In this document: piece after piece, positions 1 to 64,000 of the stretch
Position numbering within the stretch: position 1 is the stretch's first letter
How the letters are laid out: the number at the start of each line of letters is the position of its first letter
Assembly (NCBI GenBank): GCA_023250195.1
Contig: JAHFBF010000001.1
Coordinates: 406,661-470,660, forward strand
Length of the DNA stretch: 64,000 nt
Source: Candidatus Melainabacteria bacterium
GTDB taxonomy: Bacteria > Cyanobacteriota > Vampirovibrionia > 2-02-FULL-35-15
Direction: 5' to 3'
Notes under the pieces: generated by a model
Database searches by the model: none
Seen by the model: only the letters and a program-made list of their open reading frames with translations
What the model was told of the DNA's origin: nothing
Position numbers and translations under genes: made by a program

Positions 1-1
1 T

Positions 2-985
2 ACTTGGATTAATACACGCGGACTTGAAAGTGGAAAATGGATTCAAAATATTTTTACTTCGACAAAAATACTTTCTTTATTAGGAATTATTTTTATTGGA
101 ATAACAATAGGAAGAAATCATTCAGCAATTACTCATAATCTGCAAAATATCTGGAGTAGTTCATGGATACATACATTACCAAAATTTCATATTGAAAATT
201 TAAATAGTTTGTCAATTTTCAGTGCTCTAGGCGTAGCCATGGTAGGTTCACTTTTTTCCTCAATTGCATGGGATACAGTTACCTACACTGCAGGTGAAAC
301 AATCAACCCAAAAAAAAATATTCCTCTTAGCTTAGGGATTGGAGTTGGTATAGTAACACTTTTATATGTTCTTGTTAATGTCGCATATCTAAGTGTCTTA
401 CCACTTCATGGAAATATAAACGGTAGTGATGTTTTCTCTCACGGAATTCAATTTGCCAGCAATGACAGAGTAGGTACAGCCTGTGCAGAGATGATATTCA
501 GCAGCTCTGGAGCTTTGATAATGGCTATTTTAATTATGATTTCAACTTTTGGCTGCAACAATGGAATAATACTTTCAACTGCACGTGTTTACTATGCAAT
601 GGCAAAAGATGGTTTGTTTTTTAAAAAGGCAGGTGAACTTAATAAGCATTCAGTGCCGCAATACGCTCTAATAATTCAATGTATATGGTCTTGTATTCTT
701 TGTATAACAGGTACTTATAGTAATCTGCTTGACTATGTAATTTTTGCAGTCTTAATTTTTTATATGCTAACTATTTGTGGACTTATTGTTCTTAGAATTA
801 AAAAACCAAATGTAGAAAGGCCTTACAAAGCTATTGGTTATCCTTTTATTCCCCTTATCTACATAATTTTTGCAGCTGCTATTTCAATAGATTTACTAAT
901 CCTAAAACCACTTTATACATGGCCTGGATTAATAATAGTTTTAATCGGACTACCAATTTATTATTTATGGAATCAGGAAAGATAA
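2..985 (+). CDS. amino-acid/polyamine permease (APC superfamily), 5'-partial
   Basis: Frame is open from the window edge to the stop at 985; polytopic hydrophobic product; GETINPKKNIPLSLGIGVGIVTLLYVLVNVAYLSVLP resembles the conserved TM core of APC permeases. True start lies upstream of the window. Confidence 0.65.
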   Translation, partial: TWINTRGLESGKWIQNIFTSTKILSLLGIIFIGITIGRNHSAITHNLQNIWSSSWIHTLPKFHIENLNSLSIFSALGVAMVGSLFSSIAWDTVTYTAGETINPKKNIPLSLGIGVGIVTLLYVLVNVAYLSVLPLHGNINGSDVFSHGIQFASNDRVGTACAEMIFSSSGALIMAILIMISTFGCNNGIILSTARVYYAMAKDGLFFKKAGELNKHSVPQYALIIQCIWSCILCITGTYSNLLDYVIFAVLIFYMLTICGLIVLRIKKPNVERPYKAIGYPFIPLIYIIFAAAISIDLLILKPLYTWPGLIIVLIGLPIYYLWNQER

Positions 986-990
986 ACAGA

Positions 991-3900
991 TTATTCACAT
1001 TTACTTGTTAAAGCATTAAACACCTTTCCTTCAGTACAGCCATCTGTTGCAGTTATAGTATTACTGCAAATAGTACGATCGATTGATAAACATAACTTAA
1101 ACGAATCACCAACACCAAATTTAGTAGTACCTCCATTACTTGCAATAGCAGCAAGAGTCAAATCATTTGTACCATTGGTACATACTGTAAAATAACTTAC
1201 AGTTGAAGAACCTTTGAAAAGATCGTAGCAAAGAGTACCTTCAGAAGAACTATGAGTAATTTTCATTTTGTCGTCAATGAGAACCGCACTGCTAAAGTTT
1301 ATTGTAGGATTATTAATACATGAAGTACCTGATGTAAGTGTTGCATAAAGTTGACCACTAGGACATTGACAAACATTTGCTGAACTAAAAGATGCCCCTG
1401 TACCACACTGGCAAGGATTTGATGATGAATAAGTTTCACCACGATAGCAGGTACGTGCAGTTGTCGGGCAACCAGTATTAACTTCTGGATACATCCCGTT
1501 AATGGTACATTTACAATAATCTGGATTAGACGGATCTTGATATTGATTAGTTGGGCACTTACAAGTATTAGTTGCTGGATCTAATACCTTAGTTGATGTG
1601 CAAGTTATTCCACCACTACAACCTGATACAGTATAACTTTGACCATTTGCACATTGACAACTTCCACCCGAACCTAATGTTGCACCAGAAGCACAGGTAC
1701 ATGGACTTGCTGCTGTTGATATTTCTCCTGATACACAGGTATGAGGAGCATTACAACCAGTTTCTTTTGTATAAGAAGCACTCGTTGGACACACACAATT
1801 TCCATTATTAGGATATGCTCCACCAGCCGGATTACATGTACAACCAGTTGACGTAGAAATACCTGGAGAACAATAGTTTGCAGTTGATGTATCACTACAC
1901 TGACCATCTGATCCTGGATTTTGTAAAGTTCCAGCACATAAGCATGAAGGTATTGGACCAGCAGGACCTGTTAATGGAGTACCAACTACAAGTGAACCTG
2001 GGCAAGCAGCTACACAGTCATTATTATAATAATATTTTCCATCAGGACATTTACATGGAGGCGTATAACCTGAATTCGAAGAATTATAAGCTAAATTATT
2101 TACATATGGTGATGAGCAAGTTTGCGCTGTTGAACCACTACATATTCCATTACTATTCGGATAGCTACCATCAGAACATTTACAAACTTTTCTTGAACTG
2201 CTATTTGAAGTAGCAGGAGCTGTAGATGCTACAAGATTAGATGGGCAAACAGAAACACAAGTTGTACCAAATTCATAAGGCACAGATTCCGGGCAAGCAC
2301 ATTGTGTAGGAAATGTCGGATCTTTAATATATGGTGATGGGCAACTTGATGATGGTGAATTACAACCAGATTCTTTTGTATAAGGAGCACTGGTTGTACA
2401 CACACAATATCCATTTAAAGCATATGCTCCACCAGCTGGATTGCATGTACAACCAGTTGACGTAGAAATACCTGGCGAGCAATAGTTTGTACTACTAGTA
2501 CACGTTCCGTTTTGATCAGGATAACTTTTATCAGGACATTGACAAGCTAATTGTGGTGCATAGTTACTAGCAGTTGTACCGCTGGTTTGTGGATAACCAG
2601 CAGTTAACCCTTCAGGACATTTTGCTACACAAGTAGCACCAAAATTTATCGGTGTAGCTTCTGGACATTTACATGGTGGGTTACCATTTAGATTTGTAAT
2701 ATATGGTGCTGGACAGCTTTGTGTTGTTAAAGTACCACAACCATTAGTTGTATAAGGTCCATTGTAATTTGCAGGACATTGGCATGGACCATTTCCATTT
2801 GCTCCACTTGCTACTGCTGGTGATGCACATGTACAATTATTTGCTTTTGGATATTCTCCATTTAGACAAATACGAGTTCCACTAGTAACACATGGCTGTG
2901 GAGATTTTGACGGAAGAGCTGGACTAGGTACAAGTCCATTTGGACAGCTTGATACACATGCAGTTCCATTCCAGAACTTTAATCCATCCGGACAGATACA
3001 TTGTGCTTCTCCATTGTTGTTTGGATTTGACAATAAATTACTTCCACACTGTGATTCTGTAACACACTTGCCACTAACTGGATCTTTTGTTTGACCAGCT
3101 GGACATGCACAACCTCCGGAACCATCACTTACAAATCCTTCTGGACATTTTTTCTTGCAAATTGATTGAGCTTCTGGTTTTACAAATCCTTTATCATCAA
3201 AATTATTTATTTGATCCTTACACAAACAATTTCTAGAATCACTGGAAGAAGTTGAAATCCCCTGCTTACAGCATTTAATTGAAAAATATTTAGATGATGG
3301 GTTTTCACAGTCTACTACTCTCCCGGCTTCTGCATCACAGACAAAATGGCAGTCACATACATCACACTTTGATAGATTTGTTTCAACTGAAGTCGTATTA
3401 AATCCAAATTTTTCTTCACATTCCCTATGGCAAGCACTTATTTCACATTGTTCAGCAATTTCTTCCGGCGTTGAAGGTGTGGATTTTGAAAAATTAGAAG
3501 GAACACAATATTCATTTCCTTTTGAGTTTTTTACAACTTTCCAGCCTGGCTTAAACTCAAGTCCACTAAAATTATCATCACTACAATCTTCTGCATGAAT
3601 ATCAATTCCAATTCTTGAACAATATAAATCTTTAACTGGTTTATGAACACAATTGTTTGTCACATTAGAATCTTCACAAAACCCGCTTCCATCAGAACAT
3701 TTTAATGACTTGTTTTGAAGCTCTTTACAGGACGAGGGAGGACATGGAAGGTTTTTGATTTTCCCTACTTTATAATCACTTAAAATCTCTGCATAAGCCT
3801 GACATGATTTATCATTATTCACTTCTCTGGTGTAATGCTCGCAGTAAGCCTTCCCAATTAAAACATTCTGATCATCAGGTGAAGCAAGAATTATTTTTTT

Positions 3901-4977
3901 AATTAAATCAAATTGAGGAAAATCACATTCTGCATCCTCAAGGAAATCTTTAAAATCCTTACCAATCGGAGTAAAAATAGATTCGTTATCAGATGTACAT
4001 CTAGAGGCAAACTTATCAATATTACAGCCAGTGGCACTGCTATTACCATTGTCCGTATTCCCTCCAGTGTTATCATTTGCTCCATTATCTAAGCCTTGTA
4101 ATTGATCATTTGCCACCTCAAAAGCCAGTTCTTCATTTTCCATTGCTAAATTTGCTGTTAAGGTTGAGTCTTCATCTACTATTAAATCTTGGTTAGTTAT
4201 ATCTCCATTTTTATCAGGATCTAAAAATGTTATTGCATACAGATCAGTATCAGTAACACAATGAACTAATGCTGTATCAATTTCTTTTGTTGAGCCATCC
4301 TCAACAGTCTGTGCTTTTAAATACTTTCTAGCTTTTGTCTGTGATCCTATTTTATCAGCTCTTACCTCTGTAAAAAAAGTACCATTTGGATCTGCTGCAA
4401 CAGTATTGTCTGAAATCTTATTCCCATTTAAATCTTCAATGGTAACCAAAGCAGCAACTTTAGAATCAACAGTACCTACAACCAATGCAGGTGTTTTGTA
4501 ATTAAAGGAATCTGTTGTTAAATCAACATTATCACCTAAAATCTTTATTATGTAATCATCATTCGGTAATGAGCTTGGAGATATAGTTATTCCGGAAGGA
4601 GTAGTTAAATTAAATAAGCTGATTACCAAATATTTACCTGAAATATTTTTAATTTTCTTCTTTTGTATACTTATTGAATTTTCTGGAATAGAATAAGTTT
4701 TTGTGCTATCAAGTTTTGAAGTTATGCTACAAGTAAGTTTATCCAGTTTAACTTGCCTGAATTTTTCAATTGTACTTTTTGGAAGCCGTACATTTATCTC
4801 ATCTTCTTTAGGATTTAAAACACTTCCATAAATGGTACTTTCACCTTTATTACTATAAACTTTGAATACCTGAATAGAAAGAGAATCTTTCTTTGCCGCA
4901 AGAACAGAATTAGAAGCAATTGTATAGAACAAAAGTACTATTAATAAATAAAAAAATATCCTACAGAATTTATTCAT
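991..4977 (-). CDS. giant secreted Cys-rich repeat protein (EGF-like CxCPxG modules); function unknown
   Basis: 1328-aa ORF with N-terminal signal peptide (MNKF...SVLAAKKD); about 300-aa N-domain clearly homologous to 5089..8604; then more than 100 Cys in tandem 25-35 aa modules (GxCxCPxG, CxCxxGxxY), including a near-identical internal duplicate (CSPGISTSTGCTCNPAGGAY...TKESGCN twice). Confidence 0.8.
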   Translation of the reverse strand: MNKFCRIFFYLLIVLLFYTIASNSVLAAKKDSLSIQVFKVYSNKGESTIYGSVLNPKEDEINVRLPKSTIEKFRQVKLDKLTCSITSKLDSTKTYSIPENSISIQKKKIKNISGKYLVISLFNLTTPSGITISPSSLPNDDYIIKILGDNVDLTTDSFNYKTPALVVGTVDSKVAALVTIEDLNGNKISDNTVAADPNGTFFTEVRADKIGSQTKARKYLKAQTVEDGSTKEIDTALVHCVTDTDLYAITFLDPDKNGDITNQDLIVDEDSTLTANLAMENEELAFEVANDQLQGLDNGANDNTGGNTDNGNSSATGCNIDKFASRCTSDNESIFTPIGKDFKDFLEDAECDFPQFDLIKKIILASPDDQNVLIGKAYCEHYTREVNNDKSCQAYAEILSDYKVGKIKNLPCPPSSCKELQNKSLKCSDGSGFCEDSNVTNNCVHKPVKDLYCSRIGIDIHAEDCSDDNFSGLEFKPGWKVVKNSKGNEYCVPSNFSKSTPSTPEEIAEQCEISACHRECEEKFGFNTTSVETNLSKCDVCDCHFVCDAEAGRVVDCENPSSKYFSIKCCKQGISTSSSDSRNCLCKDQINNFDDKGFVKPEAQSICKKKCPEGFVSDGSGGCACPAGQTKDPVSGKCVTESQCGSNLLSNPNNNGEAQCICPDGLKFWNGTACVSSCPNGLVPSPALPSKSPQPCVTSGTRICLNGEYPKANNCTCASPAVASGANGNGPCQCPANYNGPYTTNGCGTLTTQSCPAPYITNLNGNPPCKCPEATPINFGATCVAKCPEGLTAGYPQTSGTTASNYAPQLACQCPDKSYPDQNGTCTSSTNYCSPGISTSTGCTCNPAGGAYALNGYCVCTTSAPYTKESGCNSPSSSCPSPYIKDPTFPTQCACPESVPYEFGTTCVSVCPSNLVASTAPATSNSSSRKVCKCSDGSYPNSNGICSGSTAQTCSSPYVNNLAYNSSNSGYTPPCKCPDGKYYYNNDCVAACPGSLVVGTPLTGPAGPIPSCLCAGTLQNPGSDGQCSDTSTANYCSPGISTSTGCTCNPAGGAYPNNGNCVCPTSASYTKETGCNAPHTCVSGEISTAASPCTCASGATLGSGGSCQCANGQSYTVSGCSGGITCTSTKVLDPATNTCKCPTNQYQDPSNPDYCKCTINGMYPEVNTGCPTTARTCYRGETYSSSNPCQCGTGASFSSANVCQCPSGQLYATLTSGTSCINNPTINFSSAVLIDDKMKITHSSSEGTLCYDLFKGSSTVSYFTVCTNGTNDLTLAAIASNGGTTKFGVGDSFKLCLSIDRTICSNTITATDGCTEGKVFNALTSKCE

Positions 4978-5088
4978 AATTTACAATTCACAAAGAATTT
5001 AGCCTATGGTAAATAGATTACATTTATATTTTTAATTTCACAATGGAGCAAAGGGGAACTTCAAGGGTCATCTCTGAAAAAATTAATA

Positions 5089-8000
5089 TTATGGACATCC
5101 AGCCACCGGGGCATTACTGCCATCAGAACATACACAAACTCCATTTACTTTTGTTGCATTGGTAGGGCAGACACAAGTATTATAGTAATCATACTGACCA
5201 ATACCGCATATGCAGCCGTTTACCTGATCATAAGTATTCCCATAATTACATGAACATCCATTGGAACTTTGATATGAACTACCAGCACATGTACATGAAT
5301 TAGTCGAAGTAGAAACTTGTCCAGAAGCACAGTTTGGAGTACCAGTAGTTGTTACTACAGAACTGCACACAGTTAGATCACTATTACAAAGTTTTACATC
5401 AAGGTTAGATTGGAAACTGGAATTAAACTTAGATATTAAAGGTGATGTAGAACTATTTCCACAAAACACTGATGCATCAGAATGTACAGCAACATGATGA
5501 ATTGTCACAAGGTTTACACAGGAAGAAAAGTTTTTATTGTAATTTACTGTTACTGAACTACCGTTAATAGTGACACTATTTAATGTAATCTGATTTGCAG
5601 CACCTGTACAACCGCTGGCAACAGTATATGTTTGTCCTGATGGACACTGACAGGTTGAATCACTTCCAAGAGTTGCACTTCCAGTACATGTACATGGATT
5701 AAGATTTGAATACGCTTCGCCCGGCTCACAGTTATGAGCCCTAAAACAACCATTTGAAGAATAAGGTCCACTACCAGAAGGACATTGACATGTACCATCT
5801 GAACCTGCCATTGCATCTCCTGCACAATTACATGGATTTGATGAAGTTGAAACCTGCGAATTAGTACAAGTAGGAGTAGGACATCCAGATGCTGCATAAG
5901 TCTGTCCGTTTGTACATTGGCAGTATCCATTTGAATTAACTGTTGCACCAGAGGCACATGTACATGGATTACTAGATGTAGAAGCCTGGCTTGGTGAGCA
6001 ATAAGTTGTACTTCCAGCTGTTACAGTTACTATCTTTGAATCTTCTGAACATCCATTTGCATTGCATGCAACTACACGATACTCATAGCTTGTTCCTGAT
6101 GTAATACCATTATCGGTATATGTAGTAGTATTTGTTGAAAGGCTTTCTGTTAACAATGTCCAGGTTGATACCCCATAGTTTCGTCTGTATACTGAAAATA
6201 CTGTTTCATTATCTGCATTATCTGTCCATGTTAACAGTATTGTTCCATAAGTCTGTGAGTAAGCTGCTGTAAGAGCTGTTGGTGTTCTGGGGGAAGATCC
6301 TGTGGTACACCCGCTTGCTGAATAAGTTTGCCCACTTGGACACTGGCAAATTCCATTTGAATTTTTTGTTGCTGCTCCTGCACATTTACATAAATTAGAG
6401 GAGTTTGAAACTTCATCAGCGGCACAAGTATGCTGTGCTGCTGAACATTTTCCATTAGAATCAGGACTTGAGCTGTCAGAACATAAGCAGGTTAATAACC
6501 CGGTAGAAGATTTTTGAGGAGTAAGTAAAGCTGGACATGCTGCAACACATGTATCAAGGTAAGAATATTGAAGAGAATCAGGACACTTACATGATGGTGT
6601 CCCACCAGAATTAGAGATAAGTGGTGACTTGCATTGTGTTCCTAATAATGTTGATGATATACAAGAACCTGTCAATGGATCTTTCTTTTGACCTTCCGGA
6701 CAAATACAAATTCCTGAAATATCTTTTATAAAGCCAGGAGAACATGTACCATTACAAGCCAGTTTAGATTCCTCATATGCATATCCAATATCATCAAAAT
6801 TATTATTATCCCTGCAGAGACAGGCAGCTACATCCAGAATGACAGGAACTGAAGAAATTTTACCTGTAGAAAGATTAGATAAACTGGCAGAACTGCTGGA
6901 AACAGCCTGATAAGATAACTTTGAAGCCATACGAGCTTTTATAGAGTTACAGCATTGAATTGAAAAATATGGAGAGTTTCCATCAGTACAATCAATTATT
7001 TCTCCAAAGTCTAAATCACAGTTAAAATGACAGTTTTCAATCTCCGCTGGTGAGTTGTTTTCACATTGTCTGTGACAAAAATTATATTCACATTCTTCTG
7101 CCACATCTCCTGGAGAAGAATCTATCCCTGTAATTGGAGATAAAATAACTGGATTTGAAGGAACACAATACCGGTTCCCAAGAGAATTTTCTGCTACAAC
7201 CCAGCCAGGTTGTATTTCATCTGGACTAGCACTACTATCATCCACACAATCAGACTCTGAAAGTTCATCAGGCACCTGCAGGCAAAACAAATCTCTCTCG
7301 GGTTTACTAATACAGCTGTCACTTTGTATATCAATATCACAAAAGCTTTTCGAAGGTACACATTTTGGAGGTTTTATATTCTGGAAAACAGTACATTCAG
7401 AAGGTGGACAAGGGAGCTGTTTCACAAGACCAACCATAAAGTCATTTAACACCATAGAATAATTCCTACAAACTCTGGAACTATCTTCAGTCCTGCCAAC
7501 AAACTCACAATACCCTTTCCCAATACTACCTTCTTCAGCACTTAAGACAAAGTCAGTAACAAAATTAGGAAGGTTGCATTGAGGATTTGAAATGAGATTT
7601 TTCACATCATTACCAAGAGAAGCAGCTGCTTCTTCATCTTCTGTATCACAACGATCTGCAAACTGATTTATGTCACAATTTAAATCTCCAAATTCTGTAT
7701 CATCACCTGTATTAGACTGTAAATTTTCTAATTCTTTTTTTGCAACTTCCAGAGCCAGCTCTTCATCCTGTTTTGCCAGATTAGCTGTTAATGTAGTGCT
7801 TTCATTAACTATCAAAGGTTCATCTGCCTGTGCCCCATTGATTTCCGGATCATTATCCAAAGGAGTAATTGCAAAGAGATCTGTATCTGAGATTACATGA
7901 ATAACACCTACTGATAAGTCATCTTCAGCTACCTGATTTTTTAAGCTTGACCTTAAGGGATTCCTGTTGTTTACTGGTTTTACCATATCTGCTCTAACTT

Positions 8001-8604
8001 CAGTAAAAAAGGAACCATTTGGAGTTAACGTTACAATGCTATTCGAGATTTTATTACCAAGCAAATCTTCAACTACAACAAAACCAGAATTTTTTTGACT
8101 CACCATACCAACTACCAGTGTCGGAGTCCGGTAACTAAATGACTCTGTAGAAACATCAAGCATATTACTGACTATTCTTAGCTTGTAATTATCTGTCTGA
8201 AGAGCACTTGGTGGAATAGTTACACCTGATTGTGTTTTAACATTGAATAAGTTTACTGATAAAAATTTGCCATTTTTTTTATTCACTTTTCTGTTCTGTA
8301 ATTTAACTGCATCCTTAGATATGAGGAATTTTTTTGATGGATCTGCTATTGAACTTAAAATAATGGAAACATTATTCAAATCCCCCCTTAAAGTAGATAC
8401 AAGTACGGAATGGAGCGCAATAAACATTTGATCTTCCGTAGAATCTAAGACACTACCGTTAAGAACCTTCTCACCTTTATTATTTATAACTGTTAAAGCT
8501 CCATTGTTTGTGTTTTTTTTCTTAGCCACTGCTTCTGTAGAAAGGCCAAGAGATAAGAAAATCCCCATAAAAAAAGATAAAAATATAAAAGACAGTTTCC
8601 GCAT
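5089..8604 (-). CDS. giant secreted Cys-rich repeat protein with fibronectin type III-like domain; paralog of 991..4977
   Basis: 1171-aa ORF, signal peptide (MRKLSFIFLSFFMGIFLSLGLSTEAVA); N-domain alignable to the neighbour (e.g. TPTLVVGMVSQ / TPALVVGTVDS, FFTEVRAD in both); FN3-like segment TWTDNADNETVFSVYRR...YEYRVVACNANGCS; Cys-rich EGF-like modules. Confidence 0.8.
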   Translation of the reverse strand: MRKLSFIFLSFFMGIFLSLGLSTEAVAKKKNTNNGALTVINNKGEKVLNGSVLDSTEDQMFIALHSVLVSTLRGDLNNVSIILSSIADPSKKFLISKDAVKLQNRKVNKKNGKFLSVNLFNVKTQSGVTIPPSALQTDNYKLRIVSNMLDVSTESFSYRTPTLVVGMVSQKNSGFVVVEDLLGNKISNSIVTLTPNGSFFTEVRADMVKPVNNRNPLRSSLKNQVAEDDLSVGVIHVISDTDLFAITPLDNDPEINGAQADEPLIVNESTTLTANLAKQDEELALEVAKKELENLQSNTGDDTEFGDLNCDINQFADRCDTEDEEAAASLGNDVKNLISNPQCNLPNFVTDFVLSAEEGSIGKGYCEFVGRTEDSSRVCRNYSMVLNDFMVGLVKQLPCPPSECTVFQNIKPPKCVPSKSFCDIDIQSDSCISKPERDLFCLQVPDELSESDCVDDSSASPDEIQPGWVVAENSLGNRYCVPSNPVILSPITGIDSSPGDVAEECEYNFCHRQCENNSPAEIENCHFNCDLDFGEIIDCTDGNSPYFSIQCCNSIKARMASKLSYQAVSSSSASLSNLSTGKISSVPVILDVAACLCRDNNNFDDIGYAYEESKLACNGTCSPGFIKDISGICICPEGQKKDPLTGSCISSTLLGTQCKSPLISNSGGTPSCKCPDSLQYSYLDTCVAACPALLTPQKSSTGLLTCLCSDSSSPDSNGKCSAAQHTCAADEVSNSSNLCKCAGAATKNSNGICQCPSGQTYSASGCTTGSSPRTPTALTAAYSQTYGTILLTWTDNADNETVFSVYRRNYGVSTWTLLTESLSTNTTTYTDNGITSGTSYEYRVVACNANGCSEDSKIVTVTAGSTTYCSPSQASTSSNPCTCASGATVNSNGYCQCTNGQTYAASGCPTPTCTNSQVSTSSNPCNCAGDAMAGSDGTCQCPSGSGPYSSNGCFRAHNCEPGEAYSNLNPCTCTGSATLGSDSTCQCPSGQTYTVASGCTGAANQITLNSVTINGSSVTVNYNKNFSSCVNLVTIHHVAVHSDASVFCGNSSTSPLISKFNSSFQSNLDVKLCNSDLTVCSSVVTTTGTPNCASGQVSTSTNSCTCAGSSYQSSNGCSCNYGNTYDQVNGCICGIGQYDYYNTCVCPTNATKVNGVCVCSDGSNAPVAGCP

Positions 8605-8966
8605 AATTTACATTACATAGAAATTTAATCCTATTAGGTGTTTACCATCACTTCTAAGAATTAAAACCCTGCCCACTAGGGTTATCATTAGAATCCTTAA
8701 CTAAACTTTAGTTACCACCAAACAAGTTCACATTATTTTTCTGTCTGTTTTTTATTATTTATTGTCTGGTTATCTGAACCCATGTAAAAACTTATTTTAA
8801 AATTGTGTCAATCAAATCAAATGAAGGGTAGAATATCCCTACAGGACTTGAGTTAAACTGAATTTGATACTATAGAAGGTGTAAAACTCAGCAAATCCGA
8901 TCCGGTAATTAAGTAATTGATCGAAGGAAACTCAAGTTTGTCTGGAACTATAAAAAAGGAGAAGAT

Positions 8967-9689
8967 ATGAAAAAGATAATTGCATTTGCACTGGCGTTGA
9001 TCTTGTTTGCACCAGTTGCATTAGCTGAAGAAAGCAGTTTTGAAAATTTGGTTTTAGATATTATTAAAAAAAATCCACAAGTTGTTAAAGAAGCTCTGGA
9101 AAAATATGAAAAAGAAGCTTCTGGCAAAAAACAGGAAGATGAATTTAATAAATTGTTTGAAGATACTGTAAAAGTTGAAATTGGTGATTCTCCTATAAGA
9201 GGAGATAAAAAAGCAGAATATACAATAATTGCTTTTTCAGATTTCCAATGCCCATTTTGCAAACGTGGTGATGACACAATTAAAGAGCTTATGAAAAAAT
9301 ATGACAAAAAAGTTAACTATGTTTTTAAAAATCTTCCTTTAGGTTTTCACCCTGAAGCAAAAAATGCAGCAAAAGCAACATGGGCAGCAGGCAAACAAGG
9401 GAAGTTTTACGAATATCACGATAAGTTATTCGAAAACCAAGGTAAACTTGCTGAGGATCTTTATGTTCAAATAGCAAAAGACTTAGGATTAAATCTTGAT
9501 AGATTCAACAAAGACAGGGCAAGTGAAGATGCTGAAAAATCAATTCAGGCAGACTCAAAACAAGCACAGGATATCGGTATTCAAGGAACCCCGGGATTTG
9601 TCTTGAACGGTGTTAAAATTCTTGGTGCCTATCCAATTGATCATTTTGAAAAAATTATTTCTCACTTTGAAACTACAGCAAAGAAGTAA
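8967..9689 (+). CDS. DsbA-like thioredoxin-fold thiol:disulfide oxidoreductase, secreted
   Basis: RBS AAGGAG 7 nt upstream; signal peptide (MKKIIAFALALILFAPVALA); CxxC active-site motif in FSDFQCPFCKRG; size typical of DsbA family. Confidence 0.75.
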   Translation: MKKIIAFALALILFAPVALAEESSFENLVLDIIKKNPQVVKEALEKYEKEASGKKQEDEFNKLFEDTVKVEIGDSPIRGDKKAEYTIIAFSDFQCPFCKRGDDTIKELMKKYDKKVNYVFKNLPLGFHPEAKNAAKATWAAGKQGKFYEYHDKLFENQGKLAEDLYVQIAKDLGLNLDRFNKDRASEDAEKSIQADSKQAQDIGIQGTPGFVLNGVKILGAYPIDHFEKIISHFETTAKK

Positions 9690-9713
9690 AGAACAAATTT
9701 ATGTAGACACATT

Positions 9714-9760
9714 AACGTTGGAGTTTTTCATAAAAAGCTCCAGCGTTATTATTTTTAAAT
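9714..9760 (+). terminator. hairpin plus T-tract downstream of DsbA-like gene
   Basis: AACGTTGGAGTTTTTCATAAAAAGCTCCAGCGTT imperfect inverted repeat followed by ATTATTTTTAAAT. Confidence 0.5.
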
Positions 9761-9840
9761 CCTGATAATAAAATAAATATATACCTCTTTAAAGAGAGTA
9801 TATAATGTAGAAGTTAGTTTAAAAACCAAGGAGAACGTAT

Positions 9841-10242
9841 ATGAAAAAGAGTTTTAACAAAAGAGCAATTATGTCAGCATTAGCAATTACAGTCGGTGCT
9901 GCCGCCAGCACTTCTGCAGCTGATTTCAGTCTAAAAGAAGTTAATAGCCAGTCCTTACTTATTGCACATGACGGAGAAGCCAAGTGTGGTGAAGGTAAAT
10001 GCGGTGAAAAGAAAGAAACCACTACCAAAGCAAAGGCTGCTGAAGCCAAATGCGGTGAAGGTAAATGTGGTGAAAAAAAAGAAACCACTACCAAAGCAAA
10101 GGCTGCTGAAGCCAAATGCGGTGAAGGTAAATGTGGCAGCAAAAAAGAGAGAAAAACAAAAAAAGAAGCTACTAAAAAAGCAAAAAGTGCTGAAGCCAAA
10201 TGCGGTGAAGGTAAATGCGGCGAAGGCAAAACAAAGAAATAA
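9841..10242 (+). CDS. secreted Cys-Gly repeat protein, candidate HvfA/bufferin-like RiPP metallophore precursor
   Basis: RBS AAGGAG; Sec-type signal peptide (MKKSFNKRAIMSALAITVGAAASTSAA); four tandem copies of EAKCGEGKCGE(KKETTTKAKAA); the core matches EAKCGEGQCG at the end of the small ORF upstream of the MNIO gene at 45292..45444. Confidence 0.6.
   Translation: MKKSFNKRAIMSALAITVGAAASTSAADFSLKEVNSQSLLIAHDGEAKCGEGKCGEKKETTTKAKAAEAKCGEGKCGEKKETTTKAKAAEAKCGEGKCGSKKERKTKKEATKKAKSAEAKCGEGKCGEGKTKK
9978..10230 (+). repeat. about 66-bp tandem coding repeats (4 units) within 9841..10242
   Basis: Units AGCCAA(G/A)TG(T/C)GGTGAAGGTAAATG(C/T)GG... repeated head-to-tail; the opposite-strand ORF 9819..10229 is an artefact of this repeat. 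Confidence 0.85.
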
Positions 10243-10287
10243 AAGCTAAAACCTGCAGTTTATCAAAAGGAGAAATAATCTAATCCA

Positions 10288-10656
10288 ATGGCAGATATCT
10301 TAATTTATATTGTCATTGGGTTAGTTGCAGGAATATTAAGTGGTTTAATTGGAATTGGTGGTGGGATTATAATTATTCCTGCTCTGGTTTTATTAGTGGG
10401 TCTCTCTCAACACGAAGCCCAGGGAACCACATTGGCAATGATGATTCCACCAATTGGAATCTTTGCTGCATGGACATATTATAAAAGTGGTTATGTAAAC
10501 CTGCCAATTGCAATTTTTTTATGTGTTGGGTTTTTATTCGGGGGATTGATTGGAGCAAAGATAGCCACAAGCGCCTCCTCAATAGTTTTACAAAAAGTAT
10601 TTGGCACAGCATTACTTTTAGTCGCTTTGAAAATGGTTTTTTTTAGTAAAATTTAA
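10288..10656 (+). CDS. short TauE/SafE-like (DUF81) membrane protein
   Basis: RBS AAGGAG; four predicted TM segments; N-terminal GxxxGxxSGxxGIGGGxxxxPAL motif typical of the TauE/SafE family. Confidence 0.55.
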   Translation: MADILIYIVIGLVAGILSGLIGIGGGIIIIPALVLLVGLSQHEAQGTTLAMMIPPIGIFAAWTYYKSGYVNLPIAIFLCVGFLFGGLIGAKIATSASSIVLQKVFGTALLLVALKMVFFSKI

Positions 10657-10707
10657 ACCTATTGTATAATTGAGCTTGTGATTTTTACATAAAGGAGATA
10701 GAACAAA

Positions 10708-11178
10708 ATGATTAAGAACTTTCTAATTTTAAATTTTTTAGTAATATCTTTAGTTTTAACAGGCATTTTGACTTCAAATGCAACAGCAGAAATTAAAAAA
10801 GAGGTTAAAAAAATGCAAAAGACAGATGAAATAACTACACCCAGTGGACTAAAGTATATAGATAAAGTTGTTGGAACCGGTAAATCACCAACTAAAGGAC
10901 AAACAGTAACAGTACATTACACAGGATGGCTTAATAACAATGGAGAAAAAGGGAAGCAATTTGACAGTTCTGTAGATCACGGACAACCCTTCCAATTTAC
11001 AATCGGCGTTGGCCAGGTAATAAAAGGTTGGGATGAAGGTGTAAGCACAATGAAAATAGGTGGAGAAAGAGAATTAATTATCCCTTCATTGCTTGCATAT
11101 GGAGAACGAGGAGCTGGCGGTGATATTCCTCCAAATGCAACTTTAATTTTTAACGTTAAGCTTTTAGGGGTGAAATAA
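10708..11178 (+). CDS. FKBP-type peptidyl-prolyl cis-trans isomerase, secreted
   Basis: RBS AAGGAG; signal peptide; canonical FKBP core VTVHYTGWLNNNGEKGKQFDSS...PFQFTIGVGQVIKGWDEGVSTMKIGGERELIIPSLLAYGERGAGGDIPPNATLIFNVKLL. Confidence 0.9.
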   Translation: MIKNFLILNFLVISLVLTGILTSNATAEIKKEVKKMQKTDEITTPSGLKYIDKVVGTGKSPTKGQTVTVHYTGWLNNNGEKGKQFDSSVDHGQPFQFTIGVGQVIKGWDEGVSTMKIGGERELIIPSLLAYGERGAGGDIPPNATLIFNVKLLGVK

Positions 11179-11360
11179 ATCGATTAAGGACATCTTTACC
11201 AGGATTAATTTTAGTATTACGCCTAGTTTTTTGTGTATTGATAACATTTATCCTGCACTTTACTTATAATTTCATTAGGGATTAATTAGAAACCCTGCTT
11301 ATTTATAAGCGTCAGTCTATTTAGAAATAACTAAAAAATATTTTTTATGAGGTGATAAAT

Positions 11361-12335
11361 ATGAGATTCGTAAATTCTTTACTAGCAATAATTTTAATCG
11401 GTCAGTTAGCTTGTTTTTTACCAGCTTCTGCAAGGCCAGGCGAAGTCATTGGCAGCGTGTTAAAAAAATATGACTTAGAAGGACAAAAACCTACTACACA
11501 GGGAGATTATGTTTTATATAAAGTCACAAGCAAATTTGTTTCACAACCCACATTGTTTTTTAAAGTAGGCGCAAATGGAATTGTACTTGAAGAGAATTTC
11601 CTTTTTGACAAAAACACTGTTCACGAAAAAGATGTTCAACGATCAAAAAACGATTCACTTCCTACAGTCAGTATTCCACATGCTTTTTATTTAGTAGGCG
11701 ATTTTTCACAATTGCCAAGAGAACAATTCAATACAAAATCCAAAGCAATTGGAGCTGTAGCTGCTCCGTTTGGTGCAGCAGTTGGTACTATTACAGGAGC
11801 TGGAAAAGGTTTAGTTGAAGGTACAAAAATTGGAGTGCAGACTGCAAATTCAGCAAGCAGAGCATTAGGTGGTGATATTTCAGGAAAAGCAGGAGCCTGG
11901 GCTTCATCTGCTACAGCAGTAGCAACCGGTGCAGTTACCGGTCTTTTTGCAGGTTTTACTGGTGGAGCTGTTGAAGGTTCTGTCCGTGGCGCTAGAGTTG
12001 CAGTTGAAGGAATAGCCGGTGCAGACAGGCAAATTACCGGAGTTACATCTGCTACTTCTAACTACGTAGTTATTGGTGGAAGAATTGGAAAAGAACTAAC
12101 CCCTGAAGAGCAAAAGTCACTTTTAGAAGAGTTGTCCAAACTGGAACAAAGTAGACTTGCCGGACTAAATCCAGAAGACTTAAATAAGGATTTAGCTATC
12201 AATAAACCTGATGAAAACTCCGAAGACCTGAATAAATTAAAAGATTTTGATTCTGCAAAGGATAAAGGCTTTGACAGTGATTCAAACTATCTCTCAGAAG
12301 ATGCAGCAAATAAAAACGTTGCCGGAATGTGGTAG
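11361..12335 (+). CDS. hypothetical secreted Gly/Ala-rich protein
   Basis: ATG at 11361 preceded by GAGGTGA RBS (the ORF-track start at 11352 is GTG); signal peptide; Gly/Ala/Thr-rich central region; no recognisable catalytic motif. Confidence 0.5.
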   Translation: MRFVNSLLAIILIGQLACFLPASARPGEVIGSVLKKYDLEGQKPTTQGDYVLYKVTSKFVSQPTLFFKVGANGIVLEENFLFDKNTVHEKDVQRSKNDSLPTVSIPHAFYLVGDFSQLPREQFNTKSKAIGAVAAPFGAAVGTITGAGKGLVEGTKIGVQTANSASRALGGDISGKAGAWASSATAVATGAVTGLFAGFTGGAVEGSVRGARVAVEGIAGADRQITGVTSATSNYVVIGGRIGKELTPEEQKSLLEELSKLEQSRLAGLNPEDLNKDLAINKPDENSEDLNKLKDFDSAKDKGFDSDSNYLSEDAANKNVAGMW

Positions 12336-12397
12336 TACTAGAGACCCGGTTAGAGACTAGGAACTAGAGGGAATAAAAGACTAGAAAAAGGAGTTTT

Positions 12398-13120
12398 ATG
12401 AGAAGGATATTAATAGCTTTAGTATTACTAACAGTTATTCAAATACCTGCACTTGCTTTGAGGAATTTAAATGAAAACTACGAGCTTGTGTTAAACGTAG
12501 CTGCTAAAAAACTCGTTCTTTATACTAATGGAGAAGCCACAAAAGAATATCCCGTAGGAGTTGGCGCATCGCTAACACCAACACCACTTGGTGTTTTTAA
12601 AGTCGTAAGAAGAATTTATAACCCAGCCTGGGTAAATCCTTACAGACAGTCAAAAGTAATAGCACCAGGTGAAAAAAATCCAATTGGTCAACACTGGCTT
12701 GGATTTGCAATGAATAAAAAGACCCAGGAGTATGGATTTCATGCCACAAGCGACTTAAGTTCAATTGGAAGAGCAAGCACACATGGTTGTATAAGATTAC
12801 ATCCTGACGATATGAAAGAACTTTTTAATCTTGTAATGGTTGGTACAACAGTTCACGTAATTTATAATCCAATTGAAGTTAAAGAGTTCCAGAATAAACT
12901 TTTTGTAAGAGCATATCCAGATATTTATGGCTATATGACAGAAGAAGAATATTTAAAGTTTGCAAAAAATCAATTAAGCGGTGCAAATCTTGTAAAAGAA
13001 GAAAACCTTTATAAAGCAATTGCAAGCAAGGATGCAAAAGATTATTTTATTGGTTGGACTGGTGCTGATGTACTAAATGAGCAGGAAACAGGACCAACTG
13101 AAAAAGGGAAGTTACAATGA
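12398..13120 (+). CDS. L,D-transpeptidase (YkuD domain)
   Basis: RBS AAGGAG; signal peptide; catalytic His/Cys motif GFHATSDLSSIGRASTHGCIRLHPDD. Confidence 0.85.
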   Translation: MRRILIALVLLTVIQIPALALRNLNENYELVLNVAAKKLVLYTNGEATKEYPVGVGASLTPTPLGVFKVVRRIYNPAWVNPYRQSKVIAPGEKNPIGQHWLGFAMNKKTQEYGFHATSDLSSIGRASTHGCIRLHPDDMKELFNLVMVGTTVHVIYNPIEVKEFQNKLFVRAYPDIYGYMTEEEYLKFAKNQLSGANLVKEENLYKAIASKDAKDYFIGWTGADVLNEQETGPTEKGKLQ

Positions 13121-14557
13121 CGTGGAAAGACTAACTTTCCCTTCAAACAAATTCTGTCCGCTTTTTAACATCTTTTCAACAAATTCCTTACTTCTTCCTT
13201 CGCTGTAAATTCTTAGTAATGGCTCCGTCCCAGAAGCTCTAAAAAGCAGCCAGCTATCATCTTCAAAAACCAGTTTAGCTCCGTCAAGAGCTTGCAGCTC
13301 TTTTACTTTTGCATTGTTAACTTCTTTAGGAGGAGCTAATTTAATTTTTTCTACAAAATCAATTCCAATTTGACTGCTTAGAATATGAAGGTCAACTCGA
13401 TCATAATAAAAAGCTCCAAACTCATCATGTATTTTTTTCACAAGCTGGCTTGGCTTTAATCCAAACGAATTAACTGCTTCAAGTAAAAGTAGTGCATTAA
13501 ATATACCGTCTCTCTCGGGTATAAAATGCAGCTTTGAACCAATACCATTAGCTTCTTCCCCACCAATTAAAATATCTTCCTTTATCATTAAATCTGCTAT
13601 GTGTTTAAACCCAATTGGCACCTCATAAACTTTAAATCCATATTTTTGAGCCATTTTTTTCACAAGGACACTCTGTGAAAAAGTAACTACTACACCACCG
13701 GAAAGTTTTTTCTTTTCAACCAGGTAATAAAGCAAAATTGCCAGTAATTTATGTGTATTTAAATATTCGCCATTTTCATCCACTGCTCCTACACGATCAG
13801 CATCACCATCAGTTGCTAAGCCCATTAAAGCCCTGCTTTTAAGAACTTCATCTGAAAGAGGTAAAAGCTGCGGCATCATAGGCTCAGGATTAACACCGCC
13901 AAAATTAACGTCAATATCTCCTCTAATTGTTTTTACCTTAATTTTCCCATTTTTCAAAAATGATTCTATATAATCACCACCTGTGCCATGCATAGAATCT
14001 ACAATTACAGTTTCATTTATATTTTTTAGCTTATCTAGATCAATTGTCTTTTTTATAAAGCCAGAATAATCCTTGGAAGGATCTATAGTTGAGGCAGGTT
14101 TAAAACCTGCCTTTACATCTACCTCAACAGATATATTACTTAATCTTTTCTCTATAAGATCAGTATAACTTTTTGATGCTGAACAACCATCTGGAAGTTT
14201 AATTTTAAAACCAGAAAAATTGGGGGGATTATGACTTGCAGTAATTACTATTCCAGAAACAGCATTTTGTTTTTTAACATCAAAAGAGACCATTGGAGTA
14301 GGAACATCTTTGTTATAAAGACTCACATTCAATCCCTTTTCAGAAAAAATCAAGGCAGCACGTTCAGCAAATTCCCTGCCAAGGAATCTTCTGTCATAAC
14401 CAATAAAAACAAGATTATTTAATTTTTTATTCTTATCTAAATCTTCTAAAAACTGATCTGCACATACATTGGATACAAGTTCTACATTTTCAAATGTAAA
14501 ATCCTCTGCTATTACCCCTCGCCACCCATCAGTGCCAAATTTAATCCCTTTTACCAT
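13112..14557 (-). CDS. phosphomannomutase/phosphoglucomutase (alpha-D-phosphohexomutase family)
   Basis: N-terminal GTDGWRG; active-site phosphoserine loop TASHNPPNFSGFK; metal-binding DGDADR; GGEEANG sugar-binding loop. Confidence 0.85.
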   Translation of the reverse strand: MVKGIKFGTDGWRGVIAEDFTFENVELVSNVCADQFLEDLDKNKKLNNLVFIGYDRRFLGREFAERAALIFSEKGLNVSLYNKDVPTPMVSFDVKKQNAVSGIVITASHNPPNFSGFKIKLPDGCSASKSYTDLIEKRLSNISVEVDVKAGFKPASTIDPSKDYSGFIKKTIDLDKLKNINETVIVDSMHGTGGDYIESFLKNGKIKVKTIRGDIDVNFGGVNPEPMMPQLLPLSDEVLKSRALMGLATDGDADRVGAVDENGEYLNTHKLLAILLYYLVEKKKLSGGVVVTFSQSVLVKKMAQKYGFKVYEVPIGFKHIADLMIKEDILIGGEEANGIGSKLHFIPERDGIFNALLLLEAVNSFGLKPSQLVKKIHDEFGAFYYDRVDLHILSSQIGIDFVEKIKLAPPKEVNNAKVKELQALDGAKLVFEDDSWLLFRASGTEPLLRIYSEGRSKEFVEKMLKSGQNLFEGKVSLSTSL

Positions 14558-14573
14558 GGATTAAATATTAACA

Positions 14574-14608
14574 CAGCGTAGAGACACAGTTACCGCGTCT
14601 CTACGCTG
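14574..14608 (-). terminator. 12-bp stem hairpin overlapping the stop of 14601..14894
   Basis: CAGCGTAGAGAC-N11-GTCTCTACGCTG between the LuxR-type gene and the PMM gene start. Confidence 0.4.
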
Positions 14609-14894
14609 TCTTTACTTCTTGTTCTTTTTTCTTTTCAACAGCGGAACTTAATAATCCGGAATAGATTGCAATTGCTGTAGCCTGTGATCTATTTGAGATT
14701 TTTAATTTTATAAAAATACTTGAAATATGATTTCTCACAGTTGAAGGACTTAATATTAAGCATTCAGATATTTGCTTATTAGTCTTTCCTTGTCCAAGAT
14801 GAACCAAAACCTCTTTCTCTCTGTTTGTTATAGGAAGATTAGACAGCCTATCTACAAAACTTAAATCCATAACATCGTTTTCTTTTATGCCCAT
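14601..14894 (-). CDS. LuxR/GerE-family HTH transcriptional regulator (single-domain)
   Basis: C-terminal LuxR-type HTH: REKEVLVHLGQGKTNKQISECLILSPSTVRNHISSIFIKLKISNRSQATAIAI. Confidence 0.8.
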   Translation of the reverse strand: MGIKENDVMDLSFVDRLSNLPITNREKEVLVHLGQGKTNKQISECLILSPSTVRNHISSIFIKLKISNRSQATAIAIYSGLLSSAVEKKKEQEVKTA

Positions 14895-15279
14895 ACTTCC
14901 CCCCTTGCTTTTCCTCGAACATTATCAAACTTTAGTGACTATAATAACTATTAATGTTAGAACCTTAGATTTAAGAACAGACTAAGATTCTATACCCAAG
15001 TAAAATTTCCTTTACAATCTTTATAAAGTTTTTAGATTGTTGAAATATTTTATATAGAAAAAATATATTGTCAAAAATTTGTTTATGTTGAATGGTTTTC
15101 ATAGTATTAAATACCCAATAATAAAAATATTGACTTATATTTTTCAAATTTACTTTTTATCAAATAACAGTGCCATGACAATCATACTATTGACATATTA
15201 AGTTTTAAATTTCAAGGAACAAAAAATTTATGTCAAACAAATCATGACAAAATTATTTATTTAAGACTTATCTGCCTGA

Positions 15280-15579
15280 TTAATTTACTGCAGGCACCGG
15301 TTCATCTTTTTCAAATGGACTTAGATTCAATAGACCTGCATAAATAGCTATTGCTGTAGCTTGAGATCTATTAGAAATATTTAATTTATTAAATATACTG
15401 GATATATGATTTCTAACAGTAGAAGAACTCAACACCAGCACTTGGGATATTTGTTTGTTCGTCTTGCCTTGAGCAAGGTGAACTAATATTTCTTTTTCCC
15501 TTTTAGTAATTGGTAGCTCAGTTATTCTGTTTACAAATCCAAGATCGAGAAGAGGACTTTCTTTTAATTGTAATTCCAT
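15280..15579 (-). CDS. LuxR/GerE-family HTH transcriptional regulator (paralog of 14601..14894)
   Basis: REKEILVHLAQGKTNKQISQVLVLSSSTVRNHISSIFNKLNISNRSQATAIAIY, nearly identical HTH to the neighbour. Confidence 0.8.
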   Translation of the reverse strand: MELQLKESPLLDLGFVNRITELPITKREKEILVHLAQGKTNKQISQVLVLSSSTVRNHISSIFNKLNISNRSQATAIAIYAGLLNLSPFEKDEPVPAVN

Positions 15580-15755
15580 TATATTTCTCCTTATTTCTGC
15601 CTGCCCTGACCTTAATACTAAAAAACTATGTTTAAGGCAGCGCTAAGATATCAAACTTTTTATTTATTCCTGGAATATTTCTAATTTAATGCTTTTAAAT
15701 TAATTTTTTAATCAAAAGTTAACAAAATAAACACTCAAAGTTATAATTAATCTGC

Positions 15756-17468
15756 ATGCCAAAAGAAAAAGACGAAAAGCCTACCAAAGAAGAGCAAATA
15801 AAAGAAAACAGTGACTACTTACGTGGCACTATAAAAGAAGAATTAGCAAAAGATTCTTCTCGTTTCGATGAAATAAATACAAAACTTTTAAAATTTCATG
15901 GTATTTACCAGCAGGATAATAGAGACACAAGACAGGAAAGAATAGCAAATAAGCTTGAAAAAGAATATTCTTTCATGATTCGTACAAAACTTCCTGCAGG
16001 GGAGCTGACTTCCAGGCAATATATTGCCTTAAATGAAATCTGTGACAAATACACAAATAAGACTCTCAGACTTACAACCCGCCAGACAATTCAATTTCAC
16101 GGAACTATCAAAGGTAATTTACATAAAACATTAAACGAAATAAATAAAACTTTAATTCTTACTTATGGTGCATGTGGTGATGTAGTAAGAAATATAATGG
16201 CTTGTCCGGTTTGTGATATTGATTCTGAATATTCAGTTAACCTGGCCGAGATAGCAAAAACAATTTCAGATCATTTACTGCCAAATACAAGATCATATTA
16301 CGAAGTCTGGATTAATGAAGAAAAAATCGACCTTGATGATAAAAAAGAAGAAGAACCTCTCTATGGAAAGACCTATTTGCCAAGAAAATTTAAAATTGGA
16401 CTTGCTTTGCCGCAGGATAACTGCATTGATGTGTTTACACAGGATATAGGTCTTGTAGGGATTACAGAGGAACCTGTCATTGCGAGGAGCAAAGCGACGA
16501 AGCAATCTGCTGACGCTACACGAAATGACGTGAAACTATTAGGCTTCAATCTCCTTATCGGCGGCGGACTTGGACATCATCACAACAAACCAGAGACATA
16601 CCCACGATTAGCAAGCGAGCTTGGTTTTATTACACCAGAGAAGTTAGTTGATACTCTTAAAAAAATAGTAACTATTCAAAGAGATTATGGCAGTAGAACA
16701 AATAGAAAACATGCCAGAATGAAATATTTAATTGATGATAAAGGGCTTGACTGGTTTAAAACAGAATTAGAAAAGAGAACAGGGGCCAAATTAGAATCAC
16801 CAAAAAAGATTACAGAATACAAAATGTGTGACCATCTTGGATGGAACAGACAGAGGTCAGAGGTCAGAGATCAGAGATCAGAAAACAGAGATCAGAAAAC
16901 AGAAGAAAAAAGTGATTTATGGTATTTAGGATTATTTATTGAAAATGGAAGGATTACTGATACTAATAAAAGACAAATAAAAACTGGATTACGGGAAATA
17001 GTTGAAAAATTTGAGCCTGGCATCCGATTAACCCCACATCAAAATGTCGTTTTAACAAACATAAAAGAAGAAAACAAAAGTAAAATAAATGAACTTCTGG
17101 CAAAGTATAAAATTTACACAAAAGAAACCGTTTCACAATTACGAAGAAATTCAATGGCATGTCCTGCCCTGCCTACATGCGGACTTGCACTGGCTGAGGC
17201 TGAGAGAACACTGCCGGATATAATTGATAAACTTGAAAAACTTGGATTTGGCAATGAAAGAGTATCCATCAGAATGAGCGGCTGTCCAAACTCATGTTCC
17301 CGTCCACCAGTAGCAGAAATTGGAATTATTGGAATGAGTGCAGATAAATACAATATTTATACAGGTGGAGACTTTGAAGGAACCAAATTAAACAAATTAT
17401 TCAAAGAAAATATTTTAGGCGAGAAGGTTGCTTCTGAACTAGCTTTAATACTAAAGAACAAGCAATAA
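15756..17468 (+). CDS. cysI: sulfite reductase hemoprotein (siroheme/4Fe-4S), CysI-like
   Basis: N-terminal LRGTIKEEL...KFHGIYQQDNRDTRQER...SFMIRTKLPAG...RLTTRQTIQFHG matches CysI/NirA; Cys cluster CPALPTCGLA and GCPNSCSRP for the siroheme-[4Fe-4S] site. An NirA-type assignment cannot be excluded. Confidence 0.8.
   Translation: MPKEKDEKPTKEEQIKENSDYLRGTIKEELAKDSSRFDEINTKLLKFHGIYQQDNRDTRQERIANKLEKEYSFMIRTKLPAGELTSRQYIALNEICDKYTNKTLRLTTRQTIQFHGTIKGNLHKTLNEINKTLILTYGACGDVVRNIMACPVCDIDSEYSVNLAEIAKTISDHLLPNTRSYYEVWINEEKIDLDDKKEEEPLYGKTYLPRKFKIGLALPQDNCIDVFTQDIGLVGITEEPVIARSKATKQSADATRNDVKLLGFNLLIGGGLGHHHNKPETYPRLASELGFITPEKLVDTLKKIVTIQRDYGSRTNRKHARMKYLIDDKGLDWFKTELEKRTGAKLESPKKITEYKMCDHLGWNRQRSEVRDQRSENRDQKTEEKSDLWYLGLFIENGRITDTNKRQIKTGLREIVEKFEPGIRLTPHQNVVLTNIKEENKSKINELLAKYKIYTKETVSQLRRNSMACPALPTCGLALAEAERTLPDIIDKLEKLGFGNERVSIRMSGCPNSCSRPPVAEIGIIGMSADKYNIYTGGDFEGTKLNKLFKENILGEKVASELALILKNKQ
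16849..16906 (+). repeat. tandem heptamer-like repeat (CAGAGRT/CAGAAAA) translated in-frame inside cysI
   Basis: CAGAGGTCAGAGGTCAGAGATCAGAGATCAGAAAACAGAGATCAGAAAACAG encodes RQRSEVRDQRSENRDQKTEE, an apparent insertion relative to the CysI core around HLGW...LFIENGRI. Confidence 0.7.
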
Positions 17469-17538
17469 ACTTTTAATCTATATTACAAATTAAACTTGAG
17501 GTAGAATTTAACGCAGGTTAGCTTAAAAGGAGATCAAA

Positions 17539-18846
17539 ATGCTTATAAGAATATTAATTATTTTATCAATGATTTTAGGGAATTGTTTTTCATTACAAGC
17601 AAATGCACAGAATGAAAATCTAAGTCAGCCAATTCCTGGACAATTTATAGTTAAGTTTAAAGATCAAAAAGGAAATGCCTCAGATAAAATAGGCAATCTG
17701 GAAAAAAAGCATGGTGCAATGACAGATAATGTTTTTGAGAACTCATTTAAAGGAGCAACTATACATGTGCCTCCTGGAAAAGAAAAAGATGTAGCAAATG
17801 ATCCAGATGTTGCACAATTAGTTCAGGACTTTACTGTTTATGCAGTAGACAGAAATAACCATGATGACCATGGTTCACCAGAAATAGAAGCAAATGGAAT
17901 GTCAAGTGCTTCTATGGGTGGAGCACCAGCTCAGGTAATCCCCACAGGAATTAACTGGATTGATGCTGAATTAAATACTACAAATGAAGGTAATGGAGTA
18001 ACAGTAGCTGTACTGGATACAGGAATTGATTTTAACCATCCTGATCTTATGGTGAACACATTTCTAAGCAGAGATTTTTCCGGTGACAATACCGGTGGAA
18101 ATGATAATAATAGAAGTATTGGCGGACATGGTACACATTGTGCAGGTGTTATTGCTGCACTGGATAACTCAATAGGTGTATTAGGCACAGGATCTAAAAT
18201 TACTCTTGTCTCAGTAAAAGTTTTAAGAAGTTCCGGCATTGGGAGTTTTAGCGGCATTATAGCCGGACTTGACTATGTTACTGCAAACGCAGGTACCATA
18301 GCAGTTACAAATTCAAGCTTTGGAGCAAATGGAGGGATAAATCCATCTCAGAGCTATTTAGATGCAGTAAATCTTTTACACGCAGCCTATCAAAGAGCAG
18401 CAAATGCAGGAGTAGTAAATGTAGTCGCTGCAGGAAATGAATCCGTAAATGTCACCACAAACAATTGTGCTCCAGCAATGTACCCGGAAGTAATTACAGT
18501 ATCAGCAGTAAGCGACAGCAATGGTATTCAGGATAGTGCTGATACATGGGCATACTTTAGTAACTTTGGAACTGAAGTAGACATTATTGCACCAGGAGTA
18601 AATATTCTTTCAACAGCTCTTGGTGGCGGATATAGTTCTCTTTCCGGTACAAGTTTTTCATCACCATATGTAGCCGGGACAGTAGCTCTTTATATTTCAA
18701 AGAATGGCAGACCAGCAAATGGAAATGCACAACTTTTAAGTTCACTTATAAGTACGATTTCAAAGACACGCTCTCCACTTCCAAGTGAACCATCCGATGG
18801 ATATACAGAACCTTCCTGTTACGCTAATGGAGCAGGTTTAAAGTAA
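17539..18846 (+). CDS. secreted subtilisin-like serine protease (peptidase S8)
   Basis: RBS AAGGAG; signal peptide; catalytic triad motifs VAVLDTGID (Asp), GHGTHCAGVIAA (His), GTSFSSPYVAG (Ser). Confidence 0.9.
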   Translation: MLIRILIILSMILGNCFSLQANAQNENLSQPIPGQFIVKFKDQKGNASDKIGNLEKKHGAMTDNVFENSFKGATIHVPPGKEKDVANDPDVAQLVQDFTVYAVDRNNHDDHGSPEIEANGMSSASMGGAPAQVIPTGINWIDAELNTTNEGNGVTVAVLDTGIDFNHPDLMVNTFLSRDFSGDNTGGNDNNRSIGGHGTHCAGVIAALDNSIGVLGTGSKITLVSVKVLRSSGIGSFSGIIAGLDYVTANAGTIAVTNSSFGANGGINPSQSYLDAVNLLHAAYQRAANAGVVNVVAAGNESVNVTTNNCAPAMYPEVITVSAVSDSNGIQDSADTWAYFSNFGTEVDIIAPGVNILSTALGGGYSSLSGTSFSSPYVAGTVALYISKNGRPANGNAQLLSSLISTISKTRSPLPSEPSDGYTEPSCYANGAGLK

Positions 18847-18889
18847 GCATTATTTGCAACATTTCCTTTTCTCCAATGTCTCATAATAC

Positions 18890-20161
18890 ATGAGTATTGT
18901 TGAAAATATTACCCGTGCGTTTAAACATAAAAATTACAGAAATTTTTTTTTCTGGCAGTTCTTATCATTTACTGGGACATGGCTTCAAAATACTGCACAA
19001 AGCTGGCTTATATATCGCCTAACTGGCTCTGCTTTATTTTTAGGTCTGGTTAGCTTTGCAAGTTCATTGCCTGCATTAATACTTGCACCAATATCCGGAG
19101 TAACTGCCGATCGGTTTAACAGAAGAGATATACTGCTTACAACCCAAATATTATGCGTAATACAGGGAGTAATTTTGTCAGCGTTGTTTTTTAGTGGCCA
19201 TATAAACAAATGGCAGATTTTAATTCTTGCGATTTTTCTTGGCATGGCAAATTCTTTTGATGTTACAGCCAGACAAACATTTATTCCGCTTCTTGTTACA
19301 AAAGGCGATCTTTTAAATGCAATTGCACTTAATTCATCCATGTTTAATGCAGCCAGAATCATCGGTCCGGCACTTGCCGGAATATTAATATCAAAATACG
19401 GTGAAGGCGTTTGTTTTATTTTAAATGTACTTAGTTATTTGCCTTTTATTGTATTTTTATTTCTTGTAAACATAAAAGAACAAAAAGCAAAAGAGTTTAC
19501 ATCTTCATTAGCACATTTAAAAGAAGGTATTTCATTTGCCTGGAATGCACTGCCTATAAGAAATTTGCTTCTTTTACTTGGCATATATAGTCTTTTCGGT
19601 ATGTCATTTACAACCTTAATGCCGATTTTCAGCGATCAGATATTACATAAAGGAGCAAAAGGACTTGGAATATTAATGGGAGCATCAGGGATTGGTGCTG
19701 TAGTTGGAGCATTGTTTTTAGCATCCAGAGAAAAGGTTCTTGGCATAAAAAAAATAATTGCTCTCTGCAGTGTAGTATCAAGCATTTGTATCTTTATTTT
19801 TGCTTTTTCAAAAATATATTTGCTTTCAATCTCACTCCTAACCATAATAGGATTCTGTTCAATCATAATAATCTCAGGCAGCAATACTGCAATGCAGGCA
19901 ATGTCTCCTGACAACTTGCGAGGAAGAGTTATCGGGCTTTTTTCAATGATGTTTATGGGAATATTTCCGCTTGGCAGTTTAACTGTAGGCTTTTTAGCAC
20001 ACATGTTAGGTGCACCAATAGCTGTCTCAATCGGAGCTGTGATTTGCTTCTTGATGGCAATATATTTTTCAATGAAAGTTCCAATGTTGACTAAAAAAGC
20101 TAAGGAGCTGATTTGCACACAGGAAAGAGCAGGTATTGTAATAGAAGAACAGATTAGTTAA
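18890..20161 (+). CDS. MFS transporter
   Basis: 12-TM hydropathy pattern; loop 2-3 motif GVTADRFNRRDILL typical of major facilitator superfamily. Confidence 0.85.
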   Translation: MSIVENITRAFKHKNYRNFFFWQFLSFTGTWLQNTAQSWLIYRLTGSALFLGLVSFASSLPALILAPISGVTADRFNRRDILLTTQILCVIQGVILSALFFSGHINKWQILILAIFLGMANSFDVTARQTFIPLLVTKGDLLNAIALNSSMFNAARIIGPALAGILISKYGEGVCFILNVLSYLPFIVFLFLVNIKEQKAKEFTSSLAHLKEGISFAWNALPIRNLLLLLGIYSLFGMSFTTLMPIFSDQILHKGAKGLGILMGASGIGAVVGALFLASREKVLGIKKIIALCSVVSSICIFIFAFSKIYLLSISLLTIIGFCSIIIISGSNTAMQAMSPDNLRGRVIGLFSMMFMGIFPLGSLTVGFLAHMLGAPIAVSIGAVICFLMAIYFSMKVPMLTKKAKELICTQERAGIVIEEQIS

Positions 20162-20454
20162 GTTTTTTTCAATTCTAATTTTATACTTGCTAATTCTGAC
20201 AAGACTCTATCCATCTTATTTTCAAGTCTATCAACTCTCTTTTCAACAGATCCAATTTTTTCGCCAAGAGAACCTATACTTTTATCCATGGATGTCAGTC
20301 CAAAGCTGTTCCATGATGTGGCCAAAAAAATTGAAAGCATAATCGGTAAAGTCATCTGAATAAATGGAGTATTTTTCCAATTTTCAAGGAATCCAACCTT
20401 TAACTCTAAAGCTTTTACTCTTTGTTCAATAGGATCAATCATAGCTTTATTCAT
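20158..20454 (-). CDS. hypothetical small membrane/coiled-coil protein
   Basis: ORF only; one hydrophobic segment flanked by heptad-like charged regions. Confidence 0.35.
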   Translation of the reverse strand: MNKAMIDPIEQRVKALELKVGFLENWKNTPFIQMTLPIMLSIFLATSWNSFGLTSMDKSIGSLGEKIGSVEKRVDRLENKMDRVLSELASIKLELKKT

Positions 20455-20504
20455 AATTATACCTTCATAATACAGATCTGATAGAAGCGCGATAAATCGC
20501 GCTT

Positions 20505-20861
20505 CTACGCAGGCTTTTTCTTTGAATCCAATGACTGTATTGAATTAGCCAGGATAGTCAGACGATAATGGTTTTTATTTTCCTTGTCTTTCCACCTATC
20601 AGGTTTTAGTTCACCATGAACTACAATCATTCTGCCTTTAGTCAGATAATTTTCAGCAAACTCTGCCTGCTTACCCCAGGCTACAATACCATCTATAAAG
20701 TCTGCATCAATTTGCTTTTCACCCTCCTTATGTTTTTTTCTAATATTCCTGACAGCAAGGCTTAAATTTGCTTTGAAATATTTTTTATTTATACCTACCT
20801 CTTCGACCTCCGGATCTCTCGCTAATCTACCGATTAATGTAACTTGATTTTGAGCTGACAT
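20505..20861 (-). CDS. single-stranded DNA-binding protein-like OB-fold protein (no acidic C-terminal tail)
   Basis: NQVTLIGRLARDPEV...GIVAWGKQAEFAENYLTKGRMIVVHGELKPDRWKDKENKNHYRL follows the SSB OB-fold pattern; canonical DDDIPF-type tail absent. Confidence 0.6.
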   Translation of the reverse strand: MSAQNQVTLIGRLARDPEVEEVGINKKYFKANLSLAVRNIRKKHKEGEKQIDADFIDGIVAWGKQAEFAENYLTKGRMIVVHGELKPDRWKDKENKNHYRLTILANSIQSLDSKKKPA

Positions 20862-20922
20862 TTTGAACCTCCTTTTTAATATAAATCCAGTAGAGGCGAG
20901 ATAATCCCGCCTCTACAAAGAT

Positions 20923-21132
20923 TTATTGTTTTTTTGCTTTTTTATGTTTCTTTGTTTTCTTTGTTGACTTTTTTTTCTTTGGAGTTTCGTTTTCACTATC
21001 TTCCAAAGCTGCAGTTTGGACTTCCTGAACACCTGCGCTAAGCTGTTCTGAAGCTGTTTTTATCTCTTGTGCTTTTACAGAAGCATTAAGAAACAAAGAT
21101 ACAGCACAAAGTGCGATTATTGTTTTTTTCAT
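20923..21132 (-). CDS. small secreted Lys-rich protein
   Basis: Internal Met (MKKTIIALCAVSLFLNASVKA) gives a signal peptide; the ORF-track N-terminal extension to 21228 runs through inverted repeats and is probably not translated; C-terminus poly-Lys. Confidence 0.4.
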   Translation of the reverse strand: MKKTIIALCAVSLFLNASVKAQEIKTASEQLSAGVQEVQTAALEDSENETPKKKKSTKKTKKHKKAKKQ

Positions 21133-21337
21133 TTTCTTCTCCTTATTGTTTCTACCAGAAAAATCCCTACGAGATTTTCCCTTTCCCTTTCCGGCATGCA
21201 AGATATTCTTCCTCAGAACATCTTGCACTTATATTTTGTACATGAGAAAAATTTCTCATGTCCCGGCTCAGAAAAAAAATTATATTAAAAAAGAGGATTT
21301 GATTTCAATAGATGATCCTGTAAATTCTTTATAAATC

Positions 21338-21404
21338 TGTAACCGTAGGTTACACGAATTGATAAAAAATTTTTAAGGTTCGTGAAATGTAACCGTGGGT
21401 TACA
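21338..21404. promoter_or_regulatory. pair of 17-bp palindromes TGTAACCGTAGGTTACA and TGTAACCGTGGGTTACA (operator-like)
   Basis: Two TGTAAC-N5-GTTACA sites with 50-bp centre spacing; the same motif pair recurs at 41284..41330. Confidence 0.5.
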
Positions 21405-21411
21405 TTGTTAC

Positions 21412-22731
21412 TTAAAGAAATTTCTTTTTTATGTATTCAAAGTGTGAGTAAGTAAGAAAGAAAAGTAGTTCAATTACAAAAAGTAGCTGATAAAAATATC
21501 TTGATTCAGGCTGGTAGGGAAATGAAACAATAATTACAGAAAGGGGAATTGAAATTAAAAATAAGACCTTACTAATAGGTATAATTTTTTTCTTAAGCGG
21601 GGAATATAGCAGCAAGCTAAAACAGGACATAAACACCATTAACCACTTTGAAATATCTATTAATGGATGGAAATATCTGGCACTTGAAAATCCAGGGAAT
21701 AAGTTTCCAAGAAAGAGTTCCTTTAAATTTAAAACCCGCTCTTTAAGCCAATGAGGATTTTTTTTCATACATTCCCACCCTAAGTCATAAAAATACTTTT
21801 GATCATTTATTGGATGATTTGTTTTAAATGTGGGCCATTCCTTGTGCTTCCAGTTCAGCGGTGGACCAAGCGAAAAATTATGTTTTTTATATGATGAAGA
21901 TAGTCCACGGTATTTACACTGGGCAAGAAAAAAATTTGCTCCTGTACTGTTATGCAGACCGGATACATTTCCTTTTGAAATATAAAATATCTGGGAACTG
22001 GCAATAAAGATGACTAAAAAGAAACCAAGAGAAAAAATCACGCTTTTTACAAGATGACTAATTCCAGACTTCTTTCCGGAAAGTAAAAGATAAAACAAGA
22101 AAGACAGGAAAATTGGAGCTAAGCTGGGCTTTAATGCAACTGTAAATCCAAACACAATGCCACTAAAGAATATTCTCGGGTTTTTATTATTAGAACTGAA
22201 AAGCAAATAAACTGAAAAAATAAAAACAGGGATAGCAATATTTTCTGTAAGTATAAATGCGTTTAAATATATCAATGGATAGCTAAATGCATAAAACAAA
22301 GTAGCAAGCATGGGAATAGGTGATTTATTAATTAGATCTTTAGCAATAAAATAGAAAAACACTATAGAAATAGAAGATAAAAAAATATGAAAAGTTAACA
22401 CACTTTCCAGCAAATGTTTATATAAACCAATAAAAGCAATAATCTTAAAAAGGAATGAAAGATATATTTTAAAAAAAACAGGCCATGCTGCCCAGTGAAA
22501 CATTGAAAAAATATTACCTTCATACATTGCAAGCGCTCTATTCCAATACCCACTCATATCACTTACAAGGTAATGTTTATAATCAGTGAAATAAAAAACA
22601 TAAACAATTCTTGTTATGAATGAAGTAACTACTATTAATGCTAAGTAGTAATAATCTGTGGGCAGTTTCTTTAATCTATCCAGCAAATCATTTTTGTAAG
22701 TTTCTAATTGGGTCATTTGAATCTTAGTCAC
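21412..22731 (-). CDS. polytopic membrane protein, possible GT-C-fold glycosyltransferase (ArnT/PMT-like)
   Basis: 439 aa, about 11 predicted TM helices with loops, resembling glycosyltransferase family 39/83-type topology; no decisive motif read. Confidence 0.4.
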   Translation of the reverse strand: MTKIQMTQLETYKNDLLDRLKKLPTDYYYLALIVVTSFITRIVYVFYFTDYKHYLVSDMSGYWNRALAMYEGNIFSMFHWAAWPVFFKIYLSFLFKIIAFIGLYKHLLESVLTFHIFLSSISIVFFYFIAKDLINKSPIPMLATLFYAFSYPLIYLNAFILTENIAIPVFIFSVYLLFSSNNKNPRIFFSGIVFGFTVALKPSLAPIFLSFLFYLLLSGKKSGISHLVKSVIFSLGFFLVIFIASSQIFYISKGNVSGLHNSTGANFFLAQCKYRGLSSSYKKHNFSLGPPLNWKHKEWPTFKTNHPINDQKYFYDLGWECMKKNPHWLKERVLNLKELFLGNLFPGFSSARYFHPLIDISKWLMVFMSCFSLLLYSPLKKKIIPISKVLFLISIPLSVIIVSFPYQPESRYFYQLLFVIELLFFLTYSHFEYIKKKFL

Positions 22732-22874
22732 CAGTTTTGGTTTCTTTTAGCTCCTAAGTATATATTTCATCTAGATACCTGTAAAGCCAAAAAGAAAAGT
22801 TGGGTTTTGTATTGAACGCTAAAAAAAATAGCTCAATTTCTTGAGCTATTTAATTAGTGTAATTTACGGAAGCT

Positions 22875-24785
22875 TTATTTTGTTCTTGCTCTTCTATCTC
22901 TAGTTAATGCAAGATCTTTAGATAATATAGTTCTTTCCGTTGCAAGAACTACTACTGAATTTCCCAAATCTATCATTGAACCTGATAGGGTAAATTTAAC
23001 TGTAATAACCCCGTTTTTATTTACCGTTACCTGTTCATCTCCTTGACTTATGCCGCTTGGGAATACAGTAGCAACAATATCATTGGTGATACTGTTAGCA
23101 GTTTTGTTGTGCAGTCCTTTCCTTGCAGCAACTAAAGAACGACCTCTTAAGGTTATAGTAGCTTTGTTGCCATGATGTACATTCAAAGACAATCTTCTTA
23201 TTACAGTAGGGCTTACAAGAGGATTAAAGTTAATTATCTCAATAATTCCACTTAGTGAGAGTCCATTACTTAAATTAAATGAAAATACTGCATCGCCTGT
23301 ACTGACTGCATTCCCATCTGGTAAAAGCAGAGTAAGAATGTATTTGTTAGGTTCATTAGAAATACTCATTATTTCATACTGAAGATCATTGAATACATTT
23401 CCATTACTGGATGAAAGGCTTAAAGAGAGTATTTCTGTATCTATTAAGGGCAATGAAGACCTAATTTCAAAAGATGGGTTAGAACCAGGATAAGCAGTTC
23501 CAACTTTCCCAATAAACTCATCTGGAATTAATGGAAGTTCAACTGCATTTGGTAGTTTTGGAGTTCCTGTAATATCGATATCATATCCTCTTCCTGCTTC
23601 AAAGCCACCGGAGGAAGAACTAGAAGAGGAACTACTAGAAGAAGAGCCGGAAAATTGGTCTGTTCCTAAATTCCCTGAAGATGAAGTTCCTGGTACACAT
23701 TCCGGGAGATTCGAACAAATTTCTGGATTAAATTCACAGCAGCCAAATATACAGCAGTTGTTTCCGCACATTGTCCATTGACAGTCTGGAACGTTAGATA
23801 TTCCTCCTCCTCCTACAGGTACACAAACTGGGGCAGGATTGTTACAGAGTAGTGCTTCTTGATGACGAATAACTGTTCGAGTAGGTAAATTGTCTCCTAC
23901 TGTACAACAGGCAGGTGTATTCTCTGAACAAGATGGTGAACCTAAAGAAGGGCAAGCAGGAGTAGAACCAGTAGGACATGTTACTGCTCCATCTACACAA
24001 CTTATACCACCTGAAGAAGAACCTCCTGATGATGTAGAACTTGAAGTTGTTGATGATGTTGAGCTTGTTGAACCTGATGTTGAACTTGAAGTGCTTGATG
24101 TTGAGCTTGAAGTGCTTGATGTTGAGCTTGAAGTGCTTGATGTTGAGCTTGTTGATGATGATGTGCTAGAAGAACCATGATGATCATCGTCGTCATCATC
24201 ATGACCGCCTGTTGATGATGTACTACTTGATGTTGAGCTTGTTGATGATGATGTGCTAGAAGAACCATGATCATCATCGTCATCATCATGACCGCCTGTT
24301 GATGATGTACTGCTTGATGTTGAACTTGAAGTGCTTGATGTTGAGCTTGAAGTACTTGATGTTGATGAGTTAGATCCTGAAGTCGATGAGTTGGATCCTG
24401 ATGTTGATGAACTAGAACTTGATGCAGGATCACACTTAACCTTGTCATCACACATTGACATAGAATCACAACAATTTGGTTCTCCATCTATGCAAGATAA
24501 AGTATCCATACCACTACATGATGCTACTTCTCCACTAGTACAAAAAACATTCCCATTGGAACAAAATGCAGTTTCTTTATCTTTCTTTGTCTTTATTGAA
24601 TGTGAAGTTCGTGATATAGAAGTGTAATTTCTATTTCTACCATTTGAATATGCTTGTGCTGCAGAATAATCTTTTGTCTTGAATAGAGCCAGTGTTGGTA
24701 AATTAAGAATTAATATTAAAGTAAGACTAACTAAAAATTTAAAGGCCTTTAATTTGATGTTTTTATTTGATTCTTGATTTTGCAT
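22875..24785 (-). CDS. secreted mucin-like Ser/Thr-rich, Cys-rich repeat protein
   Basis: Start taken at the Met preceded by AAGGA (signal/anchor KAFKFLVSLTLILILNLPTLALF); long (SST/SSS)n tracts, repeated GGHDDDDDDHGSSSTSSS units, Cys-rich blocks at both ends. Confidence 0.7.
   Translation of the reverse strand: MQNQESNKNIKLKAFKFLVSLTLILILNLPTLALFKTKDYSAAQAYSNGRNRNYTSISRTSHSIKTKKDKETAFCSNGNVFCTSGEVASCSGMDTLSCIDGEPNCCDSMSMCDDKVKCDPASSSSSSTSGSNSSTSGSNSSTSSTSSSTSSTSSSTSSSTSSTGGHDDDDDDHGSSSTSSSTSSTSSSTSSTGGHDDDDDDHHGSSSTSSSTSSTSSTSSSTSSTSSSTSSTSSSTSGSTSSTSSTTSSSTSSGGSSSGGISCVDGAVTCPTGSTPACPSLGSPSCSENTPACCTVGDNLPTRTVIRHQEALLCNNPAPVCVPVGGGGISNVPDCQWTMCGNNCCIFGCCEFNPEICSNLPECVPGTSSSGNLGTDQFSGSSSSSSSSSSSSGGFEAGRGYDIDITGTPKLPNAVELPLIPDEFIGKVGTAYPGSNPSFEIRSSLPLIDTEILSLSLSSSNGNVFNDLQYEIMSISNEPNKYILTLLLPDGNAVSTGDAVFSFNLSNGLSLSGIIEIINFNPLVSPTVIRRLSLNVHHGNKATITLRGRSLVAARKGLHNKTANSITNDIVATVFPSGISQGDEQVTVNKNGVITVKFTLSGSMIDLGNSVVVLATERTILSKDLALTRDRRARTK
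24001..24420 (-). repeat. tandem coding repeats (Ser-tract and HD6H units)
   Basis: Repeated GATGTTGAGCTTGAAGTGCTT and CATGATCATCGTCGTCATCATCATGACCGCC blocks; the opposite-strand ORFs 23890..24180, 24002..24487 and 24331..24627 are artefacts. Confidence 0.8.
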
Positions 24786-24950
24786 TTTAATATCCTTAAT
24801 TTCCCTTGAAACTTCTAAAACTACTAGAAGTAAAATCATATGACACAGTTAATACAAAGTCAATAAATCCTAAAAGTTAATTTTAGATCTTAAGCATTAA
24901 TCTTAAACTCTTTATGTTTAGCTTTAGATATATCTATATAAGATTAAAAA

Positions 24951-24980
24951 TTTAGGGTGCACTGTTACATGCACCCTAAA
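24951..24980 (-). terminator. rho-independent terminator downstream of 25016..27964
   Basis: 11-bp stem TTTAGGGTGCA/TGCACCCTAAA with 8-nt loop, followed on the transcript by a U-run; near-identical copy at 28132..28157. Confidence 0.7.
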
Positions 24981-25015
24981 AGCTTTTCACAAAGAAATGC
25001 GATTAATTGCGTTCT

Positions 25016-27964
25016 CTACTGCCCTGCAGGGAAGTCACAAATTACACGGAAGCCACGAGTACTCCCTGTAGCTGTAGTTTGATTTCTAAAGTCTGCTGTA
25101 ATAGGCGATGTAGCATCACTGGTTGAAGTATAATTTCCTCCACGAGTTATTGCATATTGAGCATCAGTACTATCCGTAAACAGTTTACCGCTATTCTTAC
25201 CACCATTTAAGTCAGCAGTAGCTCCAGATTGTGTTGGAAGACCTGATCCTTCAAAGTCTATGTCTACAGCAGCAGCACCACCTGCAATATCCTGAAAATT
25301 AAAGACACTGTTGTTTGTTGTAAATGGCAGTACTATTCCAGCTCCTGGATAGCCAGAATCAACTATAAAATCTGAACCACCAGACATAGAAGAATTTGTA
25401 ATCGTAAGGTCTCCCCATTCTTCTACATTACCAATCAAGTCATATACCTGCTTATCACCATCAAATGCACTATTTGAGTTAGTTACATCATCAGCTATTG
25501 CACTGGATGCAAATGTAGTACCATCAGTATTCTTAGTAGCTGAACCATCCAAAATATGTCCCCAGCTTTTAAAGCCAGTACCAGTTAAACATCTATCTCC
25601 AGTACCACTTTGATTTGGATCATCAGCACATTGGAATGAAGCACTATTTCTTAGATCTCTGTTTCCATCCCTGGTATTTCCTCTTTCATTCCAACCATTT
25701 GTAGCGGTTGCACCAAAGATGCTTTTTTGTTTTGCAAATCTGCCCAGTATATAAAGTGCTGTCCATTCCTTATTTCCAATAAGTTTACACGATCCTAAAG
25801 ATGAAATTTGGGCACTGGAAGCAGATGCGTTTGCTTTTGCAGTTGAGTGGCTTATGTTAGTCCAAGGTACTACATTTCTCTGACTGACAGGAATAGAAGA
25901 ACTGCCCTCTGCGGTAGCAGTAGCATCTGCTTTTGATGCTTCATATTTATTAATCCAGAAACCCCCAAAAACAATTCCATTAATAATAAATCTTGGTATT
26001 CTTACCATTCTTGTTGTACAAAGTGAAGATGGTGATACATCACATGAGCTTGTTGAGAAGGTCTTTTCATCTGAGTATGAATTCCAGCTAGAGGAAACTT
26101 CCTGAACTGTAGGAATATCATTTGCTCCTTGGCAGTCAGCCACTGTACATGACCCACTTACGTTTATATCTTCAGTAGCTGTATCACATGAACCATTGCC
26201 GTTTAAATCCCAGCAATTTAAACCATTAGTTCCATTGGTACCGTTAGTTCCGTTGGTTCCATTTGCTCCATTAGTCCCATTGGTTCCATTTGCTCCGTTG
26301 GTTCCATTAGTTCCATTACAGACATAATTTGTTGCTGTGACTTCACCGGAATCTAAAGTATTGTCATTATTTGAATCAAGCCCTGATTCTACTTTCTTGC
26401 CACCAGTAGAACAATTTGTTCCTGCTGATTCTGTAGTAATCTTTACCAAACTGTTTAAACCATTAGTTCCATTGGTACCGTTAGTTCCGTTGGTTCCATT
26501 TGCTCCATTAGTTCCGTTAGTTCCGTTAGTTCCATTGGTTCCATTACAGACATAATTTGTTGCTGTGACTTCACCGGAATCTAAAGTATTGTCATTATTT
26601 GAATCAAGCCCTGATTCTACTTTCTTGCCACCAGTAGAACAATTTGTTCCTGCTGATTCTGTAGTAATCTTTACCAAACTGTTTAAACCATTGGTTCCAT
26701 TGGTACCGTTAGTTCCATTGGCTCCGTTTGCTCCATTGCAGACAAAAGATGTTGAACTTACTTCACCAGAATCAAGCACACTATTTCCATTAGCATCAAG
26801 ACCAACTTCTATTTTTCTTCCACCTGTTGCACAATTTGCTCCGGCTGATTCTGTGGTTGATTTTGTAAGTGCATTATTTCCACCCATTCCATCACTACCA
26901 TTGCTTCCTGCATTTCCAGCAGTTCCAAGTGGAATAGTAAAAGTCAGGTTACAAAGAACCGGATCAAAAAACGCATCAGCCTTTGTCCCTGGTGCACCAT
27001 TATTTGCTGAGATCATTAATAATGCATTTAGATCATTACAGACACCCATACCATCCATGCCATTAATCCCATCCATTCCATCCATAATTACAACGGTAGG
27101 GATAGTTTCAGGAGACAAACTATTTGTTCCAAGGGTCTGATTATTTACAAATACTCCACCTACAATAGTTACTGTTGAGTTAAGAATCGGACTTGTAATA
27201 GTTATATCTCTAGATCCAACTGGAGCATCACTTTTCGGAGTAGCTAACACATCCAAAGTTGAATCATCTAAAGCTATAGTCTCTCTTACAGTAATATCAT
27301 TATTGCTGAATGAAACTTCTGTAAATGCATCTAATCCTTTACCTTTAATTGTAAGTTTATTTTCTACCCCGGCCTTTAGATCCCGTGTTATTGAATCAAG
27401 CCTAAACTCAGGTAGAGTAAACACAATCGTGTCAGCAGAATCATTGCCATCAACAGTAGCTCTTAAAGTATATTGGCCTGGTTTTAACCCTTTTACAAAA
27501 ATTTTGAATATTTTAAAGTCCAGGGCCTGAACTATTGAGCTTTGATTTTGAGTTTTATTTAAATTAAACGTAACTGATTGATTTTTTGTAACTATTTTAT
27601 TTTTACCTGTTTTTATTAAGTTTTGATCTTCTCTAAGCTCTGATATTCTAAATATCTTTAATCCAGTCATTAAAAGTGTGGCATTGTCAATTCCAAGACC
27701 TGTTCCCTGTGCACCAATAACTTCTACTTTTACAACCATTGCATCAGGCTTAAGTAACAGATCCAGGGATACTCTTTGATCAAGTTCTATATTATTCCTG
27801 TTATATCTGAATGCCGGCAATAAATTAGCTGATATTCTCTCTTGAGAAATTGTACTTCTGGCTTTTACTGCATAAATATTAACTGCATAAGCAGCACCGC
27901 TTTGATTCAGCAGAAGTACAGCTATTAATACAACCTTACATAGAAGACTTAACTTATTTTTCAT
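25016..27964 (-). CDS. giant secreted protein: conserved N-domain, Gly-Thr-Asn triplet tracts, Asp-rich repeat modules, C-terminal FGE-sulfatase (SUMF1)-like domain
   Basis: Signal peptide; N-terminal 330 aa nearly identical to 28187..32443; (GTN)n tracts; about 45-aa modules ...TESAGTNCSTGGKKVESGLDSNNDNTLDSGEVTATNYVCNG; C-terminal FGE-type motifs MVRIPRF...WINKYEAS, NKEWTALYILG, QVYDLIGNVEEW, TRGGNY...GFRVICD. Confidence 0.85.
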   Translation of the reverse strand: MKNKLSLLCKVVLIAVLLLNQSGAAYAVNIYAVKARSTISQERISANLLPAFRYNRNNIELDQRVSLDLLLKPDAMVVKVEVIGAQGTGLGIDNATLLMTGLKIFRISELREDQNLIKTGKNKIVTKNQSVTFNLNKTQNQSSIVQALDFKIFKIFVKGLKPGQYTLRATVDGNDSADTIVFTLPEFRLDSITRDLKAGVENKLTIKGKGLDAFTEVSFSNNDITVRETIALDDSTLDVLATPKSDAPVGSRDITITSPILNSTVTIVGGVFVNNQTLGTNSLSPETIPTVVIMDGMDGINGMDGMGVCNDLNALLMISANNGAPGTKADAFFDPVLCNLTFTIPLGTAGNAGSNGSDGMGGNNALTKSTTESAGANCATGGRKIEVGLDANGNSVLDSGEVSSTSFVCNGANGANGTNGTNGTNGLNSLVKITTESAGTNCSTGGKKVESGLDSNNDNTLDSGEVTATNYVCNGTNGTNGTNGTNGANGTNGTNGTNGTNGLNSLVKITTESAGTNCSTGGKKVESGLDSNNDNTLDSGEVTATNYVCNGTNGTNGANGTNGTNGANGTNGTNGTNGTNGLNCWDLNGNGSCDTATEDINVSGSCTVADCQGANDIPTVQEVSSSWNSYSDEKTFSTSSCDVSPSSLCTTRMVRIPRFIINGIVFGGFWINKYEASKADATATAEGSSSIPVSQRNVVPWTNISHSTAKANASASSAQISSLGSCKLIGNKEWTALYILGRFAKQKSIFGATATNGWNERGNTRDGNRDLRNSASFQCADDPNQSGTGDRCLTGTGFKSWGHILDGSATKNTDGTTFASSAIADDVTNSNSAFDGDKQVYDLIGNVEEWGDLTITNSSMSGGSDFIVDSGYPGAGIVLPFTTNNSVFNFQDIAGGAAAVDIDFEGSGLPTQSGATADLNGGKNSGKLFTDSTDAQYAITRGGNYTSTSDATSPITADFRNQTTATGSTRGFRVICDFPAGQ
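26221..26317 (-). repeat. hexanucleotide (GTTCCR/TTGGTN) tract encoding (Gly-Thr-Asn)n
   Basis: CCATTAGTTCCATTGGTACCGTTAGTTCCGTTGGTTCC...; further tracts at 26458..26548 and 26688..26740; the opposite strand reads PLVPLVP (artefact ORFs 26337..26555, 26565..27140). Confidence 0.85.
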
Positions 27965-28131
27965 TTTTGCAGCTCCCCAATTTTCTTAACTGGATAACTC
28001 TTCTCAGATCAAGACTAAGAATAAGTTAAATCCAAGTACAAGCCCTTTTGTGATCCATGGCAACCCTAAGATCATGTTGCACTGGACATCATTCACTTGA
28101 TATAAAGACAAAGTTATTTATTGCAAAAAAA

Positions 28132-28157
28132 TAGGGTGCACTGTTACATGCACCCTA
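28132..28157 (-). terminator. rho-independent terminator downstream of 28187..32443
   Basis: TAGGGTGCA-CTGTTACA-TGCACCCTA hairpin, duplicate of 24951..24980. Confidence 0.7.
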
Positions 28158-28186
28158 AAAGTTTTTCACGAAGAGGCTCTTACTCT

Positions 28187-31100
28187 TTAGAAGTCACAGA
28201 TTACACGGAATCCACGACGCTCGTCAGTAGTAGTAGTCACATCATTACCATCAATTATAAGTGGTGAAGGAGCACTGGCACCATCATTACAAGCACCACC
28301 ACGAGTTATACCGTATTGTGCATCTGTTGTAGTTGTAGAAAGAGTTCCTGAATTCTTCCCGCCATTTGTATCATTCAAGCCACCATTTGCAGTAGCAGGA
28401 AGTCCAAGTCCACTAAAAGTAGATGATGTTGATATATCTATAGAGTTAAAGATCGCTCCATCTGTCGTAAATGGAAGCACTGATCCTGCTCCTGTATAGC
28501 CAGTATCAACTACAAAGTCTGAGCCAGACATGGTAGAAGAATTTGTAAAAGTATAGTCAATCCATTCTTTTACATTTCCAACAAGATCATAGACCTGTTT
28601 ATCACCATCCAAAGTATCAGCACCTGATCCACCATTGTCATCTTTAACAGCATCTGCTGTACTACCAAGTGAAGTACCTGTCGCATTTATAGTAGCTGAA
28701 CCATCTAAAAGATGTCCCCAGCTCTTATAACCTGTTCCAGTTAAGCAGACATCGCCAGTACCACTTTGATCTGGATCATCTTCACATACAGATGAACCAC
28801 TATCTCTGCCATCTCTGTTTCCATTTCTGGTATTCCCTCTTTCATTCCAACCGTTTGTAGCAGTTGAACCAAAGAGTCCTGTACTTTTTGCAACTTTACC
28901 AAGAATATAAAGAGCAGTCCACTCTTTCATTCCTATAAGTCTGCATGAACCAATACCAGTAATTTGTCTATTTAAACTAGATGCATTTGTCTTTGCAGTA
29001 GCCTGACTTATGTTTGTCCATGGCTCTACTCTACGTTGGCTTACAGGTACACTAGAAGTTCCTTGATCTGTTGCTGTAGCATTTGCTCTAGAAGCTTCAT
29101 ACTTGTCTATCCAGAAACCACCATACTCTACACCTTTATAAGTAAACTTTGGTATTTTTACCATTCTAGTCATACTGCTCATGTCATTTGTAGTGTAGTT
29201 TACTTCATCAGATAAAGTATTCCAGTTATTCACCAAACCGATAATTGCTGCTTCCTGGCAATCATCAGCTGTATATAAACCGTCATTATTTACATCTTCA
29301 GCTGCATCATTTACACCATCTTCATCTACATCCCAGCAGTTAATTCCATTAGTTCCATTTGAACCATTGGTTCCGTTTGTACCATTAATTCCATTACAGA
29401 CATAGCTGGTAGAAGCGATTTCACCACCAGTTAGCATATTGTCATTATTTGCATCAATACCGGCTTCCACTTTCTGACCGCCAGCTGTACAGTTTGCACC
29501 TGAACCTTCAGATGTTACAACAACTAAGCTAGTTGAGCCATTGGTTCCGTTAGTACCATTAGTTCCATCAGTTCCAGCACAATCAGCAACGTCTACTACA
29601 GTATCACCATTTAGATCTTCAGTTGCTACATCACCTACTCCATTATTATTTAAATCCCAGCAGGCTTGTCCGTTGGTTCCATTAGTACCGTTAGTTCCAT
29701 TAGTTCCGTTGGTTCCGTTAGTACCATTGGTTCCGTTTGTACCATTAGTTCCATCAGTTCCAGCACAATCAGCAACGTCTACTACAGTATCACCATTTAG
29801 ATCTTCAGTTGCTACATCACCTACTCCATTATTATTTAAATCCCAGCAGGCTTGTCCATTGGTTCCGTTGGTTCCGTTAGTTCCATTGGTTCCGTTAGTT
29901 CCGTTAGTTCCGTTGGTTCCGTTAGTTCCATTAGTTCCGTTGGTTCCGTTTGTACCATTGGCTCCATTACAGACATAGTTTGTAGAAGTAATTTCACCAC
30001 CAGCTAAAGAACCATTATTATTTGTATCCAGTCCAGATTCTACTTTTTTCCCACCATTAGCACAATTTGCACCAGCTGATTCTGTAGTAACCTTTACCAA
30101 GCTGTTCAAACCGTTGGTTCCATTTGTACCATTAGTTCCGTTGGTTCCGTTTGTACCATTGGCTCCATTGCAGACATAGTTTGTAGAAGTAATTTCACCA
30201 CCAGCTAAAGAACCATTGCCATTTGTATCTATTCCAGATTCTACTTTCTTTCCACCATTAGCACAATTTGCACCGGCTGATTCTGTAGTAATCTTTACCA
30301 AACTGTTCAAGCCATTGGTTCCGTTAGTTCCGTTAGTACCATTAGTTCCATTTGTACCGTTGCATACATAAGTAGTTGATGTAATTTCTCCTCCACTTAA
30401 AGAACCATTGCCATTTGTATCAACCCCACTCTGTATCTTCTTTCCACCATTAGCACAGTTTCCACCTGGGTTTTCATTTGAGGATGTTACAAGTGTTTGT
30501 AAACCATTGCAAACATATGATGTAGCATCAACTTCTCCCGAGTCAAGAGTACTATCACCATCATCATCTACTCCTACCTGAATTTTTCTTCCACCGTTTG
30601 CACAGTTTCCACCTGGGTTTTCATTTGAGGATGTAATTAAACTGTTTGATCCATTACATGCATAAGTCGTAGAGTCTATTTCACCTGCATCAAGTGTGTT
30701 ATCTCCATCATCATCTACTCCTACGCGAATCTTTCTACCACCGCTTGGACAGTTTGCTCCAGATGGTTCGCTTGAAGATGTAATTAAACTGTTTGATCCG
30801 TTACATGCATAGGTTGTAGAGTCTATTTCACCTGCATCAAGTGTGTTATCTCCATCATCATCTACTCCTACGCGAATCTTTCTACCACCGCTTGGACAGT
30901 TTGCTCCAGATGGTTCGCTTGAAGATGTAATTAAACTGTTTGATCCGTTACATGCATAAGTCGTAGACTCAACTTCTCCAAGATCAAGAACATTGTCTCC
31001 GTCATCATCTACTCCTGCCTGAAATTTTCTACCACCACTTGGACAGTTTGCTCCGGATGGTTCGCTTGAGGATGTAATTAAACTGTTTGATCCATTACAT

Positions 31101-32443
31101 GCATAGGTCGTTGATGTAATTTCTCCACTATCAAGAACACCACTTCCATCAGTGTCAGTACCAACTTCAAACTTTTGCCCACCGCTTGGACAGTTTGCTC
31201 CGGATGGTTCGCTTGATGTATTAGTTAAACTATTTTCACCTGCAGGAATACCAAGAACTAAAGTACACAAAATAGAATTAAAAGTAGTAGTAGCTGCTAA
31301 ACCTGGCGCAAGGGTAACATTTGAAATTACAAGTGTTGCATTCATATCATCACAAACACCCATTCCATCAGATCCATTACTTCCATTAATTCCATTAAAA
31401 CCTACAGGAATGCTGAAAGTAAGGTTACAAAGAACTGGATCAAAAAACACATCAGACATTGAACCTGGGATTCCATTGTTTGTAGTAATCATTAATAAAG
31501 CATTCATATCATCACAAACACCCATTCCATCCACGCCATTCATACCATCCATAATTACAACAGATGGATTAATGTTTGCATTATCAGGAGATAAACCATT
31601 TGTTCCAAGGGTCGGATTATTTACAAGTACTCCATTTACTATAGTGACCGTATTGCCAGTAAGCGGACTTGTAATAGTTACATCTCTATAACCATTTGGG
31701 GCATTACTTGTTGAAGTTGCCAATACCTTTAAAGTAGAATCATCTAAAGCTATGGTATCTCTTACAGTAATATCACCATTGCTGAATGAAACTGCTGTTA
31801 ATGCATCCAATCCTTTTCCTAGAAGTGTAAGTGTAGTTTCAACACCGGGATTTATAACTGATGGGGTTACTGCATCCAGTCTAAAGTTTGGCCTTGTAAA
31901 CACAATCGTGTCAGTAGAATCATTATCATCAATAGTAGCTCTTACAGTATATTGGCCAGGAAGACGTCCTTTTACAAATACTTTGAATATTTTAAAGTCC
32001 AGAGCCTGAACTATTAAGCTTTGATTTTGAGTTTTATTTAAATTAAAAGTAACTGATTGATTTTTTGTAACTATTTTGTTCTTGCCTGTTTTTGTCAACT
32101 TTTGATCTTCTCTAAGCTCTGATGTTCTAAATATCTTTAATCCACCCATTAAAAGTGTGGAATTATCAATTCCAAGGCCTGTTCCCTGTGCACCAATAAC
32201 TTCTACTCTTACAACCATTGCATCAGGCTTAAGTAACAGATCCAGGGGTATTCTTTGATCAAGTTCTATATTATTCCTGTCATATCTGAATGCCGGCAAT
32301 AAATTAGCTGATACTCTCTCTTGAGAGATTGTAGTTTTGGTTTTAACTGCATAAATATTAACTGCATAAGCAGCACCGGTTTGATTCAGCAGAAGTGCAG
32401 CTATTAACACAACCCTACATAGAAAGCTTAATTTATTTTTCAT
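28187..32443 (-). CDS. giant secreted protein, paralog of 25016..27964 (expanded repeat modules, C-terminal FGE-sulfatase-like domain)
   Basis: 1418 aa; same signal peptide and N-domain; at least 7 tandem 45-aa modules SLITSSSEPSGANCPSGGRKxxVGVDDDGDNTLDAGEIDSTTYACNGSN (three nearly identical); (GTN)n tracts up to 13 triplets; duplicated CWDLNNNGVGDVATEDLNGDTVVDVADC units; C-terminal YDLVGNVKEW / GFRVICDF. Confidence 0.85.
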   Translation of the reverse strand: MKNKLSFLCRVVLIAALLLNQTGAAYAVNIYAVKTKTTISQERVSANLLPAFRYDRNNIELDQRIPLDLLLKPDAMVVRVEVIGAQGTGLGIDNSTLLMGGLKIFRTSELREDQKLTKTGKNKIVTKNQSVTFNLNKTQNQSLIVQALDFKIFKVFVKGRLPGQYTVRATIDDNDSTDTIVFTRPNFRLDAVTPSVINPGVETTLTLLGKGLDALTAVSFSNGDITVRDTIALDDSTLKVLATSTSNAPNGYRDVTITSPLTGNTVTIVNGVLVNNPTLGTNGLSPDNANINPSVVIMDGMNGVDGMGVCDDMNALLMITTNNGIPGSMSDVFFDPVLCNLTFSIPVGFNGINGSNGSDGMGVCDDMNATLVISNVTLAPGLAATTTFNSILCTLVLGIPAGENSLTNTSSEPSGANCPSGGQKFEVGTDTDGSGVLDSGEITSTTYACNGSNSLITSSSEPSGANCPSGGRKFQAGVDDDGDNVLDLGEVESTTYACNGSNSLITSSSEPSGANCPSGGRKIRVGVDDDGDNTLDAGEIDSTTYACNGSNSLITSSSEPSGANCPSGGRKIRVGVDDDGDNTLDAGEIDSTTYACNGSNSLITSSNENPGGNCANGGRKIQVGVDDDGDSTLDSGEVDATSYVCNGLQTLVTSSNENPGGNCANGGKKIQSGVDTNGNGSLSGGEITSTTYVCNGTNGTNGTNGTNGTNGLNSLVKITTESAGANCANGGKKVESGIDTNGNGSLAGGEITSTNYVCNGANGTNGTNGTNGTNGTNGLNSLVKVTTESAGANCANGGKKVESGLDTNNNGSLAGGEITSTNYVCNGANGTNGTNGTNGTNGTNGTNGTNGTNGTNGTNGTNGQACWDLNNNGVGDVATEDLNGDTVVDVADCAGTDGTNGTNGTNGTNGTNGTNGTNGTNGTNGQACWDLNNNGVGDVATEDLNGDTVVDVADCAGTDGTNGTNGTNGSTSLVVVTSEGSGANCTAGGQKVEAGIDANNDNMLTGGEIASTSYVCNGINGTNGTNGSNGTNGINCWDVDEDGVNDAAEDVNNDGLYTADDCQEAAIIGLVNNWNTLSDEVNYTTNDMSSMTRMVKIPKFTYKGVEYGGFWIDKYEASRANATATDQGTSSVPVSQRRVEPWTNISQATAKTNASSLNRQITGIGSCRLIGMKEWTALYILGKVAKSTGLFGSTATNGWNERGNTRNGNRDGRDSGSSVCEDDPDQSGTGDVCLTGTGYKSWGHLLDGSATINATGTSLGSTADAVKDDNGGSGADTLDGDKQVYDLVGNVKEWIDYTFTNSSTMSGSDFVVDTGYTGAGSVLPFTTDGAIFNSIDISTSSTFSGLGLPATANGGLNDTNGGKNSGTLSTTTTDAQYGITRGGACNDGASAPSPLIIDGNDVTTTTDERRGFRVICDF
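29670..29970 (-). repeat. hexanucleotide tracts encoding (Gly-Thr-Asn)n plus duplicated about 190-bp unit
   Basis: GTTGGTTCCATTAGTACCGTTAGTTCC... tracts at about 29670..29760 and 29858..29970 flanking duplicated ...CAGCACAATCAGCAACGTCTACTACAGTATCACC... units; the opposite-strand ORF 29541..29978 is an artefact. Confidence 0.85.
30470..31210 (-). repeat. tandem about 135-bp coding repeats (45-aa Asp-rich modules)
   Basis: Repeated ...TCCACCTGGGTTTTCATTTGAGGATGT... and ...GGACAGTTTGCTCC(A/G)GATGGTTCGCTTGA(A/G)GATGTAATTAAACTGTTTGATCC... blocks; boundaries approximate. Confidence 0.75.
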
Positions 32444-32761
32444 TTTGAAAATTCTCCTGTTTTTTTAACTAGCTAACTCTTCTCAGATTAAGAAATAAGT
32501 TAAATCCAAGTACAAGCCCTTTTTACGATCCATGACAGCCCTAAGGTTATATTATAACTGGATATCATTCAACTCTTTTTATAATTTATTTATCTTCATT
32601 TTGTTATAAAGACAAAATACACTTGCTTCAAAAAACTCTAAAACAAAGATTGATCAGGAAATATATATTTTTAGATTAATTATTTTTAATATATTATGAT
32701 CATTGAACTGATTCCAGTTAATCTACATTGATTTTTTTAATTTAGGTACTAAAACACTAAA

Positions 32762-33325
32762 GTGAACTTAATACAACTTATCAGGTTACAAATAATTCTT
32801 CTATCAGGGACTCTTTTACTGTTTGTTTGTTTTTTTAGTGCTTCTTTTGCTCAAATAACTTCAAGCACTACTCAAACAAATATTAAAACAAGCAGCAGTG
32901 AAATAACCTCTTCTTTAAAAGAGAAATATCAGGTAGATAAATATTACTGGGTCATCTATGATAATGTCTGCCCATACTGCCGCTCAGCTACAAAACATAT
33001 TAAGGACCTTGACTGGGAGAAAAAAATCAAGTTTCTATCTTATAGAAATCCTTTGACTTATAGAATATTTCCTGATCTGTCTAAAGAAGAATGTGAGAAA
33101 GATGTACACATGGTTACACCAAAAGGTGAAATTTTGTCCGGTTATAAAGTATTCAGAACGATAATAGATAACTTAACAGCTACAAAGATTTTGAATCCTC
33201 TTCTTAAAAATAATTATGCAGAAGCAAAGCTAAATGAAATCTACGAAAAGATGGTTAAAGAGAGAAGTTGCTATTATAAGAAGTCCGAGACCTGTGGTTT
33301 AACAAGCCGTAAAGAAGAACAATAA
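32762..33325 (+). CDS. thiol-disulfide oxidoreductase-like protein (DCC/DUF393-like, CPYC motif)
   Basis: GTG start; N-terminal hydrophobic segment; YWVIYDNVCPYCRSATKHIKDLDWEKKIKFLSYRN resembles the DCC-family CxxC...D...F pattern and a glutaredoxin-like CPYC site. Confidence 0.45.
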   Translation: MNLIQLIRLQIILLSGTLLLFVCFFSASFAQITSSTTQTNIKTSSSEITSSLKEKYQVDKYYWVIYDNVCPYCRSATKHIKDLDWEKKIKFLSYRNPLTYRIFPDLSKEECEKDVHMVTPKGEILSGYKVFRTIIDNLTATKILNPLLKNNYAEAKLNEIYEKMVKERSCYYKKSETCGLTSRKEEQ

Positions 33326-33545
33326 AGTCCAGGGTTACACCTTCCATAATCAGCCAAGAAGCACGTCGAATAAGGATTTGTGGTACAATGCCTACATCTA
33401 CCTGAGTGTAGATGTTTAGTATGATTTAGGTTTTGTGATCTTGAGAAGAGTATTAAGTTTTTATTGTGTTTTTAAATTAAGCGGTCTCGAGCTTAGTCCT
33501 CTTTCGAAAGTTTTCAGTGCCTAGTTAAAGAAAGAGGATAAAGAA

Positions 33546-33914
33546 ATGACAAAGAAATTATTTGTTGGTAATCTGCCATTTGGAATTGCAGATTTTGAAC
33601 TTGAAGATTTATTCAAGGGATATGGTGAAGTTACTTCAGCAAAAGTAATCGTAGATAGAAGAACCGGTCGTTCAAGAGGATACGGTTTTGTAGAAATGGG
33701 AACTGAGGATCTTGCCCAACAGGCAATCGAAGCATTGAATGGTACTGAATTAAAAGGCCGGCCCATTAATGTCAGTCTTGCAAGAGAGCAGACTGAAGGC
33801 GGTGGCGGACGTGATCGTGGCGATCGTGGCGGTTTCTCAGGAGGCTACGGTGATGGCAGTGGTAGTAGTGACGGCGGTTTCAGAAAAAGAAGCAGCTATA
33901 ACAATAACTACTAA
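33546..33914 (+). CDS. RRM-type glycine-rich RNA-binding protein
   Basis: RBS; RNP-2 KLFVGNL and RNP-1 RGYGFVEM motifs; Gly/Arg/Ser-rich C-terminus; long structured 5' UTR. Confidence 0.85.
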   Translation: MTKKLFVGNLPFGIADFELEDLFKGYGEVTSAKVIVDRRTGRSRGYGFVEMGTEDLAQQAIEALNGTELKGRPINVSLAREQTEGGGGRDRGDRGGFSGGYGDGSGSSDGGFRKRSSYNNNY

Positions 33915-34058
33915 AAGTCCAAATTAAAAACCATATAGAACTTCTCAGAGGTTTTATCTATTTTAAACTTCCAGGAAGTTCTACATTTTTTAGTTTTGTC
34001 GTAACTTTTATGTAAAATACTACTGATGTTCTTAAAATAAATCAAAAGGCAGGAACTT

Positions 34059-35213
34059 GTGGCAGTTAATTTAAATGTAAAACCTAACGACATTAGTTTT
34101 AAAAAAAACTTTGAATCTGGTTCGACTAAAGAACTAAATTTAATTTCCAAGAACGAGTACAGAGCAGTACTGGCAAAACTCCTTCCGGAAGAATGTTTCA
34201 AGCCTGATACAAAACATGTTCTTCATTATCTTGTATGTATGGGGATTTACCTGATAGGAATATTTTCTATAGTAAACATTTCATTTTTACCTTTAAAAAT
34301 TATCATCTCGGCAGTTATGGGAATTACTCTTACTGCTTTGACTTTTTTCCTGCATGATCTTTTTCATGGTTCAATCATCAAATCAAATCTGCTTGCTTAC
34401 CTCACAGGACTTTCTGTCGGTATATTTAATTTATTTGCTCCGATCTTCTGGAAAAGAGTACATAATTTTCATCATGCAAGAACAGGAAGTATTGATGATC
34501 CTGACAGAAGTTATATACTGCATGAAAAGCCTACTAATGCTCTTGAAAAATTTGTTTATTCAATGAGAATCTCCGATGAAGCAATACACCCGTTTATAAG
34601 TATGCTTTTTATGTCCTTGGGATTTTTCTTCTACTTTTTTAATAATATGTTTTATGGCCTTGTTGCAAATAGAGCAAGCATAAAAGAAGATAAGAAATAT
34701 CAGAGAGTCCAGGAGTTATTCAAAAAGAAAAGAGACAGACTTTTTGTGCTTGGAGAATTAATTCTAATATTTTCCTTTCAGGCTTTCTTATTTGTTTATG
34801 TCTGCAATCAAAACTTCTTGAATTATTTCCTGGTATCTCTGATGCCTGTTGGAATTGCACACATAATTGCAATGTCATATATTCACACAAATCATTTCCT
34901 TTCTCCGCTTACAGGAGATATTGATGATCCATTGGTAAACTCACTTTCACTAAAAAACAGCTGGTTTGTTGACAAAATATTTTCAAATTTTTCTCACCAT
35001 GTAGAACATCATTTATTTCCATCAATGGGTTCATATCATTATCCTAAAGTAAGAAAACTGCTTTTAAAACTTTATCCTGAAAGATATCAGCTTATTCCAA
35101 TGATCGATACCATGAAGATGCTCTTCAAAACACCACGAATATACGGGGATTATACACACCTTGTAAATATTGATGGTACAAAGAAAATTGATTGTCTTTT
35201 GCCCACAAATTAA
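34059..35213 (+). CDS. membrane fatty-acid desaturase family protein
   Basis: Three His boxes HDLFHGS, HNFHHART and HHVEHHLFP in a polytopic membrane protein; start codon uncertain (GTG at 34059). Confidence 0.8.
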   Translation: MAVNLNVKPNDISFKKNFESGSTKELNLISKNEYRAVLAKLLPEECFKPDTKHVLHYLVCMGIYLIGIFSIVNISFLPLKIIISAVMGITLTALTFFLHDLFHGSIIKSNLLAYLTGLSVGIFNLFAPIFWKRVHNFHHARTGSIDDPDRSYILHEKPTNALEKFVYSMRISDEAIHPFISMLFMSLGFFFYFFNNMFYGLVANRASIKEDKKYQRVQELFKKKRDRLFVLGELILIFSFQAFLFVYVCNQNFLNYFLVSLMPVGIAHIIAMSYIHTNHFLSPLTGDIDDPLVNSLSLKNSWFVDKIFSNFSHHVEHHLFPSMGSYHYPKVRKLLLKLYPERYQLIPMIDTMKMLFKTPRIYGDYTHLVNIDGTKKIDCLLPTN

Positions 35214-35214
35214 A

Positions 35215-35673
35215 TCACTTCTTCTTAAATGTTTTATTAACATAATCTATTTCCTGCCAGATGGATTTCATTGTAAATTGACGCTCAGCAACCAATAAAA
35301 TTGAAGCAATAGGCATTATTAAAACTCCCAATATACCGGTTCCAAGAGTAAAGGCACTTAAGTCATTTGAAATGATTTGATCAATAGATAATACTAATGT
35401 AGTAAGAGTAAAAGAACTTATTGAAACATAAAAAAGTGTAAGTGCAGTTTCAAGAAGCTTGATTCTAGGTCCAATTTTTTCGAGCTGATAAAAAATTTGC
35501 TCTAACTCTGTTTGGTTAGTTTCTGTTTTTGCTTTTTCACAAAGTCCCCTGCAAATATCCGTTACTCTTATTAATCTCCCTGAAGTTGAAATGATTAAAC
35601 TCCCACAGGCTGAAATTAAAATTGCAATGGTTACAATTGAAGTCGTAAATAGTGCTGTAGTTAAAGTGTTCAC
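35215..35673 (-). CDS. hypothetical membrane protein (DUF2721-like)
   Basis: 152 aa, two hydrophobic helices flanking a charged segment; pattern resembles the DUF2721 family; weak. Confidence 0.35.
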   Translation of the reverse strand: MNTLTTALFTTSIVTIAILISACGSLIISTSGRLIRVTDICRGLCEKAKTETNQTELEQIFYQLEKIGPRIKLLETALTLFYVSISSFTLTTLVLSIDQIISNDLSAFTLGTGILGVLIMPIASILLVAERQFTMKSIWQEIDYVNKTFKKK

Positions 35674-35756
35674 AAAAACTATTCTAACAACATAAATCTG
35701 TAATAAGATTTAAATCTTAAGAGAATTTTTATTTTTGAACATACCACTATATGCTC

Positions 35757-36437
35757 TTACTCAGTATTGAATGTATATCCAACACCTCTAATAGTCTGAA
35801 AAATAGTAGGCTTGCGGGGATTATCTTCAAATTTTTTCCTCAAATATCCAATATGAATATCAACAGTCCTTGTCTCACCATATTGAGCCCAGCCCCAGAC
35901 ATTAGTTAACAGTTCATTTCTTGAAAATACTTTGTTCGGACATTTTGCAAGAGCATATAAAAGCTGGAATTCTTTTTGAGTAAGTTCTCTGATTTCACCT
36001 TTATGTTTTACTTTTCTTTTTTCAAGATCAATTTCCAGATCTTTAACTGAGATTTTTTTTAGGTTTTCTTCATTGCTCTTTTTTAAATTAACTTCAATTC
36101 GAGCAAGCAGTTCATTAATGTGCAATGGTTTCCTTATATAATCCTGAGCACCAAGCTCAAGTCCAATTACTGCATCTATTTCAGATATTTTCTTTGTTAG
36201 AAATATTATTGGATTACTATATCCTTCAGAACGTAAAGATTTACAGACTGAAAATCCATCCAGCTCAGGAAGTGAAACTTCAAGAACAACTAAGTCAGGT
36301 TTCTCTTTTAGTGCAAGCTCTAAGCCTGTTTTTCCGTTCCTAGCAATAATTAATGAATAGCCATTGCGTAACAAGGCATTTTCTACTTGAGCTAACACAT
36401 CGTCATCATCATCGACAACAAGGATTCTCGCATTCAT
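35757..36437 (-). CDS. OmpR/PhoB-family response regulator (orphan)
   Basis: Receiver domain (ILVVDDDDDV, phospho-acceptor Asp in VVLEVSLPELDG) and winged-helix output (TVDIHIGYLRKK...IRGVGY); no adjacent histidine kinase. Confidence 0.9.
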   Translation of the reverse strand: MNARILVVDDDDDVLAQVENALLRNGYSLIIARNGKTGLELALKEKPDLVVLEVSLPELDGFSVCKSLRSEGYSNPIIFLTKKISEIDAVIGLELGAQDYIRKPLHINELLARIEVNLKKSNEENLKKISVKDLEIDLEKRKVKHKGEIRELTQKEFQLLYALAKCPNKVFSRNELLTNVWGWAQYGETRTVDIHIGYLRKKFEDNPRKPTIFQTIRGVGYTFNTE

Positions 36438-36620
36438 AAGTTTGTACTAATCTATCTTTGTTATCATTCTACTACAGTATTTAAAAACTATAAGGACTTT
36501 TTATCTGTTTACTTACTTTGTTTCAATTAGTTACATTAATCAGCTAAATTTTTTACCTTTGTAAAGAACCAATTATTAATACTTAAGATTTCATACATAG
36601 GTTAACCTCTAACTCATTTA

Positions 36621-37538
36621 CTAAGTGAGTAAAGTTATTAACAAAGGTACATAAATCAGAGCAACCAATGTACTTAAAAACACTACAAGTGAAGCCTTTT
36701 CAGGCTGTGCTCTCAATTCTGTAGAAAAAGCTACTAGATTTGCCGCTAAAGGCATCACAGATAATAAAATCATTACCTTATGAACAGAACTGTTAAAAAT
36801 ACTAATAAAATTTACATCAACAAAAACTAACATTCCAATTAAGAGAGGCCAGATTACAAATTTTGCCCCAAATGCAGAAAGTAAAAACTTCAAATCCAAC
36901 TTAAAACTCTTCATATCTGAAAGTCCTAAGCCAATTAACATCATCCCAAGCACTGTATAAGCTCCAATAAAATTGCCTGCAAAACTTAAATAATTTTTCC
37001 CAAGCTGCAATCCAAAAAAATTAACCAGAAGTCCAATTAAAAATGCATAAACTGTCGGAAGCTTTAAAAGTCTTAATATTGAATCTCTACCCGTATGATT
37101 TCCTCTTGCAATTATAAAAAATCCAAGAGAGTTTTCAAATACTGTAAAACCAAGTATTCCTAAAATCATAATTCCAACTGCTTGTTCTCCTAAAAATTCA
37201 ATAGCTACAGGTATACCAAAATAACCGGTATTTGCAGTGCCGGCCGCAAGAGCCAAAAGATTTTTTGTGTTGTCCTTAAAAAGCACTCCTCCAAGCAGGT
37301 AAAACAAAATGCATATAAAAGAACAGCAAATAAAAAATATCAACGGTAAAAGAAGTAATTGAAATGTAATCTTTGTAGTAACTATGCTGTTAAAAATTAC
37401 TATTGGAGCAACAACATAAATTAAAATAGAAGCAATGGTTTCTTTTTTAGCATTTAATTTTTTCCCTGCAATAAATCCAAGCACAATGAGCATGTATAAA
37501 GGAATAATTTTAATTAAAAGTGAGAAAAATATTTGCAC
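36621..37538 (-). CDS. auxin-efflux-carrier (AEC) family membrane transporter
   Basis: 10-TM protein; N-terminal IIPLYMLIVLGFIAGK...VVAPIVIFNSI pattern typical of AEC/malate-permease family. Confidence 0.6.
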   Translation of the reverse strand: MQIFFSLLIKIIPLYMLIVLGFIAGKKLNAKKETIASILIYVVAPIVIFNSIVTTKITFQLLLLPLIFFICCSFICILFYLLGGVLFKDNTKNLLALAAGTANTGYFGIPVAIEFLGEQAVGIMILGILGFTVFENSLGFFIIARGNHTGRDSILRLLKLPTVYAFLIGLLVNFFGLQLGKNYLSFAGNFIGAYTVLGMMLIGLGLSDMKSFKLDLKFLLSAFGAKFVIWPLLIGMLVFVDVNFISIFNSSVHKVMILLSVMPLAANLVAFSTELRAQPEKASLVVFLSTLVALIYVPLLITLLT

Positions 37539-37558
37539 TTAGTTATTTTAGCTTGAAC

Positions 37559-37981
37559 TTAAGCAGTAATTTCCTTAGGTACTGAATCAAGAGGACAGGA
37601 TTTAATCTGAGCAAACAGAGTTTCAATACCTACAACTTCTTCATTAGGAGCCCCTGAATTAGGGTTTGTTATATTCAATCCAAAAAGAGCTATTTTAGGA
37701 CTACCAAACCGACTTGCATAATTGCCACTTATGAAAACTGATCTTGTCTCACAAAGACTTCTTCCATCTGGTGCAGTAACTGGTTCTCCAATAGGACTGT
37801 CCTCTTCATCTCTTCCATAATATTCAACTGATAATTCATAATTGTATTCAGCTGGTCTATTACCACTTTCTTCAAATAAAGCACCATAGCGCTGTTCTAA
37901 ATTTCTTTTTAATACTGCAGAGGTTGATGGGAATTTGTTTACAAAACCTAAAACGCAAGATTGTCTTAAACCAATTTCCAT
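37559..37981 (-). CDS. hypothetical protein
   Basis: ORF with codon usage consistent with neighbours; no recognisable motif. Confidence 0.3.
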   Translation of the reverse strand: MEIGLRQSCVLGFVNKFPSTSAVLKRNLEQRYGALFEESGNRPAEYNYELSVEYYGRDEEDSPIGEPVTAPDGRSLCETRSVFISGNYASRFGSPKIALFGLNITNPNSGAPNEEVVGIETLFAQIKSCPLDSVPKEITA

Positions 37982-38120
37982 AACATTTCCTTTCTAGTAA
38001 AATTCTAAGCGAGGATTTTCTGTAAACGAAAATCCGAGCGGGTTAAGTGAGACAAAGCGAGGAGTCATCGTAGTTCATCAAGAAAAAATCAATGAACGAA
38101 GATGCGACGAGCGAAGGAAT

Positions 38121-38193
38121 TGGACCCAAGCGGGTTCGAACCGCTGACCTCCTCCGTGCAAGGGAGGCGCTCTACCAACTGAGCCATGGGCCC
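38121..38193 (-). tRNA. tRNA-Ala (anticodon UGC)
   Basis: Reverse complement GGGCCCATGGCTCAGTTGGTAGAGCGCCTCCCTTGCACGGAGGAGGTCAGCGGTTCGAACCCGCTTGGGTCCA folds as a cloverleaf: 7-bp acceptor stem with the G3:U70 alanine identity pair, anticodon loop CTTGCAC, T-loop GGTTCGAAC; CCA not encoded. Confidence 0.85.
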
Positions 38194-38195
38194 GT

Positions 38196-38240
38196 TCAGA
38201 AAATCAGATATCAGAGATCAGAGAATCAGAATGATTCAGT
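38196..38240. repeat. ATCAGAG/ATCAGAA heptamer tandem repeat 5' of tRNA-Ala
   Basis: CAGAAAATCAGATATCAGAGATCAGAGAATCAGAATGATTCAG; same heptamer family as the in-frame repeat in cysI (16849..16906). Confidence 0.7.
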
Positions 38241-38257
38241 GAATTATTATAGCGTTT

Positions 38258-39601
38258 TTATTTGAACAATTCCTGAAATCCTTTTGTATTAGTTATTTCG
38301 TCTTCTAGTTCAGGAGCAAAGACAAGACATGTTTTGACAATGTTTTCCTGACTTAATGCCTTTACTAATCCTGATACTTCTGAAAGCTCTTTTACGACTC
38401 CATTATTCTGCTTTATAAAAATTGCTTTACCGGTTTTATCAGTAACCTGATATGGTTCATATGGCTTTGCAGCTGATTGTTCAATCCCTAAATAAAAAGT
38501 TGGATCAACGTCTTTATTTTTTGAAATTGGTTTTAATTTTTCCAGAACCTCACTGATTTTATTTTTGTTAACTTCCTGACGAAACTCAAGTGACTTAAAT
38601 AACTTACGCATTGTAAAGCGACCTGATAAATCTTTCAAGATTTTGTCACCTGTTAAATCTTCTGAAAAACTTTGAATGGCTGACATAAGATAAAAATCAT
38701 CAACCCCTAAATATGGACTCAAATCAATTTTTTCTAATTGCTTTTTGTCAATATTCAACCACTCATATAAAACATGAGGAATATTTTTTGGTTTAACTTC
38801 CTTTAATCTCTCAATAATTTTTCTAAGCAAAAAGTCACATGCAAGATTTTTTTTGTGCTGGTAAACCTGCTGGTACATGGAGTATCTGGCTTGCAAATAA
38901 TGAATTACTGCATCCAACCCTACATTTTCATTTATAACCAGCAGAGGCGAAGTTCCCTCACCCCTGACTTTATCAACTTCAAGAGAAGCAATTATTCTAT
39001 CTGACCCCGTTAAACCATAAGGCACCCCGATATAATATGAATCTCTATGAAGATAATCCAGCCTATCACAATCCACATAACTCGAAATAATCTGACTTAA
39101 GTAGAGGCGGGGTAATCCAGCCTCTACTTTACCATTCATTATTTCAATAACATCATCAAGAAAGTTCTTGTCAAATTCTACAAAGAGTTTACGAATCTCT
39201 GAATCACCTTCGATAATTTTCTTTGTCCATTGCTCATGACTAAAACCTAAAAGCTTCTCAGAAGTATGGCTGAACGGACCATGTCCAATATCATGTATCA
39301 AAGCAGAAACCAATATTCTGGCTTTATATTTATTTATTTCTTCAAAGTTATCTGCCAGGTGAGTTATCATTTTCTTTGCAACAAACATTGCACCTATACT
39401 GTGACCAAAGCGGGTATGTTCTGCCCCATGAAAAGTAAACCAGCCAAGCCCCATCTGCCTTATCCTTCTCAATCTCTGAAATTCTTTTGTATCAATTATA
39501 TTTGCAAGCAAAAAGTCTATAGGATCATTCAAATTAAGCTTAATTGGCCCATGTATCGGATCTAAAAATGTTCTCTGTTTGTAAGTATTTTTTGTTATCA
39601 T
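38258..39601 (-). CDS. HD-domain metal-dependent phosphohydrolase (dNTP triphosphohydrolase-like)
   Basis: HD motif region FGHSIGAMFVAKK...LIHDIGHGPFSHTSE; carries an in-frame GC-rich palindrome at 39101..39127. Confidence 0.75.
   Translation of the reverse strand: MITKNTYKQRTFLDPIHGPIKLNLNDPIDFLLANIIDTKEFQRLRRIRQMGLGWFTFHGAEHTRFGHSIGAMFVAKKMITHLADNFEEINKYKARILVSALIHDIGHGPFSHTSEKLLGFSHEQWTKKIIEGDSEIRKLFVEFDKNFLDDVIEIMNGKVEAGLPRLYLSQIISSYVDCDRLDYLHRDSYYIGVPYGLTGSDRIIASLEVDKVRGEGTSPLLVINENVGLDAVIHYLQARYSMYQQVYQHKKNLACDFLLRKIIERLKEVKPKNIPHVLYEWLNIDKKQLEKIDLSPYLGVDDFYLMSAIQSFSEDLTGDKILKDLSGRFTMRKLFKSLEFRQEVNKNKISEVLEKLKPISKNKDVDPTFYLGIEQSAAKPYEPYQVTDKTGKAIFIKQNNGVVKELSEVSGLVKALSQENIVKTCLVFAPELEDEITNTKGFQELFK
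39101..39127. repeat. 27-bp GC-rich palindrome GTAGAGGCGGGGTAATCCAGCCTCTAC inside the HD-domain CDS
   Basis: Translated in-frame as ...VEAGLPRLY...; near-identical intergenic copy GTAGAGGCGAGATAATCCCGCCTCTAC at 20890..20916. Confidence 0.8.
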
Positions 39602-39643
39602 TATAAATCTCTAAGGTTAATTATATACATGATGATATAACTT

Positions 39644-40255
39644 ATGAAATTAAAACAAATGATCCGGGTCTTTTTTATTCTGTTAATTATCTTTGGTCAT
39701 TTAAGCGATGCTTATGCATTTTCTAATTGTCAGGTGAAATATGACAGTGATAAGAGAGCTCTGCCGGCACTAAAAGGAATGTGTAATGTATGCCATTTAA
39801 GTGCAAACGGCAGTGGTCCACAGAATGAATTTGGAGTTGCCTTTAAAAATGCTGGTTTTAAAATCACTAATGATCTTGTAGCAAAATTTCCTGACTTCTT
39901 TCAGAAGCAGGTCTTAGATAATCTTCCCTCAGGTTCTACCTCAAGCAGTGGAGAAATTTTAAATAATCCTACTTCAGGTTCCACCTCAAGCAGTGGAGAA
40001 GCCCTGAAACCTGTTATAAGCAGAATAAAACCAGGCAAAGTAAAAACAAATGTTCAAACAATGATTTCAATAATGGGAAAGAATTTTGTCAACGGTGCAA
40101 AAACATTTGTAGACAATAATGAAGCTATAACTACATTTAAATCAAATGTTTTATTATTTGCAGATTTTATTTTAAATACAGTAGGCAAGCATGAAGTAAA
40201 AGTACAAAATCCTGATGAGCAGGAATCGAATACAGTTAAGGTAAAATCGAAGTAA
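39644..40255 (+). CDS. secreted protein with CxxCH motif (possible monoheme c-type cytochrome) and Ig-like C-terminal domain
   Basis: Signal peptide; KGMCNVCHLSANG contains CxxCH; two SGSTSSSGE repeats; C-terminal beta-rich segment. Confidence 0.45.
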   Translation: MKLKQMIRVFFILLIIFGHLSDAYAFSNCQVKYDSDKRALPALKGMCNVCHLSANGSGPQNEFGVAFKNAGFKITNDLVAKFPDFFQKQVLDNLPSGSTSSSGEILNNPTSGSTSSSGEALKPVISRIKPGKVKTNVQTMISIMGKNFVNGAKTFVDNNEAITTFKSNVLLFADFILNTVGKHEVKVQNPDEQESNTVKVKSK

Positions 40256-41185
40256 TTATTTCCTCAATAAATAAACAAAAACACCGCCAACATCATATGC
40301 CGGACCAAATCGTTTAACCAATTCAACTCTAAAACCAATGTTTTCTACTTCATTTCGAAATATAGAGTCTGATATTTTATAGTCGCCCCGGGATAAATCT
40401 ATTGAATTATCACCGATCGATTTAGTATTATACAATTCATCTATCTTATCCAGAAGCCGGCTTGCAAGTTTGTTTGCCATTTGAAAATCTTTTGTTTTAG
40501 CAGCATCTTCAATTAAATTTACATTCTCAATAATCAAGCCTATTTGTTCTTTGGATTTTACAGCTTCTTCATTATGGTTTTCATTTAAATCATCAAGTAA
40601 TGTTTTTACTTCTTCCTGGGCTAAATAATTAAACCCTGAATTCAATCCATTAGAAATGATATGCGAATACCAGATAACTGCTTTTATTCTTCTTTCAAGA
40701 TTATTAGAATATTCCGGTAAGTATTCATCACCAATAATATACACACCACCATTTTTCAGTTGGTTGTAAATGTTTTCAAGATACGACTTTAAAGGGATTC
40801 CCTTTTTAACATGGTGGTGAAAACCCTCACTATAAAATACATCTACAGGGAAAGGATGAACGTAGTTAGTAACATCATCACTAATTACTTTTATAGGCAG
40901 GCACTGTTCTTTTATTTTCCTGGAAGCATATTGAATAAAATCTTCGTCATAATCTACCCCTGTAAGATTTATATTTTTAACCTGTCCAATTAAAGTAAGA
41001 ATTCTTGCAGGACCGCATCCAAGTTCAATCACCTCTATAGATGTACTTAATTTCTCTGCTTCTATTGCAACCAGCTCTTTAATAAAATTATCAGCATTTG
41101 CAATATATAAATGTTCATGAGTATTTATGCGAATGTATTCTTCCGGTGAAATGATTGAAGAATAAGTAGGTAAATGCAGGCTCAT
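40256..41185 (-). CDS. class I SAM-dependent methyltransferase
   Basis: Motif I VIELGCGPARIL and acidic motif II LTGVDYDEDF. Confidence 0.7.
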   Translation of the reverse strand: MSLHLPTYSSIISPEEYIRINTHEHLYIANADNFIKELVAIEAEKLSTSIEVIELGCGPARILTLIGQVKNINLTGVDYDEDFIQYASRKIKEQCLPIKVISDDVTNYVHPFPVDVFYSEGFHHHVKKGIPLKSYLENIYNQLKNGGVYIIGDEYLPEYSNNLERRIKAVIWYSHIISNGLNSGFNYLAQEEVKTLLDDLNENHNEEAVKSKEQIGLIIENVNLIEDAAKTKDFQMANKLASRLLDKIDELYNTKSIGDNSIDLSRGDYKISDSIFRNEVENIGFRVELVKRFGPAYDVGGVFVYLLRK

Positions 41186-41283
41186 AATTACTTTAATTAT
41201 GAGGAATAAAGGCTTTAACCTTCAAGTGATTTCATCGATTAAAAATTAAATGTTTCTTAAGAATACTATGATTAACAGATCAA

Positions 41284-41330
41284 TGTAACCAGGAGTTACA
41301 TTTAGATTGAGTTTGTAACCCTGGGTTACA
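41284..41330. promoter_or_regulatory. pair of 17-bp palindromes TGTAACCAGGAGTTACA and TGTAACCCTGGGTTACA (operator-like)
   Basis: Two TGTAAC-N5-GTTACA sites 30 bp apart in the divergent promoter region between 40256..41185 and the ORF6N gene. Confidence 0.5.
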
Positions 41331-41359
41331 CAAAAATAAAGTTACTTATTCAATTTACT

Positions 41360-41917
41360 TTGATAAAAATAATTTTATGCTTTAATAAAGCACTAATTAT
41401 GAGAACTATCTTAATTCCAGAAGAAAAAATTGAAAATAAAATCTTCCTTATGAGAGGAAAAAGAGTAATGCTAGATAAAGATTTAGCTGAACTTTATGGA
41501 GTAAAGACCAAAGTTTTAAATCAAGCTATAAAAAGAAACATGGAAAGATTTCCTGAAGATTTTATGTTTCAATTGACAAAAGAAGAGGCTAATTCTTTAA
41601 GGTCACAATTTGTGACCTTAAAACGTGGAGAACATTTAAAATATCTGCCTTATGCCTTTACAGAACAAGGTGTAGCTATGCTATCCTCTGTTTTAAATTC
41701 CAAAAGAGCAATTCAAGTAAATATCCAGATTATGCGGATATTTACAAAGCTTAGAGAAGTCATAGCCAACAATAAGGAAATTATGCAAAAGCTTAATCAA
41801 CTTGAAAGTAAAATTGAAAAACACGATTCAGAAATTCAGTCTATCTTTGAAGCAATCCGGCAATTAATTTCTATTCCGGAAAAACAAAAAAGAAAGGTTG
41901 GTTTTTATACAAATTAA
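41360..41917 (+). CDS. ORF6N (KilA-N-related) domain DNA-binding protein
   Basis: MRGKRVMLDKDLAELYGVKTKVLNQAIKRNMERFPEDFMFQLTKEE...YLPYAFTEQGVAMLSSVLNSKRAIQVNIQIMRIF is a near-consensus ORF6N domain; coiled-coil C-terminus. Confidence 0.85.
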   Translation: MIKIILCFNKALIMRTILIPEEKIENKIFLMRGKRVMLDKDLAELYGVKTKVLNQAIKRNMERFPEDFMFQLTKEEANSLRSQFVTLKRGEHLKYLPYAFTEQGVAMLSSVLNSKRAIQVNIQIMRIFTKLREVIANNKEIMQKLNQLESKIEKHDSEIQSIFEAIRQLISIPEKQKRKVGFYTN

Positions 41918-42081
41918 GAATGCTGCGGATTAATTGGTATTGGTTCTGATTTTTTCTCTTGATTTTGATTTTCTTGTTGATTTTGTAGATTGTTATTTTG
42001 TTTATTTCCAAATTTACTTTGAATAAAAGAACATCCCTGACAACAGACACAAATTAAAATTATTAGTAAAAACTTAGACAT
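41913..42081 (-). CDS. unannotated small secreted/lipoprotein-like ORF (55 aa)
   Basis: ATG at 42081..42079; MSKFLLIILICVCCQGCSFIQSKFGNKQNNNLQNQQENQNQEKKSEPIPINPQHS; hydrophobic N-terminus with Cys cluster; below the ORF-track length cutoff. Confidence 0.3.
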
Positions 42082-42093
42082 AGTAGTCAGATT

Positions 42094-42402
42094 TTAACCC
42101 GATATATTCTCTTTATACAAGAGGTCATTTAAGACTTCTCCACCAAGCAGATGTTTTTGAATTAAATCTTCAACTCTATCTTCTGTAAAGCCACAATATA
42201 CTGTCCCTTCAGGCCATACCACTATATTTGGCCCTTTTCCGCATAAACCCAGACAAAGCACCCTTGAAGGCCTATAAGTTTTCTTTAAATCAAGCTCTTT
42301 TATCCTTGCTTTAAGTTTTTCAAAGACTTTATCACTACCCTGACATTTACAGGTTTCATTTAAGCAAACCAATACATGCTTTTTATATGGAATGTTATGC
42401 AT
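42094..42402 (-). CDS. thioredoxin-like [2Fe-2S] ferredoxin
   Basis: Four Cys in the family pattern: HVLVCLNETCKCQGS ... VLCLGLCGKGPNIVVWPEGTVY. Confidence 0.7.
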   Translation of the reverse strand: MHNIPYKKHVLVCLNETCKCQGSDKVFEKLKARIKELDLKKTYRPSRVLCLGLCGKGPNIVVWPEGTVYCGFTEDRVEDLIQKHLLGGEVLNDLLYKENISG

Positions 42403-42883
42403 TTCCCTTTAATCTCTTTTCTATAATCTTATTATATTTTTCAATGTTATCCTCACCAATTAAACTTTCAATAACCTGTTTTGTCTTTGAATCAATAAAA
42501 ATAACTATGCCACTATATCTTTGTGATTTATAAACTGCTTCCAAGTCAAGTACTTTTGCTATTCTTTTTGACTTAATTACTGTAAAAGGATTTGAAAGAT
42601 CATACTTTAAAAAAACTAAATCTGGATTTTGTGAATAATCCTGCTGAAGCTTCTCAAATACAGGTTCAATGAATTTGCAGGTCTCACATCTGTTGTGATA
42701 AACATCCAGAATTATTAACTTTGAATTATTTACCTTGTTTACTATATCCTGCACATTTGCTTTTTCGGCTGCTGATTGAATACCTAAATTACTGCAACCG
42801 CAGAATAAAATAATCGTAAGTGATAATAAATAAGTAGTAAGTAAAAGCTTTTTTAAAAAAATCATCAGATTCAATCTTTTCAT
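42395..42883 (-). CDS. thioredoxin-like protein (CxxC), probable lipoprotein/periplasmic
   Basis: Signal peptide ending LFCGCS; CxxC motif HNRCETCKFIEPVFEKL; overlaps the ferredoxin gene start by 8 nt (operon). Confidence 0.6.
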   Translation of the reverse strand: MKRLNLMIFLKKLLLTTYLLSLTIILFCGCSNLGIQSAAEKANVQDIVNKVNNSKLIILDVYHNRCETCKFIEPVFEKLQQDYSQNPDLVFLKYDLSNPFTVIKSKRIAKVLDLEAVYKSQRYSGIVIFIDSKTKQVIESLIGEDNIEKYNKIIEKRLKGNA

Positions 42884-43014
42884 AGTAAGATTATATTATG
42901 TCAGCTGCATTTACGTTCTCACAGTTTATAGGCTTTGTCCGATTTATTCGGCAAAGCCGGTCAAATGTAATTACAAAGCCACGGGAAGTGCAAACTTGTT
43001 TTGCACTATAAAAA

Positions 43015-43722
43015 ATGAATAACCTTCTTAGCAACTTTGAACAAGCAGTTTCAAATTTTTTAAAAGGAACACACGGATTGCCTTTACCTTTCCTTATATT
43101 GCTTTCTTTTGGCGGAGGGCTTGCTGCAAGTTTAACCCCCTGTGTAGTTGCAATGTTACCAATGAACTTAAGTTATATTGGTACTGCTAATATCACATCC
43201 AAATTTGACGCATTGAAAAAATCTCTTTTTTTTGTTTTAGGCGCTGCCTTTATTTTTAGTCTGCTTGGATTGTTTGCTTCTTTTGCCAGTTTTATTATGA
43301 TTGAGTACAGAGGCTATGTACATGTAATTATTGGAATATTTGTTTTATTTATGGCATTATCAGAACTTGAAATAGTAAAACTCCCATTACCACAGTTCAT
43401 TACACAAATTCCAAATGGTGGACCATTTCTTGTAGGTATGGCATTTGCACTTGCAAGTTCTCCATGCGCAAGCCCAATTTTATTTGCAATTTTAGCTATG
43501 TCCAGTACTGCCGGATCATTAATCGGTGGGACACTAATAATGATTGCTTATTCTATAGGCTATACAGGGGTAATTTTTATAGCAGGCTTATTTGCAGGCA
43601 TTGCAAAACAGTTGGATTATTTTAAAAAGCATTCAAAAATTATTTCAATAGTAAGCGCAACAATCCTTGGAATTATTGGTGGATTTTATTTATATTCAGG
43701 GATTAGATGGTTTACAGGATGA
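43015..43722 (+). CDS. CcdA/DsbD-family transmembrane thiol:disulfide electron transporter
   Basis: 6-TM protein with the two conserved Cys: LSFGGGLAASLTPCVVAMLP and LASSPCASPILFAIL. Confidence 0.75.
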   Translation: MNNLLSNFEQAVSNFLKGTHGLPLPFLILLSFGGGLAASLTPCVVAMLPMNLSYIGTANITSKFDALKKSLFFVLGAAFIFSLLGLFASFASFIMIEYRGYVHVIIGIFVLFMALSELEIVKLPLPQFITQIPNGGPFLVGMAFALASSPCASPILFAILAMSSTAGSLIGGTLIMIAYSIGYTGVIFIAGLFAGIAKQLDYFKKHSKIISIVSATILGIIGGFYLYSGIRWFTG

Positions 43723-43725
43723 CAA

Positions 43726-44472
43726 TCAAATTAATATTCTGCTCTTCTTTAATACACTAACTAATTTCATAGCTTCTTTCTCAAAATTCTTATAATTACT
43801 CTTATCCACCTGGTAAGCATTTGCCAGGAAATATATAACCATATCAATTGATAACCCGGATTTTAAAAGTTCTATAAATGCAAAACTACTTGTTGAAAGC
43901 TCAAAAAATCTTACATTGAAATTCTTTGGATCCCGATAAATTAGAACATTTGTTATTTGTTTATATATCTTCCCTAAAGGTTGATTATTTTCAATCATTT
44001 CAACAATTTCAGGAATTGCATATTGAAAAGCACAAATCTCATGTACTGGATTCAAGCAAAGAGTCTTATTAGCTTTCTTAATTCCTTCTTTCTCATATAT
44101 TTTCACTTCAAGCCATTCATAACATGCAAGTTCACTTATAAAAGGATAGTTTTTTAAGATGTCTTTTCTCGTAAATAAATATTCGGGTAAATGCTCAACT
44201 ACTTTATTAAAAATTGGAGAGCCTGGCGGATATTTTTCCAAATAATCAGATAATAAATCGTCCCAAATTTTACTCAATAACTTATAAGTCACCGGATAAA
44301 TATTTACAGATAAATCGTGAAAAGAACCTCTGACTAATTCACGGTAAATTTTTATTCTTTCAAGGATTGACCTGGATAAACCTTTAACTTTATTTTTTTT
44401 ACTCCAGACAGAATCAAATAGAATCAAATCTTTAATTACTTTTTGAGTTTTTTTTAGACTATTTAAAGTCAC
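43726..44472 (-). CDS. DUF2063-family partner protein of the MNIO enzyme (HvfC/BufC-like)
   Basis: Start overlaps the MNIO stop (translational coupling); N-terminal half follows the DUF2063 pattern (IYRELVRGSFHDLSVNIYPVTYKLL...YPPGSPIF...LPEYLF...PFISELACYEWLE). Confidence 0.65.
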   Translation of the reverse strand: MTLNSLKKTQKVIKDLILFDSVWSKKNKVKGLSRSILERIKIYRELVRGSFHDLSVNIYPVTYKLLSKIWDDLLSDYLEKYPPGSPIFNKVVEHLPEYLFTRKDILKNYPFISELACYEWLEVKIYEKEGIKKANKTLCLNPVHEICAFQYAIPEIVEMIENNQPLGKIYKQITNVLIYRDPKNFNVRFFELSTSSFAFIELLKSGLSIDMVIYFLANAYQVDKSNYKNFEKEAMKLVSVLKKSRILI

Positions 44473-45347
44473 TAAGCCGCCTTCTTAAAAGATTTCATAA
44501 TAGTCTTGATTTTTTTTATTTCATTGAGCAGTTCTGAGAACTTTGGGAAATTAAAATCCCTTTCCAGCAATACTGCTTTTGGTGTGCATCTTTTTAAAAG
44601 TTCACCAAATAAATTGTAAACATCTCTGATAATTGGTTCACCATGCGTATCAATAATAATTTTCCCTCTGTTTAAATGCCCTGCTATATGTACCTGTACA
44701 GTACGTTCAATAGGAATACTATCCAAAAACCTTATCGGGTCATATTTATGATTTTTACTGTTTACATAAACATTATTTATATCTAGAAGTAACCCACAAT
44801 CTGCTTTTTCAAGGATTTGTGAAATGAAATCTGCTTCACTCATTTCATTATCTATAACCATATAATAAGAAGGATTTTCAATCAAAAAAGGAACCTGGAA
44901 AATATCCTGAGCTTTTTTTATTCTATTTACTAAATGTTTGACTGTAACTTTGTTATAAGGTAAAGGAATCAAGTCATGAATGTATGTTTTCTCAACATAG
45001 TTAAAACATAAATGATCACTAAACCATGAGGGGTCTATAATTTTAAAAAGCTTTTTTACGTTATTAATTAAAGCCGGATCAAACGGTTCTGTACCACCAA
45101 TTGAAAGATTTAATCCATGAGGAATAATTGGAAAATATTTTTTAGCATTTACAAGCCTTTCAAATATTTCTCCACCACGACAGATATAATTCTCAGGAGC
45201 AATTTCAAGCCAGTCAATTTGATTTTTATGTCTCAGAATAGGGCTATATAACTCTCTTCTTAGTCCAAGTCCAACCCCAAAATTTGGTAATTTATTTTTT
45301 TCTTTTTGAAATGTTTTTCCCATCACCGCCACATTGACCTTCACCAC
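44472..45347 (-). CDS. MNIO (multinuclear non-heme iron-dependent oxidative enzyme, DUF692), RiPP-modifying
   Basis: Ordered DUF692 hallmark motifs: FGVGLGLRRE, WLEIAPENY, HGLNLSIGG, FSDHLCF, FLIENPSYY, LLLDINNVYVNS, VQVHIAGH, IIDTHGEPI, AVLLERDFNFP. Start uncertain (GTG 45347 or ATG 45323). Confidence 0.85.
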   Translation of the reverse strand: MVKVNVAVMGKTFQKEKNKLPNFGVGLGLRRELYSPILRHKNQIDWLEIAPENYICRGGEIFERLVNAKKYFPIIPHGLNLSIGGTEPFDPALINNVKKLFKIIDPSWFSDHLCFNYVEKTYIHDLIPLPYNKVTVKHLVNRIKKAQDIFQVPFLIENPSYYMVIDNEMSEADFISQILEKADCGLLLDINNVYVNSKNHKYDPIRFLDSIPIERTVQVHIAGHLNRGKIIIDTHGEPIIRDVYNLFGELLKRCTPKAVLLERDFNFPKFSELLNEIKKIKTIMKSFKKAA

Positions 45348-45444
45348 ACTTAGCTTCTATGTAATGCTTCAATCGATCCTCACAAGATCGGATTTGCCGG
45401 ATAAACCAGACAAATCCTTTAAATACTAGAGCATTGTTTGTCAT
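45292..45444 (-). CDS. candidate RiPP precursor peptide (leader plus EAKCGEGQCGGDGK core)
   Basis: 50-codon ORF from ATG 45444 (alternative TTG 45474), 20 nt downstream of the CoA-transferase stop and overlapping the MNIO start; C-terminal core EAKCGEGQCG matches the repeat of 9841..10242; no Sec signal peptide. Confidence 0.5.
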   Translation of the reverse strand: MTNNALVFKGFVWFIRQIRSCEDRLKHYIEAKCGEGQCGGDGKNISKRKK

Positions 45445-45463
45445 ATCAGATAAAATATTAACA

Positions 45464-47260
45464 CTATTTTGCAATTACCTGCCCAGTTGGATCAATCTCT
45501 TTTCTTAATATTTTCAGTTCTTTTTGTGTAGGCTCTTTTGTTATTGGAGCAGCTTTGAGACCTGCTTTTACATTAATCTTGAAGGATGATCTGTTTTGCA
45601 CTTCTTCTAATGTAATCCCCGGATGCAAACTCTCAATTTGCATTTCTTTTGTTTCTTTATCAAATCCAATTACACAACAATCAGTTATTACTTTTAAAGG
45701 GCCTGCATTTGGTGGTAGTCCTGCTTTTTCTCTGCTCCCTGCTCCAGTTAAATATCCCGGCGTGGTTAGAAAATCAAGCTTCTCTACAAATTTATGCTTG
45801 TCCATCTTGATTATAATAATAGTATTCCAGCAAAGGGAAGCCAGATCATTTGCCCCGCCGCTGCCGGGAAGCCTGACTTTTGGTTTTTCATAATTAGTGC
45901 CAATCATAGTGGAATTTAGATTCCCATATTTATCTATCTGAGCACCACCTAAAAATGCATAATCAACCATTCCACGGGCACAGGTCTCCATAATCTCAGG
46001 CATGCTTGTTGCTACAAGGCTTTTATAGTGGGTCCTTGAATCACCTACAGACATTGGAAGTGATGGAAGTAAAGGTGCTATACCACCTGCTTCAAACATC
46101 ATTAAAAGATTTGGTGCCTGAGTTTTCTGTGCAAGCATAGCAGCTAACATTGGAAGCCCTGTTCCAACAACGACAGTCTTTCCATCTTCTAAAAATCTGC
46201 TTGCGGTACAGATCATGAACTCAGTCATGTTATATGACTGCGTATTGCGTATCGAGTATTGTGTATTGAGTTTAGGCTCTGGTTTGAGTTCCATCGTCTT
46301 TAATTCTTCCAATTTATTTTTTCCACCACAAATTTCCAGATAGCCATTCCAATCTTTAATATCATAAATGTATTTATTTAAAAATTTTTCGAAGGTCTGA
46401 AGCTCTTTTTCTGCTTCACTCCACTCTCTCAAATGCTCCAAATCAAAGTAATATTTCCCCGGCATGTTACATGGATAAGAACCATAAGGCACATGAACAA
46501 CAGCATCTACACAATAATAAGGAATAATAGTTCTTTCAGGCTCTGATCTTATTTGATCCGTAGAAATTATTTCTTCTGTAGTAATGATTATCTTTTTTGA
46601 CGCTCTAGCTAAATCACTATCAGAAACAGTAATTCCATCTATCTGGCAATTTCCAAACTCATCTGCTCGCGGAACATGAATTATTGCTACATCAGGGGAA
46701 CAGGCTGGAACAAGAGCATATATTTCTCCAGTAAATGGACATTTGTATTCAATTGCCCTGCTGTGTTTTATGGTTTCAGTTCCAAGCATAGATCGAACCG
46801 GCAAAAATGATAATCCCATCGCAGCTGCTTTAAATCGCCATGCAAGTGTTGCGTTTGTCCATTCAGTAACTTTTACTTTTCCTTCCTGAAAAACTCTTCT
46901 GTAATTTGGTGAAAGTCCTAAAAGCTCAATACCCACCACATACGCTGCATCTACTTTATCTATACAACCTCCTGCACAAAGAATCTGCCCATCATGCGTA
47001 GCAGTATGTCCTGCAAGTGCCAGGTGTTTTTTCTTTTGCCTGACAATTTCATGCAATGCAGCAGCCGGGATTCTATCCATTCCAAATCCGCCAATTCCAA
47101 GATAATCTCCATCCTGAACAAGTCTTTGAATCGCAGACTTTAGATCAGTGATTTTACTGATCATTTTTCTTGATTTTTTAAGGTTAATTTCTCGAAGCTG
47201 ATCGGGCGAGGTAAAACCATATAGTTCACGATCTTGTTTTGTATAAGTGGATATATTCAT
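45464..47260 (-). CDS. family I CoA-transferase, fused A and B subunits (glutaconate/3-oxoacid CoA-transferase-like)
   Basis: N-half LVQDGDYLGIGGFGMDRIP...TEWTNATLAWRFKAAAMGLSFLP (A subunit) and C-half with GSGGANDLAS and MMFEAGG (B subunit); linker contains a short tandem repeat. Confidence 0.75.
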   Translation of the reverse strand: MNISTYTKQDRELYGFTSPDQLREINLKKSRKMISKITDLKSAIQRLVQDGDYLGIGGFGMDRIPAAALHEIVRQKKKHLALAGHTATHDGQILCAGGCIDKVDAAYVVGIELLGLSPNYRRVFQEGKVKVTEWTNATLAWRFKAAAMGLSFLPVRSMLGTETIKHSRAIEYKCPFTGEIYALVPACSPDVAIIHVPRADEFGNCQIDGITVSDSDLARASKKIIITTEEIISTDQIRSEPERTIIPYYCVDAVVHVPYGSYPCNMPGKYYFDLEHLREWSEAEKELQTFEKFLNKYIYDIKDWNGYLEICGGKNKLEELKTMELKPEPKLNTQYSIRNTQSYNMTEFMICTASRFLEDGKTVVVGTGLPMLAAMLAQKTQAPNLLMMFEAGGIAPLLPSLPMSVGDSRTHYKSLVATSMPEIMETCARGMVDYAFLGGAQIDKYGNLNSTMIGTNYEKPKVRLPGSGGANDLASLCWNTIIIIKMDKHKFVEKLDFLTTPGYLTGAGSREKAGLPPNAGPLKVITDCCVIGFDKETKEMQIESLHPGITLEEVQNRSSFKINVKAGLKAAPITKEPTQKELKILRKEIDPTGQVIAK

Positions 47261-47267
47261 TTGGAAT

Positions 47268-47364
47268 ACGTCATTGCGAGGGCTTTAGCCCGAAGCAATC
47301 TCCCTAACTAATTCACGTTTTTGAGATTGTTTCGTCAGCCCTTTGGGCTTCCTCGCAATGACGT
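47268..47364. repeat. compound palindromic element (14-bp terminal inverted repeats ACGTCATTGCGAGG / CCTCGCAATGACGT with two internal hairpins)
   Basis: Lies 8 nt upstream of the CoA-transferase start and just downstream of the flavin-reductase stop; related to elements at 48071..48154 and 63073..63148. Confidence 0.75.
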
Positions 47365-47392
47365 GAATAGTTCTTTTTTTGTAATTCAGTAC

Positions 47393-48052
47393 TCATTTGT
47401 TATTTGGGTTCTCTCCAACAGGTATTTTTATCGTAGGCCTTGGTAAGCTAAATATATCAGTCACTCTTGCATAATCTGTACCGCCTAGCCTTGCTATCGG
47501 TTTTAATTCACTTAAAATAATTTTACCATCCTTATAAACATTCTCCTGGACATGAAAATATACAACTTCACCAATAACTACCGTTCCACCACCTGGTTTG
47601 TTTCCAATTTCTACCAGGTGTAACAACTTACACTCCATGTTTATTTTTGCTTCTTTTACAAGTGGTGGTTTAACCATATTTGCTCGTACAGGTGTTAAAC
47701 CACTTTCCTTAAACTCATCAACACCATAAGAATATTCAGCAGAACATTGATTCATCTTTTCAGCAATTTCTTCAGAAACAATATTTACAACAAACTCTTT
47801 AGTAACTTTTATGTTTTTTAAAGTGTCTTTTTCCTGTCCATCAGATCCACGAACAACCGGACAAAATAAAACAGTCATTGGCTCAGAACAAACACCATTA
47901 AAAAAACTAAAGGGGGCAAGGTTATAAATACCATTTGGGCTTACAGTAGAAACAAATCCAATTGGCCTTGGAACAATTGAACCAATAAGTAATTTATACC
48001 GATCCTGAAAAGGAATTTCTTTTGTATTTATAGAGATTTTATTTTCAGTCAT
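47393..48052 (-). CDS. flavin reductase-like (FMN-binding split-barrel) protein
   Basis: YKLLIGSIVPRPIGFVSTVSPNGIYNLAPFSFFNGVCSEPMTVLFC matches the flavin-reductase-like domain. Confidence 0.8.
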   Translation of the reverse strand: MTENKISINTKEIPFQDRYKLLIGSIVPRPIGFVSTVSPNGIYNLAPFSFFNGVCSEPMTVLFCPVVRGSDGQEKDTLKNIKVTKEFVVNIVSEEIAEKMNQCSAEYSYGVDEFKESGLTPVRANMVKPPLVKEAKINMECKLLHLVEIGNKPGGGTVVIGEVVYFHVQENVYKDGKIILSELKPIARLGGTDYARVTDIFSLPRPTIKIPVGENPNNK

Positions 48053-48070
48053 GAAAATATTTTAGCGTAT

Positions 48071-48154
48071 ATGTCATTCCCCGGCTTGACCGGGGAATCC
48101 AGAAACTCACACTAATAACTATCTCCTGGATACCCGCTTCCGCGGGTATGACAT
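48071..48154. repeat. compound palindromic element (ATGTCATTCC-hairpin-GGAATCC ... GGATACC-hairpin-GGTATGACAT)
   Basis: Two GC-rich hairpins (CCCCGG-CTTGA-CCGGGG; CCCGC-TTCC-GCGGG) bounded by inverted ATGTCAT/ATGACAT; 19 nt upstream of the flavin-reductase start. Confidence 0.75.
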
Positions 48155-48191
48155 TTTATTGTAATGGACATTTCTACATTACAATTATTAT

Positions 48192-48920
48192 ATGTTCCTT
48201 CAAAAAGATGAATTAAGCAAATTTAACTTTATCTCTACAAAAGAATTTCTTTTAGCACTATTGCTAATGCTAATTACAACAATCTCCTGCTTTATCATTC
48301 TGCCCGTTTTTCTCAAACAGAATTCACTTGTCCAGAAAGATTTTTTTGACTCAAATTACTTTGGAATTATTGTTTTTTTTCTTTCTTCTATATTCACCTT
48401 ATACATTACTTATTTCTTCTGTTGTCAAAGAAAAAACAGACCTTTAAAAGAAGGATTGTTTCTATCTATGCCATCAAACAAAATTTTTCTTATCTCTATT
48501 TTAATTGGAATCCTTATGCCTTTGCTCTCACTGCCAGTAATTTTTAAATTTGCACCAGATGAATTTTACGCAATGGATCTGATTAATACAAAAGCTGGTC
48601 TTCTTTATCTTTTTACATGTGCACTATTCGCTCCGATATTTGAGGAAATCTTTTATCGCGGTTTTATCTTTCCTTTTTTTCAAAGCAAATTAAATAGTTT
48701 CTGGGCCATTATAATCACTGCTTTATTTTTTGGATTTTCACATTTTATGAATATTGGAAATGCTCATATTTTGCTTAGTTTGTTTATTTTTTATGGCTTT
48801 GTTTTAACCTTAATCAGATACTTTTCAAACTCTTTAATCCCTTCCATAATCACCCATTTCGTTCATAATCTGACACTTATGATCAGCTTTTTTATAATGT
48901 CAAAGACTGCTTTAGGTTAA
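48192..48920 (+). CDS. CPBP-family intramembrane metalloprotease (CAAX protease / Abi-like)
   Basis: Conserved motifs FAPIFEEIFYRG (EExxxR), FGFSHFMN (FxxxH) and ITHFVHNL (HxxxN) in a polytopic membrane protein. Confidence 0.8.
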   Translation: MFLQKDELSKFNFISTKEFLLALLLMLITTISCFIILPVFLKQNSLVQKDFFDSNYFGIIVFFLSSIFTLYITYFFCCQRKNRPLKEGLFLSMPSNKIFLISILIGILMPLLSLPVIFKFAPDEFYAMDLINTKAGLLYLFTCALFAPIFEEIFYRGFIFPFFQSKLNSFWAIIITALFFGFSHFMNIGNAHILLSLFIFYGFVLTLIRYFSNSLIPSIITHFVHNLTLMISFFIMSKTALG

Positions 48921-48997
48921 GAAGATTAAGTTATTTTAAGGATTCAATTTCACTAGGAAAGACTTGCTAGGATAAAAATATATTTAAGGAAATTTCA

Positions 48998-50482
48998 TTG
49001 ATACCAACGAGACCAAAATCTTCTGAAGAACCTCGTGCCTATAATAGGCTTGAGTTCCTTGCATTGAGGATAAAACAAGGCTTAAAATCTGAGGCATTAC
49101 CAATAGAACCCGATAAACGAAGAGGATTAGTTGATGATCTTGAGAACCAGTTAAGGTTAGGGAATTACAACTATGCCGTTACAGTTGCACTTCGAGAAAT
49201 GGGTTTAACCAGCAAAGAGCTTCAAATAATTGGCGATACCTATACTCCTCCAGGTCTTTATTCCAAAGTAGAATCATCTAGAATACTTGGTTTTAATGAA
49301 TATAGAGATCCTGATTTATTAAAAGGCAAACCACTTGGTGGATTTAATGTTCAATCCATAACCACTCCATCCGGTGAATGGGCAAGGAAACCTACTCTTA
49401 TTGATGGAAGGACTTGCTTTGATAACAACCTGGAAATAGTAAGGTCTGATCTTTTAATGAGAGAACTTATTCAGAGATATTTACCCAGAATCATTGTTCC
49501 TGATGCATTTGCCCATGTAAGTGATAACTACATTATAAAAGTCTGGTCAAAGATAGTAGAGTCAGAAGAAATTAAACCATTAAACGATTCAGAGGAAGCA
49601 AAAAGAAAAGCAGAGGAAGAAGCACAATCCTTATGTAAAAATTATATGGAAGATTTATCTTTAGCATCTTTTCTTTTTGGAGTAAGAGACTTAAGGAAAG
49701 TTAACATCCGTTGGAAAAATGAGCAACCAGTTTTAGTTGATTTTGGAATGCTTGTTACAGAACCTTACATTTATCCAGTTGCAAAAGCAAAAACACTGAT
49801 AGAATCCGGCGAAACACCTTTCGTAGATCCTGCAGGAGGTAACAGATTAGAACCTTATCTGGCTAGACTGGAACAATGGAAAAGAGAATCCTATAAACCA
49901 GCTGAAATTCGTTCTATGATGCATGATTTAGGTTTTGATACTGCTTCAATTGACAAGTATCTCAAGACTTTATCTAAAAATATTGATTCATCATATGAAA
50001 CTAATATGAAAACTTTTATTGCTTTAGCTAACGGTACATTACCGGAAGACTTTTTAAGTAAACTTGGCTGGAGAGGCAATAAAACCCCAGGAACAAATAT
50101 TACATTTCCATCCCCTATTCCTGAAGAACTAGCTGAAGATAAGGACTTAGTAGCTAAATTGTTAATTGATCAAAGGAAAGAAATTGATTTCCCTAAACAT
50201 GGTCAAATTTTACTTGAAGTAGGTTCAAGTAATTTTGTAATTTTAGAAAAATTGCCTGATAAAGCCGGCTTTAAGATCACCTTTATTAAAGGCAGTGGAA
50301 AAGAAGAACTGGAAGAAGTAATAATTAATAAAGATAATTTCGTAATTGGTAGCAAGACAGGAGACCTTCTAATTGAAAACCAGTCGGTAGCTAGAAAAGG
50401 ACATGTTCAAGTAGAATTTAAAAATAATAGAGTTTTATTAACGCCACTGGATATAGACTATACTACTAAAATTTGGTCCTAA
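48998..50482 (+). CDS. hypothetical protein with protein-kinase-like core signature and FHA-like C-terminal domain
   Basis: TTG start with AAGGA RBS; YIIKVWSK (VAIK-like), VRDLRKVNIRW (catalytic-loop-like), LVDFGM (DFG), VTEPYIYP; C-terminal FVIGSKTGDLLIENQSVARKGHVQVEF...LTPLD resembles an FHA domain. Assignment is by eye only. Confidence 0.35.
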   Translation: MIPTRPKSSEEPRAYNRLEFLALRIKQGLKSEALPIEPDKRRGLVDDLENQLRLGNYNYAVTVALREMGLTSKELQIIGDTYTPPGLYSKVESSRILGFNEYRDPDLLKGKPLGGFNVQSITTPSGEWARKPTLIDGRTCFDNNLEIVRSDLLMRELIQRYLPRIIVPDAFAHVSDNYIIKVWSKIVESEEIKPLNDSEEAKRKAEEEAQSLCKNYMEDLSLASFLFGVRDLRKVNIRWKNEQPVLVDFGMLVTEPYIYPVAKAKTLIESGETPFVDPAGGNRLEPYLARLEQWKRESYKPAEIRSMMHDLGFDTASIDKYLKTLSKNIDSSYETNMKTFIALANGTLPEDFLSKLGWRGNKTPGTNITFPSPIPEELAEDKDLVAKLLIDQRKEIDFPKHGQILLEVGSSNFVILEKLPDKAGFKITFIKGSGKEELEEVIINKDNFVIGSKTGDLLIENQSVARKGHVQVEFKNNRVLLTPLDIDYTTKIWS

Positions 50483-50617
50483 TATTTTAAAATAAAGCGC
50501 CTTCCTTTTAATTTGTTAACTAATTCAAAGCTTTACAATTAATTTAATTGACAGACATCCAACATTAATTCTAAACTTACCTGGTATCTATAGATTTAAA
50601 TTAGAAGGATAAAATCA

Positions 50618-51043
50618 ATGTCTATCTCAGATCTAACAATTTCAGCAAAAATTCCTACCGGAATAAAAAGTCCACCTGGAAGTGTTAAAGAACTACTTCT
50701 TCCTCCAAAAATAAGAGAAAATTCAGTAATCCTGGAAATTAAACCTGATGTAAATTTAACTGGAAATGCATTACACCGTAATAAAAGAATCCTTAAAGCT
50801 GAGATTTTAGAAAAAGCAGGAAAGGCTGATGTTGTGATTTTACAGATTGGTAATGTCGGTATTGATAATGCAGGATATAAATTTTTAATTGATCTCGATA
50901 GAGAGCTAAAGTCAGAAGGCAAAATCTTAATTCTTTTTACTGAAGATGAAGTCTCATTAAAAGGCATGAGTGATTTGCCATTGCCTATTGTAGTTTCTAA
51001 TGTAAAAGATTTAGAAAAAGTAACTTCTTCTTTTGCAGCATAG
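50618..51043 (+). CDS. STAS-domain protein (anti-sigma-factor-antagonist-like)
   Basis: VVILQIGNVGIDNAGYKFLIDLDRELKSEGKILILF matches the STAS fold pattern including a Ser/Ala at the phosphorylation-site position; preferred over the antisense ORF 50596..50967. Confidence 0.5.
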   Translation: MSISDLTISAKIPTGIKSPPGSVKELLLPPKIRENSVILEIKPDVNLTGNALHRNKRILKAEILEKAGKADVVILQIGNVGIDNAGYKFLIDLDRELKSEGKILILFTEDEVSLKGMSDLPLPIVVSNVKDLEKVTSSFAA

Positions 51044-51050
51044 CTTTTAT

Positions 51051-52223
51051 TTAATTTTTGAGCATTTCTCTTGCAATAACCAGTCTTTGGACTTCGCTTG
51101 TCCCTTCACCTATTTCACAAAGTTTTGCATCACGCAAATATCTCTCTACCGGAAATTCTCTTATATAACCATATCCGCCATGTATCTGAATAGCCTTATT
51201 GCAGACTCTCATAGACATTTCTGAAGCGAAAAGTTTTGCCATTGATGCTTCAATCGTAAATGGCTTACCTGCAGCTGCCAAAGATGCTGCCCGATAAACA
51301 AGTAATCTTGCTGCATCAATCTCAGTTTTCATATCTGCAAGCATAAATTTTATAACTTCATGATCTTTTAAAAGTCTTCCAAACGTTTCTCTCTGATGAA
51401 CATATTTAAGTGATTCATCCAACGCTGCCTGTGCAAGCCCCAGAGCTAAAGCTCCAATACCTACACGCCCTTTATCAAGTATCATTAAAGTGTTTATAAA
51501 ACCTTGATTTAATTCTCCAAGTCTTTTTGAATCTGGGATTTGTACATCTTCCAGAATAAGTTCACTGGTATCAGACGATCTCATTCCCATTTTTTCAAGT
51601 TTTTTCCCGGCTTTAAATCCTTTATCACCCTTTTCTACAATAAAAGCAGTTATGCCTTTTTGTTTTTTTAGTGGATCAGTAACTGCCAGAACAACAAAAG
51701 TTTCACCAACCGATCCATTTGTAATAAACATTTTTGTACCATTAAGTACCCAGTTATTTCCATCTTTCTTGGCAGTAGTCTTCATTCCTGCTGCATCTGA
51801 ACCTGAACCAGGCTCAGTCAGTGCCCAGCCTGCAAGTTTTTTTCCACAGGCTAAATCCGGTAAATATTTTTGTTTTTGTTCTTCAGTGCCAAAACGTGCA
51901 ATATGTCCGGAACCAAGTCCATTATGTGCTGCTACAGTAAGTGCAAGTGAGCCATCTCCCCGGGATAATTCTTCTATAACCACTGCAATTGAAAGAGTAT
52001 CAAGTCCTGCACCTCCATACTTTGGATCAATTGCCATCCCCATAATTCCAAGGTTAGACAGTTTTTTAATTGTACTTAAAGGGACTTCTTCTTTTTCATC
52101 CCAATCTTTTGCATAAAGAATAACTTCTTTTTTTACAAAGTCACAAATGGTTTGTTGAAGTAAGAGTTGTTCTTCGCTTAATGAAAAAATCATTGTTTCT
52201 TTTTCTGTTATAGCAGCACTCAT
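51051..52223 (-). CDS. acyl-CoA dehydrogenase
   Basis: ACAD signatures incl. C-terminal QIHGGYGYIREFPVERYLRDAKLCEIGEGTSEVQRLVIAREMLK and the N-terminal ...GGAGLD... region. Confidence 0.9.
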   Translation of the reverse strand: MSAAITEKETMIFSLSEEQLLLQQTICDFVKKEVILYAKDWDEKEEVPLSTIKKLSNLGIMGMAIDPKYGGAGLDTLSIAVVIEELSRGDGSLALTVAAHNGLGSGHIARFGTEEQKQKYLPDLACGKKLAGWALTEPGSGSDAAGMKTTAKKDGNNWVLNGTKMFITNGSVGETFVVLAVTDPLKKQKGITAFIVEKGDKGFKAGKKLEKMGMRSSDTSELILEDVQIPDSKRLGELNQGFINTLMILDKGRVGIGALALGLAQAALDESLKYVHQRETFGRLLKDHEVIKFMLADMKTEIDAARLLVYRAASLAAAGKPFTIEASMAKLFASEMSMRVCNKAIQIHGGYGYIREFPVERYLRDAKLCEIGEGTSEVQRLVIAREMLKN

Positions 52224-52228
52224 TATTA

Positions 52229-52909
52229 TTATTCAGGTACAAAATAAACATCAGTAGGACTAAATTTGGAATTTCTAACAAACTTTGCTTTTACATCCAT
52301 CCCAACCCAGTCAAGATTTGGTTCCTGAGGATCTAATCCAACAATCCTTGTTAAAAAGCAAGTATCAATTCCCTTAAATTCAATCAGTGCAAGAACAAAA
52401 GGAGTTTGTTTTAAAAATGCTTCTGAACCAAAATAACAAACAGTAAAAGTATGAATCTTCCCTTTTTGTGACAACTCAATCCATTTACATTTGGAACCAC
52501 ATTCACTACATGACAAACGTGGCGTTGCAAACTTTGTATGGCATTCTTCACATTCTGTCCCCAGCAATCTTTTATTTGCCAGTCCTGCAAAAAATGGTGA
52601 GTCCTGTCCATAAGAATGAATATAATCAATATGGTACGGTTGCTTGATTATTATAGGACCATAATTTTCTAAATCTTTTAATCTTCTTTCATCCAATTCC
52701 TGGGGGAACGGTACATTAAATAGAATTGTTCCTTCATCATCCTCTGGAATAGCAGTTTTTATAGCGCTCCGCAATTTCTTGAAATCGCTCTGTTTTTCGC
52801 GGCTGATCTCTTTCGACATTCCGGTTTGTCGGAAAGACAGACCTACACTTGTTCCTTGGTCACCATTTTTTCCATTTGTTTCTATTTTTCTTTTTTTTAT
52901 CTTTTGCAT
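52229..52909 (-). CDS. Zn-ribbon/OB-fold (DUF35) protein, thiolase partner
   Basis: CxxC...CxxC zinc ribbon (CEECHTKFATPRLSCSECGS) followed by an OB-fold segment GKIHTFTVCYFG...LALIEFKGIDTCFLTRIVG; adjacent to a thiolase-like gene. Confidence 0.7.
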   Translation of the reverse strand: MQKIKKRKIETNGKNGDQGTSVGLSFRQTGMSKEISREKQSDFKKLRSAIKTAIPEDDEGTILFNVPFPQELDERRLKDLENYGPIIIKQPYHIDYIHSYGQDSPFFAGLANKRLLGTECEECHTKFATPRLSCSECGSKCKWIELSQKGKIHTFTVCYFGSEAFLKQTPFVLALIEFKGIDTCFLTRIVGLDPQEPNLDWVGMDVKAKFVRNSKFSPTDVYFVPE

Positions 52910-52949
52910 TTAATTACCTCTACAGGCAAACACGCTGATTTGCCACTAC

Positions 52950-54263
52950 TTAGCCTTCTCTCTCCAGAATAGAGACTGTCACATATGTACCTGTTCCAGC
53001 ATGGCTGTGAATAATTCCACGTTTTGAATTTTTCACTTGAAGAGTGTCATCTTTGAAATGTTTTTTAATTGAATTTTGTAACTGCCAAAGAGCAAAAACC
53101 CCCTGCATAAGACCTGTTGCTCCAACTGGATGTCCACATGCAATTAATCCACCTGAAGGATTAACAGGACAAATTGTTTTTTGTTTTAATTTTAATCCGT
53201 AATCAACACTTGGCATAAATGTAGCGCCTGACTCTGCAAAATTTCCACCTTCACCATACTTGCAAAGTCCCATATCTTCATAAGTTTGAATTTCACTTGA
53301 TGTATAAGCATCATGCAATTCAACAAAATCAATCTCTTTTAATGGATCTGTGATTTTTGCCATTTCATAAGCCTGTTTGGATGCCATACGCCCTGCTCTA
53401 AACGAATGAACTCCTGGATATTTTAAACCTTTATAATCAGATTCTTTTTCATGAGGAAGTAAGATTACTTTTTTATGCGGTCTGTCTGCCATTCTCATAG
53501 CATCAGTACCACGACCTATCCCTGTAACTTTTACCTTTGGCAAAGACTTCCTGCATGCTTTTTCAATTTTCTTTAATCCTGCTTCACTCGCTAAAAGTAT
53601 ACAAGCAGCTCCGTCACTCATTACACATACATCTCTACGGGTTAGCGGCCATGCAACCATTGGAGAATTTCTCACATCTTTAATCGAAAGTTTTTCCCTC
53701 TTTTGTGCATATGGATTATAAAAAGCATTTGCATGGTTTTTAACCGACACATGTGCAAGCTGTTCCGGAGTAGTCCCAAACTCCTGCATATGGCGTACAA
53801 CCATCATTGCATAATAGCCTGTATAAAAACCACCAACAGGATAATCAAAGCTCACATCAGAAGCAAGTGCAATAAACTCATTACCTTTCCAGGTGTTTAC
53901 ATGTGACATGGTTTCAAACCCAAAAATCAGACATACATCCATATTTCCGGATGCTACACTTTTCCAGCCTTCCTGAAATGAAAGTCCACCGGTAGCACCA
54001 CCACCTTCTACTCTGTGAGATGGTTTTGGGCAGAGCCCTAGATAATCCTGAACCATAGTGGCCCCTTTTAACTGACGTAAAAAGTGATCACTAAAATATG
54101 AAGCGACTGTTCCATCAATTAATTCATATGCCTGTCTTGGTTCAATACCAAGATCTTCAAGTAAAAGTTCATAAGATTCTTTTACTATTGCAGGAAATGT
54201 TTTATCTGGCCTGGCTTTTGCAAATTTACTTATGCCGCCCGCTACTACATATACTGATCTCAT
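52950..54263 (-). CDS. thiolase-like protein (SCP-x-type 3-ketoacyl-CoA thiolase family)
   Basis: Thiolase fold motifs: N-terminal VYVVAGGISKFAK, active-site Cys region VCVMSDGAACILLASE, C-terminal GGLIACGHPVGATG. Confidence 0.8.
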   Translation of the reverse strand: MRSVYVVAGGISKFAKARPDKTFPAIVKESYELLLEDLGIEPRQAYELIDGTVASYFSDHFLRQLKGATMVQDYLGLCPKPSHRVEGGGATGGLSFQEGWKSVASGNMDVCLIFGFETMSHVNTWKGNEFIALASDVSFDYPVGGFYTGYYAMMVVRHMQEFGTTPEQLAHVSVKNHANAFYNPYAQKREKLSIKDVRNSPMVAWPLTRRDVCVMSDGAACILLASEAGLKKIEKACRKSLPKVKVTGIGRGTDAMRMADRPHKKVILLPHEKESDYKGLKYPGVHSFRAGRMASKQAYEMAKITDPLKEIDFVELHDAYTSSEIQTYEDMGLCKYGEGGNFAESGATFMPSVDYGLKLKQKTICPVNPSGGLIACGHPVGATGLMQGVFALWQLQNSIKKHFKDDTLQVKNSKRGIIHSHAGTGTYVTVSILEREG

Positions 54264-54306
54264 AGTTTTTTCATTTTATCACGGCAGAGGTTTACAATAA
54301 TCTTAT

Positions 54307-54927
54307 ATGAACATAACAATCCCTAAAAGCTTTTGGTATGAAGAACTTGATTCCACTATGGATGAAGCTAGAAGATTAATACAAAGTGGAAAAATTAAAG
54401 ACATTGCATATGTAATTGCAAATTCACAGACACAGGGACGGGGAACACGTGGAAGAAAGTGGTCTTCTCCTTCAAACTCAGGAATATATCTGTCAGTTAT
54501 TCACAAACCAGAAGATAAAAAGTTTTTTGAATTAACTACATTATATACACTGGCCTGCGGAATTGCATGTGTAGAGGCAATTAAAGAAATCACTGGCATT
54601 GAAACAAAACTAAAACCAGTAAATGATATTTATTTCAATAATAAAAAACTGGGCGGGATTTTAGTTGAGAGCAGGTTACATAAAAAAGGAATTTCGTTTT
54701 TAATCAGCGGCATAGGAATTAACACACACACAACAAGACATGAACTTGACAGGAATGCAGTAGAACCAATATCTCTTGAAGAGATAATGAAGGAAGAAGA
54801 TTTTGAAAAATTTTCAAAAGAAAAGCTTATTGAAAGTCTTATAAAGAAAACCTGTTTTTGGTATGAAAAAATATTCGACGATAAGCAGTCTTCAATTCAG
54901 AAGAAGTGGGAGAATTATAAGTTATAG
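54307..54927 (+). CDS. biotin--protein ligase catalytic domain protein (BirA-like, no N-terminal HTH)
   Basis: Hallmark SQTQGRGTRGRKWSSPSNSGIYLSV (GRGRxGRxWxSPxGxGLYxS) and KPVNDIYFNNKKLGGILVE. Confidence 0.8.
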   Translation: MNITIPKSFWYEELDSTMDEARRLIQSGKIKDIAYVIANSQTQGRGTRGRKWSSPSNSGIYLSVIHKPEDKKFFELTTLYTLACGIACVEAIKEITGIETKLKPVNDIYFNNKKLGGILVESRLHKKGISFLISGIGINTHTTRHELDRNAVEPISLEEIMKEEDFEKFSKEKLIESLIKKTCFWYEKIFDDKQSSIQKKWENYKL

Positions 54928-55455
54928 ATCTGCTACCAGTTCCACTTTGTTTTTAATCAAATCCTCTACTGTAAAGAATAGAAACCTTGGCGGTTTTAGT
55001 CCAAAGTTACTCATCTCTATATTTAAATAGCCCGTAAATATGATTTTTTTATCTTTTGATCTATTATTTAACTTTACTGTTACTCTTTTTATTTCTCCAT
55101 GAAACAAAACATCTCCCGATAATTCAATAACCTTTACCCCATTTATCTGTATGGGCTTAGTAAGTATTGAAGCAAATTGAAAATCTGGATATTGTTCAAT
55201 GTTTATAAACTTTTTAAATATTGGATTTTTTGATGTGAACTTGGCTTTTAATTCAAGTCTTTCCAGCATTTCCGAGTTTTCACTTAAACCAATTTCACCT
55301 GTCGTCGGTAATGCCTTTCGCTTAAATGGAAATCCAAAACTAGTTAAAGTATAAGTAATCTTACTTTTCTTTTCATCAAGCTGAAAAGTTTTTGCATTAG
55401 CTTCTATGCAACAAATAAAAATGCAAAAAATTGTAAATATTGTTTTCCAAAACAT
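54922..55455 (-). CDS. YceI-like secreted protein
   Basis: Signal peptide; size and beta-rich pattern with VLFHGEIKRVTV resemble the YceI polyisoprenoid-binding family; weak. Confidence 0.4.
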   Translation of the reverse strand: MFWKTIFTIFCIFICCIEANAKTFQLDEKKSKITYTLTSFGFPFKRKALPTTGEIGLSENSEMLERLELKAKFTSKNPIFKKFINIEQYPDFQFASILTKPIQINGVKVIELSGDVLFHGEIKRVTVKLNNRSKDKKIIFTGYLNIEMSNFGLKPPRFLFFTVEDLIKNKVELVADL

Positions 55456-55495
55456 AGGTATAATTTAACTTGAATCAACCCTAAAATCATATCAA

Positions 55496-57004
55496 ATGAA
55501 AGAAACTAAAAAAAACAATAGATTGTTTTGGACTTTTGTTATTGCTTTTTTGATTATTATTTTAATTCCTTTCTGTTTTAAAGATAGATATATCTGCGAA
55601 AATTTGAAACTGAAAGAAGCCATAAGCTGCTTATCTTATAGCGATTTAGTAAACCTTACAAAACAACCAATACCAAATTCACCACTTTACTTTAAACTTC
55701 AAAAACAGTTAAATACTCCTTATATATTTAATAAAACTTTCCTTACCATGTTCTCAGGGCGCGATAAATCGCGCCCATACAATTTTTTACGTCTTGCACA
55801 TTGGAACATACAAAGAGGGTTTAATGTAACTGCAATTAAAACCATCCTAAGCAATAAATACCGGTACTACAATAGTTATAAAAATAATCTGGATAGTTCT
55901 ACACAAAGTGATTTAAAAAAAGAACTGGAAGATATCTCCAGAAGCGATATTATCTCCTTAAATGAAGTCGATGTTGGAATGCCAAGAACCGACTATAAAA
56001 ATATTGCATCTGAAATAGCAATGGCACTTAATTATAATTATGTTTTTGCTACTGAGTTTATAGAATTAAATTCAATAATTTACAAACAAAGGATTAATCC
56101 TGCTCGTTACCTGGGTTTACATGGAAATGCAATTATTTCCAGATACCCAATTAAATCTGCTCGTATAATCAGGCTTCCTGAATACTATAAGTGGTACGAA
56201 GCTGAGATTCAAAAGAAATCTATGCTAGAAAGTGTCCGTCGAGTTGGTGCAAAAGGAGCATTTAGTGAAAATATTACAAAAAATGAGGTACGGCGTGGGG
56301 GGCGAAATGCCCTTATTGCAGATATAGAACTGCCAAATAAAGAAATTATTACAGTGGTTTCAACACATCTTGAAGACAGATGCTTCCCTGACAAACGTTT
56401 TCAGCAATTTGAATATTTACTTTCAAACTTAAGAACTTTAAGGAGATCTGTTGTACTTGCCGGTGATTTTAATACCACTACTACAGACTCAGCCCCTGCA
56501 TCATTGAAGAAAGAACTTGTAAAAAGGATTAGAGATCCTCACTATCTTACCCGTCAGGCAGTTTTAGCAATAATTCCTATAGGTGGCATACCAGGAGTAG
56601 TCAATCTTGCTTCTTTTGGCTTAAGCAAATTAATTCAATACAAAGATCCTACTGCACCAAGTATTCCAATATTTCTTCCAAACCAGGAGAAAAAATTTTT
56701 TAACTATTTAAAAGATTTCCGTTTTACTGATGGTGAAGTCTTTGATATAAGTGGAGATAGAAGTTCAAATGGTAAAAGAGGATTGCTTGCAAGCTCAAAC
56801 GAAAGACAACTAAAAGGTTTCGAAAGTACATTTAAATTCATAGAACCGCGAGTTATTGCATATTATAAGCTTGACTGGTTTTTTGTAAAACCAAAAGGAA
56901 ACAGGTTCAAACCCTTTAACGGTCAAACATTACAACTGATTAACCATGTATATCCTGGAAGAGTTTCTGATCATGAGCCTATTATTGTAGATTTAAATTT
57001 ATAG
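55496..57004 (+). CDS. endonuclease/exonuclease/phosphatase (EEP) family protein
   Basis: EEP motifs LRLAHWNIQRG, GLHGNAIISRYPI, VVSTHLEDR, VLAGDFNT, SDHEPIIVDL; N-terminal TM anchor; contains in-frame palindrome at 55757..55776. Confidence 0.8.
   Translation: MKETKKNNRLFWTFVIAFLIIILIPFCFKDRYICENLKLKEAISCLSYSDLVNLTKQPIPNSPLYFKLQKQLNTPYIFNKTFLTMFSGRDKSRPYNFLRLAHWNIQRGFNVTAIKTILSNKYRYYNSYKNNLDSSTQSDLKKELEDISRSDIISLNEVDVGMPRTDYKNIASEIAMALNYNYVFATEFIELNSIIYKQRINPARYLGLHGNAIISRYPIKSARIIRLPEYYKWYEAEIQKKSMLESVRRVGAKGAFSENITKNEVRRGGRNALIADIELPNKEIITVVSTHLEDRCFPDKRFQQFEYLLSNLRTLRRSVVLAGDFNTTTTDSAPASLKKELVKRIRDPHYLTRQAVLAIIPIGGIPGVVNLASFGLSKLIQYKDPTAPSIPIFLPNQEKKFFNYLKDFRFTDGEVFDISGDRSSNGKRGLLASSNERQLKGFESTFKFIEPRVIAYYKLDWFFVKPKGNRFKPFNGQTLQLINHVYPGRVSDHEPIIVDLNL
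55757..55776. repeat. GC-rich palindrome GGGCGCGATAAATCGCGCCC inside the EEP-family CDS
   Basis: Translated as ...SGRDKSRP...; shares the 16-bp core GCGCGATAAATCGCGC with the intergenic palindrome at 20482..20507. Confidence 0.8.
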
Positions 57005-57088
57005 ATTTTTGTTGCAACAAAAATAAAATCTTTATTAAGACCAGAAAGACAATTTTCTTATGGAGTTATAATCAAAACAACTTTTTAG

Positions 57089-57544
57089 ATGGTTTCGTGG
57101 GATGGGGGAACATACATGAGTATTACTGCTGATTTAAATAGAGTCAAAACTAGATTAGGTCCTAATCAAAGACATGACACTTATGTTGGTGTCAAAGAAA
57201 GAGGCTCACAAAGGCATTTTTCAATTACACCAACAAATATAGGTCCTGGAAATAATGTCAATGTAGAGGTAACTTCAGGTCCTGTTTTCTTTTTTGGCGA
57301 TTTATATAATGCAGTAAGTGGTGAAAGAAAGCCTTTAGAAAGAATAAAGACATCGATTGCTTCCCCAGCTGTTTTCAGAGCACCGCTTAAAATCGGAGAC
57401 TCCGTAATTCTTAATAAGAGAGGTGAGGATTCCAATCCTGATGAAGTAGCTCCTGAAGAAGACGTAGTTCAGTATGATTTTTGTGGTGTAGAAGGCAATG
57501 AAGCTCTTTTTACTATTGCCTCAAGACGATATACTATTGATTAA
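57089..57544 (+). CDS. hypothetical protein
   Basis: ORF only; no recognisable motif. Confidence 0.3.
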   Translation: MVSWDGGTYMSITADLNRVKTRLGPNQRHDTYVGVKERGSQRHFSITPTNIGPGNNVNVEVTSGPVFFFGDLYNAVSGERKPLERIKTSIASPAVFRAPLKIGDSVILNKRGEDSNPDEVAPEEDVVQYDFCGVEGNEALFTIASRRYTID

Positions 57545-57545
57545 T

Positions 57546-59156
57546 TTAAACTAAGATTTTCAATTCTTTCTGCAGCATTTCTCTGATTTTATACTTTTGG
57601 ATTTTTCCATTCGCCGTCATTGGAAATTCATTTACAAACTTTATGTAATAAGGAATCTTATAGTTTGCAATTTTACCGCAGCACCACTGTTTTGCCTCTT
57701 CTTCAGTCCATTGTTCATTTGGTTTTAATTTTATTATTGCTGCTGCCTGTTCCCCAAATTTTTGATCCGGGACTCCAACTACCTGTATCATTTCTACTTT
57801 TGGATTTGTCATAAAAAACTCTTCTGTCTCAGCAGGATAAATATTTTCACCGCCGCGAATTATCATATCTTTTATTCTGCCTACTATTCTACAAACCCCA
57901 TTCTTATCCATAGCAGCCAGATCTCCTGTATGCATCCAGCCTTCAGCATCTATAACATCTTTTGTTTTATCCGGCATTTTATAGTAGCCCTTCATGGCAT
58001 TGTAACCATATGCACAAAGTTCACCGGCAGTATCAAAAGGAATTTCTTTCTTGGTTTCAGGATCGACAATTTTTACTTTTACATTTTGATGTGCTTTTCC
58101 CACTGTTCCAACTTTTATTTCAAGTGAGTCATCATATCTGGTCTGAGTAATTAACGGTGATGCTTCTGTAAATCCATAACCAATCGTAATTTCAGTCAGA
58201 TTCATTTTTTCAATAAGCTGTTTCATAAGTTCCATCGGACAGGGCGCTCCTGCAATTACACCTGTTCTAAGTGAGCTTAAATCATAATTATTAAAATCAT
58301 CCAGGGCAAGTTCAGCTATAAACATAGTCGGCACACCATATAATGCTGTACATTTTTCTTTATGTACTGCTTCAAGCGTTTTCCGCGGCTCAAAAACATC
58401 TGATGGAAAAACCATTGTAATTCCATAATTTACACAAACCAGAGTCCCAAGCACACATCCAAAACAATGATATAAAGGCACAGGGATACAAATAGAATCT
58501 CTGTTTGTAAGATTCATATTCGCACCACAGTAATATGCGTTATTTAAAATCCCAAGATGCGTTAACTGTGCACCTTTTGGAAAACCTGTTGTCCCTGAAG
58601 TATATTGAATATTTATTATATCTTCATGATTTAACTTATTTTCATGTTCTGCCAAATCTTCATCAGATATATTTTTTGCAAGTTGAGATAAATCATCCCA
58701 GCACATAAAATCATTTATTTGTTTTGTTCTGATTGTTATAACTCTTTTCAATTTGCCTGTTTTTTTCCTGTCTACACTGCTTAAAACATCAATCATCGAT
58801 GAATTTTTAAAATACGGGGTTAAAAACAAAGTAGTAATGTCACCCTGCTCAAGTATGTATTCAAGTTCATGACTCTTAAGTGCCGGATTAATATTTACCA
58901 GGACTGCTCCAACTTTTGCTGCTGCAAACTGCAAAATTACCCACTCAGGACAATTTACCGCAAATATCCCTATATGTTCACCTTTTTGAATATGAAGAGC
59001 AAGAAGTCCTTTGGCAATTTCATCTGTAAGTTTTTTAAAGTTTTTATAAGTTAATCTGTAATTCAGATCACAAAAAACAATTGCGTCTTTATCTGCATAC
59101 TTAAGTGCAGTACTATCTAAAAGTTGTCCAATGGTCTTAGTAATAAGGTCTGTCAT
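57546..59156 (-). CDS. acyl-CoA synthetase (AMP-forming fatty-acid--CoA ligase)
   Basis: AMP-binding motif IQYTSGTTGFPKGAQLTH, GYGFTE, and C-terminal GDLAAMDKNGVCRIVGRIKDMIIRGGENIYPAETEEF. Confidence 0.9.
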   Translation of the reverse strand: MTDLITKTIGQLLDSTALKYADKDAIVFCDLNYRLTYKNFKKLTDEIAKGLLALHIQKGEHIGIFAVNCPEWVILQFAAAKVGAVLVNINPALKSHELEYILEQGDITTLFLTPYFKNSSMIDVLSSVDRKKTGKLKRVITIRTKQINDFMCWDDLSQLAKNISDEDLAEHENKLNHEDIINIQYTSGTTGFPKGAQLTHLGILNNAYYCGANMNLTNRDSICIPVPLYHCFGCVLGTLVCVNYGITMVFPSDVFEPRKTLEAVHKEKCTALYGVPTMFIAELALDDFNNYDLSSLRTGVIAGAPCPMELMKQLIEKMNLTEITIGYGFTEASPLITQTRYDDSLEIKVGTVGKAHQNVKVKIVDPETKKEIPFDTAGELCAYGYNAMKGYYKMPDKTKDVIDAEGWMHTGDLAAMDKNGVCRIVGRIKDMIIRGGENIYPAETEEFFMTNPKVEMIQVVGVPDQKFGEQAAAIIKLKPNEQWTEEEAKQWCCGKIANYKIPYYIKFVNEFPMTANGKIQKYKIREMLQKELKILV

Positions 59157-59208
59157 GTTAGGATAATTCCATTGTTAATATTATGGCACCATATTAAATT
59201 TTATTTCA

Positions 59209-60093
59209 ATGTTTGATAAAGAAAAAAAATCGTTAAATTACTTAAATGCCCGATTGGTTGGCATTTTAAGAACAAAGCCGGATACTCCTGCTATTAATGC
59301 AATTAACGCAATACAGTCTGCATTTGATTCTGGAGCCACTGCTGTTGAAGTCACTTCAAATTCTGATTTTTGGCAAAACATTGTAGATGAATGTGTAAAA
59401 AGGAATTTAAATATCGGTGTTGGCTCAATTAAAAACGAAAAAACTGCAAAAGAAGCGATAGACCATGGTGCAAAATTTCTGGTAAGCCCAGGATTTTTTG
59501 AAGATGCTATAGAAGCAGCGAATAAACATAATATCCCTATTCTTCCTGGAGTTTTTACAGAACCAAACTTTAAACAGGCAGTTGATCTTAGAATTGCTGA
59601 TGTAAAGTTCTTCCCTGCGCATGTAAAAACAAATGAAGAATTATTCAAAGCAATAAGAGAGCCCTTCAGGGATGAATTTGAAGAGTTAAATAAAATTGGC
59701 TGGGAGATTTTAGCATCCGACGGTCAGTCAATTAACTCTGAGAATGTGTTCATTATTAAAAGCCCGACACAATTTTATAAATTCTATTTAAAAGCTAAAA
59801 ATGAAAAGCCCAGCAAGCAGGCATTCATAAAACTTTCTGATGAAAAAGTTGGGTTTGAAAAATTAAAAGAATTCTCAGACCAATTATTGGAACACAATAT
59901 CAGAACTTATGCAGTTGGTGGAGTTAATGACAAAAATATGAAAGAAGTTTTAACAAAATATGGTGCTTATGGAGTTTGCCCTGGAAGCGGGATGTTCAAT
60001 GCTGATGCTATTATCGGTGGAGATTATGAAAGAGTAAAAGCTGATGTAAAAAGGCATGTAGCTGTGATTAGAGAAATATTTTCACCGACATAA
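59209..60093 (+). CDS. KDPG/KHG-aldolase-family protein with insertion
   Basis: VGILRT, ATAVEVTSNS, IGVGSI, GAKFLVSPGF, IPILPGVFTEPN, VKFFPA and C-terminal YAVGGVNDKNM follow the Eda-type aldolase pattern. Confidence 0.55.
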   Translation: MFDKEKKSLNYLNARLVGILRTKPDTPAINAINAIQSAFDSGATAVEVTSNSDFWQNIVDECVKRNLNIGVGSIKNEKTAKEAIDHGAKFLVSPGFFEDAIEAANKHNIPILPGVFTEPNFKQAVDLRIADVKFFPAHVKTNEELFKAIREPFRDEFEELNKIGWEILASDGQSINSENVFIIKSPTQFYKFYLKAKNEKPSKQAFIKLSDEKVGFEKLKEFSDQLLEHNIRTYAVGGVNDKNMKEVLTKYGAYGVCPGSGMFNADAIIGGDYERVKADVKRHVAVIREIFSPT

Positions 60094-60125
60094 AACATCT
60101 AATTTTTACTGATATAATTTCCATT

Positions 60126-61502
60126 ATGCCGGAAACCCTTACAAAACAAATCAGCAAAGCAAAAGAAATTGCAAGTTATGTTTTATCACAAAAGAAAGAA
60201 TCACTTTCAAAAGAAGTTATTCATGAAGTAAAAAGAAGAATTATTGATAGCCTTGCCTGTGCAATAGGGGCATATGATTCAAAGGTCTGTAAAATTGTTT
60301 TAAAGGCATGTTCAAAAATAAAAGGAAAATATAAAGCTCCCTTATTTGGAAAAGGAAAAGAAGTTTTTTATGAGGAAGCTGCTTTTGCAAATGGGGCACT
60401 TGTTAGATATCTGGATTTTAATGATACTTATTTATCTTTAGAGCCTGCTCATCCATCAGATAATATTGCACCTCTATTAGCATGTGCACAAGCATATGGA
60501 AAAAGCGGTCTTGATTTAATCCTGGCTATTGCAATTGCTTATGAAATACAATGTCAGCTCTGTGATGGTGCATCACTTCGTGCTAAAGGAATTGATCATG
60601 TTACTTACGGAGCATTTTCCACTGCATGCGGTGCAACTGTATTAATGGATTTAGATGAAGAACAGTTGGAAAATGCACTTGGTATTGCCGGTGTTTGTAA
60701 CATTGCCACACGTCAGACAAGAGTCGGCGAAATGTCCATGTGGAAAGCATGTGCATTTGCTAATGCTGCAAGACAGGGACTATTTGCAGCAAGATTAGCA
60801 AAAGAAGGAATGACAGGACCTGCTCCAATATTTGAAGGAACAAAAGGGTTTGAAACCTTAGTTTCAGGACCAATGAATTTAAAACTTCCAAATATTGGCG
60901 AACCACCAAAGAAAATTCTAGAAACCTATATTAAACCTTATCCTGTAGAATATCATGCACAGAGTGCAGTTGAAGCTGCTATAAAATTAAACAAAGAGGG
61001 TTTAAAAATTGATCAGGTTCAGGAAATGACTGTTTATACTCATGGCGCTTCTTACCAAATAATTGGTTCAGAACCTGAGAAGTGGAGACCTACATCAAAA
61101 GAAACCGCTGATCACAGCCTCCCTTACTGCACAGCTATTGCACTTCGGGATGGAAACGTAACCGATGAAAGTTTTCATAAGAAAAACTACAAAGACTCTA
61201 ATTTGCTAAAGTTCTTAAAGAAAATAAAAGTAGTTGAAGATCAAAGATATACTTCTGATTATCCAAAAAGTTTTGGAAACAGATTAGAGATAAATTTATT
61301 TGATGGAAAGAAAATTATAAAAGAAGTTTTACATCCATTTGGTCACCCAAGAAATCCTATGAAGGATGAGGATGTATTTAGTAAGTGGAGAACACTGGCT
61401 GGTCCGCACCTTGGACAAAATAATATTGAAGAGCAGATTGAGAAAGTAATGATGCTTGAGCATCAAAAAGGACTCTCCACATTAATGCCAGAAGTCAGTT
61501 AA
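60126..61502 (+). CDS. prpD: MmgE/PrpD-family protein (2-methylcitrate dehydratase-like)
   Basis: RRIIDSLACAIGAYDS, HPSDNIAPLLACAQAYGKSGLDLILAIAIAYEIQCQL and downstream PrpD-type segments; methylisocitrate lyase gene lies downstream. Confidence 0.75.
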   Translation: MPETLTKQISKAKEIASYVLSQKKESLSKEVIHEVKRRIIDSLACAIGAYDSKVCKIVLKACSKIKGKYKAPLFGKGKEVFYEEAAFANGALVRYLDFNDTYLSLEPAHPSDNIAPLLACAQAYGKSGLDLILAIAIAYEIQCQLCDGASLRAKGIDHVTYGAFSTACGATVLMDLDEEQLENALGIAGVCNIATRQTRVGEMSMWKACAFANAARQGLFAARLAKEGMTGPAPIFEGTKGFETLVSGPMNLKLPNIGEPPKKILETYIKPYPVEYHAQSAVEAAIKLNKEGLKIDQVQEMTVYTHGASYQIIGSEPEKWRPTSKETADHSLPYCTAIALRDGNVTDESFHKKNYKDSNLLKFLKKIKVVEDQRYTSDYPKSFGNRLEINLFDGKKIIKEVLHPFGHPRNPMKDEDVFSKWRTLAGPHLGQNNIEEQIEKVMMLEHQKGLSTLMPEVS

Positions 61503-61654
61503 ATCCAGGTAAACAAATATTTTTTTGATCTCTTTTTTATCATTTTTTCTAATTTTAGAAAATAAAAATATTTTAATCTTAAGTCCTATAAAAATTTCCG
61601 GGGGGCCTTTATATAAGTGCAAAGGTTAATCAAGAAAAAAATCAAGGAGATAAT

Positions 61655-61858
61655 ATGTCAGAATTATATTTGAATGCAATAAGAAATGCTCAACAGCAAG
61701 CACAAGAAGTTGAAAGGAGAATCCAAACAACAACAACTGCACTTGCTACGCCTAATCCAGCAGATAGAGCAAGATTAAAGGAAGCAATAATCAACTTGGA
61801 AAACAAGAGTTATTTTGAAGGTCTGTTCTGGCAATTCTTGGGGATATCACCTCCATAA
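61655..61858 (+). CDS. small hypothetical protein (cassette ORF 1)
   Basis: Preceded by AAGGAG RBS within a leader that is duplicated at 62760..62806; followed by a hairpin/T-tract. Confidence 0.35.
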   Translation: MSELYLNAIRNAQQQAQEVERRIQTTTTALATPNPADRARLKEAIINLENKSYFEGLFWQFLGISPP

Positions 61859-62055
61859 TAGCCCTTAAGTTTATATTCATCAGCAAATGTAAGTTCAAAA
61901 AGCCATCTCAAAAAAGGTGACTTTTTTTATAAAGTGGAAGGTGAAAAAATAAAGTTAGCCTTATTGGAGCATTATTCTCTATTTTTAATCAACCTATAAC
62001 CTGTTATAGTTATACTCCATAGTGGTAGAATGGCATTATGGGGAATTGAAATGAC

Positions 62056-62367
62056 ATGGCAAAGAAAGAATCACTAAATAAAAACTGGACCGAAATTGGT
62101 GTGGTAAATGGCCCTGATCTTCAAAATAGGATCGTTATAACTCCTATTGTAACTTGGTTAAAACAACATATTGATAGCTTCAAAGTATTTATAAACTCTA
62201 GTGGTAATGTACTTTTAAAACCAATGATTAGTCTTCCGCTAGAAGAAGCATGGCCTTATCAAGATCCCAAGATATTATCCAACGTTCTAAAAGGTATCGA
62301 GGAAGCAAAAGCAGGAAAAGCCAAGCCATTTGATTTAAAAAAATTAAAAGAATTAGATGATGTTTAA
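62056..62367 (+). CDS. putative type II antitoxin (AbrB/MazE-like swapped-hairpin)
   Basis: RIVITPIVTWLKQHIDSFKVFINSSGNVLLKP resembles the SpoVT/AbrB fold; stop overlaps the start of the downstream toxin-like gene. Confidence 0.45.
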   Translation: MAKKESLNKNWTEIGVVNGPDLQNRIVITPIVTWLKQHIDSFKVFINSSGNVLLKPMISLPLEEAWPYQDPKILSNVLKGIEEAKAGKAKPFDLKKLKELDDV

Positions 62368-62653
62368 TATCAAATTAACTCCTTTAGCTTTGAAACAATT
62401 GGAGGAGATAAAAAAACGAGAGCCAAGGCAAGGATTACTAAAGCAAATCATAAAGACAATCAGATTTTTAAGTGAAAATCCAAGACATCCTTCTTTGCAT
62501 ACTCATAAAAATCAAAGGTTGAGCAATCTACATGGTTTAGATATTTTTCAAGTATATGCACAGAACTACACTTCAGGTGCTTACCGTATCTTCTTTACTT
62601 ATTCTGCTAAAGATGAAATTACTATTACTTCTATAGAAGCACATCCAGATTAG
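62357..62653 (+). CDS. putative type II toxin (RelE/ParE-superfamily-like)
   Basis: 98 aa basic protein; C-terminal ...SGAYRIFFTYSAKDEITITSIEAHPD resembles the RelE/ParE C-terminal pattern; 11-nt overlap with the upstream small gene. Confidence 0.45.
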   Translation: MMFNIKLTPLALKQLEEIKKREPRQGLLKQIIKTIRFLSENPRHPSLHTHKNQRLSNLHGLDIFQVYAQNYTSGAYRIFFTYSAKDEITITSIEAHPD

Positions 62654-62806
62654 ATATTTATAAATAACAAATATCATAGACAAAAAAGCCTATGTAAAAA
62701 CTCTCCCCATTAATGCCAGAAGTCGGTTAAATCCAGGTAAACAAATATTTTTTTAGCTTGATATAAGTGCAAGGTTAATCAAGAAAAAAATCAAGGAGAT
62801 AAAATT

Positions 62807-62977
62807 ATGTTTATATTAGATTTAGAAATTAGTTTGGCACCGGTTAACCAGTTAATTAGTACTGCTGTCAGACGATTTCAGGAAAGAGAACAAGCACAAA
62901 TAAAACCATTCTCATTCCTTGAGCAAAGTCCGCCATATAAGAAGGACTATTTTGAATACCCTCCTTCTGACAGATAA
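62807..62977 (+). CDS. small hypothetical protein (cassette ORF 2, unannotated)
   Basis: 56 codons, MFILDLEISLAPVNQLISTAVRRFQEREQAQIKPFSFLEQSPPYKKDYFEYPPSDR; same duplicated leader/RBS and 3' hairpin as 61655..61858 but unrelated coding sequence. Confidence 0.3.
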   Translation: MFILDLEISLAPVNQLISTAVRRFQEREQAQIKPFSFLEQSPPYKKDYFEYPPSDR

Positions 62978-63072
62978 CTTCTGTTGTAAGCTGAACTGTT
63001 TTAAAAAGCCATCTTAAAAAGGTGGCTTTTTTGTTTTTGATTATAAATCAGTTTTGCTCAATTAATGTTTTC

Positions 63073-63148
63073 ATGTCATTCCCGCGAAAGCGGGAATCCA
63101 GTATCGGTAGCAGTCTTGCCTGGATTCCGGGTCAAGCCCGGAATGACA
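63073..63148. repeat. compound palindromic element (TGTCATTCC-hairpin-GGAATCC ... GGATTCC-hairpin-GGAATGACA)
   Basis: Hairpins CCCGCGAAAGCGGG and CCGGGTCAAGCCCGG bounded by inverted TGTCAT/ATGACA; 45 nt upstream of the prpB start; same family as 48071..48154. Confidence 0.75.
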
Positions 63149-63193
63149 AGGAAATGACAGAAGAATCTAAAATGAGCTAAAATAACTTCTGTA

Positions 63194-64000
63194 ATGAAAC
63201 CTTTCCACCAGCTTTTAAAAGAACAAAAAACTCTTGTTATTCCTGGAGTATTTAATGCAGCATCTGCTCTACTGGCAAAAAACGCTGGATTTGAGGCATT
63301 GTATTTATCTGGTTCTGGCATTGCCACAGGATGTTTTGGTGTTCCTGATCTCGGGATTACAACGTTAGAAAATGTCTGCGAAGAGACACGAAGAATTACA
63401 AACGTAAAGGCGTTGCATGCAACGTCTCTTCTGGTAGATGCCGATACCGGTTTTGGCAATGAAGCCGATGCGGTAAAACAATTAGAAAAATCCGGCGCAG
63501 CAGGCATCCATTTAGAAGATCAGGTTTTTCCGAAACGCTGTGGTCACAGGCCAGGCAAAGAAGTAATTTCCCCTGAAGAGATGGTTTTAAAAATTCAAAA
63601 TGCAATAAAAGCAAGAACAAATTCAGATTTTTTTATAATTGCAAGAGTAGATTCAAGAAACGTTATAGGATTTGACGATGCCATTGAAAGAGCAAAAAAA
63701 TATCAAGATGCAGGGGCAGATGCAATATTTGCAGAAGCGCTTGAAAGTAAGGACGAGTATAAAAAGTTTGTTGATACTTTAAAGATTCCTGTATTAGCTA
63801 ATATGACTGAATTTGGCAAGACTCCTTACCTTTCAGTCTATGAGTTTGAGTCAGTAGGAGTACGTATGGTCATTTTCCCTTTAACTGCATTCAGACGAAT
63901 GATGAAAGCTACAGAGGAAGTGTATCGTATTATCAAAAAGGAAGGAACCCAGAAGCCAATACTAAACAGCATGCAAAGCAGGGATGAACTTTACCGACTT
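63194..64000 (+). CDS. prpB: 2-methylisocitrate lyase (ICL/PEP-mutase superfamily), 3'-partial
   Basis: Not in the ORF track because it runs off the window. ATG at 63194, open to 64000; MKPFHQLLKEQKTLVIPGVFNAASALLAKNAGFEALYLSGSG...VDADTGFG...GIHLEDQVFPKRCGHRPGKEV...ARVDS contains the KRCGH active-site motif. Confidence 0.85.
   Translation, partial: MKPFHQLLKEQKTLVIPGVFNAASALLAKNAGFEALYLSGSGIATGCFGVPDLGITTLENVCEETRRITNVKALHATSLLVDADTGFGNEADAVKQLEKSGAAGIHLEDQVFPKRCGHRPGKEVISPEEMVLKIQNAIKARTNSDFFIIARVDSRNVIGFDDAIERAKKYQDAGADAIFAEALESKDEYKKFVDTLKIPVLANMTEFGKTPYLSVYEFESVGVRMVIFPLTAFRRMMKATEEVYRIIKKEGTQKPILNSMQSRDELYRL

Follow-up and report, generated by a model that had tools for sequence, protein, structure and literature searches.

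Serial displacement of gene 3' ends by homology-facilitated illegitimate recombination has precedents in the literature (PMC5361080, PMC3240628), and C-terminal or sequential displacement, for which this mechanism has been proposed, has been described at polymorphic toxin loci, namely Rhs, CdiA and T6SS effector-immunity arrays (PMC5361080; Jackson et al. 2009, PMC2935791, cited therein). At such loci, homology is anchored in a conserved upstream gene, the incoming DNA carries a new 3' end together with its cargo, and the old 3' end and cargo are retained downstream as orphans with a short piece of the conserved region; the newest unit adjoins the anchor gene, and no dedicated recombinase is required. 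The locus reported here, the junction between prpD and prpB in a 64,000-nt stretch of a Candidatus Melainabacteria genome (hereafter the window), resembles these loci in each respect as we read it. It differs in that the anchor is a housekeeping metabolic gene whose tail is exchanged like for like, in that the cargo consists of two tiny homolog-less ORFs and a toxin-antitoxin pair rather than toxin-immunity pairs, and in that there are just two units, with a repeat that also spans a non-coding leader.

Two other systems bear comparison. Integron cassettes, like the units here, are small and single-ORF, lie in one orientation at one site with the newest nearest the insertion point, and commonly include toxin-antitoxin cassettes as passengers. 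Our locus, however, has no IntI, attI or attC, its repeat takes in the coding end of the neighbouring gene, and its units bring their own Shine-Dalgarno leader and intrinsic terminator. Elements that integrate at gene 3' ends (tRNA-targeting islands; Prochlorococcus tycheposons, bioRxiv 10.1101/2020.12.28.424599) are similar in that a replacement 3' end keeps the target intact, the displaced end becomes the far-side direct repeat, and tandem arrays with partial att repeats are possible. Unlike them, the block here is only 1.2 kb long and carries neither an integrase nor any other mobility gene, and the repeat boundaries appear unlike between the window and the related locus of another species, L001.

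All coordinates below refer to the window and, for every feature save one palindromic element without assigned strand, to its forward strand. prpD (60126–61502) is an intact gene for 2-methylcitrate dehydratase of the MmgE/PrpD family (Pfam MmgE_PrpD_N, 2.4e-80; MmgE_PrpD_C, 5.9e-43), sharing 75–91% identity with prpD of other Melainabacteria; an exact-match look-up returned no match, probably because the recorded start codon differs. prpB (63197–64000, its 3' part cut by the window end) encodes methylisocitrate lyase of the PEP-mutase family (Pfam PEP_mutase, 1.1e-46). Between these two genes of the propionate pathway lies a 1.7-kb block holding two small ORFs and a toxin-antitoxin pair. No composition anomaly was found along this block, and no recombination tracts were detectable in prpD or prpB, where a conspecific donor would leave none visible.

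The first-pass annotation had proposed that the prpD 3' junction is duplicated, and alignment of the two copies bears this out. The first repeat, block A, comprises 55 nt, of which 31 nt are the end of prpD and 24 nt lie beyond it. A1 (61472–61526) is the working tail (GLSTLMPEVS*, with the true stop codon at 61500–61502) plus the 24 nt 3' of it; A2 (62700–62754) is a displaced, non-functional copy of that tail and its downstream 24 nt, identical to A1 at 53 of 55 positions and still translating as KLSPLMPEVG*. No third copy of A was found in the window, and dinucleotide shuffles gave 0 matches. Extension of the repeat to the left was not significant (p ~0.5–1), with anchored tests marginal only, and a dif/Xer-like reading of A made by eye was dropped since its arms do not fit an 11-6-11 palindrome. 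The second repeat is a 43-nt ribosome-binding leader, B1 (61613–61654) and B2 (62762–62806), A-rich and with the Shine-Dalgarno sequence AAGGAGA; one extra A is the sole difference between the copies, and the motif GGTTAAT-N-AATCAAGGAGA is confined to these two sites. The cassette arms can be written as the patterns AGTGCAAGGTTAAT-N(8-15)-AATCAAGGAGA and AAAAAGGTGGCTTTTTTG. A search for further leaders, as had been suggested for the genome, gave no other copy in the window. A possible degenerate third leader, B3 (61925–61953), lies directly 3' of the first terminator; the evidence is weak, its local alignment with B2 scoring 14 (p ~0.02–0.03 from shuffles and a scan of the remaining window). 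The copies also differ in how A and B are spaced: in copy 2 they are just 2 nt apart, and copy 1 has 85 extra nt, an AT-rich spacer (61527–61612) found in that copy only.

Each leader is followed by a different small ORF, as had been claimed. ORF1 (61655–61858, 67 aa) and ORF2 (62807–62977, 56 aa) start 4–7 nt past the AGGAG of their leaders and show no similarity to each other in any frame, tblastx included. The hairpins at their 3' ends are indeed similar, and they are plain intrinsic terminators. Terminator 2 (63003–63041), identified by a terminator scan, is strong, with a 13-bp stem and a T tract (−14.5 kcal/mol); terminator 1 (61897–61927) is a weakened cassette terminator whose stem contains a C·A mismatch (−7.4 kcal/mol). 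The two hairpins align at 79% identity (61894–61926 with 63000–63032). Identity along the two units changes abruptly, in a mosaic pattern: A and B agree at 96–97%, the ORF bodies not at all and the terminators at 79%.

Tandem repeats in a metagenome-assembled genome call for caution, as two strains or a collapsed repeat could have been joined into a false tandem arrangement, and the samples do hold related strains. Nevertheless, every junction is crossed by contigs of at least three separate assemblies. In the k=141 assembly ERZ27280116, one contig (L138) covers prpD, A1, B1, ORF1 and the antitoxin gene, and another (L137) covers the antitoxin and toxin genes, A2, B2, ORF2 and prpB; these two, the alignable ones, are 100% identical to the window. 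A contig from SRR14366787 (L139), compared by gene order only, has the order of the window, and a 2312-nt contig of ERZ27301951 spans ORF1 to prpB. In addition, at 55 and 43 nt both repeats fall short of the k-mer length (141). The matches at 100% over both junctions mean that the arrangement is not an assembly artefact; that reading is effectively refuted, and we give it next to no weight.

Relatives show how unusual the block is. In about 10 of 17 related Melainabacteria lineages prpD and prpB are adjacent or overlapping (0–35 nt), and in the closest relative (L067, 91% amino acid identity) they overlap as TAATG; the empty junction is the common state. The junction is occupied in 7 of the ~17 lineages, variously by REP/MITE repeats, an IS remnant, a 71-aa ORF or a cassette, which agrees with the earlier suggestion of a hotspot.

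A comparable unit occurs in one other species, L001. There, the common leader, the first six codons (MFILDL) and the terminator surround an unrelated 191-aa ORF, and a decayed prpD-tail relic with a 1-nt deletion lies upstream of the leader. The relic (L001 5975–6019), the positional counterpart of A2, matches block A with a score of 22 (p<2e-4). The window's real prpD tail agrees with the relic at 24 of 30 positions and with L001's own tail at ~62%, the pattern to be expected of a relic that is the vertical ortholog, with the current L001 tail being a replacement. Furthermore, A1, spacer and B1 are collinear with relic, spacer and leader in L001, the copy 1 spacer aligning locally with L001 6020–6076 (score 15, shuffle p ~0.004). 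B1 is 80% identical to the L001 leader, and over B2 and the first 26 nt of ORF2 the identity to L001 6076–6144 is 88%; the two window leaders resemble each other more than either resembles that of L001. The L001 terminator is 84% identical to terminator 1 and 89% to terminator 2. ORF2 and the L001 ORF agree at their N-termini, the first six residues being all that the two proteins have in common. Left of the relics, the window and L001 show anchored similarity at p ~0.01–0.05. The displaced tail of L001 seems to reach further into prpD than that of the window, which suggests different joints.

We consider, as the leading account although at slightly less than even odds, that the locus arose by serial 3'-end displacement: incoming DNA, anchored by its homology to prpD, took the place of the gene end, and the old tail with its cassette was moved downstream. 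In a first step, in an ancestor of both the window and L001, a unit with a single gene (spacer, leader B, a small ORF beginning with MFILDL, terminator) would have settled just past the prpD stop codon and broken the ancestral overlap of prpD and prpB. In a second, recent step confined to the window lineage, DNA of a close relative would have entered by homologous recombination inside prpD and an illegitimate joint 30 nt upstream of the recipient's stop codon. The incoming DNA would have had a like prpD tail, spacer and leader, with a different cargo: ORF1, its terminator and the ParE-type toxin-antitoxin pair. A2, B2, ORF2 and terminator 2 would then be the old tail and unit, moved downstream, and L001 would represent an independent displacement of the same ancestral tail. 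This order would explain why prpD stayed intact, since the incoming DNA brought a complete new prpD end (A1), and why the youngest unit adjoins prpD. In its favour, displaced prpD 3' ends are present in both places (A2 in the window, the decayed relic in L001), identity drops abruptly at one joint, with no significant similarity to the left of A, and the two units show the mosaic pattern described above. Donors appear to be at hand, as window-type and L001-type genomes co-occur in one sequencing run. Several points count against displacement. Neither a donor allele nor a pre-insertion allele (prpD-A-B-ORF2) was found among the retrieved contigs, and prpD and prpB show no recombination tract, though a conspecific donor would leave none visible. 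Copy 2 has no spacer, so an extra deletion is required. The displaced tails of the window and L001 could, judging from the anchored similarity left of the relics, go back to a single ancestral junction; gene conversion would then have to account for A1 and A2 being 96% identical.

The sequence at the left edge of A2 bears on a close rival, in-situ tandem duplication followed by cargo replacement. The junction at 62683–62699, AAAAAGCCTATGTAAAA, looks like the cassette terminator's left arm and loop, possibly a truncated terminator; with the first base of A2 added, the 18-nt match (62683–62700) is 3 edits from AAAAAGCCATCTTAAAAA, and just 4 other sites are as close in the 128 kb of both strands. 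Under displacement, a truncated-terminator-like sequence here is what the broken end of an incoming fragment should leave, but this reading is post hoc and ambiguous, the prpD sequence left of A1 being similar too. It is equally the junction expected of a head-to-tail copy of the ancestral unit (A, spacer, B, ORF, terminator), made by illegitimate or unequal crossover between the terminator loop and the prpD tail, for which the A-run AAAAAGG in both would offer microhomology. The body of copy 1 would later have been replaced by ORF1, terminator 1 and an inserted toxin-antitoxin pair, copy 2 would have lost its spacer, and gene conversion may have kept A and B nearly identical; the closeness of B1 and B2 to each other, relative to L001, also speaks for such an origin. 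However, copy 1 has its own complete terminator and a separate half-terminator 750 nt further on, for which a single duplication is insufficient, and the independent tail relic in L001 is left unexplained. Foreign DNA is needed anyway, since the ORF bodies share nothing and the terminators are 79% identical as against 96–97% for A and B. We regard in-situ duplication as a serious possibility that is nonetheless rather unlikely.

The first-pass annotation had gone further and read the locus as site-specific, repeated cassette insertion. Recurrent use of one insertion point is upheld by the relatives; site specificity is not, as no recombinase, attC-like fold or conserved core was found. On this reading, A and B would form an att-like site at which a recombinase encoded elsewhere inserts cassettes serially, as in an integron-like or surrogate-gene-end element. 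In its favour, the newer block is flanked by direct repeats that rebuild the target gene's 3' end (A1/A2, the last 31 nt of prpD), leaving prpD intact as gene-end integrating elements do; several lineages are occupied at the junction; and one leader and terminator are common to three different cargoes. The DNA between A1 and A2, however, codes only for ORF1 and the toxin-antitoxin pair. Pfam scans of the block and of the 25 kb upstream, covering 20 ORFs over 38258–57544 and the ORFs from 59209 onward, found no integrase or recombinase; the ORF between these two sets (57546–59156) has an AMP-binding counterpart at the L140 locus. Nor is a recombinase annotated in the L140 neighbourhood or within 6 kb downstream of the locus in the L001-type genome. 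Single-stranded DNA of 62654–62770 folds no better than shuffles on either strand (z −0.25 and +0.91), which leaves no structured attC-like site. The unoccupied sites of 10 relatives have no conserved core, their tails being ordinary diverged coding sequence, and where REP elements, IS or the 71-aa ORF occupy the junction they come without A and B, of which no further copy was found in the window, any fetched locus or viral contigs. In addition, the repeat goes beyond a pure duplication of the target, since the leader belonging to the cassette is repeated as well, and its copies differ by the 85-nt spacer. The evidence is better explained by displacement or duplication driven by homology than by an integrase-type cassette system, to which we assign a low probability.

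Both small ORFs are probably translated from their common Shine-Dalgarno leader. ORF1 has a codon score of 0.19, the best of six frames, and ORF2 an ambiguous 0.09. Frames from the conserved ATG are open nearly to the terminator in all three cassettes (ORF1, P=0.0066; ORF2, P=0.017; L001 ORF, P<5e-5; shuffles), which argues for selection on translation of full-length products. ORF1 has no detectable homolog, with only a self-match among 5.8 billion proteins and no match in Pfam, NCBIfam or PADLOC; its AF2 model (pLDDT 76) predicts a two-helix hairpin (helices 3–31 and 35–62) that matched no PDB fold. The homolog search for ORF2 likewise returned only itself. A 34-aa stretch relating ORF1 to the L001 ORF (shuffle p=0.02) was not robust, and no homology was found among the other cargo ORF pairs, tblastx in all frames included. 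Exhaustive phmmer with the L001 ORF hit a single repetitive, T/N-rich protein of 1185 aa over 8 stretches, which we judged compositional.

These open frames weigh against a purely cis-regulatory unit, in which the leader, first codons and terminator would control read-through from prpD to prpB, as an upstream ORF or attenuator or as a source of 3'UTR-derived RNA, and the ORF bodies would be unconstrained filler. Consistent with such a role, leader and terminator are 88–89% identical between two species while the flanking genes are ~80% identical and the bodies unalignable, and the terminators are positioned before prpB. Yet the leader has no significant structure (leader folds, z +0.64 and −0.41), an Rfam covariance search gave sub-threshold terminator-like matches only and no structured-RNA match, and in most relatives a direct prpD-prpB overlap suffices; we think this explanation improbable. 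The same conservation can be viewed differently: the leader with the first codons, and the terminator, may serve as portable homology arms that frame an 'expression slot' operating without an integrase, into which Melainabacteria populations would swap unrelated small genes. Each small gene would arrive ready for translation and termination, and exchange would proceed by homologous recombination alone; the toxin-antitoxin pair, lying between the B3-like remnant and the truncated terminator, may occupy a slot of this kind as well. We offer this as a speculative proposal with little probability attached.

The toxin-antitoxin pair between the two units, also noted earlier, was recovered as a ParE_toxin match with an overlapping ORF upstream. 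The toxin (62357–62653, 97–98 aa) belongs to the ParE/RelE superfamily (Pfam ParE_toxin PF05016, E 4.5e-5, 24.4 bits against a gathering cut-off of 23; weak match to TIGR02385 RelE_StbE). A gene on a Crinalium plasmid shares 38% identity with it (E 4e-25), and further matches lie on cyanobacterial plasmids. The putative antitoxin (62056–62367, 103 aa), assigned by position only, has a stop codon that overlaps the toxin start. It matched nothing in Pfam, NCBIfam, PADLOC, PDB or plasmids, and its AF2 model is too poor for use (pLDDT 51). Upstream of it lies the palindrome CTATAACCTGTTATAG (61994–62009), a candidate operator. The toxin family, the small overlapping upstream gene, the palindrome and the plasmid homologues all recall type II ParE/RelE modules; the difference is that the putative antitoxin is of no recognisable family and is unrelated to the partner gene of the Crinalium toxin homologue. 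We read the pair as a selfish passenger, one that may stabilise the block.

A further element lies just upstream of prpB. It is a REP/MITE-like palindrome (63075–63149; GTCATTCCCGCGAAAGCGGGAATCC...GGAATGAC) whose DNA fold is significant (−23.3 kcal/mol, z = −5.1); a related copy occurs at 48128–48152, and the family is also found at the prpD-prpB junction of L077, L072 and L003. Partly from the end of this element comes a promoter-like site (63154–63183, ATGACA-18-TAAAAT, 10/12 match to consensus), a candidate REP-derived promoter that may now drive prpB. An older, third tail relic split by the element (~63050–63196) was also considered and rejected, as the sequence after it is homologous to the sequence that follows the element in L072 and L077.

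Taken together, the best reading of the 1.7-kb block is a small hypervariable islet built stepwise by ordinary recombination rather than by a cassette-encoded or integrase-type system. The locus is a genuine but rather ordinary case of genome plasticity and, as it stands, leaves the general view unchanged. It illustrates how small genes can accumulate at an operon junction without dedicated mobility machinery, here in an uncultured phylum that has been little studied, and, on the displacement account, it would supply a clean, datable case of 3'-end displacement beyond the toxin loci where the process was first described. If it is true that the leader and terminator serve as swap arms, the locus would open a route to follow the birth or exchange of homolog-less small genes.

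Between prpD (MmgE/PrpD by Pfam) and prpB (PEP-mutase/methylisocitrate lyase by Pfam), the 3' junction of prpD is duplicated, as the first-pass annotation had proposed. The first copy of the repeated block A (A1, 61472–61526) starts with 31 nt of the true prpD end, stop codon at 61500–61502 included; the second (A2, 62700–62754) matches it at 53 of 55 positions in a computed repeat alignment. Each is followed by a copy of leader B (61613–61654 and 62762–62806, the second with one extra A), which holds AAGGAGA a few bases 5' of an ATG. An 85-nt spacer separates A from B in the first unit, versus 2 nt in the second. The rest of the 64-kb window contains no further copy of A or of B, and shuffled sequences gave 0 matches. 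The first leader opens ORF1 (61655–61858, 67 aa) and the second a different frame, ORF2 (62807–62977, 56 aa); the two are unalignable in any frame, which supports the proposal of unrelated cargo. A related hairpin with a T tract lies 3' of both ORFs (79% identity between the hairpins; folding energies of −7.4 kcal/mol for ORF1 and −14.5 kcal/mol for ORF2). The overlapping genes between the units (62056–62367 and 62357–62653) had been read as a toxin-antitoxin-like pair, and the product of the second is indeed a ParE/RelE-family toxin by Pfam, so that the pair is a putative toxin-antitoxin system.

Homologues of this toxin are found on cyanobacterial plasmids. The closest of them, on the Crinalium plasmid NC_019734 (L142 1–538), adjoins a tyrosine recombinase gene; its upstream partner, of 184 aa, is unrelated, an example of how toxins of this family change partners.

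The tandem arrangement is genuine and not an assembly artefact, since every junction is crossed by contigs of separate assemblies and the repeats are shorter than the assembler's k-mer. Two of these contigs (L137 and L138) could be aligned, and both match the window at 100% identity.

The window's prpD places the organism among the non-photosynthetic Melainabacteria, mostly groundwater metagenome-assembled genomes. Of about 17 distinct related lineages compared, 10 have prpB directly next to prpD or overlapping it (0–35 nt), including the closest relative, L067, where the two genes overlap in TAATG. The junction is occupied in seven: by REP/MITE-like palindromes and nothing else in L070, L071 and L077, by remnants of an IS5-type transposase and of a REP element in L003, by a 71-aa ORF together with a REP remnant in L072, and by leader/terminator cassettes in L001 and the window. 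Thus, the proposed hotspot is real, and the window's 1.7-kb block is a derived state. The L072 insertion (5252–5740, 490 nt) has its own Shine-Dalgarno sequence and a hairpin; it contains neither A nor B, and its ORF has no Pfam match. The L003 remnant (7372–7744, minus strand; DDE_Tnp_1, E 1.9e-7) is a DDE transposase with in-frame stops directly 3' of prpD, at which point the contig stops. In another related locus, L009 (5379–5404), the prpD match falls into two overlapping segments (residues 1–334 and 356–458), suggesting a frameshift, pseudogene or assembly error.

The L001 cassette, identical in L140 and L141, is the most informative comparison. Its own prpD stop is followed by half a REP unit, a decayed prpD tail, a spacer, a leader, a 191-aa ORF unrelated to the window ORFs, and a terminator. 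The decayed tail is of the window type (match to A with score 22, p<2e-4, and a 1-nt deletion), and the spacer is homologous to that of the window's first unit (p about 0.004). The leader is 88% identical over 72 nt, the first 26 coding nt (MFILDL) included, and the terminator 89%, whereas the ORF bodies are unalignable in any frame. Given that the flanking genes share only about 80% nucleotide identity and show no recombination tract, and that identity is 83% in another intergenic region of the locus, one that carries a promoter, the leader and terminator look vertically inherited and constrained, unlike the ORF bodies. The window's functional prpD tail matches the L001 relic at 24 of 30 positions, as opposed to about 62% identity to L001's functional tail; this fits a relic that is the vertical counterpart of A, with L001's present tail a later replacement. 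One sequencing run, SRR14366787, yielded both a window-type (L139) and an L001-type (L141) contig; lineages with different cassette content therefore coexist and could exchange DNA.

What process made the locus? The anchor, prpD, is intact; a displaced copy of its 3' end lies further downstream; identity falls abruptly at the repeat edges; and conservation is mosaic (A and B 96–97%, terminators 79%, ORF bodies none). This is the product expected of 3'-end displacement, which we favor, and which has been proposed for Rhs, CdiA and T6SS loci via homology-facilitated illegitimate recombination (PMC5361080). Ancestrally, prpD would have been followed by a single cassette. The window lineage would then have received DNA of a close relative that shared the tail, spacer and leader but brought ORF1, terminator 1 and the toxin-antitoxin pair as different cargo. 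This DNA would have recombined within prpD and been joined illegitimately to the recipient gene 30 nt ahead of its stop codon, so that the resident tail and leader, with ORF2 and its terminator, came to lie further downstream. The sequence directly left of A2 differs by three edits from the left arm plus loop of the terminator, a closeness reached at only four other sites in 128 kb, and may tentatively be read as the broken end of an incoming fragment or as the joint between head-to-tail copies. In-situ tandem duplication, followed by cargo replacement and gene conversion, would account for this junction and for the near-identity of A and B, but it needs an additional deletion, and ORF1, terminator 1 and the toxin-antitoxin pair would still have to come from foreign DNA. 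A third, weak leader-like stretch 3' of terminator 1 (p about 0.02–0.03) hints that the pair itself may sit in a former slot.

The site-specific insertion originally suggested is not supported. No recombinase turned up within the block or the 25 kb before it, nor on the downstream side in the L001-type genome; the repeat has no attC-like or other significant fold; leader B shows no significant structure and no Rfam result; the relatives' empty sites share no conserved core; and neither A nor B occurs in viral contigs or any other fetched locus. Nothing points to a site-specific system; a recombinase encoded elsewhere in the genome may act in trans, but no positive evidence favors this.

The three cargo ORFs (ORF1, ORF2 and that of L001) returned only self-matches among 5.8 billion proteins and no Pfam, NCBIfam or PADLOC match. 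The sole find of an exhaustive phmmer search, a repeat protein matching the L001 ORF, was judged compositional. In all three cassettes, the frame that starts at the conserved ATG meets no stop until shortly before the terminator (shuffle probabilities of 0.0066, 0.017 and <5e-5). Codon scores are mildly coding-like for ORF1 and ambiguous for ORF2; ORF1 is predicted to fold as a two-helix hairpin (pLDDT 76), for which solved structures offered no match. Overall, the small ORFs are probably translated. On a competing view, leader and terminator serve regulation only; the maintained open frames speak against this.

Elsewhere in the window, a MbnB/TglH/ChrH-family (DUF692) RiPP-modifying enzyme (Pfam E 1.3e-95) adjoins a DUF2063 protein (43726–45347, minus strand), suggesting a small RiPP-type gene cluster. 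An ORF6N-domain protein (41360–41917, Pfam E 7.4e-38) lies among housekeeping genes ~20 kb upstream of the locus; the domain is common in phage and mobile-element regulators.

REP/MITE-like palindromes of two sequence types (GTCATTCCCGCGAAAGCGGGAATCC... and GTCATTGCGAG...CTCGCAATGAC) occur in the window (63075–63149 and 48128–48152) and its relatives (L077 815–890, L001 5884–5925, L003 7384–7401, and just 3' of the prpD stop in L070 and L071). In at least six Melainabacteria lineages they lie a few bases from the prpD stop or just 5' of the prpB start; this operon junction seems either to attract or to retain them, and prpB may take a −35 box (ATGACA) from their ends. In the window, two terminators now separate prpD from prpB, and a promoter-like site directly 5' of prpB is partly made by a REP element end; this candidate promoter may restore prpB expression in the host.

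The locus is best read as a small islet that arose through displacement or duplication and that contains homolog-less small genes as well as a putative, selfish toxin-antitoxin pair. The process behind it is already known, and the locus, as a variant of that process, is of modest importance.
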